The notes: generated from the sequence alone by a model not told the origin. A stretch of 64,000 nt of DNA from Candidatus Gottesmanbacteria bacterium (GCA_963809665.1 CAWEKC010000005.1:11878-75877); one strand, 5' to 3'. Positions 1 through 64,000 are shown, counted from the first letter of the stretch. Numbers and translations are program-made.

Positions 1-517
1 CCAGCCGTAAGAAACAATACATAAATATGACCAACATGCTCATGAGCGGTATATCTTTGGCATCAGCACGCATTTGACCGATAATAGTCGGATAAAAAGC
101 AAAAAGGAGCGTGGTGGCTGCCGCAATAGGTACTACAAGACCTACTTCAATGGCCACACCGTAAAAAGCCGCGACTCCGAAACTTGCCAATAATACTTCG
201 CCCATATGGTGCGCATCAATAACCGGCAACAAATGCAGATGTTCGGCAAATATCCACGAAAACCCCGATGCTACGACAAACGGAAACGGCGGGTACACAT
301 CTTCGCCGAAGAGGTAAAAAAACGGGCTGTCGGTAAACAACGTTTTGCTTTTGAAATCATTAAGATATGCACGGTTTCCGGTAAGCCAAAATTTGATATT
401 CGCCCGTCCGAAGAAAAAACTCGACGGCTCATCCCACGTAAGCCCCGCGCCGTGGATCAGCATAAGCTGGACGCCGAATACAATGATTGCCAAAAATATT
501 CCTATATACTTCTTCAT
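1..517 (-). CDS. GT-C family glycosyltransferase (family 39 / ArnT-PMT-like), N-terminal part; gene continues beyond window start
   Basis: Manual minus-strand translation from ATG at 517..515 gives an uninterrupted membrane protein (MKKYIGIFLAIIVFGVQLMLIHGAGLTWDEPSSFFFGRANIKFWL...) with a WDE motif in the first loop like the two downstream paralogues. Its start overlaps the stop of the next gene in ATGA fashion. It is not in the ORF track because it is truncated by the window edge. Confidence 0.5.
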   Translation of the reverse strand, partial: MKKYIGIFLAIIVFGVQLMLIHGAGLTWDEPSSFFFGRANIKFWLTGNRAYLNDFKSKTLFTDSPFFYLFGEDVYPPFPFVVASGFSWIFAEHLHLLPVIDAHHMGEVLLASFGVAAFYGVAIEVGLVVPIAAATTLLFAFYPTIIGQMRADAKDIPLMSMLVIFMYCFLRL

Positions 518-2103
518 TGATTCCTCTTCCACAATCTACTGCCCCATCCCGGAACCGGAGTAAAATGCGATTTAATATACGCAACGTTTTCCGGCAAAAG
601 ATGTACAAGTCTCTCTGTACCTCCGTCATACAGATAATCGGCAGGGTGAGCGGATAAATACGTTGCTAAAGAGGGCGGCCCGTGAGAAATATTTGGCACA
701 AAATCATCAAGCGACACACAGCACATTGGATATCCGTCTGACCAAAATACCATTTTACCTTCCAGATCAACGACGCGGGCTGACAATGGCACGGTAACCA
801 CTAATCGGTCGAATTCTGCGCGCTGATCGGCATTTGTTGACAAAATCTTCGGAGCATTAACAGACTGGGTTACCGTGACAAGGACATATCCCAATCCAAC
901 CAACGCAATTGCAAGAGATTGATATCCGCCGACATGGGCAAGCCGGTCAAAAAAAAGAGATATACCATCAGCTGCATAATACGCCACAAATACAGCAGTC
1001 GGAATGAGATACTGGCTATACCTAACCGGAGAAAACTTTAGATATACAATACTAAGCAGTATAAACGTCAGTGCCAAAAGCAGTTCAATTTGCATTTTTT
1101 CCCTATTTCCCTGAGCCTTTACATACGGTGTAACCACGCGATATGCAGCAACGACAAATGCAAGTATCCATATCGCATGATTCACAAGTAACCCTGCTGA
1201 AATTGTACGACCGTCACCGCCGTAGAAGAAAGCGTTCGGGTAGAAAAATAAAAATGGCGCCAGATATTGCCCCCCCTGATAATACTTAGAGATTTCAAAC
1301 GGCATATTCACCACCGAGTACCATGTTACCTGCAGAGTCCCGGTTAGCACAGCCCAACCGAAAAATCCACATAGTACAATCAATATTCCTCCGCTCACGG
1401 CTTCCAGACCCGCCCAGGCAATCTTTTTTCGTTGCAGGCTGAACGACTGAATACTCACCATTGCCGCAACTGCCCACCCGACAAAAACAAGTGGCGCCAG
1501 TTTAATAAGAAATACCAACGATATTCCATACAATACTCCGCTCGTGAACCATACACGCATCGCGTGTATCTTTCTAATAGCGATCACTTCAGTAAGCAAG
1601 CCTGCGCATGCAAAAAGCATGGCTAGTATATCCGGCCTAACTTCCAAAAACTTGTCATACGGCATGGGCAGGAATGCAAGAATAATGACAGGAAGCAGGG
1701 CCCAACGCCACGACCGCGTATACCCAAAGAGAAACCAGAGAACACCGAGAAGTGCGAGAAATATGCCGAATGATAGCTCCCGCGCCGCGATAAATATCTG
1801 AAATGAAATGCCGTAAACCCAAATCAGCGGTGCTAATACCCACATAAATCCGGGTGAAAAGTACGTAATAAAATCAATGTATGGACGCTCCCCACGGGCA
1901 ACCTGTGCGGCCAAATGCAGGTGCAAAAATTCATCAATGTCGAAATACCTCATCTGGCCTACCTGCCAACGCCAAAATACAAGATATGCAAGAATTCCGG
2001 CAAGAAACAAGATAATAATAGTCTTCCATACATGTTTTTTTCCACCAAGATACGGCAGAAGAAAATTTTTTTGTTTTTGAACATACCACGACATGATACT
2101 CAT
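514..2103 (-). CDS. GT-C family glycosyltransferase (ArnT / PMT_2 / family 39-like polyprenyl-phosphate-sugar-dependent transferase)
   Basis: 529-aa polytopic membrane protein. The first extracytoplasmic loop carries the RYFDIDEF (DE) motif typical of ArnT/PMT GT-C enzymes. It has a soluble C-terminal domain and is a tandem paralogue of 2100..3650, with a 4-nt ATGA overlap with the upstream gene. Confidence 0.7.
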   Translation of the reverse strand: MSIMSWYVQKQKNFLLPYLGGKKHVWKTIIILFLAGILAYLVFWRWQVGQMRYFDIDEFLHLHLAAQVARGERPYIDFITYFSPGFMWVLAPLIWVYGISFQIFIAARELSFGIFLALLGVLWFLFGYTRSWRWALLPVIILAFLPMPYDKFLEVRPDILAMLFACAGLLTEVIAIRKIHAMRVWFTSGVLYGISLVFLIKLAPLVFVGWAVAAMVSIQSFSLQRKKIAWAGLEAVSGGILIVLCGFFGWAVLTGTLQVTWYSVVNMPFEISKYYQGGQYLAPFLFFYPNAFFYGGDGRTISAGLLVNHAIWILAFVVAAYRVVTPYVKAQGNREKMQIELLLALTFILLSIVYLKFSPVRYSQYLIPTAVFVAYYAADGISLFFDRLAHVGGYQSLAIALVGLGYVLVTVTQSVNAPKILSTNADQRAEFDRLVVTVPLSARVVDLEGKMVFWSDGYPMCCVSLDDFVPNISHGPPSLATYLSAHPADYLYDGGTERLVHLLPENVAYIKSHFTPVPGWGSRLWKRNQ

Positions 2104-3650
2104 AGTCTTTTTAATAATCTCCCCCCAAATCCCGGAACCGGCGTATAATGTGTGCTGATATACCTGCTGTCTTGGGCTGTGAATGCGGCAAGTCTATTGC
2201 TGTCTCCGTCATAAATATAATCTGCAGGGTGTTTGTCAATGTACTGTGCGAGCGGCAACGGCGGACGGCTCACAAAGGATAAAAATGAACCAAAATCAAA
2301 ACTGGAAATTGGGTATCCATCCCGCCAAAATACCATCCTCCCCTCAAGGTCCACAACGCGCGCGCTCAAGGGAACAGTCCGTAGAAGCGTGGTTAACTCC
2401 GCCATCTGCGATCTGTTCGTGTCCAGTAATTTCGGTCCATTCACGTCTTTATTCACCACGATCAATAGATACGCAAAACCGAGGAGTACGAGCACCAGCG
2501 ATAGATATCCGCCGGCACGCTCAAGCCAGTCAAAAAAACCACTAAATACATCCGCCGCATAGTATGCGACGAATACGGCAATCGGGATGAGGTACTGCGT
2601 ATGCTTCCAGGGAAAAAATTTTACATACGCCGCAGCACTCACAAAAAATACGCCTGCCACAAGAAGTTCAACAAACGTCTCGTTTTTTTTACCTGCCCTT
2701 ATTGGTGTCACCAGCCGATACGCGCCGCCAATTAATCCCACGATCCACATTGTGTGGTTGACAATAAGCCCAAGTGTTATCGTACGTCCGGTTCCCCCAT
2801 AAAAAAATGCGTTCGGGAAAAAAAACAGATCGGCTCCCATATAGTAATTAACTGTGCTTTTATATACTTCAAACGGCAGCTTCGTAAGCGAATACCATAC
2901 AACACTAAAGTGACCTTGAGCTGCCGCACCGAGGAAAAATAGTACCCACGGACCCGTAAGTCCAAGAAAAAACATAAGTATCTTAGGTAACCTAGGTAAC
3001 TTAGAATAAAAAGCCGATAAAACAGCAATTCCTGCCCCCACTGCTACAATCGGTACTGTTTTGGCAAGTACAAACAATGACGCGCTGTATACGAGTCCCG
3101 ACACGAACCATATCCAGTTTTTCTTTTCCCGAATCGCTATAATCTCCCCTACCACACCTAGTATTGCCAACAATGTCGCCAGATTATCAGGCCGAATCTC
3201 TAAAAATTTATCATACGGCATCGGCAAAAAAGCTAATAAAACAACCGGAAGTACTGCCCACTTCCAGCCTCGTGTTATGCCAAATAAATAACCTAAACTC
3301 GCTAATATCCCTAAAAATATGACAAAGGAAACAGTACGGGCCGCCGTAAAGACCTGAACGCTCACCCCATAAATCCAAAATATCGGTGCAAATACCCACA
3401 TAAATCCGGGCGTAAAGTACGAGAAAAAATCCGTGTACATATGCTCTCCCCGTGCCACCTGTGCCGTCCAATGCATATAGGAAAATTCATCAACATCAAA
3501 AAATCGCATGGCGCTGACACGAAACCGCCACACGAGAAGAAACAGGAGAAGTATGATAAGAATGATGTACGATACCTTCCTCATGAGATTCATTGTACTA
3601 TAGAGGTAATCATACGGTCTATTTCTTTTTTCTTTCACCACCTCGCTCAA
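2100..3650 (-). CDS. GT-C family glycosyltransferase (ArnT / PMT_2-like), tandem paralogue
   Basis: 516-aa membrane protein with RFFDVDEF motif and a conserved C-terminus (ARVVDLEG.MVFW.DGYP) shared with 514..2103. Its stop overlaps the next gene's start. Confidence 0.7.
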   Translation of the reverse strand: MSEVVKEKRNRPYDYLYSTMNLMRKVSYIILIILLLFLLVWRFRVSAMRFFDVDEFSYMHWTAQVARGEHMYTDFFSYFTPGFMWVFAPIFWIYGVSVQVFTAARTVSFVIFLGILASLGYLFGITRGWKWAVLPVVLLAFLPMPYDKFLEIRPDNLATLLAILGVVGEIIAIREKKNWIWFVSGLVYSASLFVLAKTVPIVAVGAGIAVLSAFYSKLPRLPKILMFFLGLTGPWVLFFLGAAAQGHFSVVWYSLTKLPFEVYKSTVNYYMGADLFFFPNAFFYGGTGRTITLGLIVNHTMWIVGLIGGAYRLVTPIRAGKKNETFVELLVAGVFFVSAAAYVKFFPWKHTQYLIPIAVFVAYYAADVFSGFFDWLERAGGYLSLVLVLLGFAYLLIVVNKDVNGPKLLDTNRSQMAELTTLLRTVPLSARVVDLEGRMVFWRDGYPISSFDFGSFLSFVSRPPLPLAQYIDKHPADYIYDGDSNRLAAFTAQDSRYISTHYTPVPGFGGRLLKRL

Positions 3651-3710
3651 AGAAAAAGCGGACGTAACCGTCTAAACATGTAATAATGGCATGGTCCATA
3701 TCTTCAAATA

Positions 3711-4487
3711 TTATCCTGCCGGCGGTGTCATGAAAGGATCTTTTCTCCCTACTGTGAGTTCATCACATGAAATAATTTCTTTCCTGTGAAATACCGGAAG
3801 TTGATATGGTTTAAAGATCAATGATCGCACATAATTGACTACTGAGCGCGTAGGGAGACGAAATTCGGTGATGTTCCGATTCCGAAAATCAACGGAGGAC
3901 CGTGAATAATAACTCGCTCCTTTCTTTGTTTGCCGATGCGCGCGTATCCTTCTGCCGGAAAGAAGCCTACGGATGTTTTTTTTAAATAATTCGAAGCCAT
4001 AGGACTGATAGAGCTGATAGATATCCCGGCTCGTCATAAATGACGTGATCTTAAACTGTATTTGGTCAATAATCGGCCCGGCATCAATCCGGGGAGAAAT
4101 CACATGGAGGGTCACACCTGTTTTCGCTTCTCCATTACGAAGAGGCCAAACACTCGTTAAACAACCGCGGTAGCTTGGGAGTGCAGAAAAGTGAATATTG
4201 TATGCTCGCCACGTTCCAACTTCATGAGTCCGTATGATCCTATCATATTCTAGTGAAAGAATGATACCATGTGGCGTCGTACGTCCCTCTTTTAAATTTC
4301 CAATAATACGTATACCAAGCTTTTGTGCGCACTTCACAAGCGATGGTTGCCATGTATCCATACCCGTATCTTCCTTATTGGGCAACACAGACATCTCTAT
4401 CGGACCGGAAACTTTTTGCAGATCCCGCAGATATTGCAATGCCGAACATGCGATGGAATTTTTACCGCAAAGGATTATGTTGGACAT
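3711..4487 (-). CDS. sugar N-formyltransferase (formyl_trans_N family, ArnA/FdtF/WlaRD-like)
   Basis: Formyltransferase catalytic motif YNIHFSALPSYRG...TGVTLHVISPRIDAGPII (SLLP/HxSLLPxxRG type). The start is chosen at MSNIILCG; the track ORF extends to 4532. Divergently arranged with the FdtA-like gene. Confidence 0.7.
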   Translation of the reverse strand: MSNIILCGKNSIACSALQYLRDLQKVSGPIEMSVLPNKEDTGMDTWQPSLVKCAQKLGIRIIGNLKEGRTTPHGIILSLEYDRIIRTHEVGTWRAYNIHFSALPSYRGCLTSVWPLRNGEAKTGVTLHVISPRIDAGPIIDQIQFKITSFMTSRDIYQLYQSYGFELFKKNIRRLLSGRRIRAHRQTKKGASYYSRSSVDFRNRNITEFRLPTRSVVNYVRSLIFKPYQLPVFHRKEIISCDELTVGRKDPFMTPPAG

Positions 4488-4582
4488 CTTTTTGCTCGTA
4501 ATTGCCGGTAGTGTCTTTCTCAAGATGGCCATATCATAGCGTCATGGAGCAAACCTTACAACTATGTTACAATTGCCGCGAA

Positions 4583-4990
4583 ATGACTTCGCCAAAAAAA
4601 ATAGTTTTCAACAAACACGGAGCTCCTGTCATCGGGTATTTGACTGCGCCGACCGTGCGGGAAATTCCCTTCCATATCCGGCGCGTATTCTGGACATATT
4701 TTACGCCGGAACGCATTACCCGCGGACGGCATGCCCATAAAAAAACGTCCATTGTACTCGTTGCCGCCACCGGAAAAATAATCGTTACAACCGAAACACT
4801 TGACGGCAGGAAAAAAACATTTGTACTCGATAAACCCAATGTGGGCCTCCTTATACCGCCGATGGTCTGGCACATTCAGCGCTATTCCCATACCGCGATC
4901 CAACTAGCTCTTGCCTCCCGTCCGTTTGAGGAGATGGAGTATATTCGTAATTACCAAACGTTTAAAGCGTATAAAAAAAACAAAAAGTAG
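4583..4990 (+). CDS. WxcM/FdtA-like dTDP-4-keto-6-deoxyhexose 3,4-ketoisomerase (cupin)
   Basis: ~135 aa with the RGRHAHKK motif (RGxHAH of the FdtA/WxcM C-terminal domain family). The start is taken at the internal ATG 4583. The stop TAG at 4988-4990 lies 8 nt before the GT2 start. Confidence 0.6.
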   Translation: MTSPKKIVFNKHGAPVIGYLTAPTVREIPFHIRRVFWTYFTPERITRGRHAHKKTSIVLVAATGKIIVTTETLDGRKKTFVLDKPNVGLLIPPMVWHIQRYSHTAIQLALASRPFEEMEYIRNYQTFKAYKKNKK

Positions 4991-4997
4991 CACCACA

Positions 4998-5679
4998 ATG
5001 GAATCATTGACTTTTATTATCCCCGCCTACAATGACGAAACGACGATAGAAACGGTCATCGATAAAACCGCTGACGTTGGTAAAAAACTTCGGATTCCTT
5101 TTGATATTTTAGTTATTAATGATGCAAGCAGAGATTCTACAGGACACATTCTTAAAAAACTTGAGAGACGTTACGCACATCTGCGTGTCATTACCCATAC
5201 TAAAAATGCTGGCTACGGTCAAACAATCAAAGAATTGTATCAGAAAGCAACTCACACATGGCTCTTTTCGTTGCCGGGTGACTATCAAATTGACCCCCGC
5301 GAGTTTCTAAAGATTTGGCAGCGTCGCGGTGAAGCAGATATGATCATTGGATGGCGCCGTATACGGGCTGACAGCCCAGCAAGACTTTATCAATCACATA
5401 TATATAATAAACTTTTATCTTTCATATTTAGTCTTCCTATACACGACGTAAATTCCGTGCGACTCATGAAAACGTCGATTATAACTACCGTTCAATTGTC
5501 ATCATTATCTGCGTTTGTTGATGCGGAACTTGCTATTCAAGCCCGTAAAGCACGGATTTCACGTAACCGAGGTGCCCATTGCACACCGTGCACGCGCAGG
5601 AACGGGAGCCAGCGGCGGGAAACTCACAACTATATTACCAACCATAAAAGATATGATCGTGTTCTTTTTTCGGTTATGA
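4998..5679 (+). CDS. GT2 polyprenyl-phosphate glycosyltransferase (DPM1/ArnC-like), frameshifted in this assembly near 5550
   Basis: MESLTFIIPAYNDE...VINDASRD...NAGYG is a GT2 signature. After ELAIQARKA the track frame runs into an implausible R-rich peptide, whereas the -1 frame reads GFHVTEVPIAHRARAGTGASGGKLTTILPTIKDMIVFFFRL*, the expected GT2 C-terminus. One extra base around 5551-5555 separates the two frames. The stop TGA at 5677-5679 overlaps the aminotransferase ATG. Confidence 0.65.
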
Positions 5680-6752
5680 TTCCGATTTTTGATCTCACCC
5701 GTGAGTATAAAACCATCGCAGCAGAGCTGACTCTTTCGTTTACCCGCACGGCAAAAAGGGGTATGTTTATCCTCGGCCAAAACGTATCGGTCTTTGAAAA
5801 GGAATTTGCTGACTTTACCGGGGTTACATACGCCGTTGGCGTGGCAAGCGGTACCGATGCCCTTACGCTCGGACTCAGGGCGCTTGGTATTCAACATGGC
5901 GATGAAGTCATCCTACCTGCAAACGCCTACCCAACGGCATTCGGTGTCGCTCTTAGCGGCGCGCGCATACGTCTTGTTGACGTTAAAGGCGACGGCACGA
6001 TGGATCCGGTGCGTCTTGCTGATACCGTTTCCAACCGTACCCGCGTCGTTATCCCCGTCCACTTGTACGGCAACCCCGCCGATGTCGTTTCCCTGATAAA
6101 AATAGTCAAAAATAAAAAAATTGCTTTGGTTGAAGATGCCGCGCAGGCTCATGGAACTGATTCGGCGGGGTCGCTGGGCGATATTGGCTGTTTCAGCTTT
6201 TACCCGACGAAAAACCTCGGGGCACTCGGTGATGCCGGCATAGTGGTGACAAATAAAAAATACATTGCCGACCGCATCACGCGACTTCGCATGTACGGGG
6301 AAACCAAGCGGTATGAGAGTATTGAGGTCTCCGGCGTCAGCCGGCTGGACGAACTACAGGCGGCTTTTCTTCGTGTTAAACTACACCACTTAAATGCTTG
6401 GGTTACCCGCCGACGTGATATCGCAAAACAATACATTGAAGAATTACGCGGCACCGGTGATATTCAATTTGTCACAAATAATACCCGGGGTGCCTATCAT
6501 GTGTTTGTCATCCGCACAAAACACCGGAACGCCCTCCGACAGTATCTCGCTGTCCGCGGTATCGGAACTGCAATTCACTACCCCGCGCCTATTCATCTCG
6601 TTCGTGCATTCCGGGATCTGGGATACAAAAGCGGTGATTTTCCTGTATCCGAGTCGCTCTCGCGGGAAATCCTCTCCATCCCGATGTTTCCGAGGCTTAC
6701 TGACGGCGAAATTCTCCGGGTGGTCCGAACTGTCAAAAAATATTTTCAATAG
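5676..6752 (+). CDS. DegT/DnrJ/EryC1/StrS family PLP-dependent sugar aminotransferase (ArnB/FdtB-like)
   Basis: MIPIFDLTREYK... with the full DegT-family fold sequence (GVASGTDALTL, DAAQAHG, SFYPTKNLGALGDAG). The track fuses it to the upstream GT2 because of the frameshift. The true start ATG 5676 overlaps the GT2 stop (ATGA). Confidence 0.8.
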   Translation: MIPIFDLTREYKTIAAELTLSFTRTAKRGMFILGQNVSVFEKEFADFTGVTYAVGVASGTDALTLGLRALGIQHGDEVILPANAYPTAFGVALSGARIRLVDVKGDGTMDPVRLADTVSNRTRVVIPVHLYGNPADVVSLIKIVKNKKIALVEDAAQAHGTDSAGSLGDIGCFSFYPTKNLGALGDAGIVVTNKKYIADRITRLRMYGETKRYESIEVSGVSRLDELQAAFLRVKLHHLNAWVTRRRDIAKQYIEELRGTGDIQFVTNNTRGAYHVFVIRTKHRNALRQYLAVRGIGTAIHYPAPIHLVRAFRDLGYKSGDFPVSESLSREILSIPMFPRLTDGEILRVVRTVKKYFQ

Positions 6753-8414
6753 CTACCAGTGATACACGCGAAAAAGGCCGAGGTTGTAGATCTCTGTAAG
6801 AAACGGGTATGTCGTTGACAAATTCCCCAGTCCGCCGTCCGCCATTTCCTGCGGACCGAAAAATATATAGTGAAGATTATTGGCACCCAAAAACTCCTTC
6901 GCCTGCATTGGGCTCATGGTACCGGCGAAAAAATCCTTTACTACCATCTCTTTTTTCTCCGTATTGACCGTATTGGCGTGCCCCACATACACCGTGTTGC
7001 CGGAGATTACCGGCAGATAATTACCTGCCGTGGTTTCTGAAAGGATCACCGTATCGCGGCTCGTGTGGTCCTGGATAAATATCATCGTGGTAATATAATC
7101 TTTTAAAGGATACATCACATAACTTCCGGTCGGCACCAGTGGTTGGGTTGCGCTGATTTTCTGATCCAAAAATTCCTTTTGCCACCGCCACGAGGAATAC
7201 ATTTGTCCCAGACCCATGGTTACCAAAAGGACCGGGACAACGATAAACAGGTACCGGTACGGCTTAATACATACCCGATACAGCGAATAAAAAAGGTAAC
7301 ACGCAAGGAATCCCAATGGTACCTGCGGCATCATTTCCGTAAACCTCAGGGGCGATTCCTGCGGGATAAATTGAAATGCGATAATACATACAAACCATGC
7401 GATAGCCCAGGCAACGAAAATAAATAACCTGCGTTCACGCTTAATAAGCACCAATACCCCTCCGATTGCACCCAATAGAAGTATCGGTCCTACAGCCAAA
7501 AGATACTCCCTCAGGATAAACGGCGGCGGATGCAGTATGGAATAATCAATGAGCCGTTTCCACGGATATACTTTTACGATAAGGGAAAAATATAAAAGCG
7601 TCGGGGTGCTGATCGCGCCGGCAACCGCGGGTCCCGCAACGCGTTCAATTATCCATGACCGGATCTCGCGTCGCGCCAGCGGCAATCTGTACAAAAAATC
7701 AATGATGACAAATACCCCCCACGCGGCGAACACGAACCCGAGACCAGCAGGAAATACGATGCCCAGCATAAACGCCAAAAACCCAAGCATCACCCAATTC
7801 CCCGCTTTTCTCATGACTTCGCGCTGGGCCATCGCAATCAGAAGAAATACAATTATTGCTTGGCCTGCCAGCATATGCGGGACAAACGTAATCCGCTGTA
7901 ACGAATCCATGATGCTCCACCACGGCATGTACCCGCCGAACCGCCACTCATTCTGATGAAAGACAAGCATCGGCCAGGATGCGGCGGTAACGGCAAGTAA
8001 AAATGCCAATAGTTGCCATCTATAGCGGAATATTTCAAACGCCCATTTGGCGGCATACGCTATAAGAAATAAGAGTGCAGCAGCAAGAACTATCCGTGCC
8101 GCGTGATAGGTATCTCCGCTATTGGACCATGGCACGTCATACCATGCGGACACTTTTCCCATCAGGAGGTACAGTATCTGGACATAGGACCCCTTGTGAG
8201 GTTCGGACGTGTACTTTTCCGTTACCGAAATAGCCCCTTCCCTCCCCTCGCGTATCCGGGAAAGGTAAAAATTATAATCCGTGTAAAAATTATGGACGAG
8301 TTCAAACTGCCGGTTAGGGTGCAGATCACCTTGACGGGACAACTCGTAAAACATCGGCACGAGAGAAAACAGCAAGAAGAAAAAAACTAATAGTCCCCAA
8401 TATAATCGCCGCAT
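6753..8414 (-). CDS. large polytopic membrane protein, putative GT-C-type glycosyltransferase
   Basis: 553 aa with more than 10 predicted TM helices and a soluble C-terminal domain. It is convergent with the aminotransferase gene. The family is not recognised confidently. Confidence 0.45.
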   Translation of the reverse strand: MRRLYWGLLVFFFLLFSLVPMFYELSRQGDLHPNRQFELVHNFYTDYNFYLSRIREGREGAISVTEKYTSEPHKGSYVQILYLLMGKVSAWYDVPWSNSGDTYHAARIVLAAALLFLIAYAAKWAFEIFRYRWQLLAFLLAVTAASWPMLVFHQNEWRFGGYMPWWSIMDSLQRITFVPHMLAGQAIIVFLLIAMAQREVMRKAGNWVMLGFLAFMLGIVFPAGLGFVFAAWGVFVIIDFLYRLPLARREIRSWIIERVAGPAVAGAISTPTLLYFSLIVKVYPWKRLIDYSILHPPPFILREYLLAVGPILLLGAIGGVLVLIKRERRLFIFVAWAIAWFVCIIAFQFIPQESPLRFTEMMPQVPLGFLACYLFYSLYRVCIKPYRYLFIVVPVLLVTMGLGQMYSSWRWQKEFLDQKISATQPLVPTGSYVMYPLKDYITTMIFIQDHTSRDTVILSETTAGNYLPVISGNTVYVGHANTVNTEKKEMVVKDFFAGTMSPMQAKEFLGANNLHYIFFGPQEMADGGLGNLSTTYPFLTEIYNLGLFRVYHW

Positions 8415-8448
8415 ATGTCACCTATTCTACAAGTTTTTATGATACTAT

Positions 8449-9081
8449 GTGTGTGTGGAAAATGATATGTCTTCTTATAAAAAAGCTGCCGCAGTAGCTG
8501 TTGTGATTACCGTTATCGGCATTGTGTTGGTCATAATAAATTACCGTCAGATATCAGGGAGACAGGGTACTATCGTTATTCCGGCCGGGAATACGTACCT
8601 CGGGCCTACTCCCACACAGGCGCCCGGTACTGCAGCGTGGCAAACGGTAAAAGGACACATCTATCCCTATACCCTGAGTGTTCCGGGGACGATTACGCTT
8701 ACAACATTCCCCAACGACCCATACGACATGTACGCCCTCGGGGGCAACGACCCTTCTTCAAATGTCCTCATTGGCGTTGATGATCTTTCAAAAAATGCCG
8801 ATCGCAATGCGTATATCAATCAACCAAAAACCGTCTATATCAACCAATGGTGGAAACAATTCAGTGTGCTTACCGGCGTTAAACGTATCGACCCGTTTAC
8901 AAACAGCAAAGGGCTTAAGGGATATAAAGTAAAATTTCTTGCTACCGGCGGCGAGAGCCCGAGTCTGGATATTTTTTTTGAAGTCGCGGCAGCACCCCAA
9001 TATGTCATCCATTTAAGTAACGGTCAGTTGGACGCGGCCGTATTTGACAGGATTGTTGACAGTGTCGGGTGGGAGCAATAA
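8449..9081 (+). CDS. hypothetical membrane-anchored protein
   Basis: 210-aa ORF with one N-terminal TM helix (AAAVAVVITVIGIVLVII) and a secreted domain. Its TAA overlaps the next ATG by 1 nt (TAATG). Confidence 0.4.
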   Translation: MCVENDMSSYKKAAAVAVVITVIGIVLVIINYRQISGRQGTIVIPAGNTYLGPTPTQAPGTAAWQTVKGHIYPYTLSVPGTITLTTFPNDPYDMYALGGNDPSSNVLIGVDDLSKNADRNAYINQPKTVYINQWWKQFSVLTGVKRIDPFTNSKGLKGYKVKFLATGGESPSLDIFFEVAAAPQYVIHLSNGQLDAAVFDRIVDSVGWEQ

Positions 9082-10934
9082 TGAAAAAATCCTCCCTGCC
9101 TCTTATCTTTATTGCAGGATGCATGCTCGCATTATTTATCCGACTGCTGCTTATTCCCAATCCGGGTTTTGAAGCGGATATTTCTTTTTGGAAATCCTGG
9201 GGGCTTGCGGTTTTGGACTTCGGTATCATCAAAGGGTTATCTGTCACGAATTTCAACTACCCCACACCGTTCGGGTATTTCCTTGCACTCATGCCGGCCG
9301 TGTACAGGATCTTCGCCGACCCGCATAATTTCGATCAATATTGGCAAAATACCAATGTATTATTCCTGATCATTTCCAAACTGCCGGCAGTTATAGCAGA
9401 CTTCGGGATTGCCGGACTGATTCTTTGGATCGGCAGGAATGCCAAAAAAATCGGATTCCCTGATCTTTCAATGCCGTTCTATGCAGTGCTGGCTCTTGCT
9501 TTTTTACTCAATCCCGTTTCATGGATGGACAGCGCATGGTGGGGCCAGGTTGACAGCCTCGGGGTGATCGTCTTTTTTGGTGCGTTTCTTCTCGTGGTTA
9601 CGAAAAGACCGTTTTTAGCGGGTGTTGTGTACATGATCGCCATGCTGACCAAACTCCAAAACATGATTTACGGACCGATTTTTTTTCTGTTTATCTGGCA
9701 ATACTTGGGTTTTAACGGACTCGTACGCAGTCTTGCAGGGTCGCTGGTCACGTTCATTGGCCTCAATATTGAATTCATACTTTCCGGCAGCATGTGGAAG
9801 GTCATTGAGTCTCTTACGGGCAATTACGATTATTTCCCTTGGCTCTCGCTTAATGCGTTCAATCTCTGGTGGATCGTATCCGGCGCCCGCGGGATGCAAT
9901 TTTCGGACAAATTGCTATCAGTGGGTCTTGCTAACGCCAAAACCGTTGGCCTTACCCTCTTCTCTGCCGGATATTTGCTTGCAGCGTTACTTCTGAAACC
10001 GTTCGCGTTTCTTAAAAAAAATAAGGACGACCCGCCAACAGTTGTCTATCAATTCCTTACCGCTATCGTTATTGCCAACGCTTCCTTTTTCCTGTTTCAG
10101 ACGGAATCACATGACCGCTATGCATACCCTCTTATTGTCTTCCTGCTCCTCTGGGGTGCTTTTTGGATCCGGCGCCATTTGACGACAAAAGAAATGCCGG
10201 ATGTTTTTACCAGTAAACCGTTTCGCGCAGTTGCCTTTTTCTATGTGCTCTTCACGCTCTTTTACTTCTATAACCTCCATACGGCGTTGGTGTTTAATTA
10301 TCCGGGAAACGGTGTGCCCATCCTCTCATCGCTCATTCAACCCAACCTGACCATCAGCATATCGCTTCTTTTTATCGGTTTGTTTTTCTTCTTTCTGTAC
10401 ATCATCCGGCACGATACATCAATCTGGACCTTCATGGCGCCTTCCGCGTTGGTCATTTGTATGCTTACGTCAAAAAATATGCCGCTTATTACACATGCGC
10501 CGGTTTTCCTTACTGCAATGACCCCGGTTTCCGCATCCCAGGATTATGGAATACGGCAGATAAACATGCCGGTCAACGCATTTTCGGGATTTGATAAATG
10601 GGGATCCCTGTCGGTCCAGTATGCCTTCTACCGTCACGGGATCGGGACGCACGCCAACAGCACACAAACATTTGACGTACATAAATATTTCAGCCGGTTT
10701 TCATTCGACTATGGCATCGATACCGAGGCCGGACCCAAAGGAACGACCATCTTTGAAGTAATCGGTGATGACAAAAAACTTTTTGTATCGGAAAAAATCG
10801 GCCGGTATGATCCGCCGCGGCATGCGGATGTTGATATTACGGGAGTGAGTACCCTGAAACTCGTCGTTACCGATGCCGGGGACGGTATTACCGATGACCA
10901 TGCAGATTGGCTGAATCCGAAATTAAGTTGGTAA
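9081..10934 (+). CDS. GT-C-like polytopic membrane protein with C-terminal NPCBM (NEW2) carbohydrate-binding domain
   Basis: The N-terminal ~480 aa are multi-TM. The C-terminal ~130 aa match the NPCBM domain motifs closely (GIGTHANS..., FSFDYGIDTEAG, TTIFEVIGDDKKLFVS, LKLVVTDAGDGITDDHADWLNPKL). The start is taken at ATG 9081 (MKKSSLPLIF). Confidence 0.6.
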   Translation: MKKSSLPLIFIAGCMLALFIRLLLIPNPGFEADISFWKSWGLAVLDFGIIKGLSVTNFNYPTPFGYFLALMPAVYRIFADPHNFDQYWQNTNVLFLIISKLPAVIADFGIAGLILWIGRNAKKIGFPDLSMPFYAVLALAFLLNPVSWMDSAWWGQVDSLGVIVFFGAFLLVVTKRPFLAGVVYMIAMLTKLQNMIYGPIFFLFIWQYLGFNGLVRSLAGSLVTFIGLNIEFILSGSMWKVIESLTGNYDYFPWLSLNAFNLWWIVSGARGMQFSDKLLSVGLANAKTVGLTLFSAGYLLAALLLKPFAFLKKNKDDPPTVVYQFLTAIVIANASFFLFQTESHDRYAYPLIVFLLLWGAFWIRRHLTTKEMPDVFTSKPFRAVAFFYVLFTLFYFYNLHTALVFNYPGNGVPILSSLIQPNLTISISLLFIGLFFFFLYIIRHDTSIWTFMAPSALVICMLTSKNMPLITHAPVFLTAMTPVSASQDYGIRQINMPVNAFSGFDKWGSLSVQYAFYRHGIGTHANSTQTFDVHKYFSRFSFDYGIDTEAGPKGTTIFEVIGDDKKLFVSEKIGRYDPPRHADVDITGVSTLKLVVTDAGDGITDDHADWLNPKLSW

Positions 10935-11021
10935 ACGGCTGAACCAGTTTTTTCGCGCGCAAATGGGAACCCTGAAAGGGACGTGAGAACGAAAAACTTG
11001 GTGAAGCCGCAAAAATGTCAT

Positions 11022-13349
11022 ATGAAACATATTGGAAAATATATCAGTATTGCAATGTTAGTTTTTGCCGTCGGGTTTAATCTGTGGCTGTACCGCACGG
11101 AACCTACGGCGAAAGTAGATCCGAATGACAATACATTCCAATTCGCGCTGGTCTACCGGACGAACCAGATATGGGATTTTGCAACCAAAAAGTGTTCAGG
11201 GAATATTTTGACGTTTCCCGTCTGTCACTTCTCCTATCTTGCCGACCACTGGGTTCCTAACTGGAATGAAGGATATAATCTTCCCTTTTATTATTCCCAT
11301 ATCCCACAAATTGTTATCGTCGCCTCCTGGCGGTTCATTCATTTATTCGCGGGATCCATGTCTCTGTTTCAGTATTACCACTATGTTATTTATTTTCTTC
11401 TGTGCCTGTTCCCTCTATCGGTATTTTTAGCCCTCCGGGTTACGGGTCTCCCGTTGATTACTGCGGGACTGGGTACACTATTGGCATCCCAGATCTCCAC
11501 AGACGGGTTATACGGCCTTGATCCGTCGTCATTTTTATGGCGCGGGTACGGCCTAAGCAGCCAGTTGTTTGCCATGATCTGGCTCCCGCTGGCTATCGCG
11601 TACTGCTGGCGCGCGCTATCTTCCAAACGCGCAGTTATTCCTGCGACGATATTCCTCATTCTTACCACGGCCGGACATCTTGGTATTGGTATGATGACAT
11701 TTTTAGCCCTTATTCCCCTGACGCTTGCCGCACCCATATTGGCTTTTTTTCAAAAGCAATCTCCGCAAAAAATATTCGAACCGCTCAAAAAAAATATCAT
11801 AGTGCTTGGTATTATTGCAGTCATCGCCATAGGGTTCTTAAGCTACTGGATCCTGCCGGCAATATCCCTTGATCGATTCCACAATTTTTCCTTCTGGGAT
11901 CCGATATGGAAATTTAACTCCTACGGCGCCAAGGAGACACTGACCCGCCTCGGGAACGGCGCGCTTTTCGATTTCGGGAGGCTGCCTCTTATGACCGGAT
12001 TGGTTCTCGTTGGGCTATTCGCCGGTAGTGCGGAATTTACCATGCTTTTGGTATTTTTCATTCTCCTCTATTTCGGCCGGACAACGTGGGGCAACGTGCT
12101 CGATATTATTCCCGGCATGAAGGAATTCCATTTATCACGTTTTATCGTCGGCGTCCACATGGCCGGCCTCTTTTTGGCTCCAATCGGACTTGCGTGGCTT
12201 TGGGAAAACGCGTCGTCGGCTGTCGCCCGGATTATTCTCATTCCGAAAAAATATATATCGATCGTTCTGTTAATTCTGATTATTGTTTTTATCTTTCCCG
12301 CCATCTACGGGCAAACTGTCCGGTACGCCAAATATAACGATACGCTTATTGCACAGGCCAATGCCAATTATACCAAACAGTCTGCGGGAGCAAGCCGCCT
12401 CGTCGCGGCCCTGCAGGAACTGGAAAAGACAGCGCCCGGCCGGGTGTTTAGCGGGAGGGGCGGCGGGTGGGGCCATAGCTTCGTTCTGGCCGAAACCACG
12501 ATGACGATGTACCTGGGAAATTTTGCATTACCGACCGTATTATGGCTTCCGGAAACCTGGTCACCAAACGGCGACACCGAACAGTATTTCCGCGAAAATT
12601 TCAGCGAAGATTATGATCTTTACAATATCCGCTATGTGGCCGCGCCTGCAAATTTAGCCAAAACCGACATACAACCATTCTGGAAAATGATTCAAAAAAA
12701 TCCGTCATGGAATATTTATGAGGTAAAAACTTCTGGATATTTTACGGCGGGTGTACGGCCTGCAGTTGTTGCATCTGATAAATACTCGTTCACCAACGTC
12801 ATACGTCTCTGGATCCAGTCAAGCGACCCCAAAAACGACCTGTACCCGCAGCTCTCGTTCGACACAAAAAGCTATCCGGTGAACGTAGGATTACCTAACT
12901 TCAAAATGACTGATGAGGTAACGTTTCAGGTGCCAAACGGCTCACTGCACAACATTTTTGCGGAACCGCCGAAATATGAATCCCCCTACCTGCCTGCCGG
13001 CAGGCAGGTTGCCATATCGAACCAGACTGACGACACTGATATGATTTTCACAGCCCGGGCGAGCGTTCCGGATGGCTGCACCGAATGTATGGTAATTTTA
13101 AAACAAACGTTTCATCCCGGATGGCGCATCACTGTGGATGGAAAATCTGTGACGCCTATTATTACATTCCCTTTCTTTATCGGCATTCCGGTTTCCGCAG
13201 GAACACACGAGATCGTCGCCGCATATCAGCCTTCTGCTATAAAAGTAGTATTGATCTGGATCGAATTCCTGACCGTTATTGCCCTCGTTATATGGTTCAT
13301 CGCACGAAAACTGGGGATTGACAAGAAAGCCGTTCATATCCCACACTAA
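11022..13349 (+). CDS. very large polytopic membrane protein (YfhO/GT-C-like putative glycosyltransferase)
   Basis: ~775 aa with many TM helices and a large extracytoplasmic C-terminal domain. Start is at ATG 11022; the track starts at GTG 10983. It contains one copy of the palindromic LPAGRQ element at 12989-13008. Confidence 0.45.
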   Translation: MKHIGKYISIAMLVFAVGFNLWLYRTEPTAKVDPNDNTFQFALVYRTNQIWDFATKKCSGNILTFPVCHFSYLADHWVPNWNEGYNLPFYYSHIPQIVIVASWRFIHLFAGSMSLFQYYHYVIYFLLCLFPLSVFLALRVTGLPLITAGLGTLLASQISTDGLYGLDPSSFLWRGYGLSSQLFAMIWLPLAIAYCWRALSSKRAVIPATIFLILTTAGHLGIGMMTFLALIPLTLAAPILAFFQKQSPQKIFEPLKKNIIVLGIIAVIAIGFLSYWILPAISLDRFHNFSFWDPIWKFNSYGAKETLTRLGNGALFDFGRLPLMTGLVLVGLFAGSAEFTMLLVFFILLYFGRTTWGNVLDIIPGMKEFHLSRFIVGVHMAGLFLAPIGLAWLWENASSAVARIILIPKKYISIVLLILIIVFIFPAIYGQTVRYAKYNDTLIAQANANYTKQSAGASRLVAALQELEKTAPGRVFSGRGGGWGHSFVLAETTMTMYLGNFALPTVLWLPETWSPNGDTEQYFRENFSEDYDLYNIRYVAAPANLAKTDIQPFWKMIQKNPSWNIYEVKTSGYFTAGVRPAVVASDKYSFTNVIRLWIQSSDPKNDLYPQLSFDTKSYPVNVGLPNFKMTDEVTFQVPNGSLHNIFAEPPKYESPYLPAGRQVAISNQTDDTDMIFTARASVPDGCTECMVILKQTFHPGWRITVDGKSVTPIITFPFFIGIPVSAGTHEIVAAYQPSAIKVVLIWIEFLTVIALVIWFIARKLGIDKKAVHIPH
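12989..13008. repeat. GC-rich palindromic element copy A (CCTGCCTGCCGGCAGGCAGG), in frame in a membrane-protein gene (LPAGRQ)
   Basis: 20-nt perfect palindrome read directly from the sequence. Confidence 0.8.
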
Positions 13350-13355
13350 GATCGT

Positions 13356-13565
13356 ATGGCAAAAAGACATGTTCGCCGGGTACATCATACGCCGGTGCGC
13401 CACAAAGCACATACGTCCGGAGACTACCTCGTGGTAGTACGCGGATGGATGTTTGTTGTCGCATTCGCCCTCATGTTGGGGATTGGAGCGATTGTCGGGC
13501 AGTTTATCAGCGCCTACATCGCCTCTTCGACCCCGACAGTAGCAGGGATCACAACAACGAAATAA
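13356..13565 (+). CDS. small hypothetical membrane protein
   Basis: 69-aa ORF with a TM helix, located 7 nt after the previous gene and followed by a terminator hairpin. Confidence 0.3.
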   Translation: MAKRHVRRVHHTPVRHKAHTSGDYLVVVRGWMFVVAFALMLGIGAIVGQFISAYIASSTPTVAGITTTK

Positions 13566-13588
13566 TCAAAGAAGCATAGGCATCCGGT

Positions 13589-13616
13589 CATAGGATTACG
13601 GCCTATGTTTTTTTTG
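13589..13616 (+). terminator. rho-independent terminator
   Basis: A CATAGG/CCTATG 6-bp stem with a 7-nt loop is followed by a run of nine T (13608-13616). A longer alternative stem runs 13575-13607. Confidence 0.5.
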
Positions 13617-13689
13617 TGGACCTGACCGGATTCGAACCGGTGATCTCCGCAATGCGAATGCGGCGCATTACCAACTGTGCTACAGGCCC
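13617..13689 (-). tRNA. tRNA-Ala (anticodon CGC)
   Basis: Cloverleaf folded by hand: acceptor GGGCCUG with a G3:U70 Ala identity pair, anticodon stem CCGCA/UGCGG, loop UUCGCAU, T-arm ACCGG-UUCGAAU-CCGGU. No encoded CCA. Confidence 0.75.
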
Positions 13690-13701
13690 CTTGCCGATGG
13701 G

Positions 13702-13772
13702 TGGACCCGAGGGGAATTGAACCCCTTTCTACTCCATGCCATGGAGTCGTTCTACCGGTATACTACGGGCCC
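13702..13772 (-). tRNA. tRNA-Ala (anticodon GGC)
   Basis: Acceptor GGGCCCG with G3:U70, anticodon stem ACUCC/GGAGU with loop AUGGCAU, T-arm AGGGG-UUCAAUU-CCCCU. The D-stem is weak with one A-A mismatch. Confidence 0.65.
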
Positions 13773-13797
13773 GTTGGAACAGTTAATTATATCAAAT

Positions 13798-14880
13798 CTA
13801 CTGGAAGAATTGTGAGGGGTTGATGGCGATACCGTTGACGCGGGTTTCAAAATGCAGATGCGTCCCTGTGGAGCGGCCGGTCGAACCCATTTTCCCGATC
13901 ACCTGACCGCGTGACACCCGATCTCCCACACTCACATAATATTCATACATGTGTCCATAGAGCGTAGATATTCCCCCACCGTGATCAATGATCACGTGAT
14001 TGCCGTACCCGTAGCGGTCAAATCCCGTAAATACGACGACCCCATTATCGGCAGCCATAACGCCGGGCCCGGACGGATTGGCGATATCAAATGCCATATG
14101 GTACCAAATCGGATACTGCGTGATCATGCCGCTTGCCGGCCACAGGAATCTTCCCGTCCCGATGGGAGCCGAAAGGAATGACGGCGCGATAAATGCGATA
14201 GGAGCGGCCGCAGGCGGCACACCATCCGGGACAATCAGTGTCTGGCCAACGTTGAGCGCAAACGATTCCAAATCCGCAAAGTCATTAAACGGGAAGTTCA
14301 CAATCTTTTGCGCATCTGTTTTATATTTTTTAGCGATACTCTGGACCGTATCCCCTTCCTGTACCTTATAGACGATACCGGTCACCGGCGGAATCTTCAG
14401 CGCATCCCCGATCGATATGTCATCCGTTTTTAGGGAATTTGCCCACCGGATCGTATCCGTCGAAATCCCGAATTTATCCGCAACGGTGGAAAGCGTATCG
14501 CCTTTTTCCACGACGTAACTTATTACCTGATCACGCGGTTTTTGGGATACCTGTGTCTGGATGCCGTAGTCGGAAAAATCCAGCGATGTGGCGACGGCAG
14601 ACGAGGGCGTAAATTGAGCAAGCTGGTTGTTAATCCCGCCCGGATAGGCATTGGCGATAATGGGTGCACTCATGACGCCTGCGACAAGGAGAATTCCTAG
14701 GGAGATGGTTAAAAACGGCCGCTGGTACGTCCCGCGCCGAGCCATGAGCAGGTCAACGACAATATCTTTCTGCGTTTCAAAACCCGTTCCCCATCGTTTT
14801 AATTTCCGTTCTATGTAGTTGTACCACCCCTCACGCCAGAGGCCGACATCTTCAAAAAAGTTTCGTATATGTTTTCGCAT
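13798..14880 (-). CDS. LysM-domain M23 family metallopeptidase
   Basis: Two LysM repeats (YVVEKGDTLSTVADKFG; YKVQEGDTVQSIAKKY) and an M23 catalytic region (HxxxD, GHMYEY, GSTGRSTGTHLHFE). Confidence 0.8.
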   Translation of the reverse strand: MRKHIRNFFEDVGLWREGWYNYIERKLKRWGTGFETQKDIVVDLLMARRGTYQRPFLTISLGILLVAGVMSAPIIANAYPGGINNQLAQFTPSSAVATSLDFSDYGIQTQVSQKPRDQVISYVVEKGDTLSTVADKFGISTDTIRWANSLKTDDISIGDALKIPPVTGIVYKVQEGDTVQSIAKKYKTDAQKIVNFPFNDFADLESFALNVGQTLIVPDGVPPAAAPIAFIAPSFLSAPIGTGRFLWPASGMITQYPIWYHMAFDIANPSGPGVMAADNGVVVFTGFDRYGYGNHVIIDHGGGISTLYGHMYEYYVSVGDRVSRGQVIGKMGSTGRSTGTHLHFETRVNGIAINPSQFFQ

Positions 14881-14939
14881 ACAAAAGGGTGCCCTTCAGG
14901 GTATCACGTAAAAATTTATTGTGCAAATCGGCAGTAGAA

Positions 14940-16565
14940 TCAACCCTGCGACAACGTATCGAGGAATTCGGCGTTGGTTTTAGTTTTTTGCAGCCGTTCA
15001 ATAAGCATCATCGTACGCTCTTCATCTCCGAGCATCGAAAGCATATGGCGAAGTGTCGTCACTTTTTTCATCTGGTCTTCACCGATTAACAGTTCGTCGT
15101 GACGCGTACCGCTTTTGCCGATATCAATGGCAGGAAAAATTCTCCGCTCCTGCAGGGCGCGGGAAAGATGCAGTTCCATATTGCCGGTCCCTTTAAATTC
15201 TTCGTAGATAAGGTCATCCATACGGCTGCCGGTTTCCACAAGTGCCGTACCGATAACCGTGAGTGATCCGCCTGTTACACCTGCTATCCCCTTGCCCCCC
15301 GAAGCTTCAGCGGAGGAGGGTTCCACACAACGGGCCGCACCAAGAAATTTTTTTGCAGGATATAACGCAGCCGGATCAAATCCGCCGGACAGCGTACGGC
15401 CGGAAGGATTGACTACCAGGTTATATGCCCTCGCCAGCCGTGTTATGGAATCCAGAAGTACCACCACGTCTTTACCCATTTCCACAAGACGCTTCGCGCG
15501 ATCCAGTGTCACCTCCGCAATCCTGGTTTGCTCTGCAGGAGACTCATCAAAATTACTTGCCAATACTTCTCCTTTAATGCTTCTGGTTAAATCCGTTACT
15601 TCTTCCGGCCGCTCCCCGATAAGTGCCGCCATGAGGTGGACCTTCGGATAATTGGCGGTAATTCCTGCAGCAAGTTCTTTCAGAATTGTCGTTTTGCCGG
15701 CTTTCGGCGGAGATACTATTAATCCCCGTTGTCCGAATCCGATGGGTGCAACAAGATCAATGATGCGTGTTGAAAGGGGTTGTTCTGTAGTTTCCAGCTT
15801 TAGCTGCTTGTTCGGGTACAGGGGTGTGAGATCTTCAAATTTCGGCCGTGAGGCCATTTCCTCCGCCGGTTTGTCATCAACTTTTTCAACTTTCAGAAGT
15901 CCGAAATACCGTTCGTTGTCTTTCGGAGCTCTGGCCTGGCCTTCCACCATGTCGCCGTTCCGCAGTAAAAACCGACGGATCTGGGACTGGGAAATATACA
16001 CGTCGTGATCGCTCGGGGTAAACTTCGGCCGCAAAAACCCGTGGCCCTCCGGCATAACGTCAAGAATTCCCTTAACGGTTTCCGTCGGTACGTCTATATC
16101 CGCAGTAAACCTGCCTGCCGGCGAGGCAGGTCCGCCGGCCAGCGGTTCGCCGTTTTGAGGCCGCGGCGTCCATTCCCTTCGGTAGCCAGTTGCCGGTCCG
16201 CTTGGTGAATACCCGCGATTTCCGCCATACCCGCCCGGACGGTTTTGATATCCGGCCCCCTGTCTCCGGAATCCGCCGTTAAATCCGCCGCGATTGCGGT
16301 CAAATCCCATACGGGGACGTTCGCTTCTGGGAGGAGGCGTATACGGCAACGGTGCCGGATCAGCCGTTTTTGGTGCAACTACTTTTTGTTCTTCCTTAAC
16401 TACTTTAGGTTCGAATTTCGGACCGCCGATAAGGTCGTCAATGCTCAAGGACGGCGCAACAACTACCGGCTCGATTCGCTGAGTCGAAGTGGGCTCGTCT
16501 GCAGGCGAAGCCTCCGGAACTGTTTTTTTCGGTTTTGCTGATTTTGTGGATGCGCGAAAGGCCAT
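14940..16565 (-). CDS. rho: transcription termination factor Rho with RG-rich N-terminal extension
   Basis: RNA-binding and RecA-like ATPase motifs (GHGFLRP, PPKAGKTTILKEL, Q/R loops). The N-terminal ~170 aa are low-complexity (GGFRRQGAGYQNRPGGYGGNRGY). Confidence 0.85.
   Translation of the reverse strand: MAFRASTKSAKPKKTVPEASPADEPTSTQRIEPVVVAPSLSIDDLIGGPKFEPKVVKEEQKVVAPKTADPAPLPYTPPPRSERPRMGFDRNRGGFNGGFRRQGAGYQNRPGGYGGNRGYSPSGPATGYRREWTPRPQNGEPLAGGPASPAGRFTADIDVPTETVKGILDVMPEGHGFLRPKFTPSDHDVYISQSQIRRFLLRNGDMVEGQARAPKDNERYFGLLKVEKVDDKPAEEMASRPKFEDLTPLYPNKQLKLETTEQPLSTRIIDLVAPIGFGQRGLIVSPPKAGKTTILKELAAGITANYPKVHLMAALIGERPEEVTDLTRSIKGEVLASNFDESPAEQTRIAEVTLDRAKRLVEMGKDVVVLLDSITRLARAYNLVVNPSGRTLSGGFDPAALYPAKKFLGAARCVEPSSAEASGGKGIAGVTGGSLTVIGTALVETGSRMDDLIYEEFKGTGNMELHLSRALQERRIFPAIDIGKSGTRHDELLIGEDQMKKVTTLRHMLSMLGDEERTMMLIERLQKTKTNAEFLDTLSQG
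16110..16130. repeat. palindromic element copy B (CCTGCCTGCCGGCGAGGCAGG, 1-nt variant), in frame in rho (PASPAGR)
   Basis: 21-nt near-palindrome read directly. Confidence 0.7.
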
Positions 16566-16662
16566 AAACTATTGGGACAAATCTTAGGGATTCATGAAAT
16601 AGATTGTCACTACGAGGAAACGCTTAATCTAAACGGTATTTAACCACGTTTACCTGCTCTTG

Positions 16663-17262
16663 TCAATGCCGTTCTTCCAGCGGAGTTATCACCCTTACCG
16701 TTTCCCGTAGCGCAAAATCCACCAATTTTTCACCGATTTTCAACTCTTCTTTTAACCAATCAGCCCCCTGGGTCAAGTCTCTTCCTCTTACCATGGCGCT
16801 TTTGATTGATTCCGGCTCCCGTGCCGATGAAGTTGACCAAAAATCAACAGACATCGTAGCGTCATTCCATGCCACCCGGGTTGTGATTTCAATGTGCCGG
16901 TCTGTCCCGCTTGACGTGCCGACACTAACCCTCAGGCGGTTGAGTGAGTCCTTGCCTTTATACGCCTGCACTCTGACTTGTTCATCCTTATCTCTCTTTT
17001 CACTCTTACCCAAAAAATCAGCTACACAATTATGCAAGTCTGTAAAATCATCAACGCGGCCAAGATTAATAAATATACCATCCACTTCTGAATCTCTAAA
17101 TTTCTGATCTTGCCGGAGAAGTTTAATGAATTGTTTAATTTTATTATCCGTAAGGCGGACACCGCGTTTGTAGGCTTCTCTCGCTTCTTTCTTTTCCTTC
17201 TTTTCAAGCTTCGTCTGTTCCAGATGCTTCTTCATCGCTTTTTCTATATTTTCAATCGACAT
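16663..17262 (-). CDS. hypothetical protein
   Basis: 199-aa ORF with a K/E-rich N-terminus and no recognisable family. Confidence 0.35.
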   Translation of the reverse strand: MSIENIEKAMKKHLEQTKLEKKEKKEAREAYKRGVRLTDNKIKQFIKLLRQDQKFRDSEVDGIFINLGRVDDFTDLHNCVADFLGKSEKRDKDEQVRVQAYKGKDSLNRLRVSVGTSSGTDRHIEITTRVAWNDATMSVDFWSTSSAREPESIKSAMVRGRDLTQGADWLKEELKIGEKLVDFALRETVRVITPLEERH

Positions 17263-17322
17263 AATGTTCTCCTTCCGGCAGGTTAGCGAGTGTTATATCA
17301 CAACGGCGCCGCAAAAGGCAAA

Positions 17323-19458
17323 TCAGAGCACTTTATAAATGACCGTTTCGCCGGAGGTGAAGACAGGAGTCCCTAGCTCGTTGAATTTCGATTCCTGAAG
17401 ATTGGTAAATTTCTGCCGTTCCAGTGTTCCGACAAAAATATATCTCACCTGATATTTTTCCAAAACCGCTTTCGTCTCATTGATATCCGTTGATTCATAA
17501 ATCAGCTTCACTTCTTCTTTGCGCGGCGCAACGATGTCATAGGACCCGCGCCAGAGCCATTCATGGACGGACCATCCCACAATGGTCGGTATCCCAGTAA
17601 ACACGCTTACCTGGTCGTAATCGGTGTAACTGTCTCCGTCGGCTTCCACAAGCACGGGATTGTGGCCTAATTTCCCATTTTTAAGTCCTTCATTCAACCA
17701 TTGAATTCCCGCCCAATTATCCTGATACTGGGTACTGATCCATCCCGTCCCGTTAATTCCCTCATACTGTTTCAGGCTATTGAAATACGACCGTACGCTG
17801 AAAATGGGATAAATGGACACCAGGAACAGTTGCGGGGCTAATAATATAAAAAACAGCATCCGTTTTTTGTGCCGTGTCATCGTAGCGATCACATATCCGG
17901 AAATAATCGAAAACATGATAAATGCCTGATACCCCAGTTTGAACATTGTGTTGCTACGGAAATGCATGGGGTAGATATCTTTAAAATAGAAAAATTCAGG
18001 AAAAATAATAAGAAGAATTGAAAACACAAAAAATATTCCCAGCAGGAGATCCTGATGTTCCGGCAATTTATTACGTGTGATTTTTTTAATCAACGGGACG
18101 AGTAAAAATAATCCGCAGTAGATGAAAAATCCCCACAGCAACCACATCATCCACAGCGGGCTATGCTGGCACTTTTCCACTCCCTCAAACAGAACCGGCC
18201 CGAATTTCGTATCGGCAAGAGCCGCGGGCGGACAATTGACGGCAATCCCCGAAACAAACGATTTGAAATATAGTAAAAACGGCAAACTGCATATACCCGC
18301 CGTAATTATCGTAATGCCGCCCGTAATGGCCGCCTTTTCCCATGATAGCTTTTTGAAAACCGCGTTGAATACAACTAACGCTATGAGAAATAATCCCAGA
18401 TATATCGGCCCGTCCAGTGCGTTGGTCATCAGGAGCACGCTGCACAAAAATCCGTAAAAAATATAGATACCCCATTCGCTTTTTTCCTGCCTGCCGGCAG
18501 GCATATCCATAAACAACCGTATAAGAAGCGCTATGGCCAAAAGCACAAACGGGATTGACAGTACGTGCCCGTGGACGTCCGACACGACAAACGAGTAGCT
18601 CGGAAATTCATGGATCGTATACGGGATAAACCGCGTAGCATTGGCATACCAGTAACGGTTCAGGCCGTCCGGCAGGCGGGAAATGAAATTCCCGATCGGC
18701 CACAGAATTGTCCAGAACGGCACAACCTTGTCCCCATCATACCCCTGGGTAAACGCGTAAATCGTCTGCATGTTGCCCGCAAGGGTTACCAGAAATGCGG
18801 TAAAGAGTCCTCCCCCGATTTTCCCGGCAATACTCATCCCTTTTCTGACGCGTAACAGTTGCACCCCGATACCAAACGACATGGTGCAGGTGAATGCAAA
18901 AATCGCCGCCAGCATAAGATTAAACGTATACGTAAGATCGATACCGCTCATCCGTGTCAGGACCGCCATGACGGTATGCCCGAAATAATAGTAGTTAATG
19001 GTGCCTCCGGCGTACCACATATCCGGCGCCGGAAAAAATTTGCTATCAAGGATGGATTTGGTAAAACCGAAATCCATAAATTTTTCAAGATTATGGATGC
19101 TCGGCTCGTGCGCTTTTACCCAGGACCACAATAAAAGTGCGGCAAAAAAGAACAGTTCCTCCGATACCATACGGAGAGCGTTATTCCGTATATTTCCCTT
19201 TTCCCCTGAATTTTTTCTCCGGAGGATTACTCCGGCTGCAAATGTGAGTCCCATGGCGCCCCACACAGCCCCCTGAGTAAACGGGATGATGTGGAGTACT
19301 CCGGCCAAATACACGAGGAACGTCACTACCGCCATACCCACGGCTTTGGAGAAAATATACGATAACCCTAATTTTCGGGTGAGAGGATATGCCACCGCGC
19401 CGATCAAAAATAACGTTCCCCACCATTGGAAAACTATTACCACATCTGACATCGGCAT
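17323..19458 (-). CDS. DUF2298 / Chlor_Arch_YYY family polytopic membrane protein (putative GT-C-like)
   Basis: 711 aa, multi-TM, with the signature GGTINYYYFGH (YYY motif). Carries the palindromic element at 18486-18503 (MPAGRQ). Confidence 0.6.
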   Translation of the reverse strand: MPMSDVVIVFQWWGTLFLIGAVAYPLTRKLGLSYIFSKAVGMAVVTFLVYLAGVLHIIPFTQGAVWGAMGLTFAAGVILRRKNSGEKGNIRNNALRMVSEELFFFAALLLWSWVKAHEPSIHNLEKFMDFGFTKSILDSKFFPAPDMWYAGGTINYYYFGHTVMAVLTRMSGIDLTYTFNLMLAAIFAFTCTMSFGIGVQLLRVRKGMSIAGKIGGGLFTAFLVTLAGNMQTIYAFTQGYDGDKVVPFWTILWPIGNFISRLPDGLNRYWYANATRFIPYTIHEFPSYSFVVSDVHGHVLSIPFVLLAIALLIRLFMDMPAGRQEKSEWGIYIFYGFLCSVLLMTNALDGPIYLGLFLIALVVFNAVFKKLSWEKAAITGGITIITAGICSLPFLLYFKSFVSGIAVNCPPAALADTKFGPVLFEGVEKCQHSPLWMMWLLWGFFIYCGLFLLVPLIKKITRNKLPEHQDLLLGIFFVFSILLIIFPEFFYFKDIYPMHFRSNTMFKLGYQAFIMFSIISGYVIATMTRHKKRMLFFILLAPQLFLVSIYPIFSVRSYFNSLKQYEGINGTGWISTQYQDNWAGIQWLNEGLKNGKLGHNPVLVEADGDSYTDYDQVSVFTGIPTIVGWSVHEWLWRGSYDIVAPRKEEVKLIYESTDINETKAVLEKYQVRYIFVGTLERQKFTNLQESKFNELGTPVFTSGETVIYKVL
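18486..18503. repeat. palindromic element copy C (CCTGCCTGCCGGCAGGCA), in frame in the DUF2298 gene (MPAGRQ)
   Basis: 16-nt perfect palindromic core TGCCTGCCGGCAGGCA. Confidence 0.75.
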
Positions 19459-19490
19459 ATGAAGTCGATTATACGTGATACAATCTTCTC

Positions 19491-20711
19491 ATGAAAGTTG
19501 CGGTTGTCGGCGGCGGTTTCACGGGACTTGCCGCGGCATATGAACTGACAAAACATGGGGCCACGGTGACGCTGTTTGAATCTGCACCGGTAGTTGGGGG
19601 GTTGGCGCACGGATTCAAAAAGGCCGGTTGGACATGGCACCTAGAATATGCCTATCACCACTGGTTTACCGGTGACCGCGCGGCACTGGATCTGATTAAA
19701 GAATTAGGCCTCACACAGAAACTTATTATTACCCGGCCGATTACTGCTTCCCTGTATGATGGAAAGCCGTATGAATTAGATTCACCCGTGAATTTATTAA
19801 CATTTCCGGGGCTTTCACTATCCGATAAGTTCCGTACTGCGGCGCTCCTTGGATTTCTTAAAATCAATCCATTTTGGAAACCTTTGGAAAATATCTCTGC
19901 TGAACACCTTTTAACCTCAATAGGTGGTCGGCGTTCATACGCCATGCTTTGGGAACCGCTACTTGCCGGCAAGTTCGGTACCTTGGCACCAACTATCCAG
20001 GCAGCTTGGTTCTGGGCGCGGATAAAAAAGCGGACGCCGCGTTTAGTATATATGGAGGGAGGCTTCCATACGCTGATTGCTGCACTCGAAAGCACTATAA
20101 AAAAAGGGGGCGGTATAATCCGCACGAATACCACGGTTGCTTCAATGAATGACCTGTCAGGATTTGATAAAATTTTATTTACCGTACCCAGCCCGGTTGC
20201 CCAAAAAATCGTTCCTCAACTCCGGATCGATCTTATCCCCCATCTCACGGCACAAACCTTAATTCTGGAAACCGACAGCCCGGTTCTGAAAAACGTGTAT
20301 TGGCTTAATATCACGGACCGTTCGTTTCCGTTTTTAGCGGCAGTATTCCACACAAATTTTATGGAAAAAAAATATTACGGTGGTCACCACCTGACATACT
20401 TCGGCAATTATCTTCCGGCGGATCACCCCTATCTTTCCATGACCAAAGATCAATTATTGAAAAAATTCATGCCGTATATCAAACGTCTTTCACAAAATTT
20501 TCCAATAAAAATTTTAGACTCTTTTATATTTACCGGATCGTTTGCCCAGCCGGTCCACCAACTGCATTATTCATCCCATACACCAAAACTTATTACATCC
20601 ATTCCGAATGTCTATATGGCCAACATGGACAGTATCGTACCCTGGGATCGTGGGACCAATTATGCTATTGAATTAGGACAAAAGGCAGCGCAGAAAATCA
20701 TGGAAACATGA
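19491..20711 (+). CDS. FAD-dependent oxidoreductase (amine oxidase / protoporphyrinogen oxidase-like)
   Basis: N-terminal dinucleotide-binding motif VAVVGGGFTGLAAAYEL...LFE...GGL. 406 aa. Stop overlaps the next gene's start. Confidence 0.65.
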   Translation: MKVAVVGGGFTGLAAAYELTKHGATVTLFESAPVVGGLAHGFKKAGWTWHLEYAYHHWFTGDRAALDLIKELGLTQKLIITRPITASLYDGKPYELDSPVNLLTFPGLSLSDKFRTAALLGFLKINPFWKPLENISAEHLLTSIGGRRSYAMLWEPLLAGKFGTLAPTIQAAWFWARIKKRTPRLVYMEGGFHTLIAALESTIKKGGGIIRTNTTVASMNDLSGFDKILFTVPSPVAQKIVPQLRIDLIPHLTAQTLILETDSPVLKNVYWLNITDRSFPFLAAVFHTNFMEKKYYGGHHLTYFGNYLPADHPYLSMTKDQLLKKFMPYIKRLSQNFPIKILDSFIFTGSFAQPVHQLHYSSHTPKLITSIPNVYMANMDSIVPWDRGTNYAIELGQKAAQKIMET

Positions 20712-22333
20712 AAAAACTACTTATTTTTATCATAATTTTTGGAGCCATTCTGCGCTTTACCGCAATCAACTGGGATTCGTTCGGCGCGTTCCACCCGGAC
20801 GAAAGAAATATTTCCTGGGCCGTGACACGTATCCGGTTTTTCTCGCAGATGAACCCGAAATTTTTCGCGTATGGGGGGTTGCCGGTCTATCTGTACCGCG
20901 CGCTGGGCGAAGGCGTTGTAGCGGCGACACATAACGATATCTGGCTTGCAGACTGGGGGCACATTGCCGTTATCGGGCGCTCCGTTTCTGCCGTACTGTC
21001 GACCATAAGCATATTCTTAATCTACGTAGCCGGCGCCGCGTATTTCACTCCCGGAGTCGGACTTCTTGCGGCTTCACTCCTTGCGTTTTCCCCATGGGCA
21101 ATACGGGAAGCGCATTTCGAAACCACCGAAACCATGCTGGTATTTTTCCTACTGGCTATGAGTATCGTTGCGCGCCGGCTATTCCAAAAACCAAACCGCC
21201 GCAGCGTCGTACTTATCGGGTTAGTGTGGGGCCTCGCTATGGCGGCCAAAACTACGAGCATACTGTTCGGCCTTATACCAACCGCAGCCATCTGGTTTCC
21301 GCATCACATCTTTAAAAATATTCCTAAAAAAATCCTGTACACGTTCATGTTGGGCTGTACATCTGTTTTTATTTTCTTCCTTTTCTCTCCGTATACGCTC
21401 CTGGACTTCACACATTTCCGCGAGTCCATGACGTATGAATCCGGAGTGGCCCTGGGGCGTTTTTCGGTTGTCTATACACTTCAGTTTCTGAATACCACTC
21501 CGTATCTTTTCCAACTGCAAACAATGCTCTGGCAGGCGGGGCCGTTAGGTATCATCGGAATGTTCGGTCTTATCGGACTGGTAATCATAGTGTTCAGGAA
21601 AAAATTTTATCTTGTGCCGTTGTTACTATTCCCCGTTCTCTATTTTAGTTGGGTCGGTTCGTGGTATGCAAAATTCAACCGCTACAACGTGCCGTTCTTA
21701 CCGTTTGTCACCATTGCGGCGGCATGGTTTTGTGTTGTCATCAGTAAACGTTTTCGTATAGCCGGCACAGCGTTAACTCTGCTTGTACTTTCCGCAACCA
21801 TCTTGTGGGGACTGGCTAATTGGACTGTATACCTGCGGCCCCAAACGCGTTTGACTGCATCCGAATGGATGTTTACCCATATTCCCTCAGGTGCCACGAT
21901 CTACACGGAACACTGGAATGACGGACTGCCGATCGACCTGCCTGCGCAGGCAGGCCTGCCGGATGCAGTTAGGTATAACCGCGAACTACTTACAGTATAC
22001 GACGAAGACAATGCAGCCAAAAAAAACTACTATGCCGATAAGCTTGTCACCGGAGATTTCATCGTCCTATCGACCCGGCGTATGTGGGCTACGATGCCGC
22101 GGCTTGGTGAAAAATATCCGCTGACAAAATTATTTTACCAACGGTTATTAGACGGATCTTTAGGATACAAAGAGGTCGGCCGCTTTACGTCCTATCCGCA
22201 ACTATTCGGCGTCTCTGTCAATGATGACGGCGCGGAAGAATCCATCCAGGTCTTTGATCATCCCACGGTCTTAATTTTCCAAAACGTAGCGCACTATTCC
22301 AATGGGGAATATCTCACATTGTTGACGCCATAA
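20708..22333 (+). CDS. GT-C family 39 / ArnT-like glycosyltransferase
   Basis: 541-aa multi-TM protein with an N-terminal FHPDERN DE-motif loop and a soluble C-terminal domain. Carries the palindromic element at 21937-21954 (LPAQAG). Confidence 0.7.
   Translation: MKKLLIFIIIFGAILRFTAINWDSFGAFHPDERNISWAVTRIRFFSQMNPKFFAYGGLPVYLYRALGEGVVAATHNDIWLADWGHIAVIGRSVSAVLSTISIFLIYVAGAAYFTPGVGLLAASLLAFSPWAIREAHFETTETMLVFFLLAMSIVARRLFQKPNRRSVVLIGLVWGLAMAAKTTSILFGLIPTAAIWFPHHIFKNIPKKILYTFMLGCTSVFIFFLFSPYTLLDFTHFRESMTYESGVALGRFSVVYTLQFLNTTPYLFQLQTMLWQAGPLGIIGMFGLIGLVIIVFRKKFYLVPLLLFPVLYFSWVGSWYAKFNRYNVPFLPFVTIAAAWFCVVISKRFRIAGTALTLLVLSATILWGLANWTVYLRPQTRLTASEWMFTHIPSGATIYTEHWNDGLPIDLPAQAGLPDAVRYNRELLTVYDEDNAAKKNYYADKLVTGDFIVLSTRRMWATMPRLGEKYPLTKLFYQRLLDGSLGYKEVGRFTSYPQLFGVSVNDDGAEESIQVFDHPTVLIFQNVAHYSNGEYLTLLTP
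21937..21954. repeat. palindromic element copy D (CCTGCCTGCGCAGGCAGG), in frame in the GT39-like gene (LPAQAG)
   Basis: 18-nt perfect palindrome, followed by a third partial half-site CCTGCC. Confidence 0.8.
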
Positions 22334-22790
22334 CAAAATCGCGCATTATTCTATTCTCTAAGGGAGATTGACAGCCTGCCCAACTATCAATCCCCCATTA
22401 TAAAACAGAACTCTGCGCGACTTTTTTGAAATAACTTTTCTTGCTCAGTAATTTACCTTTAGCACGACTCGCCGCGATTGTATATCGAGAATTCCATATT
22501 GTCAACGGGATAACGCGCGGAGAACATAATAAAAAATACCATACAGCAAAACACGTAAAAAATTATTGTTTTTTTGGAGAAAATCCTGAAGGTTTTGGAG
22601 AACTGGAAACTTCCCGATCAAACGGGCTAAATAAAATATTCAGCTTCACTTTTTTATTTGACAACGCAGAAATGCGTTGATATCGTGATCAAATAGATAT
22701 TGTTCTTTTGCCCAAAAAACAATATCAACACTAAAAGGCATTACTACTCGTAGGCCATCCAAAGTCTAGCGGTAGTGATGCTTTTTTTCC

Positions 22791-22808
22791 GCTGCCTGCG
22801 CAGGCAGG
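22791..22808. repeat. palindromic element copy E (GCTGCCTGCGCAGGCAGG), intergenic
   Basis: 16-nt perfect core preceded by a T-run on the + strand. Lies just 3' of the small minus-strand ORF. Confidence 0.75.
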
Positions 22809-22970
22809 TTAGAGCGTAAACACCGGAATACTTAACCCTTTATCTTTCAGCTTCTGGAACTGTTCCTTTACTTCTGCCTCAAACCGTTCCCTCTCGCGGG
22901 TCATCGGCGATTTACGTTCCGTTTTAACGCCAAAACGGCCGCCCAACCCTAAACGCATTAAAAGTAGTTT
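22809..22970 (-). CDS. small hypothetical protein (~53 aa)
   Basis: MKLLLMRLGLGGRFGVKTERKSPMTRERERFEAEVKEQFQKLKDKGLSIPVFTL. A TTGACA-like hexamer and a GGATG spacing lie upstream. Palindrome copy E lies immediately 3' of the stop. The track ORF is longer (to 23021). Confidence 0.25.
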   Translation of the reverse strand, partial: KLLLMRLGLGGRFGVKTERKSPMTRERERFEAEVKEQFQKLKDKGLSIPVFTL

Positions 22971-23190
22971 CATGTTCATACATCCATTCAAACACGACTG
23001 CAATCTCTTGTCAAGTCCCATAGGTTTTTTATATACGGAAATTGTGATGACTTATAGTTAAATATATATTAATTAGAAGGTATTAACGGTCTATAATTAT
23101 TTAGGAAAATAATTGTGGATAACTTGGGGAAACAGAAAACTTGCGGATTGGTTATTTTACCTATAATGTAGTAGTAGGCAACTTAGGATC

Positions 23191-24465
23191 ATGAAACATA
23201 AAATAATAGCATTTATTTTATTCTGGACGGCAATAATCTTTTTCGGACTATTTCCCCTTCCCCGCCCGACGTATGCAGACTATCAGGAACTTGGAAAAAA
23301 AGAGTTGTTGGGTCCGATTGGTCAAAATAGTTCCCAATATTCACCATGGATCATGCACGGACAGGGATGGGGCAGCTACGTGATGTATTACTGTAAAAAT
23401 TCGCCGATTAACAATGTCTGGCGCGACCGGGTATATCGGATTGAAAACTTTAATGACGGCATATCAGGAAGCTGGATCGGCGACCAACCGGTAATCGAGG
23501 GTTCTGACGGCCAAAATGATGATTTGTCCTGTTCCCCCGGGGTTCTTATAGACAATCAAAATACGTGGCATATGTATTACGTCACGGCAAACAGGAACAC
23601 CGGTTGTGATGTGTACCTATACCACGCAACAGCAACCGCCCCGGGAACAAATTGGGTGAAACAAGGTGTTATCAATATCGATGGGAAACCGATGTCCGCT
23701 GTTCCAAACTGTAATCTTGAAACACCAAGTCCGTATTTTATTAACGGTACATATGTACTTTATTATGCAGGCGCCCCCGGTAAAATAGTTCGTCTTGAAA
23801 GTACTGACGGATATAATTTTACCAATCAGACAACCATAAGTCTTCGCGAACCGTTGGGAGGATCCGGCAGGGTAATAATCGTTAACGGACAGTATTACTA
23901 TACGTACAACAGGAATCCTACAAGCGGATACTTACCCTCCACACAAATACTTATAACACAATCGTCGGACGGGATACATTTCTCTCCATCTGAATTACTT
24001 ATGGCTTCGTCAGGATCAGGTTGGGATGGTGACAGGATGTGGAGCCCTTTTCCGATGTTTGTTAATAATGAATTACGGGTGTATTACGCCGGCAATATCG
24101 GTAATTATGGGTGGTTTGGTGCAAATACGTCAATTGGCGTCCGTTGGTTCAGTATGCCAACTATGACTACGCCTACGCCAACGAAAACACCCACGCCGAC
24201 GCCAACCAGAACCCCGACACCTACCCCGACACGCACTCCTACATTGACTCCCACGGCAACAATCAGATTAACCCCGACTCCTACTCCTGCTTCCATACCC
24301 GGTGATCTCAATGGTGATCATACGGTCAATATTTTTGACTACAACATACTGATCGGCGATTTCGGGAAAACCGGTTCACCGGGCTGGATTCCGGCTGATA
24401 TCAATAAAGACGGAAAAGTAGATATTTTCGATTATAATGCGCTGGTAGGTAATTTTGGAAAATAA
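23191..24465 (+). CDS. secreted beta-propeller (glycoside-hydrolase-like) protein with Pro/Thr linker and C-terminal type-I dockerin
   Basis: N-terminal signal peptide. Repeated WHMYY/YVLYYAG/YYYTYN blade-like motifs. Linker [25 protein letters not shown]. Two dockerin repeats [21 protein letters not shown] and [21 protein letters not shown]. Confidence 0.7.
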
Positions 24466-24494
24466 TTTACTGTATATGGAACGCATGTTGCGAT

Positions 24495-25682
24495 GTGAAT
24501 ATGCCGAAACGTAAATCAATACAGAGTATCTCCGATACTGATCATCCGGTTGAACCCATCGACCAAATGAATACGTCACCGGTACGGTATTCAAAAATAC
24601 ATATATTGCCTCTCATACCCATTCTATTCCTGCTTGTCGTATTAGTGGGAGTGGTAATACTGTCGCAGAAAAGAACGCAGGACCTGCGCAGCCGTGCTAC
24701 TTTAATCGGCCCTAAGCTTTCTCTCTCACCCGCTACGAAAACCGCGGCAGTAGGGGAAACATTTTATCTGGCAAGCACACTGGATACCGATACGGATAAG
24801 GTGTCCGCGGCCGAACTGCATCTTTCATACGATCCGACCGCCGTACAAATACTCGGGTTTGCCCCCGGCAGCGTTTTGCCGGTCGTCCTGATGCAGGAAT
24901 CACACAACAACGGCGCCATATCCGTCACCCTTGGAGCACAGCCGTCAAACCCGTATAAAGGTGTCGGTATTTTGGGAACGTGGAATATAAAAATTCTTGC
25001 TGCAAAACAATCATCAGTCAGTTACACCAATTCCACCCAGGTTGCAGCCATAGGAAAACCGACAAATGCGCTCGTTTCAATGACGGGCAGCTCAATCACC
25101 GGGGGCTCAGGCAGCACGCCAACTCTTACTCCCACACCGACAAAAACACCGACACCGACGCCCACCCGTACCCCCACGCCGACCCGTACGCCGACACCGA
25201 CAGTAACACCAACTCCCGGCGCAATGGCAACTCCCACGCCGACCCGTACGCCGACGCCGACAGTAACACCAACTCCCGGCACAACGGCAACTCCCACGCC
25301 GACCCGTACGCCGACGCCGACCCATACACCTGCCCCGACTCCCACACCAACCAATACACCTACACCCACGCCCACGCCTTCTCAGGGCACACCAACGGCA
25401 ACACCAACTCCCACACGCACGCCGACACCAACCGCAACCGCGACACCGAAGCCGCCGTTTAATCCGTTTCGCTTCTTATACCCAACCTCAACGCCTACAC
25501 CGACGCCAAAAAAGACATCATCTACAGGATTTGGACAATTCAACACAGAGACTCAATATTCCGTTACATCAGTAACGCCGTCTCCCACAGAGGCACCAAT
25601 ACAACAAGCACCTGCTCCGACATTTATTGAACAGATTATTAACACAATCGTTTTATTCTTCAAAAATCTTTTCGGAAAATAA
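24495..25682 (+). CDS. membrane-anchored cohesin-domain protein with long Pro/Thr-rich linker
   Basis: N-terminal TM helix. ~120-aa region with cohesin-like beta-sandwich pattern ([44 protein letters not shown]...[10 protein letters not shown]). ~130 aa of (T/P)n repeats. Confidence 0.55.
25140..25330 (+). repeat. tandem ~60-nt coding repeats (Pro/Thr linker)
   Basis: ACTCCCACGCCGACCCGTACGCCGAC(A/G)CCGACAGTAACACCAACTCCCGGC repeated about 2.5 times. Encodes [17 protein letters not shown] units. Confidence 0.6.
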
Positions 25683-25694
25683 CGCCAGGAAGAA

Positions 25695-26516
25695 TTATTT
25701 TATTCTCGCAAAAAACAGCTGTCCTGCCGCGGTCTGATGGATCTTGGTGACGATCACAAGGATGTCCTGCCCTATCCTGTCACGGGCGTTGTCTACGACG
25801 ACCATGGTGCCGTCTGCCAGATACCCTACGCCCTGGGCCCGTTCCTTCCCTTCATGAGTAACACGCACGGTAAATTCTTCGCCGGGCATGAGTGATACTT
25901 TAAGCGCCTGGGCGATATCATTAATATTGAGGACCTTAACACCCTGTATACGCGCCACATGTGCGAGGTTAAAATCAACCGTCAGGAGTCTTACTTTCTG
26001 GTTTGACCAACGTTTTGCAAGTGCCACAAGCTTCGCATCCACTTCTTTCACATCCGCAGGATCTGCGGATACAACTTTGACGCTGAGAAGTTTATTTACT
26101 TTCTGTCCTTTGAGTTTGTTGACGATATCTAAGCCCCTCCTCCCTTTGGCGCGCCGAAGGGAATCATCCGAATCGGCAATGTGCTGAAGCTCCCCTAAAA
26201 TAAACTGCGGAATTATGAGCGTACCGGTAATAAAACCGCTGTTGGCGATCGGCAGGATTCTGCCGTCAATAAGAACGCTGGTATCGACCAAAATAGGATA
26301 CTCGCCCAATACATCATCTTTTCCGTTCGTCTTGGGTCGGCGGATAAACGGGCGCGCAGTAAACCGGCCGATATTCGTAAGATTTTTGACGATCTCCGCG
26401 GCGAGGGCCCGCGTAAACTCCGCCGGGGGTTTTGCCACGATAGGTACCTGCGTAACCGGTTTTTTTGCCTTGGTCAATAAATTCTTTTTATTATTCACCG
26501 TTAGGGATTGTACCAC
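25695..26516 (-). CDS. PIN/TRAM domain protein (YacL-like)
   Basis: PIN domain (ILVDTSVLIDGRI) plus C-terminal TRAM-like beta-barrel. Immediately downstream of radA, as in Firmicutes radA-(disA)-yacL synteny. Confidence 0.7.
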   Translation of the reverse strand: MVQSLTVNNKKNLLTKAKKPVTQVPIVAKPPAEFTRALAAEIVKNLTNIGRFTARPFIRRPKTNGKDDVLGEYPILVDTSVLIDGRILPIANSGFITGTLIIPQFILGELQHIADSDDSLRRAKGRRGLDIVNKLKGQKVNKLLSVKVVSADPADVKEVDAKLVALAKRWSNQKVRLLTVDFNLAHVARIQGVKVLNINDIAQALKVSLMPGEEFTVRVTHEGKERAQGVGYLADGTMVVVDNARDRIGQDILVIVTKIHQTAAGQLFFARIK

Positions 26517-26547
26517 AAAAAAACTGGGGGGTAGCTGAGAATAACCG

Positions 26548-27837
26548 TCAACCGATAGCCAGACCTGCCTGTTTTACGTTATGAACCGTTTTCGGGGAAA
26601 TGATTGTCGTAAATCCGAGACGCTTGGCTTCCTTCGTCCGCCGCTCGTCCGAACCGATTGAACGTACCTCTCCTAAGAGCCCTACCTCGCCGAACACCGC
26701 GGTTTTAGGGTCCAGCGGTTTATTTTTAAACGAAGAAAGAATAGACAATGCAACCGCAAGATCCGCGGCCGGTTCCGTAATCTTCATGCCCCCGCTCACA
26801 TTGACGAATACATCAAAATTTCCCAACGGAATAGTAAGGCGCTTCTGCAAGATGGCAACAAGCAGCTGCAACCGGTTGTAATCTATCCCGTTTGCAATTC
26901 GTCGCGGCATTGCCAACTGGCTGGGCACCACCAGCGCCTGGATTTCCACTAACATCGGCCGGGTTCCCTCCATCACGACGGTGACAATACTGCCGGGAAC
27001 ATTTTTTACCCTATCCTGCAAAAATAGAGCGGAAGGATTTGCTATCTCCTTCAGGCCTTTCTCGTCCATTTCAAATATTCCCACTTCTTCGATTGCCCCG
27101 AACCGATTTTTGTAGGTACGCAAAATTCTGGCATTGGCAAACCGTTCCCCTTCCAGATATAAAACCGTGTCCACCATATGTTCCAATACTTTCGGCCCTG
27201 CGATTGTCCCCTCTTTCGTAACGTGTCCTATGATGATAATGGAAATACTTTTACGTTTGGCAACGCCCACCAGTAACTCGGCGCAATGCCGGATCTGCCC
27301 CACCGACCCCGCCATTCCGTCCAAATCCCCCGACGATAATGTCTGGATGGAATCCACAACCACCAGTCTTCCCTCAAGACTATCAACGATATGTTCGACT
27401 GACGTCTCTGCCAATACACTGATATTCCCGCCTTCAACACCGAGCCGTTTCGCGCGTAGTTTAATCTGTTCCGCCGATTCCTCACCGGATACGTATAGTC
27501 CTCCGGTTTTGGCAATGACATGAAGCAGCAAGGTTGACTTCCCGATCCCCGGGTCGCCGGCCAGCAGTGTTACCGATCCCGGTACAATCCCCCCGCCCAT
27601 CACGCGGTCAAACTCCGCAAACCCGCTTTTGAGGCGGTTTTTTTCAATATGTTTTACGTCTGAAAGCCTCTGAGGTTGAGAGGTAGAAATATTTTTCAAA
27701 AATTTATTTTGTGTTTTTTCTTCTTCCTTAACCGTCTCAACCAGAGAATTCCATTCACCGCAGTTCGGACACTTCCCGTACCAGCTGGGGCTCTCAAACG
27801 CGCACTGCTGGCAAACGTAGGATGTCCGGAGTTTCAT
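26548..27837 (-). CDS. radA: DNA repair protein RadA/Sms
   Basis: N-terminal C4 zinc finger (CQQCAFESPSWYGKCPNCGEW), RecA-like Walker A GDPGIGKST, KNRFG motif, Lon-like C-terminal domain. Confidence 0.9.
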   Translation of the reverse strand: MKLRTSYVCQQCAFESPSWYGKCPNCGEWNSLVETVKEEEKTQNKFLKNISTSQPQRLSDVKHIEKNRLKSGFAEFDRVMGGGIVPGSVTLLAGDPGIGKSTLLLHVIAKTGGLYVSGEESAEQIKLRAKRLGVEGGNISVLAETSVEHIVDSLEGRLVVVDSIQTLSSGDLDGMAGSVGQIRHCAELLVGVAKRKSISIIIIGHVTKEGTIAGPKVLEHMVDTVLYLEGERFANARILRTYKNRFGAIEEVGIFEMDEKGLKEIANPSALFLQDRVKNVPGSIVTVVMEGTRPMLVEIQALVVPSQLAMPRRIANGIDYNRLQLLVAILQKRLTIPLGNFDVFVNVSGGMKITEPAADLAVALSILSSFKNKPLDPKTAVFGEVGLLGEVRSIGSDERRTKEAKRLGFTTIISPKTVHNVKQAGLAIG

Positions 27838-27895
27838 TGTGGGGATATTCTACAGCATATCGACAATACGCGATAGACGGTATTGACTTAAATAT

Positions 27896-28963
27896 GTGGA
27901 CAACGCATTATGGAAGTTAAGATTTAATTGTATGACAGAAAAATCACCAGCAGCAACGAGTCAACAGAATCCTTCGGATGGGAAATACACACGTGATCCG
28001 CTCGCCGTTGTGGAACCACCGGACCCTTGGTATTTGGGCGGATGGAAAGCCCTAAAAAATCCCAAAGTTGCTCCGTACTTGGGGGTCGGATTATTTCTGA
28101 TCATCGGGATCATATTTACTGTCGCAACCCTGAATCCTCTGCAGATGACTACCCGTGCAACAGCCCATCAAGCGTCGATCACCGTTCTGCCGGCTAAACT
28201 TTCCCTGCCACCAAACGGAACCCTGCAGGTGTGGGCTACAGCAGACAGTCCCGTAGCATTTATCAACGTCCAGATCACGTTTAACCCGGCGGTCGTGAAG
28301 CTAACCACGGAACCCGTTCTGACGACATCAACATGGGGAAGAATCGTCAAACTATCTACCATGGCTGATACCAACACTTCCGGCAAACTGGATATGGTTA
28401 TAGGATTGGATCCCGCGCACGTCCAGTCTCCTCCCAATGGGACATTCCAGATTGCAACCCTGCAGTTCGAAGCAAATACTGCAAATTCTAATGTAACTAC
28501 CTCCGTCGTCGCGTCTGCCATATCCCAACTGGTGGCGGTGGATACGACCGTATTCACCGTCACGGCAGCGGGAAGTACCATTACCGTGAACCCTCTTCCC
28601 TCTCCGACACCCACCACGACTCAGGGCGTCACCCCGATACACACCCGTAAACCGACTCCGACGACTCCGCCTAACGATATCACCCCGCCGGTGGTAACCA
28701 TCACGTCTCCTACGCATGGATCTGTCGTTCCGAATAAAGGCAGCATCTCCATTAAGGTCACGGCATCTGATGCTAGCAAAATTGCCACCATCACAATCAC
28801 CATGGATGGCACCATCGATAAAACCTGCAAAAACACAGCTTCTTGCCAAGATAAAATCGCGGTTAATAAAATACCGGCGGGGAGCCACACTATCACGGCA
28901 ACGGCAATGGACAAAAGCACGAACCATAACACCGCAACAACCACCATCGCCGTAACGAAATAG
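27896..28963 (+). CDS. membrane-anchored protein with cohesin-like domain, Pro/Thr linker and Ig-like domain
   Basis: TM helix near the N-terminus. Cohesin-like segment (ITVLPAKLSLPPNGTLQVWATADSPVAFINVQITFNPAVVKL...FQIATLQFEA). PT linker. C-terminal Ig-like domain (VVTITSPTHGSVV...TATAMDKSTN). Confidence 0.5.
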   Translation: MDNALWKLRFNCMTEKSPAATSQQNPSDGKYTRDPLAVVEPPDPWYLGGWKALKNPKVAPYLGVGLFLIIGIIFTVATLNPLQMTTRATAHQASITVLPAKLSLPPNGTLQVWATADSPVAFINVQITFNPAVVKLTTEPVLTTSTWGRIVKLSTMADTNTSGKLDMVIGLDPAHVQSPPNGTFQIATLQFEANTANSNVTTSVVASAISQLVAVDTTVFTVTAAGSTITVNPLPSPTPTTTQGVTPIHTRKPTPTTPPNDITPPVVTITSPTHGSVVPNKGSISIKVTASDASKIATITITMDGTIDKTCKNTASCQDKIAVNKIPAGSHTITATAMDKSTNHNTATTTIAVTK

Positions 28964-28984
28964 AGGGCTAAAGAACAAAATTCC

Positions 28985-30101
28985 TTATCTGTAGCCGATA
29001 GGCTTTTCAGTGAGCGTCATTGAGAGGCTGATTTTCCGCTGGTCGGGCTTGATATCTTCGATAATACACTGGATTTCGTCCCCTGCTTTCGGTTCCTCGC
29101 CGGGAGAAATTTTGCTGATGTGGATGAGTCCTTCAATTCCGGGGTGAAAGAATCACAAAAATACCGTACGGCGACACACGGGAAACGGTCCCTTTAACAG
29201 TGCTGTCCTTCTCAAACATATCCAGGACGTGTTCCCACGGATCGGGTAACAGCTGTTTGAGGGATAATGTAAGTTTGCCCGAAGCCGCATCAATGCCGAT
29301 GACTTTCACCTTTATATTGTCCCCTGTTTTGAGGTATTGGTTTGGATCATCGACCTTTTCCCATGCAATTTCTGAGATATGGATTAATCCTTCAATTTCG
29401 TGTTCTGTACCGTCCTTGGTGACCTTCAATTTGGCAAACGCCCCGAATGGTACTACTCCGGTAATGGTGGCGGCTACGGTCTCTCCGACGGTCAGTGCGG
29501 ACAATACGTCCTTTTGTTTGGCGAGGGCCGCGCCTTCAGTGACTGCGCGTTGGGAAAATACCAGACGGTTTGTATCACGGTCCACCTCGACGATTTTCGC
29601 GCTTACTCTGCGGTTAATGGATTTGTCTAACTGTTTAAATGTTGCGCCATCCAGCTGTGACTGCGGAATATAGCCACGTAGCCCGCCGTAATCAACCAAA
29701 ATACCGCCGCGGACCGGCTCTTTGAGCGTTACTTCAACCACTTCTCCGCTCTTTTGTTTTTCAGTCAGGGCTGCCCACCGTTTTTCAAAAATACTCCGGC
29801 GCAGGGACAGTACGGACTGTCCGCGGTCGTTTTCTGCAACGATGACCTGGGCAACCACCGTATCCCCGACTTTAAGGGACATAAGCATGTCTCGGTACGT
29901 CTCCAGCTCCCGGTCGATAACCACGCCCTCGGTTTTTCCGCCAATATCTATAGTAATTTCCTTGCGGGATATACGCGTGATTTTCCCCTCAACGACATCA
30001 CCTTTTTTTACGCCTTTAAGGGTATACGAAGTTTGCGCGAGCAGCTCCTCCATGGTCTGGGGAGCAGAAGTCTTAGATGAGGATTTTGTTGATTTGGCCA
30101 T
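28985..30101 (-). CDS. rpsA: 30S ribosomal protein S1 (short form), frameshifted in this assembly near 29150
   Basis: Four S1 repeats. The track ORF stops at 29133 (…GTVSRVSPYGIFVILSPRN*). The +1 frame continues FFHPGIEGLIHISKISPGEEPKAGDEIQCIIEDIKPDQRKISLSMTLTEKPIGYR* to a TAA at 28985-28987, completing the last S1 domain. The shift sits at a T5 homopolymer (GGTATTTTTGTGA). Confidence 0.75.
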
Positions 30102-30159
30102 TCATGAATACCGCCTTTCGATAGGATAAGGGGTATTATAGCCTATTTTGTGCTTGCGC

Positions 30160-30549
30160 TCAATGCTCAGCTTTTTCCGCCACTGCAGCCTCGGCCTTGG
30201 TTTTATGCACCGTCCCATCGGGATGGTTCGGCGGCGAATATATCGTGTAGAGTTTCAGTTCCTCCGCTCCGGTATTCACCACATTATGCATATTGCCTGC
30301 CGGAACAATCGCCACGTCGCCGTCGGCAACGTCATAATCCACGCCGGCGATAGTCACTCTCCCTTTCCCGGTCTCAAACCGGAAAAACTGGTCCACCTGC
30401 GGGTGAACTTCCATACCGATTTCCTCCCCGGGCTTCAGTGTCATGAGCACGAGCTGCGCATGCAGTCCGGTGTAGAGAACCTGCCGGAAATAGGTATTTG
30501 CCCGCGTGAGCTCCTCAATATTTGCTTTATATCCGATCATATTTTTCAC
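30160..30549 (-). CDS. cupin domain protein
   Basis: 129 aa with a cupin beta-barrel signature (GEEIGMEVHPQVDQFF...GDVAIVPAGNMHNVVN). Confidence 0.6.
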   Translation of the reverse strand: MKNMIGYKANIEELTRANTYFRQVLYTGLHAQLVLMTLKPGEEIGMEVHPQVDQFFRFETGKGRVTIAGVDYDVADGDVAIVPAGNMHNVVNTGAEELKLYTIYSPPNHPDGTVHKTKAEAAVAEKAEH

Positions 30550-30666
30550 CTCCTATGAGTATCATACCACGCCTTTGCCATATACCATTCTGTAATAGAG
30601 ATTACAGATAACCAAACAGGAATACTTCATACTTCAAGTATAGGTAACATTTATAGGAGGTATTTT

Positions 30667-31047
30667 ATGATTAAAAAAATTGATGCAGTCCTTTTATCAA
30701 GTCCGAATGCCAAAAAACTCGCGGCATTTTACACGGATACAGTCGGAGTAAAATTTCAGTTTGAAGGTGAAATGGGAGACGGAGACAATGTCTACGGGGC
30801 TAGTTTCAAAGGAAGCGGTGACTTTACCGTCATGGACCACAGTAAAGTCAAAGGAAAAAGTACGCAGCCGGAGCGGTTTATGGTTAATTTCGAGGTAGAT
30901 AACGTTCAAAAAGAATTCAACCGGCTGAAAAAGAACGGTGTTAAAGTGATTTCACCGGTCTATCACATACAGGACTACGGCTACATTGCTACCTTTGAGG
31001 ACCCGGACGGTAATTATTTCCAGCTCGTGCAGGTCCGGGCAAAATAA
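30667..31047 (+). CDS. VOC (glyoxalase/bleomycin-resistance) family protein
   Basis: 126 aa with glyoxalase-like betaalpha-beta-beta-beta modules (ATFEDPDGNYFQLVQ). Confidence 0.6.
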   Translation: MIKKIDAVLLSSPNAKKLAAFYTDTVGVKFQFEGEMGDGDNVYGASFKGSGDFTVMDHSKVKGKSTQPERFMVNFEVDNVQKEFNRLKKNGVKVISPVYHIQDYGYIATFEDPDGNYFQLVQVRAK

Positions 31048-31051
31048 CCGT

Positions 31052-31579
31052 ATGAAAGCAGTCATACTTACCGCGGATGAGTTTGAGGATATGGAGGTTA
31101 TGTATCCTCTATTCCGTCTGCAGGAAGCGGGGTGGAAGATCGACGTAGCGGCGCCGACAAAAGAGTCGATCCACGGGGAATTCGGGTACGGCGAACTGGT
31201 CCCCGATGTCACGATTGGCAAGGTAAATCCCGACGACTATGATCTCCTCATTATTACCGGCGGGGCGCCTACGGGCGCGCCGGCGGTTGTACGGAAAATC
31301 AAAAAGGCGCAGGAAATAACCAGATCGTTTTTTGCCAAAAACAAGCCCGTTGCGTCCATCTGTCACGGTCCGTGGACCCTTGCGGATGCGGGGGTTGTTG
31401 CAGGCCGTCATCTCACATGTTACTGGCACGACGGCGTTCCGGAGTCAGTGAAAGCCGCAGGCGGTATCTGGGAGGATAAAGAGGTTGTCGTGGACGGAAA
31501 TCTTGTTACATCGCGCTGGCCGCCGGATCTTCCGGCGTTCATGCGCGAAACGCTTAAACTCGTAAGTGCGAAAAATTAA
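31052..31579 (+). CDS. DJ-1/PfpI family protein
   Basis: MKAVILTADEFEDMEV...LLIITGG...nucleophile elbow SICHGPW. Start at internal ATG 31052, 2 nt after the previous stop. Confidence 0.8.
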   Translation: MKAVILTADEFEDMEVMYPLFRLQEAGWKIDVAAPTKESIHGEFGYGELVPDVTIGKVNPDDYDLLIITGGAPTGAPAVVRKIKKAQEITRSFFAKNKPVASICHGPWTLADAGVVAGRHLTCYWHDGVPESVKAAGGIWEDKEVVVDGNLVTSRWPPDLPAFMRETLKLVSAKN

Positions 31580-31609
31580 GCGGCTCAACGTCCATTACCA
31601 CCAAACGGT

Positions 31610-31783
31610 CTATTTTGACACCGCTGTAGCCGGTTTTTCAGCCGGTGAATTATTCTGGGGGTTCTGTCCCGAATATATAATGATATCGTTCAGCGAGTCT
31701 TTCAGGTCGCGGACGAGCGTTGCTTTCAGGATTTCCCCATTCTTATGAACAGTAATAGGAATTTCTTGTTCTATATGTACCAA
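31610..31783 (-). CDS. possible small protein (57 aa) with TTG start
   Basis: A perfect RBS AAGGAGGTG lies 8 nt upstream of a TTG. The ORF reads (M)VHIEQEIPITVHKNGEILKATLVRDLKDSLNDIIIYSGQNPQNNSPAEKPATAVSK. It is absent from the track (non-ATG start, under 60 aa). Confidence 0.25.
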   Translation of the reverse strand: MVHIEQEIPITVHKNGEILKATLVRDLKDSLNDIIIYSGQNPQNNSPAEKPATAVSK

Positions 31784-31809
31784 TTGTTCTTCACCTCCTT
31801 TTTTACCAT

Positions 31810-31833
31810 AAAAAAACCAGAGATTGGCTCTGG
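31810..31833 (-). terminator. rho-independent terminator (minus strand)
   Basis: CCAGAG-ATTGG-CTCTGG hairpin followed on the minus strand by T7. Lies 65 nt downstream of the 31899..32447 ORF. Confidence 0.4.
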
Positions 31834-31898
31834 GATTCTAGTATAGGGGGGTATTTTGCGGTCTGTCAATGCATCAAAAAACCGATCCGGGACTTTTA

Positions 31899-32447
31899 TT
31901 ACTTTTTCAGGAGGGTTTCCGGTGTTTGGCCGGTCCGGGCGATCACGGCTGCGCGGTACCGCAAGCGGTTGGGATTATCCTCAGTTGCGATTGTATACAT
32001 AAGTAATACCGCTTCGGGTGGGTATTCGGTCAACCAATCTCGGCGGACAGGTTGTGCGAGCCACGGAACGTCTTTCTGTTCCGTGTCGGGAACCAGAAGA
32101 TGTACGACGGGACCGCCGAGCTCTTTTTCCCAGGCTTTCATCTGTTGAGATGCACGGAAATTATCACGCACCGTCCATAACTTATCATCAGGTTGCAAAA
32201 GATATAATGCACTTTTCACCTTTTTGAATATATCTACATCAGAGAAATCGACAATCCAACCCTTGGATAAATTTTTCGGGATCTCATCGTCCAGAACCAA
32301 GTCCGTAATGCGGCGCCGGTTGTTATTAAGGTTCTCCAAAGCCCACAGTAATCCGCTCGAGATTCTATTCTTATACTCTTGGCTTTCTATCTCCGGTCTT
32401 TGCGACATGATGGGCGCACTATAGCGCGAATACCAGCGGGAAGTCAA
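31899..32447 (-). CDS. hypothetical protein
   Basis: 182-aa ORF immediately downstream of 5S rRNA. No family recognised. Confidence 0.4.
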   Translation of the reverse strand: MTSRWYSRYSAPIMSQRPEIESQEYKNRISSGLLWALENLNNNRRRITDLVLDDEIPKNLSKGWIVDFSDVDIFKKVKSALYLLQPDDKLWTVRDNFRASQQMKAWEKELGGPVVHLLVPDTEQKDVPWLAQPVRRDWLTEYPPEAVLLMYTIATEDNPNRLRYRAAVIARTGQTPETLLKK

Positions 32448-32475
32448 ATAAAAACCGCTCCAATGTCCCCCAGCC

Positions 32476-32591
32476 TTGACCTATCTTCCCGGTTCCTTGC
32501 GGAATAGGTATTGTCAGCGCTGACGCGTTTCACTTCCGAGTTCGGAATGGGATCGGGTGGGTCCACGTCGCTCAAAAGACTGGAAGACACC
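32476..32591 (-). rRNA. rrf: 5S ribosomal RNA
   Basis: The reverse complement contains CCCAUUCCGAACUCGGAAGUGAAACGCGUCAGCGC (loop C / helix III consensus) and complementary termini (GGUGUCUUCC / GGAAGAUAGG). Confidence 0.75.
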
Positions 32592-33013
32592 GGAGCGGTT
32601 CTTCCAAAATAAAAGTATTCACTTGTTAATAAAGTAGTTGTACGTAAGGGATAATCCATGCGGACTTCCTTACTGTTTTACAATTTGTTGGAATAAAGAA
32701 CGAATGTACGTTTGTAAACGTAAACCTTTGTTCTCCACAACATCGATCGATTAGTACGAGTAAGCTAAGCACCTTACGGTGTGTACACTTCTCGCCTATC
32801 AAACCCGTATTCTCCGGGTGATCTGTAACGATTCTTCATCTTGGGTTGGGCTTGGTGCTTGAGATGCTTTCAGCACTTATCCCGTCCGGATCTAGCTACC
32901 CAACGTTGCCTGTTGTCAGACAATTGGCACACCAGGGATCCGTTCCTCCCGGTCCTCTCGTACTAGGGAGAACTCCCCTCAAGAATCTAACGCTTGCACA
33001 GGATAGAGACCGA

Positions 33014-33325
33014 CAAATTTGTTAATCTGAATGTCGCCATTCAGTTCGGACTATATCTTCCACGCCTCATCGGCGGGTCTGACATATAGTCTCTGAGGGG
33101 TCCGTCGTATGACAGACTTCCCTGCTGATTGTCTGCATTGAACGATTTTTACTCGTAAAAGTACGTTCAAATACTCAGAGTTTCCAGCAAATAGTCAGAT
33201 TTACACTTTGCACAACATTGCGCAAAGTATGCTTTCAAAATATAACAGTAATAATTCTCGATGGAGTTTCCAAAAAACGTCTGAAAGCGGACAGCTCTTC
33301 TTACGTACGGTCGTACGTATTGTCT
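33014..33325 (-). mobile_element. group I intron (ORF-less) at 23S position ~L2593 (E. coli numbering)
   Basis: It interrupts GAGACAGU|UCGGUC. It contains Q-like AAUCAGCAGG, R CCUCAGAGACUA and S AAGAUAUAGUCC core elements, followed by a P9 GCGA-tetraloop hairpin. It ends with G. Confidence 0.6.
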
Positions 33326-33361
<36 letters not shown>

Positions 33362-33472
33362 CTTTTAACCGGCGAACAGCCGGACCCTTGGGACCTTCTC
33401 CAGCCCCAGGATAGGATGAGCCGACATCGAGGTGCCAAACCGCCTCGTCGCTATGGACTCTCGGAAGCGATC

Positions 33473-33505
<33 letters not shown>

Positions 33506-33830
33506 AAGCCCGCTACCTCCCACGAGGTATGCGAGGATCACTAACACCTACTTTCGTACCTGCTCGACTTGTATGTCTCGCAGTCAAGCTGGCTTATGCG
33601 TTTGCACGACAAGTCCTGATTTCCATTCAGGATTAGCCAACCTTTGTACGCCTCCGTTACACTTTTGGAGGCAACCTCCCCAGTTAAACTGCCCACCAGA
33701 CAGTGTTCTTCTCCCGGATTTTTATGCGGGAGTAAGTAAGATTTCGTCATTCCAAAGAGTGGTATTCCATGTTTCGCCCGAAGGCTCCCACCTATTCTCG
33801 ACAGTCAAAATAACGTCCTCAGTGCCAAGT

Positions 33831-33861
<31 letters not shown>

Positions 33862-33939
33862 ATGTGTAAGTAGGCCGCATCTTCACAGCCATTTCAATTT
33901 CGCCGGGTAACAGTTCAAGACAGTCACTAAGTCATTCTA

Positions 33940-33974
<35 letters not shown>

Positions 33975-33981
33975 CTTCGCT

Positions 33982-34258
33982 CATAAATCGTGTTAGCTTC
34001 ATGTCGCCATGAAGATCAGACTATATCTTCTCGCCGATGTGATCGGGATCGCACGTGTAGTCGTTGAGGATTTCTCGATATTGTTATCGAGATCTTTCCT
34101 GCTGATTGACTCCACTCGAACAGATTATTACCTTGTGGTACTGTTGATATTCAGAGTTATTCCAGCATATAGTGCAATTTTTCTATATACCCACTTTCCT
34201 ATTTGCACGGTGAATATACGAGAGGTTTGGCTACCTCACTATGGCAGCGAAAATATCT
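33982..34258 (-). mobile_element. group I intron (ORF-less) at 23S position ~L1931
   Basis: It interrupts CUAUGGU|AGCGAAGUUCC. P1 is formed by exon CUAUGGU with intron GCCAUAG, giving a U.G pair at the splice site. Q AAUCAGCAGG, R-like UCAACGACUA, S AAGAUAUAGUCU, P9 GCGA hairpin. 3' end ...GAUUUAUG. Confidence 0.6.
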
Positions 34259-34272
34259 ACCATAGAACAGTT

Positions 34273-34982
34273 CACTTTGTTATATACTCCGGTTGGTTAC
34301 GTAATCTCATAGTCGCCTATGAGGTCGGACTATATCATCTCCTGATTACATCGGAGGTCGAGCGTATAGTCTCTGAGGATTCTTGAAGAGGAAATACATC
34401 GTTAATACCATATTTTCTTGTTCTTCCTTTTCCTTCATTGATTGTTTCCCGAAGAAGAAGGATTTTCTTTAACCCGGATTGAGTTCTATGCTCCCCTCTC
34501 TCCATCAAATCGGCGATCTTGCAAAAAATCGCAAAATTTCGCTTTTTTGACTGGGAAAGGACCGGATATCGTCGAAAATACGGAATAACGTGCTTGATTA
34601 AATCGTCCGGATTCGTAGCATCAAATGAATGAAGTCCGTCCCGTTTTCGAACCTTAATAATCCCGCATTGAAGTTCATCCTTCAGTATTTGTAATATTGT
34701 CGGATCCTTCTGCGATACATTAAAGCTCATGACGACTTGCCAGTTGACCTTATAGTCAGCTTTCCGTCGTAACGAAACGTTAAAACTTCCCTCACCTTCT
34801 ACAAACCCGGCTAAGAAATAACCAAGTTTTTCCTTTTTCAAGTCTTTCCTGCTGATTTGCTGCACTGACCGCATTGTCACCAGTATATCTGGTAGCGTCA
34901 GATACTTCAACCGTTCGCTTTTCCGCGACGGTACAGCTCTTCCAGCATTTAGTCAACTTTTACAACTACAAAACTGTATTTT
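34273..34982 (-). mobile_element. group I intron at 23S position ~L1917 carrying a LAGLIDADG homing endonuclease ORF
   Basis: It interrupts GUAACUAU|AACUGUUC (H69). Q AAUCAGCAGG at ~34855 lies inside the ORF 5' end. R AUAGUCUCUGAGG and S GAUGAUAUAGUCC follow at 34363/34327. It ends ...CAAAGUG. Only 14 nt of exon (34259-34272) separate it from the L1931 intron. Boundaries are +/-2 nt because of an AA ambiguity. Confidence 0.6.
34335..34910 (-). CDS. LAGLIDADG family homing endonuclease (single-motif), intron-encoded
   Basis: LAGFVEGEGSF motif in a ~190-aa protein, located inside the 23S rRNA L1917 intron. The real start may be an internal Met (for example MRSVQQ). Confidence 0.85.
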   Translation of the reverse strand: MKYLTLPDILVTMRSVQQISRKDLKKEKLGYFLAGFVEGEGSFNVSLRRKADYKVNWQVVMSFNVSQKDPTILQILKDELQCGIIKVRKRDGLHSFDATNPDDLIKHVIPYFRRYPVLSQSKKRNFAIFCKIADLMERGEHRTQSGLKKILLLRETINEGKGRTRKYGINDVFPLQESSETIRSTSDVIRR

Positions 34983-36430
34983 ATAGTTACTGCTGCCGTT
35001 CACCGGAGCTTAAAAAATCGGCTTCTCTCTTGCGAAAGTTACCAACCTTTTTTAACTTACCGGCACTGGGCAGGTGTCAGCCCCTATACGTTGCGTTTCC
35101 GCTTCGCAGAGACCTGTGTTTTAGTTAAACAGTTGCTTAGTGTCGTGTGTTGAAACCCGGATTGCTCCAGGCAAGGCATCTCCCATAAGTTACGCCTAGT
35201 TTTTGTTGCCGAGTTCCTTTAACTGCTGTCGCCCGCTTGCCTTGGTATACTCTACCAGCGCACCTGTGTCGGTTTGTGGTACGGAAAACATATGCTTCTC
35301 AACGGAAATTTTCTCGAAAACAGAACTATCTCTGTTGCCCTCGCCTTGCGGCTCAGACTTCCCTACTTCTCAATTAATCGCAATAACGGATTTACCAGTT
35401 ATCACTATTTCGAAGCTTGGCGGCCAACGAATCAACCGCGAGACCAATCCTCTTTTGTCAATCCTTTGAGTCTTAATTAGCATACACTTGTAACGGAATA
35501 TAAACCGTTTCTACATCGAGCTACGCCCCCCATAGGGGCCTCGCCTTAGTTCCGACTAACCCGAAGTCGACGAACGTTGCTTCGGAAACCTTGCGCATTC
35601 GGCATGAAGGATTCGCACCTTCAAACGCTACTCATTCCGGCATTCTCACTTCTGTCCGCTCCAGCTGCCCTCACGGGCTGGCCTTCACTGCTGAACAGAA
35701 CGCTCCCTTACCACTTACTCCCGATAAATCGGGAATAAATTTCAATCGTCGGTAACATACTTGAGCCTCGATCATTTTCGGCGCCACGGCTTTCGTCCAG
35801 TGCGCTGTTACGCTTTCTTTAAAAGGTGGCTGCTTCTAAGCCAACTTCCTGGGTGTTTTAAAACCATGACTTCCTTAACCACTTAGTATGTATTTAGAGA
35901 CCTTAGATGTGAATCTGGGCTGTTGCCCTTTAGACACACGCGCTTAGCCGTGCATGTCTGACTGGCCAGGTACGGACGAAAGTATTCGGAGTTTGATTAA
36001 TGCGCGTTCCTTGCGAAACTCACATCATTCAGTGCTCTACCCCTTCGTACGAGTGACTGACCGCTATACCTAAATATATTTCAGGGAGAACCAGCTATCT
36101 CCAGGCTCGATAGGCATATTACCCCTAACCACAAGTCATCTCACAGATTTGTAACTCTGAAGAGTTCGGGCCTCCACCCATCTTTCGATAGGCTTCACCC
36201 TGCTCATGGTTAGCTCGCCCTGGTTTCGGGTCTACCGCCTGCTGCTAGTGTTTCGCCCAATTAGGGCTCGCTTTCACTACGCCTCCTCAACTCGCGTTGA
36301 TTAGACTTGCAGTAGATCGGTAACTCACCGGATCATTCTTCAATAGGCACGACGTCATCTATCTTGCGATAAACTTCGTCTGTTTGTTAGCTGACAATTT
36401 CAGGTACTATTTCATTCCCCTTCCGGGGTG

Positions 36431-36469
<39 letters not shown>

Positions 36470-36682
36470 GTATTCATGTATTTAGCCTTGGATCGTGGTC
36501 GACCCAGATTCCCACAGACCCTTCGTGGTCCATGGTACTTAGGAACCAATTAGCGGAAATTATCATGTCGAATACGAGGCTTTCACTCTCTCTGGCCGCC
36601 TATTCCGAGGCGTTCTTCTACAACAATTTCATCACATATCACTGGCCCTACAACCCCAATCCTTGCGGATTGGTTTAGGCTG

Positions 36683-36714
<32 letters not shown>

Positions 36715-37196
36715 TCTATTGATTTATTTTCCTCACCTTACTGAGATGTTTCAGTTCAGATGGTATCCCACACAACACTATGACCATCTTTCGATAATTT
36801 TTATGTTGTGCTCCCCCTTGCGGGGTGGGTTGCCCCATTCGGAAACCGTCGGATCGGTGGATTATAGCTCCTCCCCGACGAATATCGCTGCTATATACGT
36901 CCTTCCTCGGCATGAATACCCTGGGCATCCATTGTCAACTTGTAGCGTTGCAGAGAACAAAGGTCGCAATCTGCTTTTGGCAAATTGCACTTTGTTCTTT
37001 CTCCAACAAAATTGTTATGCAGTAAGAAATAATCCGAAGGATTACCCCTTACGATGCAACTACTTGTTTTTCAAATTCTTTCCATAATAGGAATTGCACC
37101 TACACTATGGAAAAGTCGTTAAATTTTTAACGTGCTGCGCTAAAAAGTTATGCGTAGTAAGGCAGTACCCTGCCCTAGTACCCATAACCTTTCCAG

Positions 37197-37269
37197 TGGA
37201 CCCGGGCGGAGTCGAACCGCCTGCCTCTTCATTGCAAATGAAGCGTTCAACCAGGTAAACTTCGGGCCC
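37197..37269 (-). tRNA. tRNA-Ala (anticodon UGC), first gene of the tRNA-23S-5S operon
   Basis: Acceptor GGGCCCG with G3:U70, D-arm GUUU-ACCUGGUU-GAAC, anticodon stem CUUCA/UGAAG with loop UUUGCAA, T-arm GGCGG-UUCGACU-CCGCC. Confidence 0.8.
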
Positions 37270-37312
37270 GCGATTTTCTCCGTTGTCCAATTGTTTAACG
37301 TGCGTGGGGCAT

Positions 37313-37339
37313 TAAAAAACCCCGCCTGAGATGCGGGGC
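37313..37339 (-). terminator. rho-independent terminator (minus strand)
   Basis: CCCCGC-CUGAGAU-GCGGGG hairpin followed on the minus strand by UUUUUUAA. Lies between the 37534..39072 gene and the rRNA operon. Confidence 0.45.
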
Positions 37340-37533
37340 TAAATTCACTCATTCGAGGCAACTACACACGCAAACACTGCCAAATTTGGTTTAGGTTTGA
37401 ATATGATTTGTTGTGTCTCATGAATTGAATTTCGGCCTTCTCGTGGTGAAGCGAAAAAGCGCTCGTGCCTTGCATCTAAGGGCAAATATGTATTCTACTC
37501 ACTCCCGCTTCGCTTGTCAACAACCATGCGGGG

Positions 37534-39072
37534 CTATTTTGTACCGCTCTTGGCCCGTTGAAAAATAATGTACGTCTCTCCAAGCCCATATCGCTTATAA
37601 GGTAAAGCGGTACCCATATCGTATTGATCCACTTTTTGGTTTAACGGGGCTTTCCCTGTTTTCTCTTCTTCCGCCCGCTGCTTCAGTATTTGCTGATAAT
37701 GAGCGACAATATCAGTGGTAGCGCCTGTTACTTTACGTACAATTTCTGCAGCCTGATCATAGGTGATACAACCGTCAGCAGTTATCCAATACGGAGGGTC
37801 TGTTTCCTCATTCGGTTCAGGATGCCACTCCGCTTGATCCCTCTCATATATAGCTGATACCTGTTGAAATTCGCTGTCTGTGGAAACCGGTAATTTATAA
37901 TCTGCAGGATTAGAATCGTCAAAGTAAACGTCACCCGTATACCTTTTATGTGTTAAAACCCCGACCGGTATATAGTCTTTCCGGCGGATGGCTGAATTAT
38001 CTAACGCCTGAATAACATATCCCCCGTCGGCGACGGAAGACAGAAGAACATTCTTATCCTGATTAAGGAACAATATATCGATTTTTTCCTCCGGCTTAAA
38101 TCTTATGGGATTTTGGTGATATGTCATGAATCCTATATTAGCAAGCGTATATGCGAGTTGCCTCGACCGCGTAACATACCGGACGTTCGGAAATATCGAC
38201 GAAAGGCTCATATCCGCATCTCCCCGACTATCCGTAACAGGCTGTACTACGATATTTGCCTTCGGATGTAACGTATCCTTAAATGCTCCCAACAGATTTA
38301 CTGTTGATTTGTTCATACGCATTCCGGGATAATCAGGGTCTCCTATTCTGTGTTCCCACTGATCGGAATCCGGATACCATGACGCCCGTTTCCATGTCTG
38401 AAGTGTTTGAAATTGTAATAGACGGGGCTTAAGGATAGTCACGCTCATTTTATTCAGTAATCGATATGCTTTGTTTAACTCCTCGTCGCTTGGAGTAGCA
38501 ATAGGGTCTATGTTCTCCCCCTTCAATAAGAACTTAATTGCTTCAATTTCTTCATTATGTTCTTTTACCCCTTTATTATCGTAAAAACGAAGTTGATACT
38601 TTGCATGTATGAGTAAAAATGCGTCCCTGGTTGAATATCCAACGGCTTCACGCAGCTGGTCTACACACTTTTTGTACGTAACGGAAAAATCGGGGTCTAG
38701 TTGAGTAAGTTGAATGAGATTGTACCAAACATCAGCCAGTTCGGATAATACGTTAGGCACATTTCGTTCCCTCTCAAAATGATCGCTAATTGCTGATGCT
38801 GCCTCGAAAATTTCGGGCGCCTTCACATGATTTGCTTTTTTTGTATAAATAGTAATACCGGTACATGTCTCTGCCTTGGTTATATCCACTTCCTCCGTCC
38901 CCACCAGAAAAAGCAGTTTTGCATCCGGTGATAAGACCCATCCGTTTCTATAATGCAGCTCTTCACGACGCAAATAGTTCCGTGCGACGGTACGATACAT
39001 CAGACGTTCCCACCAAGAATCCACACCCTGTTTTTCCGGGTAATCGTAATAGCGCTCAGCCTCCATTCTCAT
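37534..39072 (-). CDS. hypothetical protein (512 aa); N-terminal region weakly MazG/all-alpha NTP-pyrophosphohydrolase-like
   Basis: Long ORF with good coding appearance. The ERERNVPNVLSELADVWYNLIQL segment resembles the MazG EExxE/ADxxxxL helix, but the assignment is uncertain. No other family recognised. Confidence 0.45.
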   Translation of the reverse strand: MRMEAERYYDYPEKQGVDSWWERLMYRTVARNYLRREELHYRNGWVLSPDAKLLFLVGTEEVDITKAETCTGITIYTKKANHVKAPEIFEAASAISDHFERERNVPNVLSELADVWYNLIQLTQLDPDFSVTYKKCVDQLREAVGYSTRDAFLLIHAKYQLRFYDNKGVKEHNEEIEAIKFLLKGENIDPIATPSDEELNKAYRLLNKMSVTILKPRLLQFQTLQTWKRASWYPDSDQWEHRIGDPDYPGMRMNKSTVNLLGAFKDTLHPKANIVVQPVTDSRGDADMSLSSIFPNVRYVTRSRQLAYTLANIGFMTYHQNPIRFKPEEKIDILFLNQDKNVLLSSVADGGYVIQALDNSAIRRKDYIPVGVLTHKRYTGDVYFDDSNPADYKLPVSTDSEFQQVSAIYERDQAEWHPEPNEETDPPYWITADGCITYDQAAEIVRKVTGATTDIVAHYQQILKQRAEEEKTGKAPLNQKVDQYDMGTALPYKRYGLGETYIIFQRAKSGTK

Positions 39073-39125
39073 AGAATGAGAGGATTATAGGGTGTCAGGA
39101 CAGGAAGATCAACTAATAGACGGCC

Positions 39126-40406
39126 TTATCTGTTTATTGCCTTGAGGATCCGCGTGAGGGCGAGGTAGAAAGCTGCGGTGCGCAGGTCCGTTTTGAACTT
39201 TTTGGAGGCCAGCCAGACATTCGTGGCCTGCGTCTGCATTTTTGCTTTCAGCTTCCGGTTGACCGCCTCTTTGGTCCAATGCTGGCCTTTGAGATTCTGT
39301 TCCCATTCAAAACAGGAGACCGAGACACCACCGGAGTTAGATAACACATCGGGGATAACCGGTATGCCGCGCGTATGTAAAATGGCATCCGCCTCGGGAG
39401 CCGTCGGGCCGTTGGCCATCTCCAGGACCACTTTTGCTTTAATCTTCGATGCGTTTTCACGCGTTAATACGTTTTCCAATGCAGACGGTACTAAAATGTC
39501 GACCGGCAATTCCAACAGTTCGGCGTTGGTTATCATCCTCCCTTTCTTCAGATCGCAGACGGAACCCGAACAATAACAGCCCGCTAGGTACCCGTTTTTC
39601 TTTTTACAGTCCAGCGTCAGCTCCGGGTTTATCCCTTCCGGAACAAAAATGCCGCCCTTGCTGTCCGACACCCCAACCACCTTGATCCCTGCATCAACGA
39701 GGAACTTCGTAACGTTGTAACCGACATTCCCGAATCCCTGAACTGCGGCAGTCAGTTTTCCCGCCAGTTTATGATGCCTAAGGATTGTTTGCAATACGTA
39801 CAGTCCGCCCAAACCCGTCGCCTCTGCCCTCCCTTCCGAGCCGCCGTCTTTGATAAGTTTTCCGGTAAATGTTGCGCGAAGATAATTCTTCTCTTTTTGT
39901 GTTTTTGCGTGACGCACCTTGATGAGTTCATCCGTCATCCACCCCATGATCATGCCGTTGGTGTTCACGTCCGGCGCCGGTACATCCGCTGCCGGCCCGA
40001 TATTATCGGCAATGGCGCGTACATAGGCGCGCGATAACCGTTCCAATTCACCCTCCGAAAGTGTTTTGGGGTCCACAATAATACCGCCTTTTCCCCCGCC
40101 CAACGGGAGATCGGCAACAGCGCATTTTATAGCCATCCAAAATGATAATGCTTTTACCTCATCCAGGTTAACGTCACGGTGATACCGGATGCCCCCTTTG
40201 TACGGCCCGAGCGCGTTATTGAACTGCGACCGGTATCCCTGAAAAATCCGCAGAGATCCGTTGTCCATCGTTACGGGTATCGCGACATTAAGAATCCGCT
40301 GCGGTTGGGAAAGAAGGGTCAGAAGAAGTGTTGACTCTTTTTTAGGGAATAATGTTGCTGCTTTTTTCAGCTGTTGCATCGCGCTTTCAAACGGGTTGAT
40401 GTTCAT
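39126..40406 (-). CDS. gdhA: NAD(P)-specific glutamate dehydrogenase
   Basis: Glu/Leu/Phe/Val dehydrogenase motifs (GPYKGGIRYH; DLPLGGGKGG catalytic Lys region) and a C-terminal Rossmann GFGNVG. Confidence 0.9.
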   Translation of the reverse strand: MNINPFESAMQQLKKAATLFPKKESTLLLTLLSQPQRILNVAIPVTMDNGSLRIFQGYRSQFNNALGPYKGGIRYHRDVNLDEVKALSFWMAIKCAVADLPLGGGKGGIIVDPKTLSEGELERLSRAYVRAIADNIGPAADVPAPDVNTNGMIMGWMTDELIKVRHAKTQKEKNYLRATFTGKLIKDGGSEGRAEATGLGGLYVLQTILRHHKLAGKLTAAVQGFGNVGYNVTKFLVDAGIKVVGVSDSKGGIFVPEGINPELTLDCKKKNGYLAGCYCSGSVCDLKKGRMITNAELLELPVDILVPSALENVLTRENASKIKAKVVLEMANGPTAPEADAILHTRGIPVIPDVLSNSGGVSVSCFEWEQNLKGQHWTKEAVNRKLKAKMQTQATNVWLASKKFKTDLRTAAFYLALTRILKAINR

Positions 40407-40407
40407 A

Positions 40408-41127
40408 TTAATAAAATAATTCAGATTTCACCTGGTTGTCCTGGACGCCGGCGGCTTTCAATTTCGCACGAATATCCGCCACCATCGCTTTATTGCCACA
40501 CACATAGTACTCTGCGTCCTTGAGATTTTGCTGAGAAAATAGGTAATCCTGTACATGTCCTCCGCGCCAGCCGGCGGACTGACCTGTCGTATGGGGCTGC
40601 GAAAGAATAAGCATATAATGAAAATTCGGATATTGATTCTGTAGCTGCTCAAATTCTTTTTGCCAAAAAATATCCTCCTCATGGCGGAGCCCCCAATAGA
40701 GCATGACGTCCGCTGCACCCCCGGAAGCTAAATAATCCCTCGCTATCACGTAAAACGGCGTCATACCGGTACCGGTGGCAACTAATACTTTATTCCGCGG
40801 GCTTTTCCGATCGAGGATAAACGCACCCAGTGGCCCCATAAACTCCATTTCGTCCCCGACCTTGGCCGAAATCGCCCACTTCGAATACGGTCCCATGGGC
40901 GACACGTCATGGAAAAATGTTATTGAGTTCTTTTCCGAAGGAGGAGACGCAATGGACATGGTGCGGTTGATGCCGGGCGCCACATACAACATCACTGTTT
41001 GACCCGCGATAAAGGTAATTTCTTTAGGCTCAATGAGTTCGAACCGTTCAAGATACACCTTGCTTGAAATTTTATCGATCGCCGCGAGCCGGGCTTTAAA
41101 TCTTTGAGGGGTGGTAAGTGTCATCAT
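40408..41127 (-). CDS. FAD/NAD(P)-binding oxidoreductase, ferredoxin-NADP+ reductase-like
   Basis: FNR-like beta-barrel FAD domain (RxYS-type MSIASPP) plus NAD(P)-binding motif LVATGTGMTP. Four-nt overlap with trxB. Confidence 0.65.
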   Translation of the reverse strand: MMTLTTPQRFKARLAAIDKISSKVYLERFELIEPKEITFIAGQTVMLYVAPGINRTMSIASPPSEKNSITFFHDVSPMGPYSKWAISAKVGDEMEFMGPLGAFILDRKSPRNKVLVATGTGMTPFYVIARDYLASGGAADVMLYWGLRHEEDIFWQKEFEQLQNQYPNFHYMLILSQPHTTGQSAGWRGGHVQDYLFSQQNLKDAEYYVCGNKAMVADIRAKLKAAGVQDNQVKSELFY

Positions 41128-42068
41128 ATGGAGGTGGCTTCAAGATATCTCTGCACATCAAGAGCAGCCATACAGCCCATACCAGCAGCTACAACGGCCT
41201 GGCGGTATTGGAAATCCACACAATCGCCTGCGGCAAATATCCCGGGGACATTCGTTCCGGTATGGTAATCGCCGGGTTTGCGAAGACCATGGACAGACAC
41301 ATATCCTTTCGGATCGTGTTCCAGCAATTCACCTAAGAATCCTGTGTTTGGCTTATGTCCGATTGCCAAAAACACTCCCTGAGTCGGATATACCTCGACC
41401 GTACCGGTCGAGGTATCTTTCATACGCACGCCCGTCACTGCAGTATCGCCTAAAATTTCTTCGATGATTTTATTCGTGAGCATGGTGATCTTGGGATTCT
41501 TTTTGGCACGCGCCAGCATTATTGGGCTTGCCCGGAACGCTTCCCTTCTATGAATAATCGTTACTTTTGTTGCGAATGTCGTTAAGAAATTTCCATCTTC
41601 CATCGCCGTATCCCCGCCGCCTATAACGACCACTTCTTTGCCTTTGAAGAAAAATCCGTCACACGTGGCACATGCGGATACACCGTGACCGGTTAGTTTT
41701 TTTTCTGACGGCAGCCCTAAATACATCGCAGAGGCGCCGGCGGCTACAATGACCGCCCGTGCCTCATATTGCTTTCCGCCTGCGGTAATAACGAATGTAT
41801 TCCCTTTTTGTGCTTTTGACACGTTTGATACTTCGGATACCTCTATCTCCGTCCCGAACCGGCTAACCTGCGCCTTCATGTCGAGCATCAGCTGCGGTCC
41901 CGTTATCCCTTTCGGAAACCCGGGGAAATTTTCGATTTCCGTCGTTGTGGTAAGCTGCCCGCCCTCCTCCAAACCCGTAAAAATCTTCGTTTTCAGGAAT
42001 GCACGTGAGGTATAGAGGGCTGCGGTGTATCCGGCAGGACCGCTGCCGATAATGATGACGTCGTACAT
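41124..42068 (-). CDS. trxB: thioredoxin-disulfide reductase
   Basis: GSGPAGYTAA FAD motif, redox-active CATCDG, second Rossmann VVVIGGGDTA. Confidence 0.9.
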   Translation of the reverse strand: MYDVIIIGSGPAGYTAALYTSRAFLKTKIFTGLEEGGQLTTTTEIENFPGFPKGITGPQLMLDMKAQVSRFGTEIEVSEVSNVSKAQKGNTFVITAGGKQYEARAVIVAAGASAMYLGLPSEKKLTGHGVSACATCDGFFFKGKEVVVIGGGDTAMEDGNFLTTFATKVTIIHRREAFRASPIMLARAKKNPKITMLTNKIIEEILGDTAVTGVRMKDTSTGTVEVYPTQGVFLAIGHKPNTGFLGELLEHDPKGYVSVHGLRKPGDYHTGTNVPGIFAAGDCVDFQYRQAVVAAGMGCMAALDVQRYLEATSI

Positions 42069-42072
42069 ACCT

Positions 42073-42396
42073 TTAATGTATTAATTTATTCAATTCGCCC
42101 ATCAACGTTTCTTTCGATTGTACCCCGATAAACTGCTTTACGACCGTGCCGCCTTTGAAAATCATCAGGGTCGGTATGCTCATAATCCCGAATTTCTGCG
42201 AGACTTCTGGGTTTTCATCAACATTGAGCTTCCCGACTTTCGCTTTGCCGTCCAAAGCTTTGGCAACATCCTCCACGATGGGTCCCTGTATTTGGCACGG
42301 ACCGCACCACACTGCCCAAAAATCCACTAATACCGGCTTGTCATGCTTAATGACTTCCGCATCAAAATTTTTATCGGTAATCGTAACATCTGCCAT
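42073..42396 (-). CDS. trxA: thioredoxin
   Basis: 107 aa with the WCGPC active site. Confidence 0.9.
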   Translation of the reverse strand: MADVTITDKNFDAEVIKHDKPVLVDFWAVWCGPCQIQGPIVEDVAKALDGKAKVGKLNVDENPEVSQKFGIMSIPTLMIFKGGTVVKQFIGVQSKETLMGELNKLIH

Positions 42397-42459
42397 ATAT
42401 CTGCCTCCTTAAGGCTCTTAAGTGTACCACTGTTAATTTTATTGTACAATAAGTTTCTT

Positions 42460-42885
42460 ATGCGTATATTTTTTGCCGGCCCGCTAACGGATCTTAAGAA
42501 CCCTGTAAAAACAAAAGCATTCTATCGCCGCCTGGCTGACGTGGCCAAAGCAAACGGCCATGACTACTTTTGGGCATTTTTAAACGGCAATGACCCGATA
42601 CTCAATCCCGACGTGTTACCTACGGATATCTACCAATCGGACATAGCGCAACTATCCAAAAGCGATGTCATGGTCGCCTACATGGGCGAGCCCTCAATCG
42701 GAACCGGTATCGAAATTGAATATGCCAACGCACACACTATCCCCGTCTATATCCTCTATGAAAAGGGAAAACGCGTCTCACGAATGCTTCGCGGCTGTCC
42801 GGCAGTCAAAAAGGAAATCGTTTTCACATCCCCCGAAGACGCACTCAAACAATTTGATACCCTGCTTTCGCAACTACGTCCGTGA
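42460..42885 (+). CDS. nucleoside 2-deoxyribosyltransferase-like protein
   Basis: MRIFFAGPL...YMGEPSIGTGIEIEYA, pattern of the Nuc_deoxyrib_tr fold. Start at the internal ATG 42460; the long N-terminal extension of the track ORF is implausible. Confidence 0.55.
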   Translation: MRIFFAGPLTDLKNPVKTKAFYRRLADVAKANGHDYFWAFLNGNDPILNPDVLPTDIYQSDIAQLSKSDVMVAYMGEPSIGTGIEIEYANAHTIPVYILYEKGKRVSRMLRGCPAVKKEIVFTSPEDALKQFDTLLSQLRP

Positions 42886-43045
42886 TCTTTTTTTCTCCCG
42901 TCGTTTTCTCGTTAAATTCGACAGAAAGCGTTTGTGAAGCATAGTTGCATACTGCCCTAACCCCGGCATCCTCGAGGTCGCTTTCGATGAGAAGCGCACA
43001 GCTTGTGCAGTGCATCCCTTTCACTTTGAATGTTTTAGTCGTCAT
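42845..43045 (-). CDS. copZ: heavy-metal-associated (HMA) copper chaperone CopZ-like
   Basis: MTTKTFKVKGMHCTSCALLIE, the GMxCxxC metal-binding motif. 66 aa. Start 3 nt after the upstream stop. Confidence 0.7.
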   Translation of the reverse strand: MTTKTFKVKGMHCTSCALLIESDLEDAGVRAVCNYASQTLSVEFNEKTTGEKKITDVVAKAGYQIV

Positions 43046-43047
43046 AG

Positions 43048-44067
43048 TCAGTCCACCACGGTAAATGCGCCGGTATACATGCCCATACTGCATGAATATG
43101 CAAGCCGTCCGGCTTTTTGCGGCGTAAATTCTATCGTCTCATTGCCCGTCACAGGCAGAACTTTGGAAATATTGAGGTCCGGTATGGTGAAGGCTCTCGC
43201 ACACCCCTGTGTGTTATTCGTCGAAAGGGTGAGCTTCACGGGCGAACCGCGTTTTAACGTATCTGCGTTTGCAGAATACCCGCGGCTGGTTACCGTAATC
43301 GTAACGTCCTGTACCCCGCCTGTAACCGCTGCCGCATTTCCCGCGGCAATCTGGCCGGCGGGTGTGGTTGCCGCACGCCAATAATTCTGCAGCGTATACG
43401 GCGATCCGTTGAGTCCCAATCCCCCGTTAATCGACAAAACGGCAAATACCGCGATAATCCCTGCGGCTGCATAGGAAAATGCTTTCTTTTGTAAAAGCTG
43501 GACAACGGTCGCGCCCAATACAAAAAATACCGGACTTGTTCCCAAAATGAAGGCAAACATGATGGCCGCGCCGCTAAACGGGTTGCCGCTGGCTACCGCA
43601 ACCGCCATGGTTGCCTGTGTAACCCCGCAGGGCAACAGAATGGTCAGGAACCCCAGCAGTGCCGGCGCAAAGAGAGATTGGCTCCGGCTCGTGTTTTTCA
43701 TCAGCCGGAATGCCCACCGCGGCGGCTGGATCACAAAATACCGGAAGACGGGATGGGCGTCGATCATGCGAAGCGCCGTTGCGATCATAAAGATTCCCGC
43801 CGCAATTTGCACCCATCCTAATACTTTCGGGGTCAGGGTCAATGTTGATCCGATAAACCCGAGCAAAAATCCCAGGAAGGTATAGGCTACGAGTTTGGCA
43901 ATGACAAACATGCCAACCTGCAGCCACCGGTTGGCGGGTACGGCCTGCGGATCCGGTGATTCGCCCGGTTTGCTCATGGCTGTTGCCAGAAGCCCCCCTT
44001 GCACAGCCAGACATGAAATGCCGCCTGTTGTGAGCCCTGTTATAAACGCAAGCCACAAAATATTCAT
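43048..44067 (-). CDS. DsbD_2/HupE-UreJ-like metal transporter membrane domain fused to C-terminal cupredoxin-like domain
   Basis: Conserved paired cysteines in TM segments (GGISCLAVQGG; LLPCGVTQ). The C-terminal ~100 aa form a cupredoxin-like beta-sandwich (YSCSMGMYTGAF). Confidence 0.5.
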   Translation of the reverse strand: MNILWLAFITGLTTGGISCLAVQGGLLATAMSKPGESPDPQAVPANRWLQVGMFVIAKLVAYTFLGFLLGFIGSTLTLTPKVLGWVQIAAGIFMIATALRMIDAHPVFRYFVIQPPRWAFRLMKNTSRSQSLFAPALLGFLTILLPCGVTQATMAVAVASGNPFSGAAIMFAFILGTSPVFFVLGATVVQLLQKKAFSYAAAGIIAVFAVLSINGGLGLNGSPYTLQNYWRAATTPAGQIAAGNAAAVTGGVQDVTITVTSRGYSANADTLKRGSPVKLTLSTNNTQGCARAFTIPDLNISKVLPVTGNETIEFTPQKAGRLAYSCSMGMYTGAFTVVD

Positions 44068-44104
44068 ATTATTGACAATAAAGGAATTTTACCGTAAAGT
44101 CATT

Positions 44105-44124
44105 ATATCCCCCATGGGGGGATA
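44105..44124. promoter_or_regulatory. probable CsoR operator (GC-tract inverted repeat) in the divergent promoter region
   Basis: ATATCCCCCATGGGGGGATA, a near-perfect inverted repeat of C5/G5-6 tracts. Lies ~20 nt upstream of the csoR RBS AAGGAGG (44131-44137). Resembles known CsoR operators (TACCC...GGGTA type). Confidence 0.45.
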
Positions 44125-44142
44125 AAAGTCAAGGAGGCAATT

Positions 44143-44421
44143 ATGCCGAAAGGAATACCGAGAGATCAATCCGTCCAGCAAAAAATTCTACACCGCTTTA
44201 AAATTGCACGCGGCCAGCTGAATAGTGTTATTGCGATGGTCGAAAAAGGTCATTACTGTATCGATATTATTCATCAGTCTATTGCCGTGCAGGCGGCCCT
44301 CCGACAAGCCGATGAGGCAATTCTCAAGAATCACATGCAGACATGTGTGGCGGAGGAAGTGAAAAAAGGCAATACCAAAGAAGTGATAGACGAAATCATG
44401 AAAGTAATGGAGAAAAAATAA
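44143..44421 (+). CDS. csoR: CsoR/RcnR family metal-sensing transcriptional repressor
   Basis: 92 aa with the HYCIDIIHQ C-H-C metal-ligand motif of DUF156. Confidence 0.8.
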   Translation: MPKGIPRDQSVQQKILHRFKIARGQLNSVIAMVEKGHYCIDIIHQSIAVQAALRQADEAILKNHMQTCVAEEVKKGNTKEVIDEIMKVMEKK

Positions 44422-44422
44422 T

Positions 44423-44776
44423 ATGGAAAAATTTGTTGTTACCATCGGGGGACTTGGCCTTATTGCCGGTATTTATTGGTTCTTCTTCGGCAAAAAAGAA
44501 TATGCAGTGTCTGTCGATAAATCGGTCACGATCACGGTAGACGGCGGATATAAGCCACGGTCCATACATATCAGTCTGAAGAAAAAAACGATTCTCGTGT
44601 TTATCCGCAAAGACCCGAACACGTGTCTTGAGGAATTGGTAATCCCGGATTTAAAGATAAAAAAATACTTACCCATGCATACGCCGGTCACCGTTACGAT
44701 CTCCCCTACCAAACCCGGCACCTATGATTTCCACTGCGGGATGAATATGTTTCATGGCTCGATACACGTCACATAG
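44423..44776 (+). CDS. small cupredoxin-like copper-binding protein
   Basis: TM anchor plus beta-sandwich with FHCGMNMFHG ligand-like motif. Lies between csoR and copA. Confidence 0.5.
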   Translation: MEKFVVTIGGLGLIAGIYWFFFGKKEYAVSVDKSVTITVDGGYKPRSIHISLKKKTILVFIRKDPNTCLEELVIPDLKIKKYLPMHTPVTVTISPTKPGTYDFHCGMNMFHGSIHVT

Positions 44777-44780
44777 GTAT

Positions 44781-47010
44781 ATGAAGACAACATTTCCCAT
44801 CGTCGGTATGCACTGCGCCAGCTGCGCAAATCTGATTGAAAAAAAATTAAAAAAAACACCCGGTGTATCGTCTGCTGATGTTAATTACGGCAGCGAACAG
44901 GCGATGGTCGAGCATGACAACACGGTTACTCCTTCCGTATTATCCGGAGCGGTTTCTGACATCGGCTACAAAGCGGTGTTTGCCGAGACTTCGGAAGCGG
45001 CTGTTGATACAAAAAGTGCGGACGAATTAAAAGAACAGGCAAAAAAGAACGAACTTCAGATACTACGCCGTAAAGTGACCGTGTCAGCCGTCCTCACAAT
45101 TCTTATTCTCATAGGAAGCATTCCGCATATGATCCCCGGCTTCCGGATGTTTGTAGAACTCCCCGCGTGGACTACTGCTTCTTTTAACTCTGCCGGTACA
45201 ATTTTGGGCCGGACGTGATTTTTATCTGGCGACCTGGTCGGGCCTGAAAAACCGGACGGCAAGTATGGACACCCTTATCACCATCGGTACAACCGCTGCA
45301 TTCGGCTACTCACTGGCAATAACCCTGTTCCTCCCGCAAATGATCGCATGGGGATTCCCGCAAACGCTCTATTTTGATGTCGCGACGGTCGTTATCACCC
45401 TCATTTTACTGGGCAGATTCCTTGAAGCCAAAGCCAAAGCGCATACAGGTGATGCGATAAAAAAACTCCTGCATCTTGCGGCAAAAACCGCAAGAGTTGT
45501 CAGAAACGGATCGGAAGCAGATATTCCAATAGATGACGTTGTTGCAGGTGACGTAATCCGCGTACGGCCGGGTGAAAAAATTCCTGTGGACGGTAAAATT
45601 ACCCAAGGGTTTTCCAGTGTTGATGAGTCGATGATCACCGGCGAATCCATACCGGTTGAAAAAAAGACGGGAGATGCAGTGATCGGTGCGACGATCAATA
45701 AAACCGGAACGTTTCTTTTCATCGCGACGAAAGTCGGGAACCAAACCATGCTTTCCCAAATTATCCGGATGGTCGCAGAGGCCCAAAGCTCCCGCGCACC
45801 AATTGCAAGGCTCGCCGATACCGTCTCTTCGTATTTCGTTCCCATCGTCCTCATGCTGGCGGCCGCAACGTTTATTGTGTGGTTTGATACCGGCACGTTT
45901 ATCCAGGCGTTTACCAATATGATTGCCGTCCTTATTATTGCCTGCCCGTGCGCAATGGGTTTGGCGACCCCAACGGCAATTATGGTCGGCACGGGACGCG
46001 GAGCGGAACTCGGGATCCTAATTAAAAATGCGGAAAGCCTGGAAATTGCAAACAAAATAAATGTTGCAGTATTTGATAAAACAGGCACGCTGACGACAGG
46101 AAAACCGGTCGTAACGGATATTGTCGCTCTCGATGGAAATGAACATAGTCTCGTTACCATCGCGGCGTCTCTTGAGCAGGGATCGGAACATGCACTCGCT
46201 GACGCCATTGTCCAAAAAGCGAAATCAGACGGAGGAAAACTCATTGAGGTCACTAAATTTGCCGCAATTCCGGGCCATGGTATATCAGGGATAGTGAATA
46301 AACAGCGGATGTATTTTGGCAACAGATTGCTCATGAACAAAGAAAAAATTCCGTTAACGATGGAAGAAAAAAGCATAGAAACACTGGAACACCAGGGTAA
46401 AACTGTTATGCTTCTGGCCGGCAAAACACTGCTGGGTGCCATAGCAGTTGCCGATACGCTGAAACCGGAGTCTAAAGAGACAGTTAGCTCTCTTGAGCGT
46501 ATGGGTGTTGCCGTATGGATGGTCACGGGAGATAACGCGCGGACAGCGGGAGCCATTGCCAAACAGGCAGGCATTTCGCGGGTTGCTGCGGGTGTCTTAC
46601 CGCACGAAAAAGCAGATAAAATCCGGAGTCTGAAAGAAAATAATCAGGTGGTCGCTTTTGTCGGCGACGGCATCAACGACGCGCCCGCCCTTGCTGCCGC
46701 GGATGTCGGAATCGCCATGGGAACCGGAACAGATGTAGCGATAGAGTCTGCCGGAATTACATTATTGAACAAGAATCTTACTAGTGTAATTTCTGCGATC
46801 AAATTATCACGGGCGACCCTTTCCATCATCAAACAAAACCTCTTTTGGGCATTCGGCTACAATGTTATTCTTATTCCTGTCGCAATGGGAGTCCTCTACC
46901 CTATTGCCGGGATATTTTTAAACCCCGCACTTGCCGCATTTGCCATGGCGGCAAGCAGCGTATCGGTTGTTACCAATTCGCTGCGCCTGAAAAATGCACG
47001 GATTACTTGA
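44781..47010 (+). CDS. copA: copper-translocating P1B-type ATPase CopA, frameshifted in this assembly near 45160-45190
   Basis: N-terminal HMA domain (GMHCASCA). After FRMFVELP the frame is lost and the next frame carries [22 protein letters not shown]...MDTLI..., then [24 protein letters not shown]. The track splits the gene into 44754..45218 and 45265..47010. Start ATG 44781. Confidence 0.85.
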
Positions 47011-47410
47011 CAGTGAGCGTCCCGACCATTCCTTTATCTTTGTGCGTCGGCACGCTGCAGAAATACGTAAACGTTCCAGCCTGGTCGGCCGTAAATGTCA
47101 CGGTGTCAGATTCCCCAGGGGAAAGTGTTTTACTTTTCACGTTTAGCTCCGCAATGGTGAAATTGTGAGGGAATGCACCGCCATTGGTAAACGTTACGTT
47201 CACCGTATCACCTTTGTTTACGCTCAGGGTATTAGGTGAAAATGCAAATTCACTCCCCGAAACTGTAAAGTTTTTCACCGCCCCGGTTGACGACGAAGTC
47301 GGTAGTGCCGTCACTTGAGCCGAACTATACGCGCCTCCGCCTTTCATAAGAAAATATCCCACTGCACCCAAAACAATAACGATAACAGCTATCATAAGTA
47401 CTTTATTCAT
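47003..47410 (-). CDS. membrane-anchored type-1 copper cupredoxin (plastocyanin/azurin-like)
   Basis: FPHNFTI...[21 protein letters not shown], the His/Cys/His/Met type-1 Cu ligand pattern. N-terminal TM anchor. Confidence 0.75.
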
Positions 47411-47502
47411 ATATTAACCTCCTTTCCTACTCTAGGTATAAAGTAATCTCCTGGTATAAGTCTGTAATCCTGGTTACATACCGCTACGCGTATAATAGAA
47501 AT

Positions 47503-47811
47503 ATGACCCCATTGGCAATAAAAACATACAAGCTTCTTAAAATCGTCCCCGCAGGCCGCGTGACGACATACAAGGCCGTAGCTGACGCACTGGGAACCCG
47601 CGCATACCGCGCGATCGGACAATTCATGAAACATAATCCCTACGCCCCCGTAGTCCCCTGCCACCGTGTCGTGGCTTCGGACGGTACAATCGGTGGGTTT
47701 AACGGAGGAATTGCTAAAAAGATACGGATGCTTCGAAAAGAAGGGGTCAAAATCACGGGGAACAGGATTATCGATTTCCCCGCCGTACTATTTCTTTTTC
47801 CAGCCTCCTGA
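47503..47811 (+). CDS. methylated-DNA-[protein]-cysteine S-methyltransferase (MGMT) DNA-binding domain protein
   Basis: YKAIGQFMKHNPYAPVVPCHRVV contains the PCHR active-site motif. Confidence 0.7.
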   Translation: MTPLAIKTYKLLKIVPAGRVTTYKAVADALGTRAYRAIGQFMKHNPYAPVVPCHRVVASDGTIGGFNGGIAKKIRMLRKEGVKITGNRIIDFPAVLFLFPAS

Positions 47812-48426
47812 GGCTCGGGATGACAAGCCGCCTCCTGCGGCAGCAAATCAATCCGATTTTTTTCAGTAGTGCTACCTGCACACTCGCCGTTTCGCGTGTT
47901 GTGCCGATCCATGCAGCAATTTCCCTGTGAGTTACAGGTACGGGAAAAACGATAATTACTCCTTCTTTTTCTCCGAGATTATGAGCCAAATACAACAGTA
48001 GAAGAATCGTCTTTTTATATGCAGAGCCTGATATGAGGTATTCGATACGATGCCGATACCGCAGAGACCCGAAAGAAGCAGCCGCGTCAGATCGTAGACG
48101 ACCGGAGGATTATTGTGTAAGAATTCCCTTACCGCTTTTTTGGGCGCCCGCCATAGTTCAACCGGCGTGACCGCCTTCAGATAATACCGGTTCGGCTCAT
48201 CATTCACGACCCACGTCACCGGGAAAAATGAGTTCGGCTTAAAAATGTGAAACATAAGCATCGTTCCCCATTCGTCCACCATATACTGACGCACATACCC
48301 TTTCGTAAGGTACATCACGCCCTGCGGGGCATCCTCAGCACGGAGAATGATGTCTCCTTTCCGGTATGTAAGATGCGTAAACTTACCGAAGAACGCATCG
48401 AGCGCTCCCGTTACAATACCATCCAT
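47768..48426 (-). CDS. Crp/Fnr family transcriptional regulator, frameshifted in this assembly near 47995-48060
   Basis: cNMP-binding beta-roll (47956..48426 ORF) and wHTH (THREIAAWIGTTRETASVQVALLKKIGLI, 47768..47995 ORF) are in different frames. The HTH frame is open upstream (…YLISGSAYKKTILLLLYLAHNLGEKEG) back to a TAA. Confidence 0.6.
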
Positions 48427-48489
48427 ACGGACAAATAATTACGAATATAGATATGTAGTATTCCATGCGCGGTATGGTATAGTAAACAT

Positions 48490-48918
48490 ATGAAACGCTC
48501 GCTGTACCTGAACCGGATTATTTTTGTTCTTGCTATAGTCGGAATATTGATTGCTGCCTACGTCACCCAGAGCTTCTTACGGAAAGTCGGCATTATCTGT
48601 GTGTCTTCGGGCTGTGAGCTGGTGCGTAAAAGCCCGGCAAGTTATCTTTGGGGCGTACCGGTACCTTCCGTTGGACTTTTAGGATACTCCACAATCGCAA
48701 TCCTCGCGTTTTTACGTACGACAAATCCCGCAAAAGGTTTGTTATACGGAATTCTGGGAATGACAATCTTCGGCGTCCTCTTTACCGGCTGGTTTACGTA
48801 TACGGAACTCTTTGTCATTAAAGGTGTATGCACGTGGTGTGCCATATCCACCGTGAACATGTTTGTCCTCTTCTGCCTCGCTCTCAAAAGTTATACATTG
48901 GAAAAGAAAGGCAAATAA
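48490..48918 (+). CDS. vitamin K epoxide reductase (VKOR) family protein
   Basis: Four TM helices, loop Cys pair CVSSGC and active-site CTWC. Confidence 0.7.
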   Translation: MKRSLYLNRIIFVLAIVGILIAAYVTQSFLRKVGIICVSSGCELVRKSPASYLWGVPVPSVGLLGYSTIAILAFLRTTNPAKGLLYGILGMTIFGVLFTGWFTYTELFVIKGVCTWCAISTVNMFVLFCLALKSYTLEKKGK

Positions 48919-48920
48919 TT

Positions 48921-49682
48921 ATGTTTGATTTGACCGGCAAAGTCGCGCTCGTGACCGGCGCTTCAAGTGGTATCGGAAGAGCCTCAGCACTCGCCCTCTC
49001 AGCCCAGGGAGCTAAAGTGGTCGTTGCTGCACGCCGAATTGATCGTCTGCAGGCGCTTGTGGCAGAAATTAAAAACCACGGAAAAGACGCCCTTGCGGTT
49101 CAAACGGATGTTCTGAAAAAATCTGAAATCGACAATGCAGTCGCTTTGGCGGTCAAAACGTTCGGTCGGCTGGATATACTCCTCAATAACGCCGGGGTGG
49201 GCGCACTCTCCCCCGCACTCGAAATGACGGAGGAAGTGTGGGATACCGTCCTTAATACAAATCTGCGCGCCTACTTTTTGGTCGCACAGGCAGCAGCCCG
49301 CGAAATGGTCAAGAATAAATGGGGTCGCATCATCAATATCGCGTCCATTCTCTCCGGCGGCGTCGGTAGCGGCATGACCGGTGCCGTCAATTATTGTGCC
49401 AGTAAAGGCGGTGTGGTCGCCATGACCGAAGCGCTTGCCGATGAGTTTGCCCTGCAAGGCATCACGGTAAATGCCATAGGACCGGGATTTATAGAAACGG
49501 AAATGACCAAACAGGTGCAGGAAATGCCCGATTTCTACAAAATGCTGTTGGCACGAATTCCGATGCAACGATTCGGTAAAGCGGAAGAAATTGCCGCGGT
49601 CGTGGCATTTTTAGCTTCCGATGAAGCAAGCTATATGACCGGCTCCACACTGTACACCGATGGAGGTTGGACGGCGGCATAA
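48921..49682 (+). CDS. SDR family oxidoreductase (FabG-like)
   Basis: TGASSGIGRA Rossmann motif, NNAG, catalytic YxxxK (YCASK). Start at ATG 48921, 2 nt after the VKOR stop. Confidence 0.85.
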   Translation: MFDLTGKVALVTGASSGIGRASALALSAQGAKVVVAARRIDRLQALVAEIKNHGKDALAVQTDVLKKSEIDNAVALAVKTFGRLDILLNNAGVGALSPALEMTEEVWDTVLNTNLRAYFLVAQAAAREMVKNKWGRIINIASILSGGVGSGMTGAVNYCASKGGVVAMTEALADEFALQGITVNAIGPGFIETEMTKQVQEMPDFYKMLLARIPMQRFGKAEEIAAVVAFLASDEASYMTGSTLYTDGGWTAA

Positions 49683-49753
49683 TTGCATGGGATGTGCTAG
49701 TATGAATGAAGATACACATGTCGTACTTCTGACCCTGGAGGGAGGTGATACTT

Positions 49754-49900
49754 ATGGCAAAGGCAAAAACGAAAATTAAATTAGATGTAATGAGTATCAC
49801 CGTTCTCTTGGTAATGGCGGTTTTCGGCGGACTCATCGGTTTCTACGTCGGACAGGCGGCGGGAATCAATGCAGCAATTCAGGCAGTCGGAATAAAATAA
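49754..49900 (+). CDS. small membrane protein (48 aa), not in ORF track
   Basis: Strong RBS GGAGGTGATACTT-ATG. MAKAKTKIKLDVMSITVLLVMAVFGGLIGFYVGQAAGINAAIQAVGIK. Followed by a terminator. Confidence 0.35.
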   Translation: MAKAKTKIKLDVMSITVLLVMAVFGGLIGFYVGQAAGINAAIQAVGIK

Positions 49901-49921
49901 GAAACATTGTTTAACCGGAAT

Positions 49922-49955
49922 ATCCCCCGAAGCTTTAGCGGAGGGGGATTTTTCG
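49922..49955 (+). terminator. rho-independent terminator
   Basis: ATCCCCC…GGGGGAT 7-bp GC stem followed by TTTTT. Confidence 0.5.
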
Positions 49956-49964
49956 TGCATGGCG

Positions 49965-50624
49965 TCAAAGATACAGCGCTACGGTCATGTTCCAGAAGAT
50001 GTGGACCAGAATCGGGGCAACGAGTGACCCCGTGTTGTAATAGAGGAGGCTGTTGGCGATCGCAAGAACCAAATCCGTCACCAAAAAGAGAATGAGTGTC
50101 GGTCCCTGCAGTTTTGTCATCGTAACCAGAATCGGAATATGGAGGAGGACAAACATCACCGAAGAAACAAGGGATGAGTACATCAGGTTCTTTGTTTTTT
50201 CATACAAACGGTTAAAAACAAACCCGCGCGCGAGTAATTCTTCCGTACAGGCCGTTGCCAGCGACAAAATAATGAGGAAAAATCCGTACTGCTGGAATGC
50301 GGCAATCGGGTTAACGTCCCATGTTCCGTATTTGACGGCATGAGTAACCATGCCTTCAAGCGCAAATACAATACCGAACCCCAACCCGATATATACGCTG
50401 GAAAAAAAATTACGACGGGTGATCCCTAGCGTTGCTAAACTCTGTTTTTCTTTATTGCGGACGTACCAGATGACCGGTGCCACAAACACGAGCGGCTTGA
50501 AGATAAACTCATCGGCCCATTCGGGGAGTTTGAAAAAATACCGGTACAGGCTCCACGCCAGGAGAATCCATGCCCAGAGACGAAAAACACTGGAAACCGA
50601 CGTCACTACTTTTTTGGCAGCCAT
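49965..50624 (-). CDS. CPBP family intramembrane metalloprotease (CAAX protease-like)
   Basis: EELLARGF (EExxxR), FxxxH and HIFWN motifs in TM helices. Confidence 0.8.
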   Translation of the reverse strand: MAAKKVVTSVSSVFRLWAWILLAWSLYRYFFKLPEWADEFIFKPLVFVAPVIWYVRNKEKQSLATLGITRRNFFSSVYIGLGFGIVFALEGMVTHAVKYGTWDVNPIAAFQQYGFFLIILSLATACTEELLARGFVFNRLYEKTKNLMYSSLVSSVMFVLLHIPILVTMTKLQGPTLILFLVTDLVLAIANSLLYYNTGSLVAPILVHIFWNMTVALYL

Positions 50625-50645
50625 ACTATTACAATACCCACTCGT

Positions 50646-51137
50646 TCATTTTGGTGCAAGTATCAATACCGCCTCGCGCATGGTACCTACCAACTGATTC
50701 ACCTGTTCCACGGCCATATCACGTGTAAGCGACCGGTAGTTGTGGGGGAAATAGTGGAATACCATGTTCCTCCCCTCTTTCCACGTATGCCAAAGCCGTG
50801 CCGCCAGCTGATCGCCGTATCGGTCGCTGATTTGTTTATACGCACTTCTGTCGCCGAGACGGTGGACCATATTCGGAGACAATACTTTACCGATACGGAA
50901 ATGGTCGCTCCTGTACTCGCGGTCGGATATAATGTGTGCGTCCAGAAATAATTTTTTCAAAAATCCTTCGTAGAGCTTCGCGAACGGGAATACAAGGTAT
51001 GAAAAATCCTGCCTGCCGGCAGGCAGGCCGTCGGCTGTATGCCTGATACTGTCTTCAATCAAGAACTCCCCGTCCCGGACGAGCGCCCGCATATCCGGCG
51101 CCAAATACTGCCAAAGTGCTGAGGTTTCTTCCATCAT
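50646..51137 (-). CDS. hypothetical protein (contains palindromic LPAGRQ insert)
   Basis: Start taken at MMEETSALW (ATGA overlap with the upstream gene stop). No family recognised. Confidence 0.4.
   Translation of the reverse strand: MMEETSALWQYLAPDMRALVRDGEFLIEDSIRHTADGLPAGRQDFSYLVFPFAKLYEGFLKKLFLDAHIISDREYRSDHFRIGKVLSPNMVHRLGDRSAYKQISDRYGDQLAARLWHTWKEGRNMVFHYFPHNYRSLTRDMAVEQVNQLVGTMREAVLILAPK
51008..51027. repeat. palindromic element copy F (CCTGCCTGCCGGCAGGCAGG), in frame in a hypothetical gene (LPAGRQ)
   Basis: Identical to copy A. Confidence 0.8.
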
Positions 51138-51679
51138 GACCAGCGTAAGAATAGAAGCGTTTCTACGACAAAAAGTGCGGCGAAAATAAGCATTCCCCAA
51201 CGCTGGAGTGCGGGAGCAACCGGTCCTTCAACCATGCGGTACCACGAGTTGAGATTACCCGTAATCTGCCATTCACCGACCTGCCAAAGAATCATGGTTA
51301 AATAGAGCGTCAGCACCAATCCTTCGGCAAGCATACTGTCTGCGCTCGTTACGACAAACAGCGACAGAACGACAAATGCTCCGGCAAATACGATGCTCCG
51401 AAACGGTGAGGGGCTGATGGCAAAAAATACTTCTGACGCATCCAATAAATAGACGCCTACAACGCCGCCGAGGATAAACCAGACGGAATCAAGGGGCGGA
51501 TGTATAAACCACTTCAGGATTCCGGCTACAAGCAGATATCCGAGTGAGATAAATAGAAACAGAAGCGGCTTGCGGGAGATTATCTGTTTGAACATATCTC
51601 TAGTATACAACGGTGAAGTTAAAAAATTCACCCGTTTCACGGAGCCACGTAATCTCAACGCGTTCAACCCACGCCACAT
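51134..51679 (-). CDS. hypothetical membrane protein
   Basis: 181 aa with 5-6 TM helices. Confidence 0.4.
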   Translation of the reverse strand: MWRGLNALRLRGSVKRVNFLTSPLYTRDMFKQIISRKPLLFLFISLGYLLVAGILKWFIHPPLDSVWFILGGVVGVYLLDASEVFFAISPSPFRSIVFAGAFVVLSLFVVTSADSMLAEGLVLTLYLTMILWQVGEWQITGNLNSWYRMVEGPVAPALQRWGMLIFAALFVVETLLFLRWS

Positions 51680-51872
51680 CCGGGCCGTGTTTACAATATT
51701 TTATTAATTCGTCGAGTTTTTCTTTTTTGCCCTCCGCGACAATCTCCACAGCACCATCTTCCCTGTTTTTTACCCACCCCGTAAGCCCCAAACCCTGAGC
51801 TCGTCGTACAACCCACGCGCGATACCCCACGCCTACGACATCTCCGGAGATTATTAGACGTACCCGTTTCAC
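51600..51872 (-). CDS. acyP: acylphosphatase
   Basis: ISGDVVGVGYRAW and GWVKNREDGAVE motifs, 90 aa. Confidence 0.8.
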   Translation of the reverse strand: MKRVRLIISGDVVGVGYRAWVVRRAQGLGLTGWVKNREDGAVEIVAEGKKEKLDELIKYCKHGPDVAWVERVEITWLRETGEFFNFTVVY

Positions 51873-52147
51873 TCCTTGCCTTTCCGCAACTCACCCATTT
51901 TCCACATAAAAAGCTTGGCGCGGCTCCTGGCATTGGCATCCTTGACGAAACTTAATGCTTTCTCCAGTACGGCACGCGGAACCGTCTTGGCCAGACGTAT
52001 GTAGAGCGCCTTGTGTTTGTAATCATCCAGAGATTCTGCCAGATAAATCCCGTAGGACTGGAATTCGCGGGAAATGTATTTGTCTTCCAGCGGGTTAAAT
52101 TTTTTGAGGATATCTCCGATCGCTGGGATAACGGTTTGGTCTGCCAT
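51869..52147 (-). CDS. hypothetical protein
   Basis: 92-aa ORF between pth and acyP with 4-nt overlaps. Confidence 0.35.
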   Translation of the reverse strand: MADQTVIPAIGDILKKFNPLEDKYISREFQSYGIYLAESLDDYKHKALYIRLAKTVPRAVLEKALSFVKDANARSRAKLFMWKMGELRKGKE

Positions 52148-52149
52148 AC

Positions 52150-52716
52150 CTAATTAAATCTGTTCATCGCCACGTCAATACCCTTGAGAATGGCCATCTG
52201 GACCGCCTGCGTTCCGTGTTTGATAAGGTGTTTAAACGATCCGGCCTCCGACTGGCGGAACCGCGACAATACAAATGAAATCACGGATCGGTCGTTTGTA
52301 TCTGTCCCTCTCCCTATACCGAGGCGGAACCGGATAAATTCATCGGTACCCAGTTCTTTAATAACGGATTCTATGCCGTGATGCCCGGCGCTCCCGCCTT
52401 TCTCACGGATTTTTATCTTCCCGAGGGGCAGATCGATATCATCATGAATAACCCATACGTCGGCGGGAGTCAGTTTGTAAAAATTCACGAGCGCGCGGAC
52501 CGCAAACCCGGATTTGTTCATAAACGTCTGGGGTTTTACCAACAGCACTTCGCCGATTTTCGCCGTCAGCACATTCTTTTTCTCATCCTTTTGCCATGCT
52601 GGCGGCACACCGGCTCCTAATTCTTTCTCCAACTTATCGATTACCATGAATCCGATGTTGTGGCGGGTATCTTTATATTCACTCCCGGGATTACCAAGGC
52701 CGACAATGAGTTTCAT
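52150..52716 (-). CDS. pth: peptidyl-tRNA hydrolase
   Basis: MKLIVGLGNPG...TRHNIGF...GGHNGL-like motifs. Confidence 0.9.
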   Translation of the reverse strand: MKLIVGLGNPGSEYKDTRHNIGFMVIDKLEKELGAGVPPAWQKDEKKNVLTAKIGEVLLVKPQTFMNKSGFAVRALVNFYKLTPADVWVIHDDIDLPLGKIKIREKGGSAGHHGIESVIKELGTDEFIRFRLGIGRGTDTNDRSVISFVLSRFRQSEAGSFKHLIKHGTQAVQMAILKGIDVAMNRFN

Positions 52717-53210
52717 GAGAGTAATTGTACCACGTCTCCGTCGGAGACCTGCGTAAAATCGCGGTAGAACTGCCCGACAGATTCGAAATTATCAGGTTTT
52801 TCCAACACGATGACCTTATCTGCCAGCGATTGAAGCGTATGAACGACATCCGGCGGGGCGACCGGCAACGCAACGATGATTTTTTTAACACCGTGGTCAC
52901 GAACCCAACGGATCGCGGCTGCTATAGTCGCGCCTGTTGCCGCCCCGTCGTCCGTTAAAATGATAATTTTGCCGCGGACATCAAGCGATTGCCTGTCCGG
53001 CACAATGGCACCGGTAGCCAGTTCGGGATTTCCGGGACTTCCGATTTTTTTTACCACGAGTACATCAAACGGTTTTTGAATGACCTTTGAAACTCCTGAG
53101 GCAACCACTGCCCCGCCGTGCGCTATTCCGATGACAAGATTGGTGGCTTTTGAAGAAGCTGTCAGTTGTTTACCCAACAATTTGCCTGCTTCGAAGCGAT
53201 CCGTAAACAC
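52713..53210 (-). CDS. phosphoribosyltransferase domain protein
   Basis: PRPP-binding motif KIIILTDDGAATGATI. Confidence 0.65.
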   Translation of the reverse strand: MFTDRFEAGKLLGKQLTASSKATNLVIGIAHGGAVVASGVSKVIQKPFDVLVVKKIGSPGNPELATGAIVPDRQSLDVRGKIIILTDDGAATGATIAAAIRWVRDHGVKKIIVALPVAPPDVVHTLQSLADKVIVLEKPDNFESVGQFYRDFTQVSDGDVVQLLS

Positions 53211-53285
53211 GATTGTTCCCCTTCCTCACAACAACAAGTACTTGGGTAATACCCCAAGTACTCATTGTTTAACATCTCAAAACCA

Positions 53286-53621
53286 TTACTTCATTTTCGC
53301 CAACTGTTTTTCCGCGAGTTCTCCGACGTACGGAACCTTATACATCTCTCCCTGGAAGGACTTCCACATAAGAACTATCCAGAGGATAAATGCGACAAAA
53401 GATAAAAGGAGTCCCGTGAGCCATCCCAATATCGGGATGAATCCCAACACAATATTGACGACGAATATGCCGCCGAACAATATGGTGGACTGCATCGCAT
53501 GAAAACGGACGAATTTATTCTGCTTTTCGACAAGAAGAATAATGATACCGGTAACAAACCCCAGTAAGTAGGATGCTGCTGCAAGTAAATTTTCGTTGCT
53601 TTTTTCTGCCATTCTATTCAC
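53286..53621 (-). CDS. DUF4870-like small membrane protein
   Basis: LLAAASYLLGFVTGIIILLVEKQNKFVRFHAMQS pattern, 3 TM helices. Confidence 0.55.
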   Translation of the reverse strand: MNRMAEKSNENLLAAASYLLGFVTGIIILLVEKQNKFVRFHAMQSTILFGGIFVVNIVLGFIPILGWLTGLLLSFVAFILWIVLMWKSFQGEMYKVPYVGELAEKQLAKMK

Positions 53622-53698
53622 CTCCCCTCAAAAATTCATTATCTATATTTTACCACAACTATCTACACGATAACGAAGCGGTACCATGCCGTCAATGG

Positions 53699-55015
53699 CT
53701 AAAAAATCGACAATTGTTCTTTGGAAGCATCAATGAGCGGTTTTTGTTCGCCTTCGCGCCAGAGCTTCACGACACCGAATACGCCATCATAGCCCGGATC
53801 TATAACGATGTCCCCGGCGCGTACTTTATCAACACCGGCCGCCACCCGTTCCCCGGCAATTTTGGCAATGTCCGCATGGCCAGCTTTCAAAAGAACACTA
53901 AATTCTCCGCCCAGCGCATCGGTTAATACACGGTAGGGTGTTTGCACTTTCGGACTGGCAACCGGCGACCCGAGGCATTCGGAAATAATTTCCTGGAGGG
54001 GTACCAGCATGACAAACGGCGGACGTTTCGGAAACGCGCCGCTCATAATCATTCCTGTTTTTGTCTTAGTAAGCCGCAGATCCTCTTCACTTCGTCCGGC
54101 GAGCTCTCCGACACGCTGCTCAACTCCCTGAACGAGCGGTTTCCCGCACACCGGACAGATCGAACCTTTTTCCGCAGTCTCTTTCGGTCCCCAACGGATA
54201 TTGCACGCGCGGTGGCCGGACCAGTGATACTTCCCCTCCTCCGGGTAAAATTCTATCGTATAGGCGATTTTTGATGGCCCTTTTTGTTTGATAGCATCTG
54301 TAATTGCCGCATAACTGAGGTTTCCCTCGGGAATTTCAAATACCGTGGATTCCCGGCCTAATTTTGGCCCGCTGTGTGCGTCGGAAAAAGAAACGATTGA
54401 ACGGGTATCCAATTCTTTAATCCGCCAGTTCATCGCGGGACTGCTCGAAAGACCGGTCTCAACAGCATAGACGTATTTCGCAAACGGGCCGTATGCTTCT
54501 TCTATGCTGTTAAATCCGCTTTTGGCGCCGTATACGGAAAACCACGGCGTCCAGGCGTGCGCCGGAATTATCATTGCACGGGGTTCGATCGTGAGCACTA
54601 ACTCTGCTACCTGTATTGAAGTGAGACCGATAATCGGCCTGCCGTCGCTCATAAGGTTACAACCCTGTCTGGTCATTTCTTTATTAATTTTGTCGGCAGC
54701 CTCAAGGGACGGTACCCAAATCAATGTGTGGATGCGGCGGCCTTTACCATTTTGTGTATAAATACAGGAAACTTCGGTTGCAAGAAGAAATAACGGGGCG
54801 TTTCGCGCAGATGCTTTTAACTTTAATAACCCGTTGCCGAGTTCTTCAAGGTTTGCCTTGATCTCCCGCATCCAGAGGGGATGCGTCCAATCGCCGGTTG
54901 CCACAAGCCCCATGCCTTTGCGTCCCGTCCACGCAGAAATTTCCGGTAACACCATATTGGGTGATACAGCACGCGAGTATTTTGAGTGTAATTGAAGATC
55001 CGCGATAACCTGCAT
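53699..55015 (-). CDS. PHP-domain nuclease, endonuclease Q-like (TIGR00375 family)
   Basis: N-terminal IADLQLHSKYSRA (PHP metal-binding His motif) and a C-terminal zinc knuckle CPVCGKPL. Length ~440 aa, as in EndoQ. Confidence 0.5.
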   Translation of the reverse strand: MQVIADLQLHSKYSRAVSPNMVLPEISAWTGRKGMGLVATGDWTHPLWMREIKANLEELGNGLLKLKASARNAPLFLLATEVSCIYTQNGKGRRIHTLIWVPSLEAADKINKEMTRQGCNLMSDGRPIIGLTSIQVAELVLTIEPRAMIIPAHAWTPWFSVYGAKSGFNSIEEAYGPFAKYVYAVETGLSSSPAMNWRIKELDTRSIVSFSDAHSGPKLGRESTVFEIPEGNLSYAAITDAIKQKGPSKIAYTIEFYPEEGKYHWSGHRACNIRWGPKETAEKGSICPVCGKPLVQGVEQRVGELAGRSEEDLRLTKTKTGMIMSGAFPKRPPFVMLVPLQEIISECLGSPVASPKVQTPYRVLTDALGGEFSVLLKAGHADIAKIAGERVAAGVDKVRAGDIVIDPGYDGVFGVVKLWREGEQKPLIDASKEQLSIF

Positions 55016-55021
55016 GGAATG

Positions 55022-55840
55022 TTATTCGAACAGTTCTTTCATTAAAGACTTCAATCTAGCATCGTACCGCTTCAGTACCGTCTGTTGCGTTCTTTTTTTC
55101 TTTTCGTAGACATGTCCTCCGGTAAGATACCCGGGTATGAAACGTACGGGATATTTAAAAAATAAGTAGGGCAACCCGGACATGAGATATTGCTGTAAAA
55201 GTTTCAGTTTTCCTTCTTTCCGTAACCGTCTCATGGACCAGATATACAGTGTTTCGGGAATGACCGTAAACGGAAAGCCTTTTTTGTGCAACCGCATACT
55301 AAGGTCTACGTCCTCATTAAACACACGGGTCTCATCGTATCCTCCCACGATATTGAAAACGCTTCGTAACACAACAGTCAGAGGTCCCGGCGCCATCGGC
55401 CTATGGAGGATAATGGACATTTCAAAAATCATATTCGCCAGCAGAGCAATATTTGCATCGCTTGGCAGTTTGGAGTCCGGCCGGGTCCATGTGGTAAAAA
55501 TTTTTGGATGTTCCGTTTCAATATATTGACCGATGCGTTCAATAAACGTCGGCAAGAGTACGCTGTCAGCATCCACAAACACCAGCCACTCCCCTGACGA
55601 TTCTCCTGCTCCCACGTTCCGTTGCCTGGAAACACCGGGGCCATCGGTTACCAGAACGGTAAGGTGCGGTAATTTCCGTTTATACCCTCCGGCAACCGCA
55701 ACTGTTTTATCTTTGGACGCGCCGTCCACGACGACTACTTCAAAATCCTTCCGGGTCTGCGCCGTAAGTGATTCCAGTAATGTGGGCAGATATTTCTCTT
55801 CGTTTAAGGTAGGGATGATGACGGAATAGTGAATGGCCAT
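55022..55840 (-). CDS. glycosyltransferase family 2
   Basis: SVIIPTLNEEKYL...VVVDGASKD...FVDADS DxD region. Confidence 0.8.
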   Translation of the reverse strand: MAIHYSVIIPTLNEEKYLPTLLESLTAQTRKDFEVVVVDGASKDKTVAVAGGYKRKLPHLTVLVTDGPGVSRQRNVGAGESSGEWLVFVDADSVLLPTFIERIGQYIETEHPKIFTTWTRPDSKLPSDANIALLANMIFEMSIILHRPMAPGPLTVVLRSVFNIVGGYDETRVFNEDVDLSMRLHKKGFPFTVIPETLYIWSMRRLRKEGKLKLLQQYLMSGLPYLFFKYPVRFIPGYLTGGHVYEKKKRTQQTVLKRYDARLKSLMKELFE

Positions 55841-55854
55841 ACGTGTGGCCCGTA

Positions 55855-57573
55855 TTATACCTTAGACCCCTGATTTTTGTACATTGCGGTTAGCTCCGCA
55901 ACGGTCGTTGCCTCCCGTGGTGATTTATCGTCACGGATACGTACCAGGCGCGGGAACCGGACCGCAATACCCGCCCCGTGAGTCGGTGAGCGGGTCAGAT
56001 CGTCACCGGCAAGCTCAACGACTATTTTAGGCGCCACCCAAACATCCGGGTAAAGCTGCTTGTTCACGTCCTTGTATTCTCGGGGTTGTTTTAACACTTT
56101 AATATCGTTTAAGCGTTTACGGATTTCTTTCCACAGTTCGTCCGTGACCCCGGTACCGATTTTCGTTACCGTCACAATGCTTTCCCCCTCCGCCACACCC
56201 ACAAGAAATGCGCCTATCCCGAAGCGGCTACGCTTGCCTTCTCCGCGGTAATATCCCATGATGACGGCATCTATCGTATCCGTCAGTTTACCGGTTTTGC
56301 CTTCTTCCTCTTTAAATTTCACCCAGTGGTACCCGGCCCGGCCCGGCTCATAGATGCTGTCCCATTTTTTAACCACCGCGCCCTCGAGTCCTTTCTTAAG
56401 TTGTTCATCATGATACCGGCGGATATCATCGGCATCGTGTGTCACTATCTGCGGCGAAAGCATGAGGTGATTGTTTTTCCGGATTGTCTCCTCCAATATC
56501 TTCCGGCGCCCGGATAGCGGCAGGGATAACAGCTCTTTGCCGTTTTTATAAAGGATGTCAAATACGAAAAATTTCAGAGGAATGTTTTTGGCGGATTCGG
56601 TGATCCCGTGCTTCCGTTTTCTTGTCGAAGTTTCCTGGAACGGAACCAGTTTGTCGTGTTTGGCATCATACCCTACAGCTTCACTGTCCAATATCACGTC
56701 GTCTACGGCAAGCTCCCGGCCTATATCGGTCAATTCGGGAAACATGGGTGATGTATTTTCAAGATTCCTTGAAAACGAGGAAACTCCCGTGCCGCGCTTG
56801 AAATGAATTTGTACACGCACGCCGTCATATTTGGGTTCTACCGCCACCTCGCCCATTTTTTTAATCATCTCATCTGCATTAGGCAGGCGGGCGCAAAGGG
56901 ACGCTAAAATCGGCGCACCGACTTTCACATGGATATGCGCGAGTCCTTTCATCCCGTCCTTTTTTACTTCGGTCGCCAAAAGCCCGATATCCGGCCGGAC
57001 GTTATATGCCGCCTCGAGCCTGCTACGAAGCGATTTATCCCCCGCTTTCATCCATGAAAGCGCATCCAGAATAGTCATATCCGAAAATCCTAACCGGAGT
57101 TTATCCAGAGGTATACGCGCGATGTATCGAGCCGAAAGCGCATCAGTGCCTCTGAGTAGATCCGCAAGCAATCCGATTTTTTTCTCCTGCGATCCTTCCC
57201 CTCCCACGCGTGCAAGTGCGTCGAGATTAACAAAAACCTCATGAACGGATAAGTTTTTATTATCATGTAACGAAACATGATAACAATCCTCTGCCGCTTT
57301 ACCCAAATCCCCATATTTTCTAAATGACTGCCGGACTTTGTTTTCATCGCATCCGTAGGCTTTGGCAATGGCGCGGATCATAAACTTATCGGCAACACCG
57401 AATTCAACCGCTTCGTAGAGGGGAACCGTGCGCCCCTGCACAAGATAACAGATTTCACCGATTTCCTGCGGTTTGGCATGGCGGAATAGTTCTGAAAGTA
57501 TCTCGGTCATGCTGTTCCGGGATGCCGTCACCTCAAGGCGCTGAAAATACTTTGCAAGCTCGGAAAATGTCAT
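55855..57573 (-). CDS. ATP-dependent DNA ligase (archaeal/eukaryotic Lig1-type)
   Basis: Adenylation motif I EPKYDGVRVQIH, motifs III-V (EGAVVKKWDSIYEPGRAGYHWVKFK), C-terminal OB domain. Confidence 0.85.
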   Translation of the reverse strand: MTFSELAKYFQRLEVTASRNSMTEILSELFRHAKPQEIGEICYLVQGRTVPLYEAVEFGVADKFMIRAIAKAYGCDENKVRQSFRKYGDLGKAAEDCYHVSLHDNKNLSVHEVFVNLDALARVGGEGSQEKKIGLLADLLRGTDALSARYIARIPLDKLRLGFSDMTILDALSWMKAGDKSLRSRLEAAYNVRPDIGLLATEVKKDGMKGLAHIHVKVGAPILASLCARLPNADEMIKKMGEVAVEPKYDGVRVQIHFKRGTGVSSFSRNLENTSPMFPELTDIGRELAVDDVILDSEAVGYDAKHDKLVPFQETSTRKRKHGITESAKNIPLKFFVFDILYKNGKELLSLPLSGRRKILEETIRKNNHLMLSPQIVTHDADDIRRYHDEQLKKGLEGAVVKKWDSIYEPGRAGYHWVKFKEEEGKTGKLTDTIDAVIMGYYRGEGKRSRFGIGAFLVGVAEGESIVTVTKIGTGVTDELWKEIRKRLNDIKVLKQPREYKDVNKQLYPDVWVAPKIVVELAGDDLTRSPTHGAGIAVRFPRLVRIRDDKSPREATTVAELTAMYKNQGSKV

Positions 57574-57755
57574 TTGATGTAGAAAAAGTAGGCAAGGGCG
57601 ATAAGTATAAGGAAGACGATGCCAAATCCTATTGCAACCCCGCCGTCGGGCTCATGTTTACTTACCTTTTCTATCCCCTGAAAGATAACAACAACCACAA
57701 ACAATGAAGGGATAATCATGAGGGCGTACACGACACCCGGTCCGGATAGATCCAT
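57570..57755 (-). CDS. small hypothetical membrane protein
   Basis: 61 aa with 2 TM helices. ATGA-type overlap with the ligase start. Confidence 0.3.
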   Translation of the reverse strand: MDLSGPGVVYALMIIPSLFVVVVIFQGIEKVSKHEPDGGVAIGFGIVFLILIALAYFFYIK

Positions 57756-57771
57756 ACCCCTCTATCATCTC

Positions 57772-58824
57772 TTACTCTCCGCCGGTCGTCAAGACGTATT
57801 TGACCCCTTTGGTGGAACCTTCTTTCCGCAGAATCCCTTTTTTGATAAGGTCCTTAATTTCCCGAAGAACTGTATCCTCAGAAATCATGGGGAACAATTC
57901 AAAAAACGCTTTGTTCTGCAAAAATCCGTTTTCCTGAATGAACTCAACCACCTTAATCTGCCGTTCTGAAAGTGCCAGTTGCTGTCCTCCCAGCGATTTT
58001 TTAATCTTCAGATCCGTCGAAAGCGACTTTACTTTTTCTTTGATGCGTGTAAGTTCAATGGCAAGCCCCTCGGTAAAGTATTCTATCCAGTTGGTGAGAT
58101 TTCCTTCCTGCTTTGCCACGCTCTGCAAGGCGTCATAATATTGCAGGGGCTCGCGGTCATAATATTCCTCAAGTGAGAAAAAACGCTTGATATCATAGCC
58201 TTCTTTCACGAGTACCAGCGTTGCGGCGGCACGTGCGACCCGTCCGTTTCCGTCCAAAAACGGATGGACCCGCACCAGTTCATAATGGACAATGGCAGCT
58301 TTGAGGACCGCATGCATATCATCCGGGCTGACGCCGTTGAGCCAGCGGAGAAACGAGTCAATGAGAAACGGGATTTCAACGGCAGGCGGCGGGCGGAACG
58401 TAATTTCTCCTGTTGCCGAGTTTTTTACCACCACCTGGGTTCTCCGGTATTCCCCCACAACGTCGTCTGCGAGCATCCGGTGCACCGTAAGGGAATGGAC
58501 GTGTTTGAGCGTCTCCGGGGAAATTTCGTTATTGTCATACTGCTCGATAAACTGCAATACATTCCGGTAATTGAGTACTTCCTGTATATCCCGGTCGCGG
58601 CCTACAATTTTTGCACCCGCCAACACTTTTTCCGCTTCGGTAATATTGAGTTCATTTCCTTCTATATGCGTTCCGTGGTGGACAGTGCGTACCAGGGCGT
58701 CTTCGCGGAATTTAGCTTCCCAGGCAGGCACCAGCGGCGCATTTTCAATAATTTCCCTGGCCGACTCAACGACGCCGATATACTTAAGAATTTTATTGGT
58801 GATCGTAAATTTAGGAGTGTACAT
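57772..58824 (-). CDS. Fic family protein (Fic/DOC domain + C-terminal wHTH)
   Basis: Fic motif HPFLDGNGRVARA. Start chosen at MYTPKF; the track ORF extends to 58854. Confidence 0.8.
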   Translation of the reverse strand: MYTPKFTITNKILKYIGVVESAREIIENAPLVPAWEAKFREDALVRTVHHGTHIEGNELNITEAEKVLAGAKIVGRDRDIQEVLNYRNVLQFIEQYDNNEISPETLKHVHSLTVHRMLADDVVGEYRRTQVVVKNSATGEITFRPPPAVEIPFLIDSFLRWLNGVSPDDMHAVLKAAIVHYELVRVHPFLDGNGRVARAAATLVLVKEGYDIKRFFSLEEYYDREPLQYYDALQSVAKQEGNLTNWIEYFTEGLAIELTRIKEKVKSLSTDLKIKKSLGGQQLALSERQIKVVEFIQENGFLQNKAFFELFPMISEDTVLREIKDLIKKGILRKEGSTKGVKYVLTTGGE

Positions 58825-58846
58825 AGATTTCCTGTATAATAACCGC

Positions 58847-59116
58847 ATGGCCAAAGAAAATCAACACCGAAAGCGTTTGCACCTGCTAATTCTCAAACAA
58901 ATGTTGACCCTTACCGCCAGCGGCTTCGGGTTAGTAGCGGCTCTGGCGTGGAATAATGTTATCCAGGAATTCGTTTCAACAAAAATAAAACCATTCCTGC
59001 CTTCCGGAAGCGGACTTCTCTCCCTGGCTATCTATGCAATCATCGTCACGGTGATAGCTGTCACTGTTACCTACCAATTGACGGCACTTATTGATAAGCT
59101 GGAAGAGAAGTCATGA
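58847..59116 (+). CDS. small membrane protein (89 aa)
   Basis: MAKENQHRKRLHLLILKQMLTLTASGFGLVAALAWNN... with 2 TM helices. Its stop overlaps the next gene start. Confidence 0.4.
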   Translation: MAKENQHRKRLHLLILKQMLTLTASGFGLVAALAWNNVIQEFVSTKIKPFLPSGSGLLSLAIYAIIVTVIAVTVTYQLTALIDKLEEKS

Positions 59117-60453
59117 AACGCATCAAGTCACTCTGGTCCCACTACGTCCTCCGGTACCTGAGGACTATCTCCCGTATTGCCCTTTCTCAGTCACAGGCAA
59201 CCATTATCGGAGTAGCTGGATCAGTCGGGAAAACCAGCACCCGCGAGGCACTCTACGCAATCCTTAGGGATATTGCTCCCACGCATATGGTCTCGGGAAA
59301 CTCGGAAACCGGTGTCCCCTTGGGTCTCGTCGGGCTGTTCCCCCGCGACTATTCCCCCCTCGACTGGGTACGGATGATGATAGCGGCCCCACTGCGCGTC
59401 GGATTTTTGAAAAACAAACGCTATATTATCGTTGAAATGGGCATAGACGATCCGTACCCGCCTAAAAACATGGGGTACTTACTTACTATCGTTAAACCGG
59501 ACATCGGCATTATCACGGAAGAATCGGCCGCCCACACGATGCAGTTTGAAAAAATCTTCGGACCCGATATGGTAATTTCCGATACGGAACGTCTGGAACT
59601 TCTTATCGAGGCAATTACAAAAGAAGATGCCAAAATGCTCGCATCGTGCAAAATCAGCATTGTAAACGGAGACAATACATATCTCACGAAAGAAGCACCT
59701 GCCGCCCTCACATTCGGAACCAAAAAATCGTCTGCATTACAGATAACCGGCTATACGGTAGATATCAAAAAAACCGCGTTTTCATACGCTCTGGGCAAAA
59801 CCCCGATGGATCTTCAGTTTAAAGGATATGCGTTCCCGCAGGATCTAGCGTATGTGTTTGCGCCGGCCATACTTGCCGCCCATAAACTCAATATTCCTCT
59901 TAACGACATCCGTAAAAATCTTGAGATAAATTTCACCCCGCCGCGCGGCCGCGAAAGTTTGCTTGCCGGAGTCAATAATTCCGTTATCATCGACTCTTCC
60001 TACAACGCATCAAAACCATCCGTTCTCTCGTTCCTGACTCTGACGGCAACGTTAAAGCAGCAGAGCAGCCGCCATACAATTATTGTTTTAGCGGATATGC
60101 TGGAGCTTGGGAACGAATCGCAAATCGAGCACGAGGCGGTCGCCCGCGCAATCGGTACTATTCCGGACGCGCTCTATTTAATCGGCCCGTTAACCAAACG
60201 CTTCATTCTGCCGATCGTTGAAAAGAAACTCAAACAGGTCGAGTGGTTTCCGTCCGTCATCGAACTAAACCGGGCGCTCACTGGCCTCCCCAACCGATCC
60301 CTTATACTTTTTAAAGGGTCGCAGGGCGATCTCTGGCTTGAGGAAAGTATTAAATTACTTCTGAAAAACAAGGATGATGCCGCACTGCTATGCCGCCAGA
60401 ACGCTTTCTGGCAGAAGGTAAAAAAAGCCGCCGGCAAGTGGGTCGAGGTGTGA
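59113..60453 (+). CDS. Mur ligase family protein (MurF-like)
   Basis: ATP-binding P-loop IGVAGSVGKTSTRE. Mur ligase middle and C-terminal domains. Confidence 0.65.
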   Translation: MKRIKSLWSHYVLRYLRTISRIALSQSQATIIGVAGSVGKTSTREALYAILRDIAPTHMVSGNSETGVPLGLVGLFPRDYSPLDWVRMMIAAPLRVGFLKNKRYIIVEMGIDDPYPPKNMGYLLTIVKPDIGIITEESAAHTMQFEKIFGPDMVISDTERLELLIEAITKEDAKMLASCKISIVNGDNTYLTKEAPAALTFGTKKSSALQITGYTVDIKKTAFSYALGKTPMDLQFKGYAFPQDLAYVFAPAILAAHKLNIPLNDIRKNLEINFTPPRGRESLLAGVNNSVIIDSSYNASKPSVLSFLTLTATLKQQSSRHTIIVLADMLELGNESQIEHEAVARAIGTIPDALYLIGPLTKRFILPIVEKKLKQVEWFPSVIELNRALTGLPNRSLILFKGSQGDLWLEESIKLLLKNKDDAALLCRQNAFWQKVKKAAGKWVEV

Positions 60454-60465
60454 TACACTAAACGT

Positions 60466-61431
60466 ATGGATGATAATGTTATCCAACCGCCCGCACAGGT
60501 GGAAACTATACCGATTCCCCCTACCCCGCCGCCGCGAAAGAATTATTCAGTCGTTTTGATCGTCATTCTCGTGATTTTAATAGGCATACTCGTCGGTATG
60601 GAGCTGGACGAAACCACGCTTATAGCCAATTTCCGCGCTCGGTTTCTGCGCCCCACCCCAACCCCGAATGTACATATTACTCCGTCCCCCTCCCCCGATC
60701 CGACGGCGGGGTGGAAAACGTATACAAACACCGCCGGGGACTATTCAATAAAATATCCTGCAACGGCGACGATTGAGGCTGCTCAAAAACCTTCAGTTTC
60801 GATATCCTTTATGGGACAGGAACAGGTTCAATCCGGAAGAACACAAACGGAGTTGTTTGACGGATATAAAGTGACTGTCTCCAGCGAACAAATTGCCCCC
60901 GGCCAAACCGCTCAATCTGCCGCCCTGTATCAAAATAAGAATGTTATTAACGGATGTCCGGCTCCCGAAGTTGCGAAAGTGTCCGGGGTTGAAACAGCCA
61001 AAATATCCGGGCTTACCGCGTATCATTACACCATAATGAACTGTCTTGGGGATTATGATATGTATTTAGTCCAAAATTCAAATACTATTTACTCAATCAA
61101 TCTTTTATATACCGCATCAACAGCCAGCCAAAAGGACGCGTATTATCAAACAGCCACCCAAATCCTCTCTACGTTTAAGTTTGTTGACCAAACACCCACT
61201 CCCACCTGCCGGCCGCGGCCGGCGTGTCTAGATGCAACCCCGCGATGCCTGATGCCCGAAACAGCTGATATGTGTCCGCCGAGCCCGAAACCCACTTCAA
61301 CCACCTTTACCTGTCCGCCCAACGGCTGGGTGGATTGTATGCCCGGTCCTGCTGTAAAACCGGAGTGTTCAGCGGAGGCTATGGCGTGGTATCAGGCTAA
61401 TTGTCCGGACTTCAAGGGCGGGGCGCTATAA
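60466..61431 (+). CDS. hypothetical membrane-anchored secreted protein with Cys-rich C-terminus
   Basis: N-terminal TM helix, Pro/Thr-rich segments, C-terminal CxC-rich tail. Confidence 0.4.
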   Translation: MDDNVIQPPAQVETIPIPPTPPPRKNYSVVLIVILVILIGILVGMELDETTLIANFRARFLRPTPTPNVHITPSPSPDPTAGWKTYTNTAGDYSIKYPATATIEAAQKPSVSISFMGQEQVQSGRTQTELFDGYKVTVSSEQIAPGQTAQSAALYQNKNVINGCPAPEVAKVSGVETAKISGLTAYHYTIMNCLGDYDMYLVQNSNTIYSINLLYTASTASQKDAYYQTATQILSTFKFVDQTPTPTCRPRPACLDATPRCLMPETADMCPPSPKPTSTTFTCPPNGWVDCMPGPAVKPECSAEAMAWYQANCPDFKGGAL

Positions 61432-62227
61432 GAAGTTCCTTCATAGTTATAGGAATCTGATTTGCTAAATCCGTGGCGTTAAAGAACGGACCGGTCTTAT
61501 TATAGAGCGCGTCTCCGGCTTTTTTATTGATAAAACTTCCTGCAATCGTCGACAAGAACGGATCATTCGTGCAGGCGAGCGCCGCAATAAGTCCCGCCAG
61601 TACGTCTCCGGTGCCGCCTTTGGTCATGCCGGGATTTCCACCCTCGATGACACGACAATTCCCTCTCTGGTCACAGGCAATATCCTTCTCCCCTTTCAGA
61701 AGCACAATACACTGATATTTTTTCGCCACTTCGGCCACATCAGCATCGCCGAACGCATGGATAAACTCTCCGTGATGCGGCGTGAGAATTGCCCCTTTGG
61801 GAATTTTAGTAACGTCCATCATTTGCAGGCTTCCCGCATCAATGACCCACTGTTTATGAGGATATGTGGTGAATAATGTGTTGGTAACCGTTTCCGTATC
61901 AGCATCTCGCGTCATCCCGGGTCCGATAAGAATGCAATCGTCTTCTTCGATATACGGCGCAAGTTCTCCGCGGGGAACCACGATACCGTTTCGGAATTCT
62001 TTCTTTTCTTCGTGAACGATTGCGTTGTTTTCCGGCACCGATGAATAATGGACCAGATCCACAATCCGCGAGGCCACGGTAAGTGACCAGAGGCTGGCGG
62101 CATGAAATAAATGGGATCCGCCGATAATAAGGAGCCTGCCGTTTTGTCCTTTGTGCGACCCCGGGACCGGCAAACGCAGTTTATTAACATCACCAATTGT
62201 TACTGGTTTCATACGTGTATTGTACAC
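61412..62227 (-). CDS. ADP-dependent NAD(P)H-hydrate dehydratase (YjeF C-terminal domain)
   Basis: GxGDVLAG motif (GGTGDVLAGLIAAL) and carbohydrate-kinase-like fold. Confidence 0.8.
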   Translation of the reverse strand: MYNTRMKPVTIGDVNKLRLPVPGSHKGQNGRLLIIGGSHLFHAASLWSLTVASRIVDLVHYSSVPENNAIVHEEKKEFRNGIVVPRGELAPYIEEDDCILIGPGMTRDADTETVTNTLFTTYPHKQWVIDAGSLQMMDVTKIPKGAILTPHHGEFIHAFGDADVAEVAKKYQCIVLLKGEKDIACDQRGNCRVIEGGNPGMTKGGTGDVLAGLIAALACTNDPFLSTIAGSFINKKAGDALYNKTGPFFNATDLANQIPITMKELLIAPRP

Positions 62228-62229
62228 AA

Positions 62230-63273
62230 TTACGCGCCCAAACGGATAATTTCAGCCGGAATCTTACGTTTTTTAAACAGGACCGGCACGTCTTCCTCCG
62301 CAGAACTTACAATGGTCTGCTGCTTACCGAGGAGATCCAATACCAACTCCCTGTGTTCGCGGTCAAATTCGGAAAAAATATCATCCAAAATAAGCAGCGG
62401 CCGCTCTCCGACTGCTTGCTCTATAAATGCCACTTCCGCCAGTTTCAGCCAGAGTATGGCCAGCCGTTGTTCTCCGCGGCTCCCGTACTTACGTACATCA
62501 AGCCCGTTTTTTGCAACGAGAAAATCATCGCGGTGAGGCCCGACGAGTGTAGACTTGGCTGCCACCTCCTCCCCGGCATACTGAGCGAGGCGTGACTGGG
62601 AAATCACGCTTTTGTCATATTCCACGCGGTACGCAACACCGGGCATGGCATATCTGTTTATAAAATCAATAAATGCCGCCCGTGAATCCGTGATTGACCC
62701 TCCTGCGCGGATAAGTAACTGATCCCAGAATTGAAGCTGGTGATGATGAGCTTTTCCCTCGCTCATCAAATCCAGAAGCCGGTTCCTCTGCCGAAGTCCC
62801 CGCTCATATGACAGGAGGTTCCGCCGGTATTCCCGGTCAACCTGGACCAGTACGCCGTCTAAATATTTACGCCGGAGGGACGGGCTGCCGGTAATCAGTT
62901 CCAGGTGTTCCGGCCAAAACAGAACGGCCCGAAGGTGCCCGACGAAATCCAGCTGGCGGCGCGCAATCCCGTTAACCATGAACTTTTTAGACTGAGTTTT
63001 CCGGTCCCCCACCGCGCCCGTCGTCACTATCACTTCAAGTTTTGTCTCACCGTCTGTTGCCCTCGCTCTGCCGATCTCGGCACCCCACCGTACCATCTGG
63101 GCATCGGCATCGGCCCGGAAACTTTTTCCGGTAGCAATGACCATAATTGCCTCGAGAATATTCGTTTTCCCTGCGGTATTGGGGCCCACGAGAAGCGTGG
63201 TTGTCGGGGCAAATGTAATTGCCTGTTTCGTATAGCTGCGAAAGTTAACAAGTGTAAGATCCGAAAGAATCAT
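62230..63273 (-). CDS. recF: DNA replication and repair protein RecF
   Basis: N-terminal Walker A GPNTAGKTNILEAI and C-terminal signature/Walker B (LLILDDIFSEFD). Confidence 0.9.
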   Translation of the reverse strand: MILSDLTLVNFRSYTKQAITFAPTTTLLVGPNTAGKTNILEAIMVIATGKSFRADADAQMVRWGAEIGRARATDGETKLEVIVTTGAVGDRKTQSKKFMVNGIARRQLDFVGHLRAVLFWPEHLELITGSPSLRRKYLDGVLVQVDREYRRNLLSYERGLRQRNRLLDLMSEGKAHHHQLQFWDQLLIRAGGSITDSRAAFIDFINRYAMPGVAYRVEYDKSVISQSRLAQYAGEEVAAKSTLVGPHRDDFLVAKNGLDVRKYGSRGEQRLAILWLKLAEVAFIEQAVGERPLLILDDIFSEFDREHRELVLDLLGKQQTIVSSAEEDVPVLFKKRKIPAEIIRLGA

Positions 63274-63971
63274 GCGATCGTGGTTCCGTGGAATTCCTTA
63301 TTATCCAGTGCTTTTGCAAGGTTCACGAGGTCTTTTCCGTTGAGGATTTTCACCGACACTCCCAACTCCTGTGCCAACCGCGAGGCTATCGGGTCAAAGG
63401 GTGCGTTCATCCGCGGCGTCCAGGTGTTGCCGACCATCGCTCTGTATGTTTTCCAGGTTATTGTATCAATGGGTTTAGCGTCCGGAAATGACCTGGGATC
63501 TTTGGTATATACTTTATCAATATTTGTTAAATTAATAACCGACCGGATTCCGTAATCTTCGCATAATGTCACGGCATCATAATCCGTGCTCCAGCCGGGT
63601 TTCCAGCCTGCGGCGATGGCCACGGGTTTGTCAATTTTCAAAATAATTTCATAATGTTTAATGACACGGGGATCGGCAATATCCTGAAAAATGGTACGCA
63701 CGAGCTGGGCATTAAGCCGCGTGGCGTGAATACCGAGCCAGTCTTTATCCGCATCGGTCAGTTCCTGGCCGCGGACGTCTTTGGCGCCCTCGATATATTT
63801 TGCGGCAATCGACCCGCCGCCGATCACAATAAAAAATCTCCGCTTTTTTGCGGAGACCTGGTGACGGATGAATGCGTTAAATTCGCTCAGGAATTTGGTG
63901 TCAACAATGCCGCCGGGGACGATAAGTGATCCCCCGACGGATAGAACGAACGTGTTGTTCTGGTCAACCAT
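63270..63971 (-). CDS. pyrH: uridylate (UMP) kinase, amino acid kinase family
   Basis: Amino-acid-kinase fold (VLSVGGS...IVIGGG...) in a 233-aa protein. Confidence 0.7.
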   Translation of the reverse strand: MVDQNNTFVLSVGGSLIVPGGIVDTKFLSEFNAFIRHQVSAKKRRFFIVIGGGSIAAKYIEGAKDVRGQELTDADKDWLGIHATRLNAQLVRTIFQDIADPRVIKHYEIILKIDKPVAIAAGWKPGWSTDYDAVTLCEDYGIRSVINLTNIDKVYTKDPRSFPDAKPIDTITWKTYRAMVGNTWTPRMNAPFDPIASRLAQELGVSVKILNGKDLVNLAKALDNKEFHGTTIA

Positions 63972-64000
63972 GATTTCTAGCTTGAAAAACGCGCACCCTG

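What the first reader, a model, noticed from the sequence alone, without database searches (positions are those of the whole stretch)
23191..28963. Cohesin-dockerin module pair in a putative CPR genome
The secreted protein 23191..24465 ends in two canonical type-I dockerin repeats ([14 protein letters not shown]…, [14 protein letters not shown]…). The adjacent membrane-anchored protein 24495..25682 carries a cohesin-like beta-sandwich segment, and so does a second protein (27896..28963) 2 kb away. All three have PT-rich linkers. This looks like a minimal cellulosome-like cell-surface tethering system displaying a beta-propeller, glycosidase-like enzyme. Such systems are well known in Clostridia but poorly described in ultra-small bacteria.
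Basis: partly seen in the sequence, partly recalled or inferred. Interest (0 to 1): 0.7.

Follow-up and report, generated by a model that had tools for sequence, protein, structure and literature searches.

The report
Cohesin-dockerin enzyme tether in a CPR bacterium
A secreted enzyme-like protein carrying a dockerin "plug" sits next to a membrane protein carrying the matching cohesin "socket"; relatives in ultra-small groundwater bacteria keep this gene pair but swap the enzyme, so it is probably a simple cell-surface enzyme tether, a known kind of system in a little-studied lineage.

Summary
P1 (23191-24465) has a signal peptide, a roughly 295-aa all-beta domain, a PT linker and a C-terminal dockerin (Pfam PF00404, 30 bits against a cut-off of 22.9). 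P2 (24495-25682) has an N-terminal transmembrane helix and a cohesin (PF00963, 31.2 against 24.1). P3 (27896-28963) gets no Pfam cohesin hit, but its family profile matches P2's family (hhalign 96%) and solved cohesins. Its AlphaFold model (pLDDT 85.5) matches only cohesins among the top 50 PDB hits.

In 8 of 11 distinct related loci, 1-3 genes with the same dockerin subtype lie directly upstream of a P2-type cohesin gene. The cargo varies: beta-helix, weak GH39, BNR, SASA esterase. A syntenic locus adds a GH5-dockerin gene. The pair is therefore most likely a cognate surface tether, with P2 the likelier partner of P1. P3-type cohesins sit among a different dockerin subtype in a Gottesmanbacteria genome.

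It is not a cellulosome: each protein has one cohesin and there is no CBM. P1's propeller resembles GH130/43/117/32 folds only weakly, and its CAZy family is unassigned. Expressed cohesin and dockerin proteins have already been noted in CPR Microgenomates, so this is a new variant of a known kind.

The parts
23191..24465 (+). P1: secreted cargo protein made of a signal peptide, an all-beta propeller-like domain, a PT linker and a dockerin
   Evidence: ORF; Pfam Dockerin_1 above the gathering cut-off
23191..23277 (+). P1 Sec-type signal peptide (aa 1-29, MKHK + hydrophobic core + TYA|D)
   Evidence: Read from the sequence; hydropathy peak at aa 2-25. The cleavage site is inferred.
23278..24156 (+). 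P1 N-terminal domain (about 295 aa), probably a five-bladed beta-propeller with five 'hhhYY' strands; CAZy family unassigned
   Evidence: Sub-threshold Pfam GH32N (20.7 against 22.1 bits) and BT_1020 propeller. The 3-sequence profile gives only marginal PDB hits (E 0.011-0.96), eight of nine to glycoside-active enzymes: GH130 phosphorylases, GH43, a chain deposited as 'GH32 N-terminal', and BT1020. The AF2 single-sequence model failed at pLDDT 36.
24142..24294 (+). P1 PT-rich linker
24298..24462 (+). P1 dockerin (aa 370-424): two 22-residue repeats with EF-hand-like Ca loops and an 'IFDYN..LV.NFGK' helix
24495..25682 (+). P2: single-cohesin anchoring protein, 29 nt downstream of P1, with no predicted + strand terminator in between
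24597..24662 (+). P2 transmembrane helix (aa 35-56), preceded by a 34-aa tail rich in basic residues
   Evidence: Kyte-Doolittle maximum 3.21; the same layout occurs in 11 of 13 homologues
24678..24698 (+). Conserved juxtamembrane motif Q-D-x-R-S-R-A (function unknown; possibly a processing site)
   Evidence: Alignments
24702..25106 (+). P2 cohesin domain (aa 70-204)
   Evidence: Pfam PF00963 31.2 bits against 24.1; 13 homologues all carry PF00963; marginal hit to CipA cohesin 1ohz_A; family profile hits type II cohesins 3l8q/1zv9
25098..25469 (+). P2 long PT linker, partly encoded by a 60-bp tandem repeat (25115-25321)
25623..25679 (+). P2 C-terminal hydrophobic/amphipathic tail ([19 protein letters not shown]), shared with other long family members
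   Evidence: L016 8438-9340
27896..28963 (+). P3: second membrane protein, with a divergent cohesin followed by a Big_7 Ig-like domain (the likely true start is ATG 27932)
28070..28132 (+). P3 transmembrane helix (aa about 59-79)
   Evidence: Hydropathy
28169..28591 (+). P3 divergent cohesin domain (aa 92-232)
   Evidence: 388 homologues; 7 of 61 reach Pfam Cohesin; hhalign against the P2 family gives 96.2%, E 2.2e-9; profile against PDB cohesins 6kg8/6kgc gives E 1.2e-3 and 3.9e-3; AF2 pLDDT 85.5; the Foldseek top 50 are all cohesins
28604..28714 (+). P3 PT-rich linker
28688..28900 (+). P3 Big_7 bacterial Ig-like domain (aa 265-335)
   Evidence: Pfam PF17957 43.1 bits against 24.1

Best explanation
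P1 and P2 form a two-gene cohesin-dockerin tethering cassette of a Patescibacteria (CPR, Microgenomates/Gottesmanbacteria-like) bacterium. P1 is exported through Sec. Its C-terminal dockerin folds around two Ca2+ ions and plugs into the single cohesin of P2, which is held in the cytoplasmic membrane by its N-terminal helix. This keeps the propeller domain, probably a glycan-active enzyme, at the cell surface instead of letting it diffuse away. The two dockerin repeats are almost identical, so either helix could make the contact, as in the dual binding mode of type I dockerins. P3 is a second membrane-bound socket from a divergent cohesin family that Pfam does not recognise in this protein. It most likely receives a different dockerin subtype encoded elsewhere in the genome.

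Shown here: the domain identities, the membrane and secretion signals, and the conserved adjacency of genes carrying this dockerin subtype with P2-type cohesin genes.

Inferred: the physical binding, the partner assignment (P2 rather than P3), Ca dependence, the topology, and any enzymatic activity of P1.
For: Domains: the dockerin and the P2 cohesin both pass Pfam's curated cut-offs. P3 is a cohesin by hhalign (96%), by profile search against the PDB, by a direct HMM cross-hit to P2 (22 bits), and by a confident AF2 model whose top 50 PDB matches are all cohesins.

Operon-like layout: the gap is 29 nt, the genes share a strand, and no terminator-like site lies between them.

Conserved pairing: 1-3 dockerin genes lie immediately upstream of the P2-family cohesin gene in the window and in L001/2, L004, L005, L009, L010, L011 and L012. 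L013 carries a cohesin-dockerin fusion and L016/18 has dockerin genes nearby.

Dockerin conservation: these dockerins are close homologues of P1's (E 1e-15 to 1e-25), with consensus [24 protein letters not shown]..[27 protein letters not shown].

Variable cargo: the cargo domains are unrelated to one another: beta-helix/GH141-like, GH39 (weak), BNR, SASA esterase, abhydrolase, DUF7705, plus a GH5 (45 bits) in the syntenic L016 locus. A constant plug and socket with swapped cargo is what a tethering module predicts.

Synteny: L005 and L016 continue with PIN-TRAM, and L016 also with RadA, as in the window.

Partner assignment: P3-family cohesins in Ca. Gottesmanbacteria GW2011 (L019) sit among 11 dockerin genes of a different subtype, DANGDGKVDGLDYVIWLNNYNK. 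This supports P2 as P1's partner.

Expression: cohesin and dockerin proteins were detected by metaproteomics in a Microgenomates MAG (10.1101/2021.08.21.457207).
Against: The cohesin of P2 lies only about 13 residues from the TM helix, while the 120-residue PT linker and a conserved C-terminal tail lie distal to it. That is an odd geometry for a display stalk.

The conserved Q-D-x-R-S-R-A motif after the helix could be a cleavage site. In that case P2 would not be N-terminally anchored.

Three loci with P2-family cohesins have no adjacent dockerin gene: L006/8, L014 and L015, the last with little upstream flank.

P1's domain has Ser-Pro where GH43 and GH32 have catalytic Asp-Pro motifs, by reading of the sequence and my knowledge of those families. 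All family hits are sub-threshold, so it may not be an enzyme.
Confidence: 0.7

Rival explanations
1. P2 is not an N-terminally anchored membrane protein. The hydrophobic helix acts as a long signal peptide that is cut at the conserved Q-D-x-R-S-R-A site. The mature cohesin is then held at the envelope by its C-terminal hydrophobic tail, with the PT linker as a stalk, or is released as a soluble adaptor. The cohesin-dockerin tethering still operates, but with inverted geometry.
For: The motif is conserved in both cohesin families and aligns in hhalign. More distant P2-family members (L014, L015, L005 5393-6418) have a short classical N-terminal signal-like segment followed by the same motif, and they end in a 'PVSG' + TM + basic tail that looks like a C-terminal sorting or anchor signal. 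Long members (window P2, L009, L012 8720-9880, L016 8438-9340) share a C-terminal F..ff..I..FF..LF.K tail. This geometry would place the cohesin at the far end of the PT stalk, which makes more sense for display.
Against: Eleven of 13 close homologues have a 30-60-residue N-terminal tail before the helix, which is typical of signal anchors and not of cleaved signal peptides. About half of them (roughly 200 aa) end right after the cohesin with no C-terminal anchor. The motif lies 12-13 residues past the hydrophobic core, which is far for signal peptidase I (my knowledge). P2's C-terminal tail is too short and too polar for a transmembrane helix (15-residue hydropathy maximum 1.39).
Confidence: 0.25
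2. The dockerin of P1 does not pair with either neighbouring cohesin. Like many non-cellulosomal dockerins, it acts as a Ca-binding adhesin or stabilising module that targets a glycan, an S-layer, or a cohesin on another (host) cell. On this view the adjacency with P2 is only co-regulation of surface proteins.
For: Non-cellulosomal dockerins have been proposed as adhesins in other ultra-small bacteria (PMC10066038). An essential dockerin-domain protein of a Saccharibacterium was proposed to target host glycans (PMC10633639). No binding data exist for this family.
Against: The same dockerin subtype is found next to P2-family cohesin genes in 8 of 11 distinct loci despite unrelated cargo. A different dockerin subtype clusters with the other cohesin family. 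This co-variation of plug and socket subtypes is hard to explain without direct pairing.
Confidence: 0.12
3. It is a genuine cellulosome, that is, a multi-enzyme complex for degrading crystalline plant cell walls.
For: Cohesin, dockerin and PT linkers are the cellulosome's building blocks. Relatives carry GH5 and weak GH39 cargo. Bell et al. read the Microgenomates proteins this way.
Against: Each scaffold has one cohesin. P1, P2 and P3 contain no CBM. The window has only one dockerin. The working definition used in the field requires a scaffoldin with at least 2 cohesins plus a dockerin-GH (PMC11557425; PMC13487519). The cargo range (esterase, BNR, beta-helix, sulfatase, PQQ propeller) is not cellulose-centred.
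Confidence: 0.04

Closest known systems
Minimal two-gene cohesin/dockerin system ClcC-ClcD of Cellulosilyticum lentocellum (PMC13487519)
   Same: It is a predicted two-gene operon encoding one single-cohesin protein and one dockerin-bearing enzyme. The stoichiometry is one plug to one socket, and it does not meet the definition of a cellulosome.
   Different: ClcC carries a CBM3 and tethers the enzyme to cellulose, not to the cell. Here the cohesin protein has a transmembrane helix and no CBM, the gene order is dockerin first, the cargo is an unassigned propeller rather than GH5, and the host is a CPR bacterium.
Cell-anchoring single-cohesin scaffoldins of Clostridia (OlpA/OlpC-type type I cohesins of C. 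thermocellum; TM-helix single-cohesin proteins of Lachnoclostridium, H. luporum and C. cibarium, PMC11557425)
   Same: A single cohesin on a cell-bound protein directly displays dockerin-bearing proteins. OlpA and OlpC cohesin structures are among the fold matches to P3 (3ul4_A and 4dh2). TM-anchored single cohesins are described.
   Different: Those proteins are anchored by SLH domains or by C-terminal TM helices. Here the helix is N-terminal, with a conserved Q-D-x-R-S-R-A motif. Sequence identity to any solved cohesin is below 20%.
Non-cellulosomal cohesin and dockerin modules (Peer et al. 2009, cited; A. fulgidus cohesin 2xdh)
   Same: Cohesin and dockerin modules occur outside cellulolytic Firmicutes in small numbers per genome. 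2xdh is a fold match (rank 15).
   Different: The parent proteins of that population are described as predominantly non-catalytic. In the P2-linked cassettes the dockerin proteins mostly carry CAZyme-like domains, and the pairing is fixed in gene order.
Cohesin/dockerin proteins expressed by Ca. Shapirobacterales (Microgenomates) in Olkiluoto groundwater (10.1101/2021.08.21.457207)
   Same: It is the same superphylum and habitat type. Cohesin-domain and dockerin-domain proteins were detected in the metaproteome.
   Different: It is only a one-sentence annotation, interpreted as a cellulosome. It gives no architecture, gene order, anchoring, subtype analysis or recognition of the Pfam-invisible cohesin family.

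Membership tests
Dockerin (Pfam PF00404, type I-like) | Profile HMM score at or above the curated threshold | tested here: met
   30.0 bits against 22.9, E 6.1e-7, aa 370-418
Dockerin (Pfam PF00404, type I-like) | Two duplicated segments of about 22 residues, each a 12-residue EF-hand-like loop with D/N at positions 1, 3, 5, 9 and 12 followed by a helix | tested here: met
   [12 protein letters not shown] and [12 protein letters not shown], each followed by YN.L.G.FGK. The pattern is conserved in 16 family members. Positions 10-11 are Ile-Phe rather than the Ser-Thr of C. thermocellum (for the canonical pair).
Dockerin (Pfam PF00404, type I-like) | Ca2+-dependent binding to a cohesin | not testable with these tools
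   Needs ITC, pull-down or complex modelling
Cohesin (Pfam PF00963) - P2 | Profile HMM score at or above the curated threshold | tested here: met
   31.2 bits against 24.1; all 13 homologues are precomputed as PF00963
Cohesin (Pfam PF00963) - P2 | Nine-stranded beta-sandwich (jelly-roll) fold | not tested
Only sequence-profile hits to solved cohesins are available.
Cohesin (Pfam PF00963) - P3 | Profile HMM score at or above the curated threshold | tested here: not met
   P3 itself gets no PF00963 hit, and only 7 of 61 homologues reach E <= 0.01. Homology is instead shown by hhalign (96.2%, E 2.2e-9), by profile search against PDB cohesins (E 1.2e-3) and by an HMM cross-hit to P2.
Cohesin (Pfam PF00963) - P3 | Nine-stranded beta-sandwich (jelly-roll) fold | tested here: met
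   AF2 pLDDT 85.5, pTM 0.78. Foldseek against the PDB gives cohesins of types I, II and III for all of the top 50, with best E 3.1e-9 and TM 0.72. Caveat: the MSA contained P2-family cohesins.
Cellulosome | [quoted passage not shown] | tested here: not met
   P2 and P3 each have one cohesin, the window has one dockerin, and P1's GH status is unproven
Cellulosome | Substrate-targeting CBM on the scaffoldin | tested here: not met
   No CBM family is found in P1, P2 or P3 at E <= 1
Five-bladed beta-propeller glycosidases (GH32/43/117/130/143) | Family HMM above threshold, or a confident fold match | tested here: inconclusive
   GH32N scores 20.7 bits against a cut-off of 22.1, and the BT_1020 propeller 12.7. 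The homologue in L016 gives BNR_2 at 26.7 against 31.4. PDB profile hits have E 0.011-0.96 and go mostly to GH130, GH43 and a chain deposited as 'GH32 N-terminal'. The AF2 model is unusable at pLDDT 36.
Candidate Phyla Radiation / Patescibacteria genome | Phylogenetic placement of marker genes | not tested
   The evidence is circumstantial. The 23S rRNA carries two group I introns and a LAGLIDADG ORF, and it is not next to a 16S gene. The closest homologous loci are titled Patescibacteria or Ca. Gottesmanbacteria. The syntenic contigs carry '01um'/'02um' in their Hainich record names.

The most novel reading that the evidence does not exclude
Microgenomates-type CPR bacteria have a lineage-specific, multi-subtype cohesin-dockerin 'plug-board'. 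It would consist of N-terminally membrane-anchored single cohesins from at least two families, one of them largely invisible to Pfam with 388 or more 50%-identity clusters. It would also include many dockerin subtypes, cohesin-dockerin adaptor proteins, and cargo cassettes that are swapped in front of a constant socket gene. These ultra-small cells would use it to arm their surface with interchangeable glycan-attacking enzymes, possibly against host envelopes.
Probability: 0.3. Interest if true: 0.65.

Novelty: new variant of a known kind. Interest (0 to 1): 0.45.

Why it matters
CPR bacteria have tiny genomes and are thought to depend on other cells, and how they organise their surface is largely unknown. 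A conserved cassette that holds secreted hydrolases on the cell through a cohesin-dockerin pair would explain how a cell with few resources avoids losing its exoenzymes. It also offers a testable handle on what glycans, environmental or host-derived, these organisms attack.

There is a practical consequence too. A large cohesin family (388 clusters) that Pfam recognises in only 7 of the 61 members scanned means that cohesin counts in CPR genomes are underestimated. The small orthogonal plug and socket pairs could also be useful parts for protein-display engineering.

Tried and rejected
- **BLASTP of P2 against P3** showed no similarity. This was superseded by profile methods.
- **Word-indexed homologue search with the P3 domain** found nothing. 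The exhaustive HMMER search then found 388 clusters.
- **Re-searching with the P3 profile** through the word index returned only 5 proteins. This limited the MSA allowed for structure prediction.
- **AF2 of the P1 propeller from a single sequence** failed at pLDDT 36, so I did not run a fold search on it.
- **The metagenome scan for P1 homologues** gave only 3 loci. The resulting profile was too shallow to assign a CAZy family.
- **Exact look-ups of P1, P2 and P3** found nothing, mainly because public gene calls use different starts.
- **The dockerin profile against the PDB** put designed PPR proteins on top. These are repeat-sum artefacts with no single significant stretch and I disregarded them.
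- **Complex prediction** of dockerin with cohesin was not possible with the tools and caps available.
- **A simple 'two specificity groups' picture** was considered and then softened, because P3-family members carry many different dockerin subtypes.

Full report
**1. Observation**

The three ORFs exist as described.

P1 (23191-24465, 424 aa) begins with a Sec-type signal peptide: MKHK, a hydrophobic core, then TYA|D, with a hydropathy peak at aa 2-25. An all-beta domain of about 295 residues follows. It contains five recurrences of a 'hhhYY' strand, then a PT linker (24142-24294). The protein ends in two almost identical 22-residue repeats, [22 protein letters not shown] and [22 protein letters not shown]. 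Pfam Dockerin_1 scores 30.0 bits against a gathering cut-off of 22.9 (E 6.1e-7). The best genuine PDB sequence match is a dockerin, 2y3n_B, at E 2.6e-5.

P2 (24495-25682, 395 aa) has these parts:
- a 34-residue N-terminal tail;
- a very hydrophobic helix at aa 35-56;
- a Pfam Cohesin domain (31.2 bits against 24.1, aa 78-196);
- a PT linker of about 120 residues, partly encoded by a 60-bp tandem repeat;
- a hydrophobic or amphipathic C-terminal tail.

P3 (27896-28963; public gene calls start it at M13) has an N-terminal tail, a TM helix, a 150-residue domain, a short PT linker and a Big_7 Ig-like domain (43 bits).

A six-frame motif scan and custom HMMs find exactly one dockerin and two cohesin-type domains in the 64-kb window.

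**2. Is P3 a cohesin?**

Direct tests were negative:
- no Pfam cohesin hit;
- no BLASTP similarity to P2;
- no PDB sequence hit;
- no word-indexed homologues.

An exhaustive HMMER search found 388 clusters at E <= 1e-3. Of 61 sampled members, 7 reach Pfam Cohesin (best E 1.8e-8), 10 carry a dockerin and 10 carry Big_7.

Four further lines of evidence agree:
- A profile of 140 domain sequences (139 homologues plus P3) aligns to the P2-family profile with hhalign probability 96.2%, E 2.2e-9, over 125 columns. The alignment includes the juxtamembrane motif.
- The same family HMM hits P2 itself at 22 bits.
- A 47-sequence profile hits the Clostridium acetobutylicum CipA cohesins 6kg8 and 6kgc end to end, at E 1.2e-3 and 3.9e-3.
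- AlphaFold2 with a 16-sequence alignment gave pLDDT 85.5 and pTM 0.78. Foldseek against the PDB returned only cohesins in the top 50: types I, II and III and the archaeal non-cellulosomal 2xdh. The best hit had E 3.1e-9 and TM 0.72.

One caveat is that the alignment included P2-family sequences. Homology had already been established independently, however.

**3. Context and relatives**

The P2 cohesin has 13 homologues (33-69% identity), all precomputed as PF00963. Eleven of the 13 share the layout of tail, TM helix, Q-D-x-R-S-[RK]-A motif and cohesin.

I retrieved their contigs and scanned one genome per GTDB species. I then scanned the loci for dockerins. The results per locus were:
- **L001/L002:** two dockerin genes (679 and 532 aa, weak beta-helix hits) end 2 nt before the cohesin gene.
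- **L004:** three dockerin genes precede it: 591 aa, 589 aa with a weak GH39 hit, and 509 aa BNR.
- **L005:** a 508-aa BNR-dockerin gene precedes it, and a convergent TRAM gene follows, as in the window.
- **L009 and L011:** one dockerin gene precedes it. The one in L011 is a beta-helix protein.
- **L010:** three dockerin genes precede it: beta-helix/GH141-like, BNR, and SASA esterase with a GH core.
- **L012:** one dockerin gene (DUF7705), followed by a cohesin-dockerin fusion and another cohesin.
- **L013:** a cohesin-dockerin fusion.
- **L006/8, L014 and L015:** no adjacent dockerin.

Counting the window, 8 of 11 distinct loci show direct adjacency on the same strand.

All these dockerins are close homologues of P1's (E 1e-15 to 1e-25). 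Their consensus is [24 protein letters not shown]..[27 protein letters not shown]. P1's propeller has no homologue among the cargos.

The only P1-domain homologues found (43-52% identity) also carry C-terminal dockerins. One of them lies in a syntenic Hainich groundwater contig, L016, whose gene order is:
- a dockerin protein;
- a cohesin-dockerin fusion;
- a GH5-dockerin protein (Pfam Cellulase, 45 bits);
- the P1 homologue;
- an AAA ATPase;
- two cohesin proteins;
- PIN-TRAM on the opposite strand;
- RadA on the opposite strand.

In the window, P1 and P2 are 29 nt apart with no terminator-like site between them. A constant plug and socket with exchangeable cargo is the signature of a cognate tethering module.

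**4. Which socket does P1 use?**

In Ca. Gottesmanbacteria GW2011_GWA2 (LCFP01000006.1, L019), two P3-family cohesins lie inside a cluster of 11 dockerin genes. Neither cohesin has a precomputed Pfam domain. The dockerin genes carry a different repeat, DANGDGKVDGLDYVIWLNNYNK. Their cargo includes:
- GH5/39-like domains;
- cadherin/Big_9;
- sulfatase-PKD;
- a PQQ propeller;
- CARDB;
- CBM96.

P1's dockerin belongs to the subtype linked to P2-type cohesins. P2 is therefore the likelier partner, and P3's partner is not in the window. This is an inference from co-localisation.

The picture is also richer than two groups. About 30 of the 150 listed P3-family representatives (plus 2 of the 4 proteins added) carry their own C-terminal dockerin, of many different subtypes. 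This suggests adaptor-type proteins and several orthogonal pairs.

**5. Mechanism**

The best-supported reading has four steps:
- P1 is exported by Sec.
- Its dockerin binds Ca2+ through the two D/N loops.
- The dockerin plugs into the P2 cohesin, which is held at the membrane.
- The propeller is thereby retained at the cell surface.

The near-perfect internal duplication of the dockerin suggests a dual binding mode.

The anchoring geometry is unsettled. The cohesin is only about 13 residues from the helix, while the PT linker and a conserved C-terminal tail point away from it. Long family members share that tail, and more distant ones end in 'PVSG' + TM. An alternative is therefore cleavage at the conserved motif followed by C-terminal anchoring. 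Against this, the long N-terminal tails and the many 200-residue homologues that end right after the cohesin favour an uncleaved signal anchor.

The activity of P1 is unknown. The evidence for a five-bladed glycosidase-like propeller is all sub-threshold:
- Pfam GH32N scores 20.7 bits against 22.1, and the BT_1020 propeller 12.7.
- The L016 homologue gives BNR_2 at 26.7 bits against 31.4.
- The 3-sequence profile hits only at E 0.011-0.96, to GH130 phosphorylases, GH43, a chain deposited as 'GH32 N-terminal' and BT1020.
- The single-sequence AF2 model failed.

The fold class is therefore likely, but the family is unassigned.

**6. Host organism**

Several observations are consistent with a Patescibacteria (Microgenomates/Gottesmanbacteria-like) genome, although no marker phylogeny was run:
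- The window carries a 23S rRNA of 4.2 kb with two group I introns and an intron-borne LAGLIDADG ORF.
- A 5S gene is present, but no 16S gene is adjacent.
- The closest loci are titled Patescibacteria or Ca. Gottesmanbacteria.
- The syntenic contigs come from Hainich groundwater samples labelled '01um' and '02um'.

RadA and the amine oxidase of the window are on a public 191,671-bp contig.

**7. Comparison with what is known**

The closest analogue in function is the two-gene ClcC/ClcD 'minimal cellulosome' of Cellulosilyticum lentocellum. It has one cohesin protein and one dockerin-GH5, but its scaffold bears a CBM3 and targets cellulose rather than the cell. Single-cohesin anchoring proteins with TM helices are reported in a few Firmicutes. 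Non-cellulosomal cohesin and dockerin modules are known in all three domains of life (Peer et al. 2009, cited).

For CPR, the searchable library yielded only two passing remarks:
- Expressed cohesin and dockerin proteins in Ca. Shapirobacterales, read as a cellulosome.
- An essential dockerin-domain protein in a Saccharibacterium.

The system here fails the cellulosome definition: it lacks a scaffoldin with at least 2 cohesins and it has no CBM. It works like an anchoring cohesin-dockerin pair.

**8. Verdict**

It is a new variant of a known kind, with these features:
- a single cohesin anchored by an N-terminal TM helix;
- a conserved operon-like arrangement with swappable dockerin cargo;
- a CPR lineage as host;
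- a second, large cohesin family that Pfam mostly misses.

Interest is moderate. The module type is textbook, but the lineage, the cassette logic and the hidden family are useful and directly testable.

Noticed in passing
window 32468-36955 (- strand): The 23S rRNA gene spans 4.2 kb and contains two group I introns (33027-33251 and 33997-34222). A LAGLIDADG homing-endonuclease ORF lies at 34335-34910. A 5S gene sits at 32468-32584. No 16S gene is adjacent: upstream there is a tRNA-Ala(TGC) at 37196-37269 and then protein-coding genes. This pattern is typical of CPR rRNA operons.
   Followed up: partly
window 24678-24698 (P2) and 28142-28159 (P3); homologues P0001-P0011 and L014/L015: A conserved motif, Q-[DE]-x-R-[SK]-[RK]-A, lies just outside the N-terminal hydrophobic helix in both cohesin families and aligns in hhalign. 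Its function is unknown. It could be a processing site or an envelope-contact element.
   Followed up: partly
window 25623-25679; L009 1782-3530; L012 8720-9880; L016 8438-9340; L014 7920-8948; L015 656-1813; L005 5393-6418: Long P2-family proteins share a C-terminal hydrophobic or amphipathic tail (F..ff..I..FF..LF.K). More distant members instead end in 'PVSG' followed by a TM helix and a short basic tail, which resembles a C-terminal sorting signal.
   Followed up: no
L019 (Ca. Gottesmanbacteria GW2011_GWA2, LCFP01000006.1) 1-16010: This island holds 11 dockerin-bearing genes, with cargo including GH5/39-like, cadherin/Big_9, sulfatase-PKD, PQQ propeller, CARDB and CBM96. They surround two P3-family cohesin genes (7992-8804 and 12932-13471) that have no Pfam annotation. 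The dockerin subtype, DGLDYVIWLNNYNK, differs from P1's.
   Followed up: partly
P0014-P0167 (P3-family representatives): About 30 of the 150 listed representatives (plus P0164 and P0166 from the second search) carry their own C-terminal dockerin, of many different subtypes (for example DLSILLSNWNK, IDYTLFMQYWWE, ILDIGIVIDNY, and a single LIDFEIWRRA repeat). This suggests adaptor proteins and several orthogonal cohesin-dockerin pairs.
   Followed up: partly
window 25115-25321: The PT linker of P2 is encoded by a 60-bp tandem repeat (3.5 copies, 85-96% matches). This region is prone to length variation or assembly collapse.
   Followed up: no
window 10983-13349, 17323-19458, 20708-22333: Three large polytopic membrane proteins of glycosyltransferase-like families lie just upstream of the cassette: YfhO-like (sub-threshold), DUF2298 and PMT_2. 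They might O-glycosylate the PT linkers, as happens in cellulosomal linkers. This is pure speculation.
   Followed up: no
window 22334-23190: A gap of about 860 bp in a lower-GC stretch of the window (0.418 over 22001-24000) lies upstream of P1. It holds a 70-aa ORF on the - strand (22809-23021) that is also called as a gene in a Logan assembly and has no Pfam hit. In that assembly (ERR12037368) P1 is called as two genes of 65 and 297 aa, so a frameshift or strain variant may exist.
   Followed up: no
window 13616-13772 and 37196-37269: There are three tRNA-Ala genes with anticodons CGC, GGC and TGC. Two of them are in tandem, 10 nt apart.
   Followed up: no
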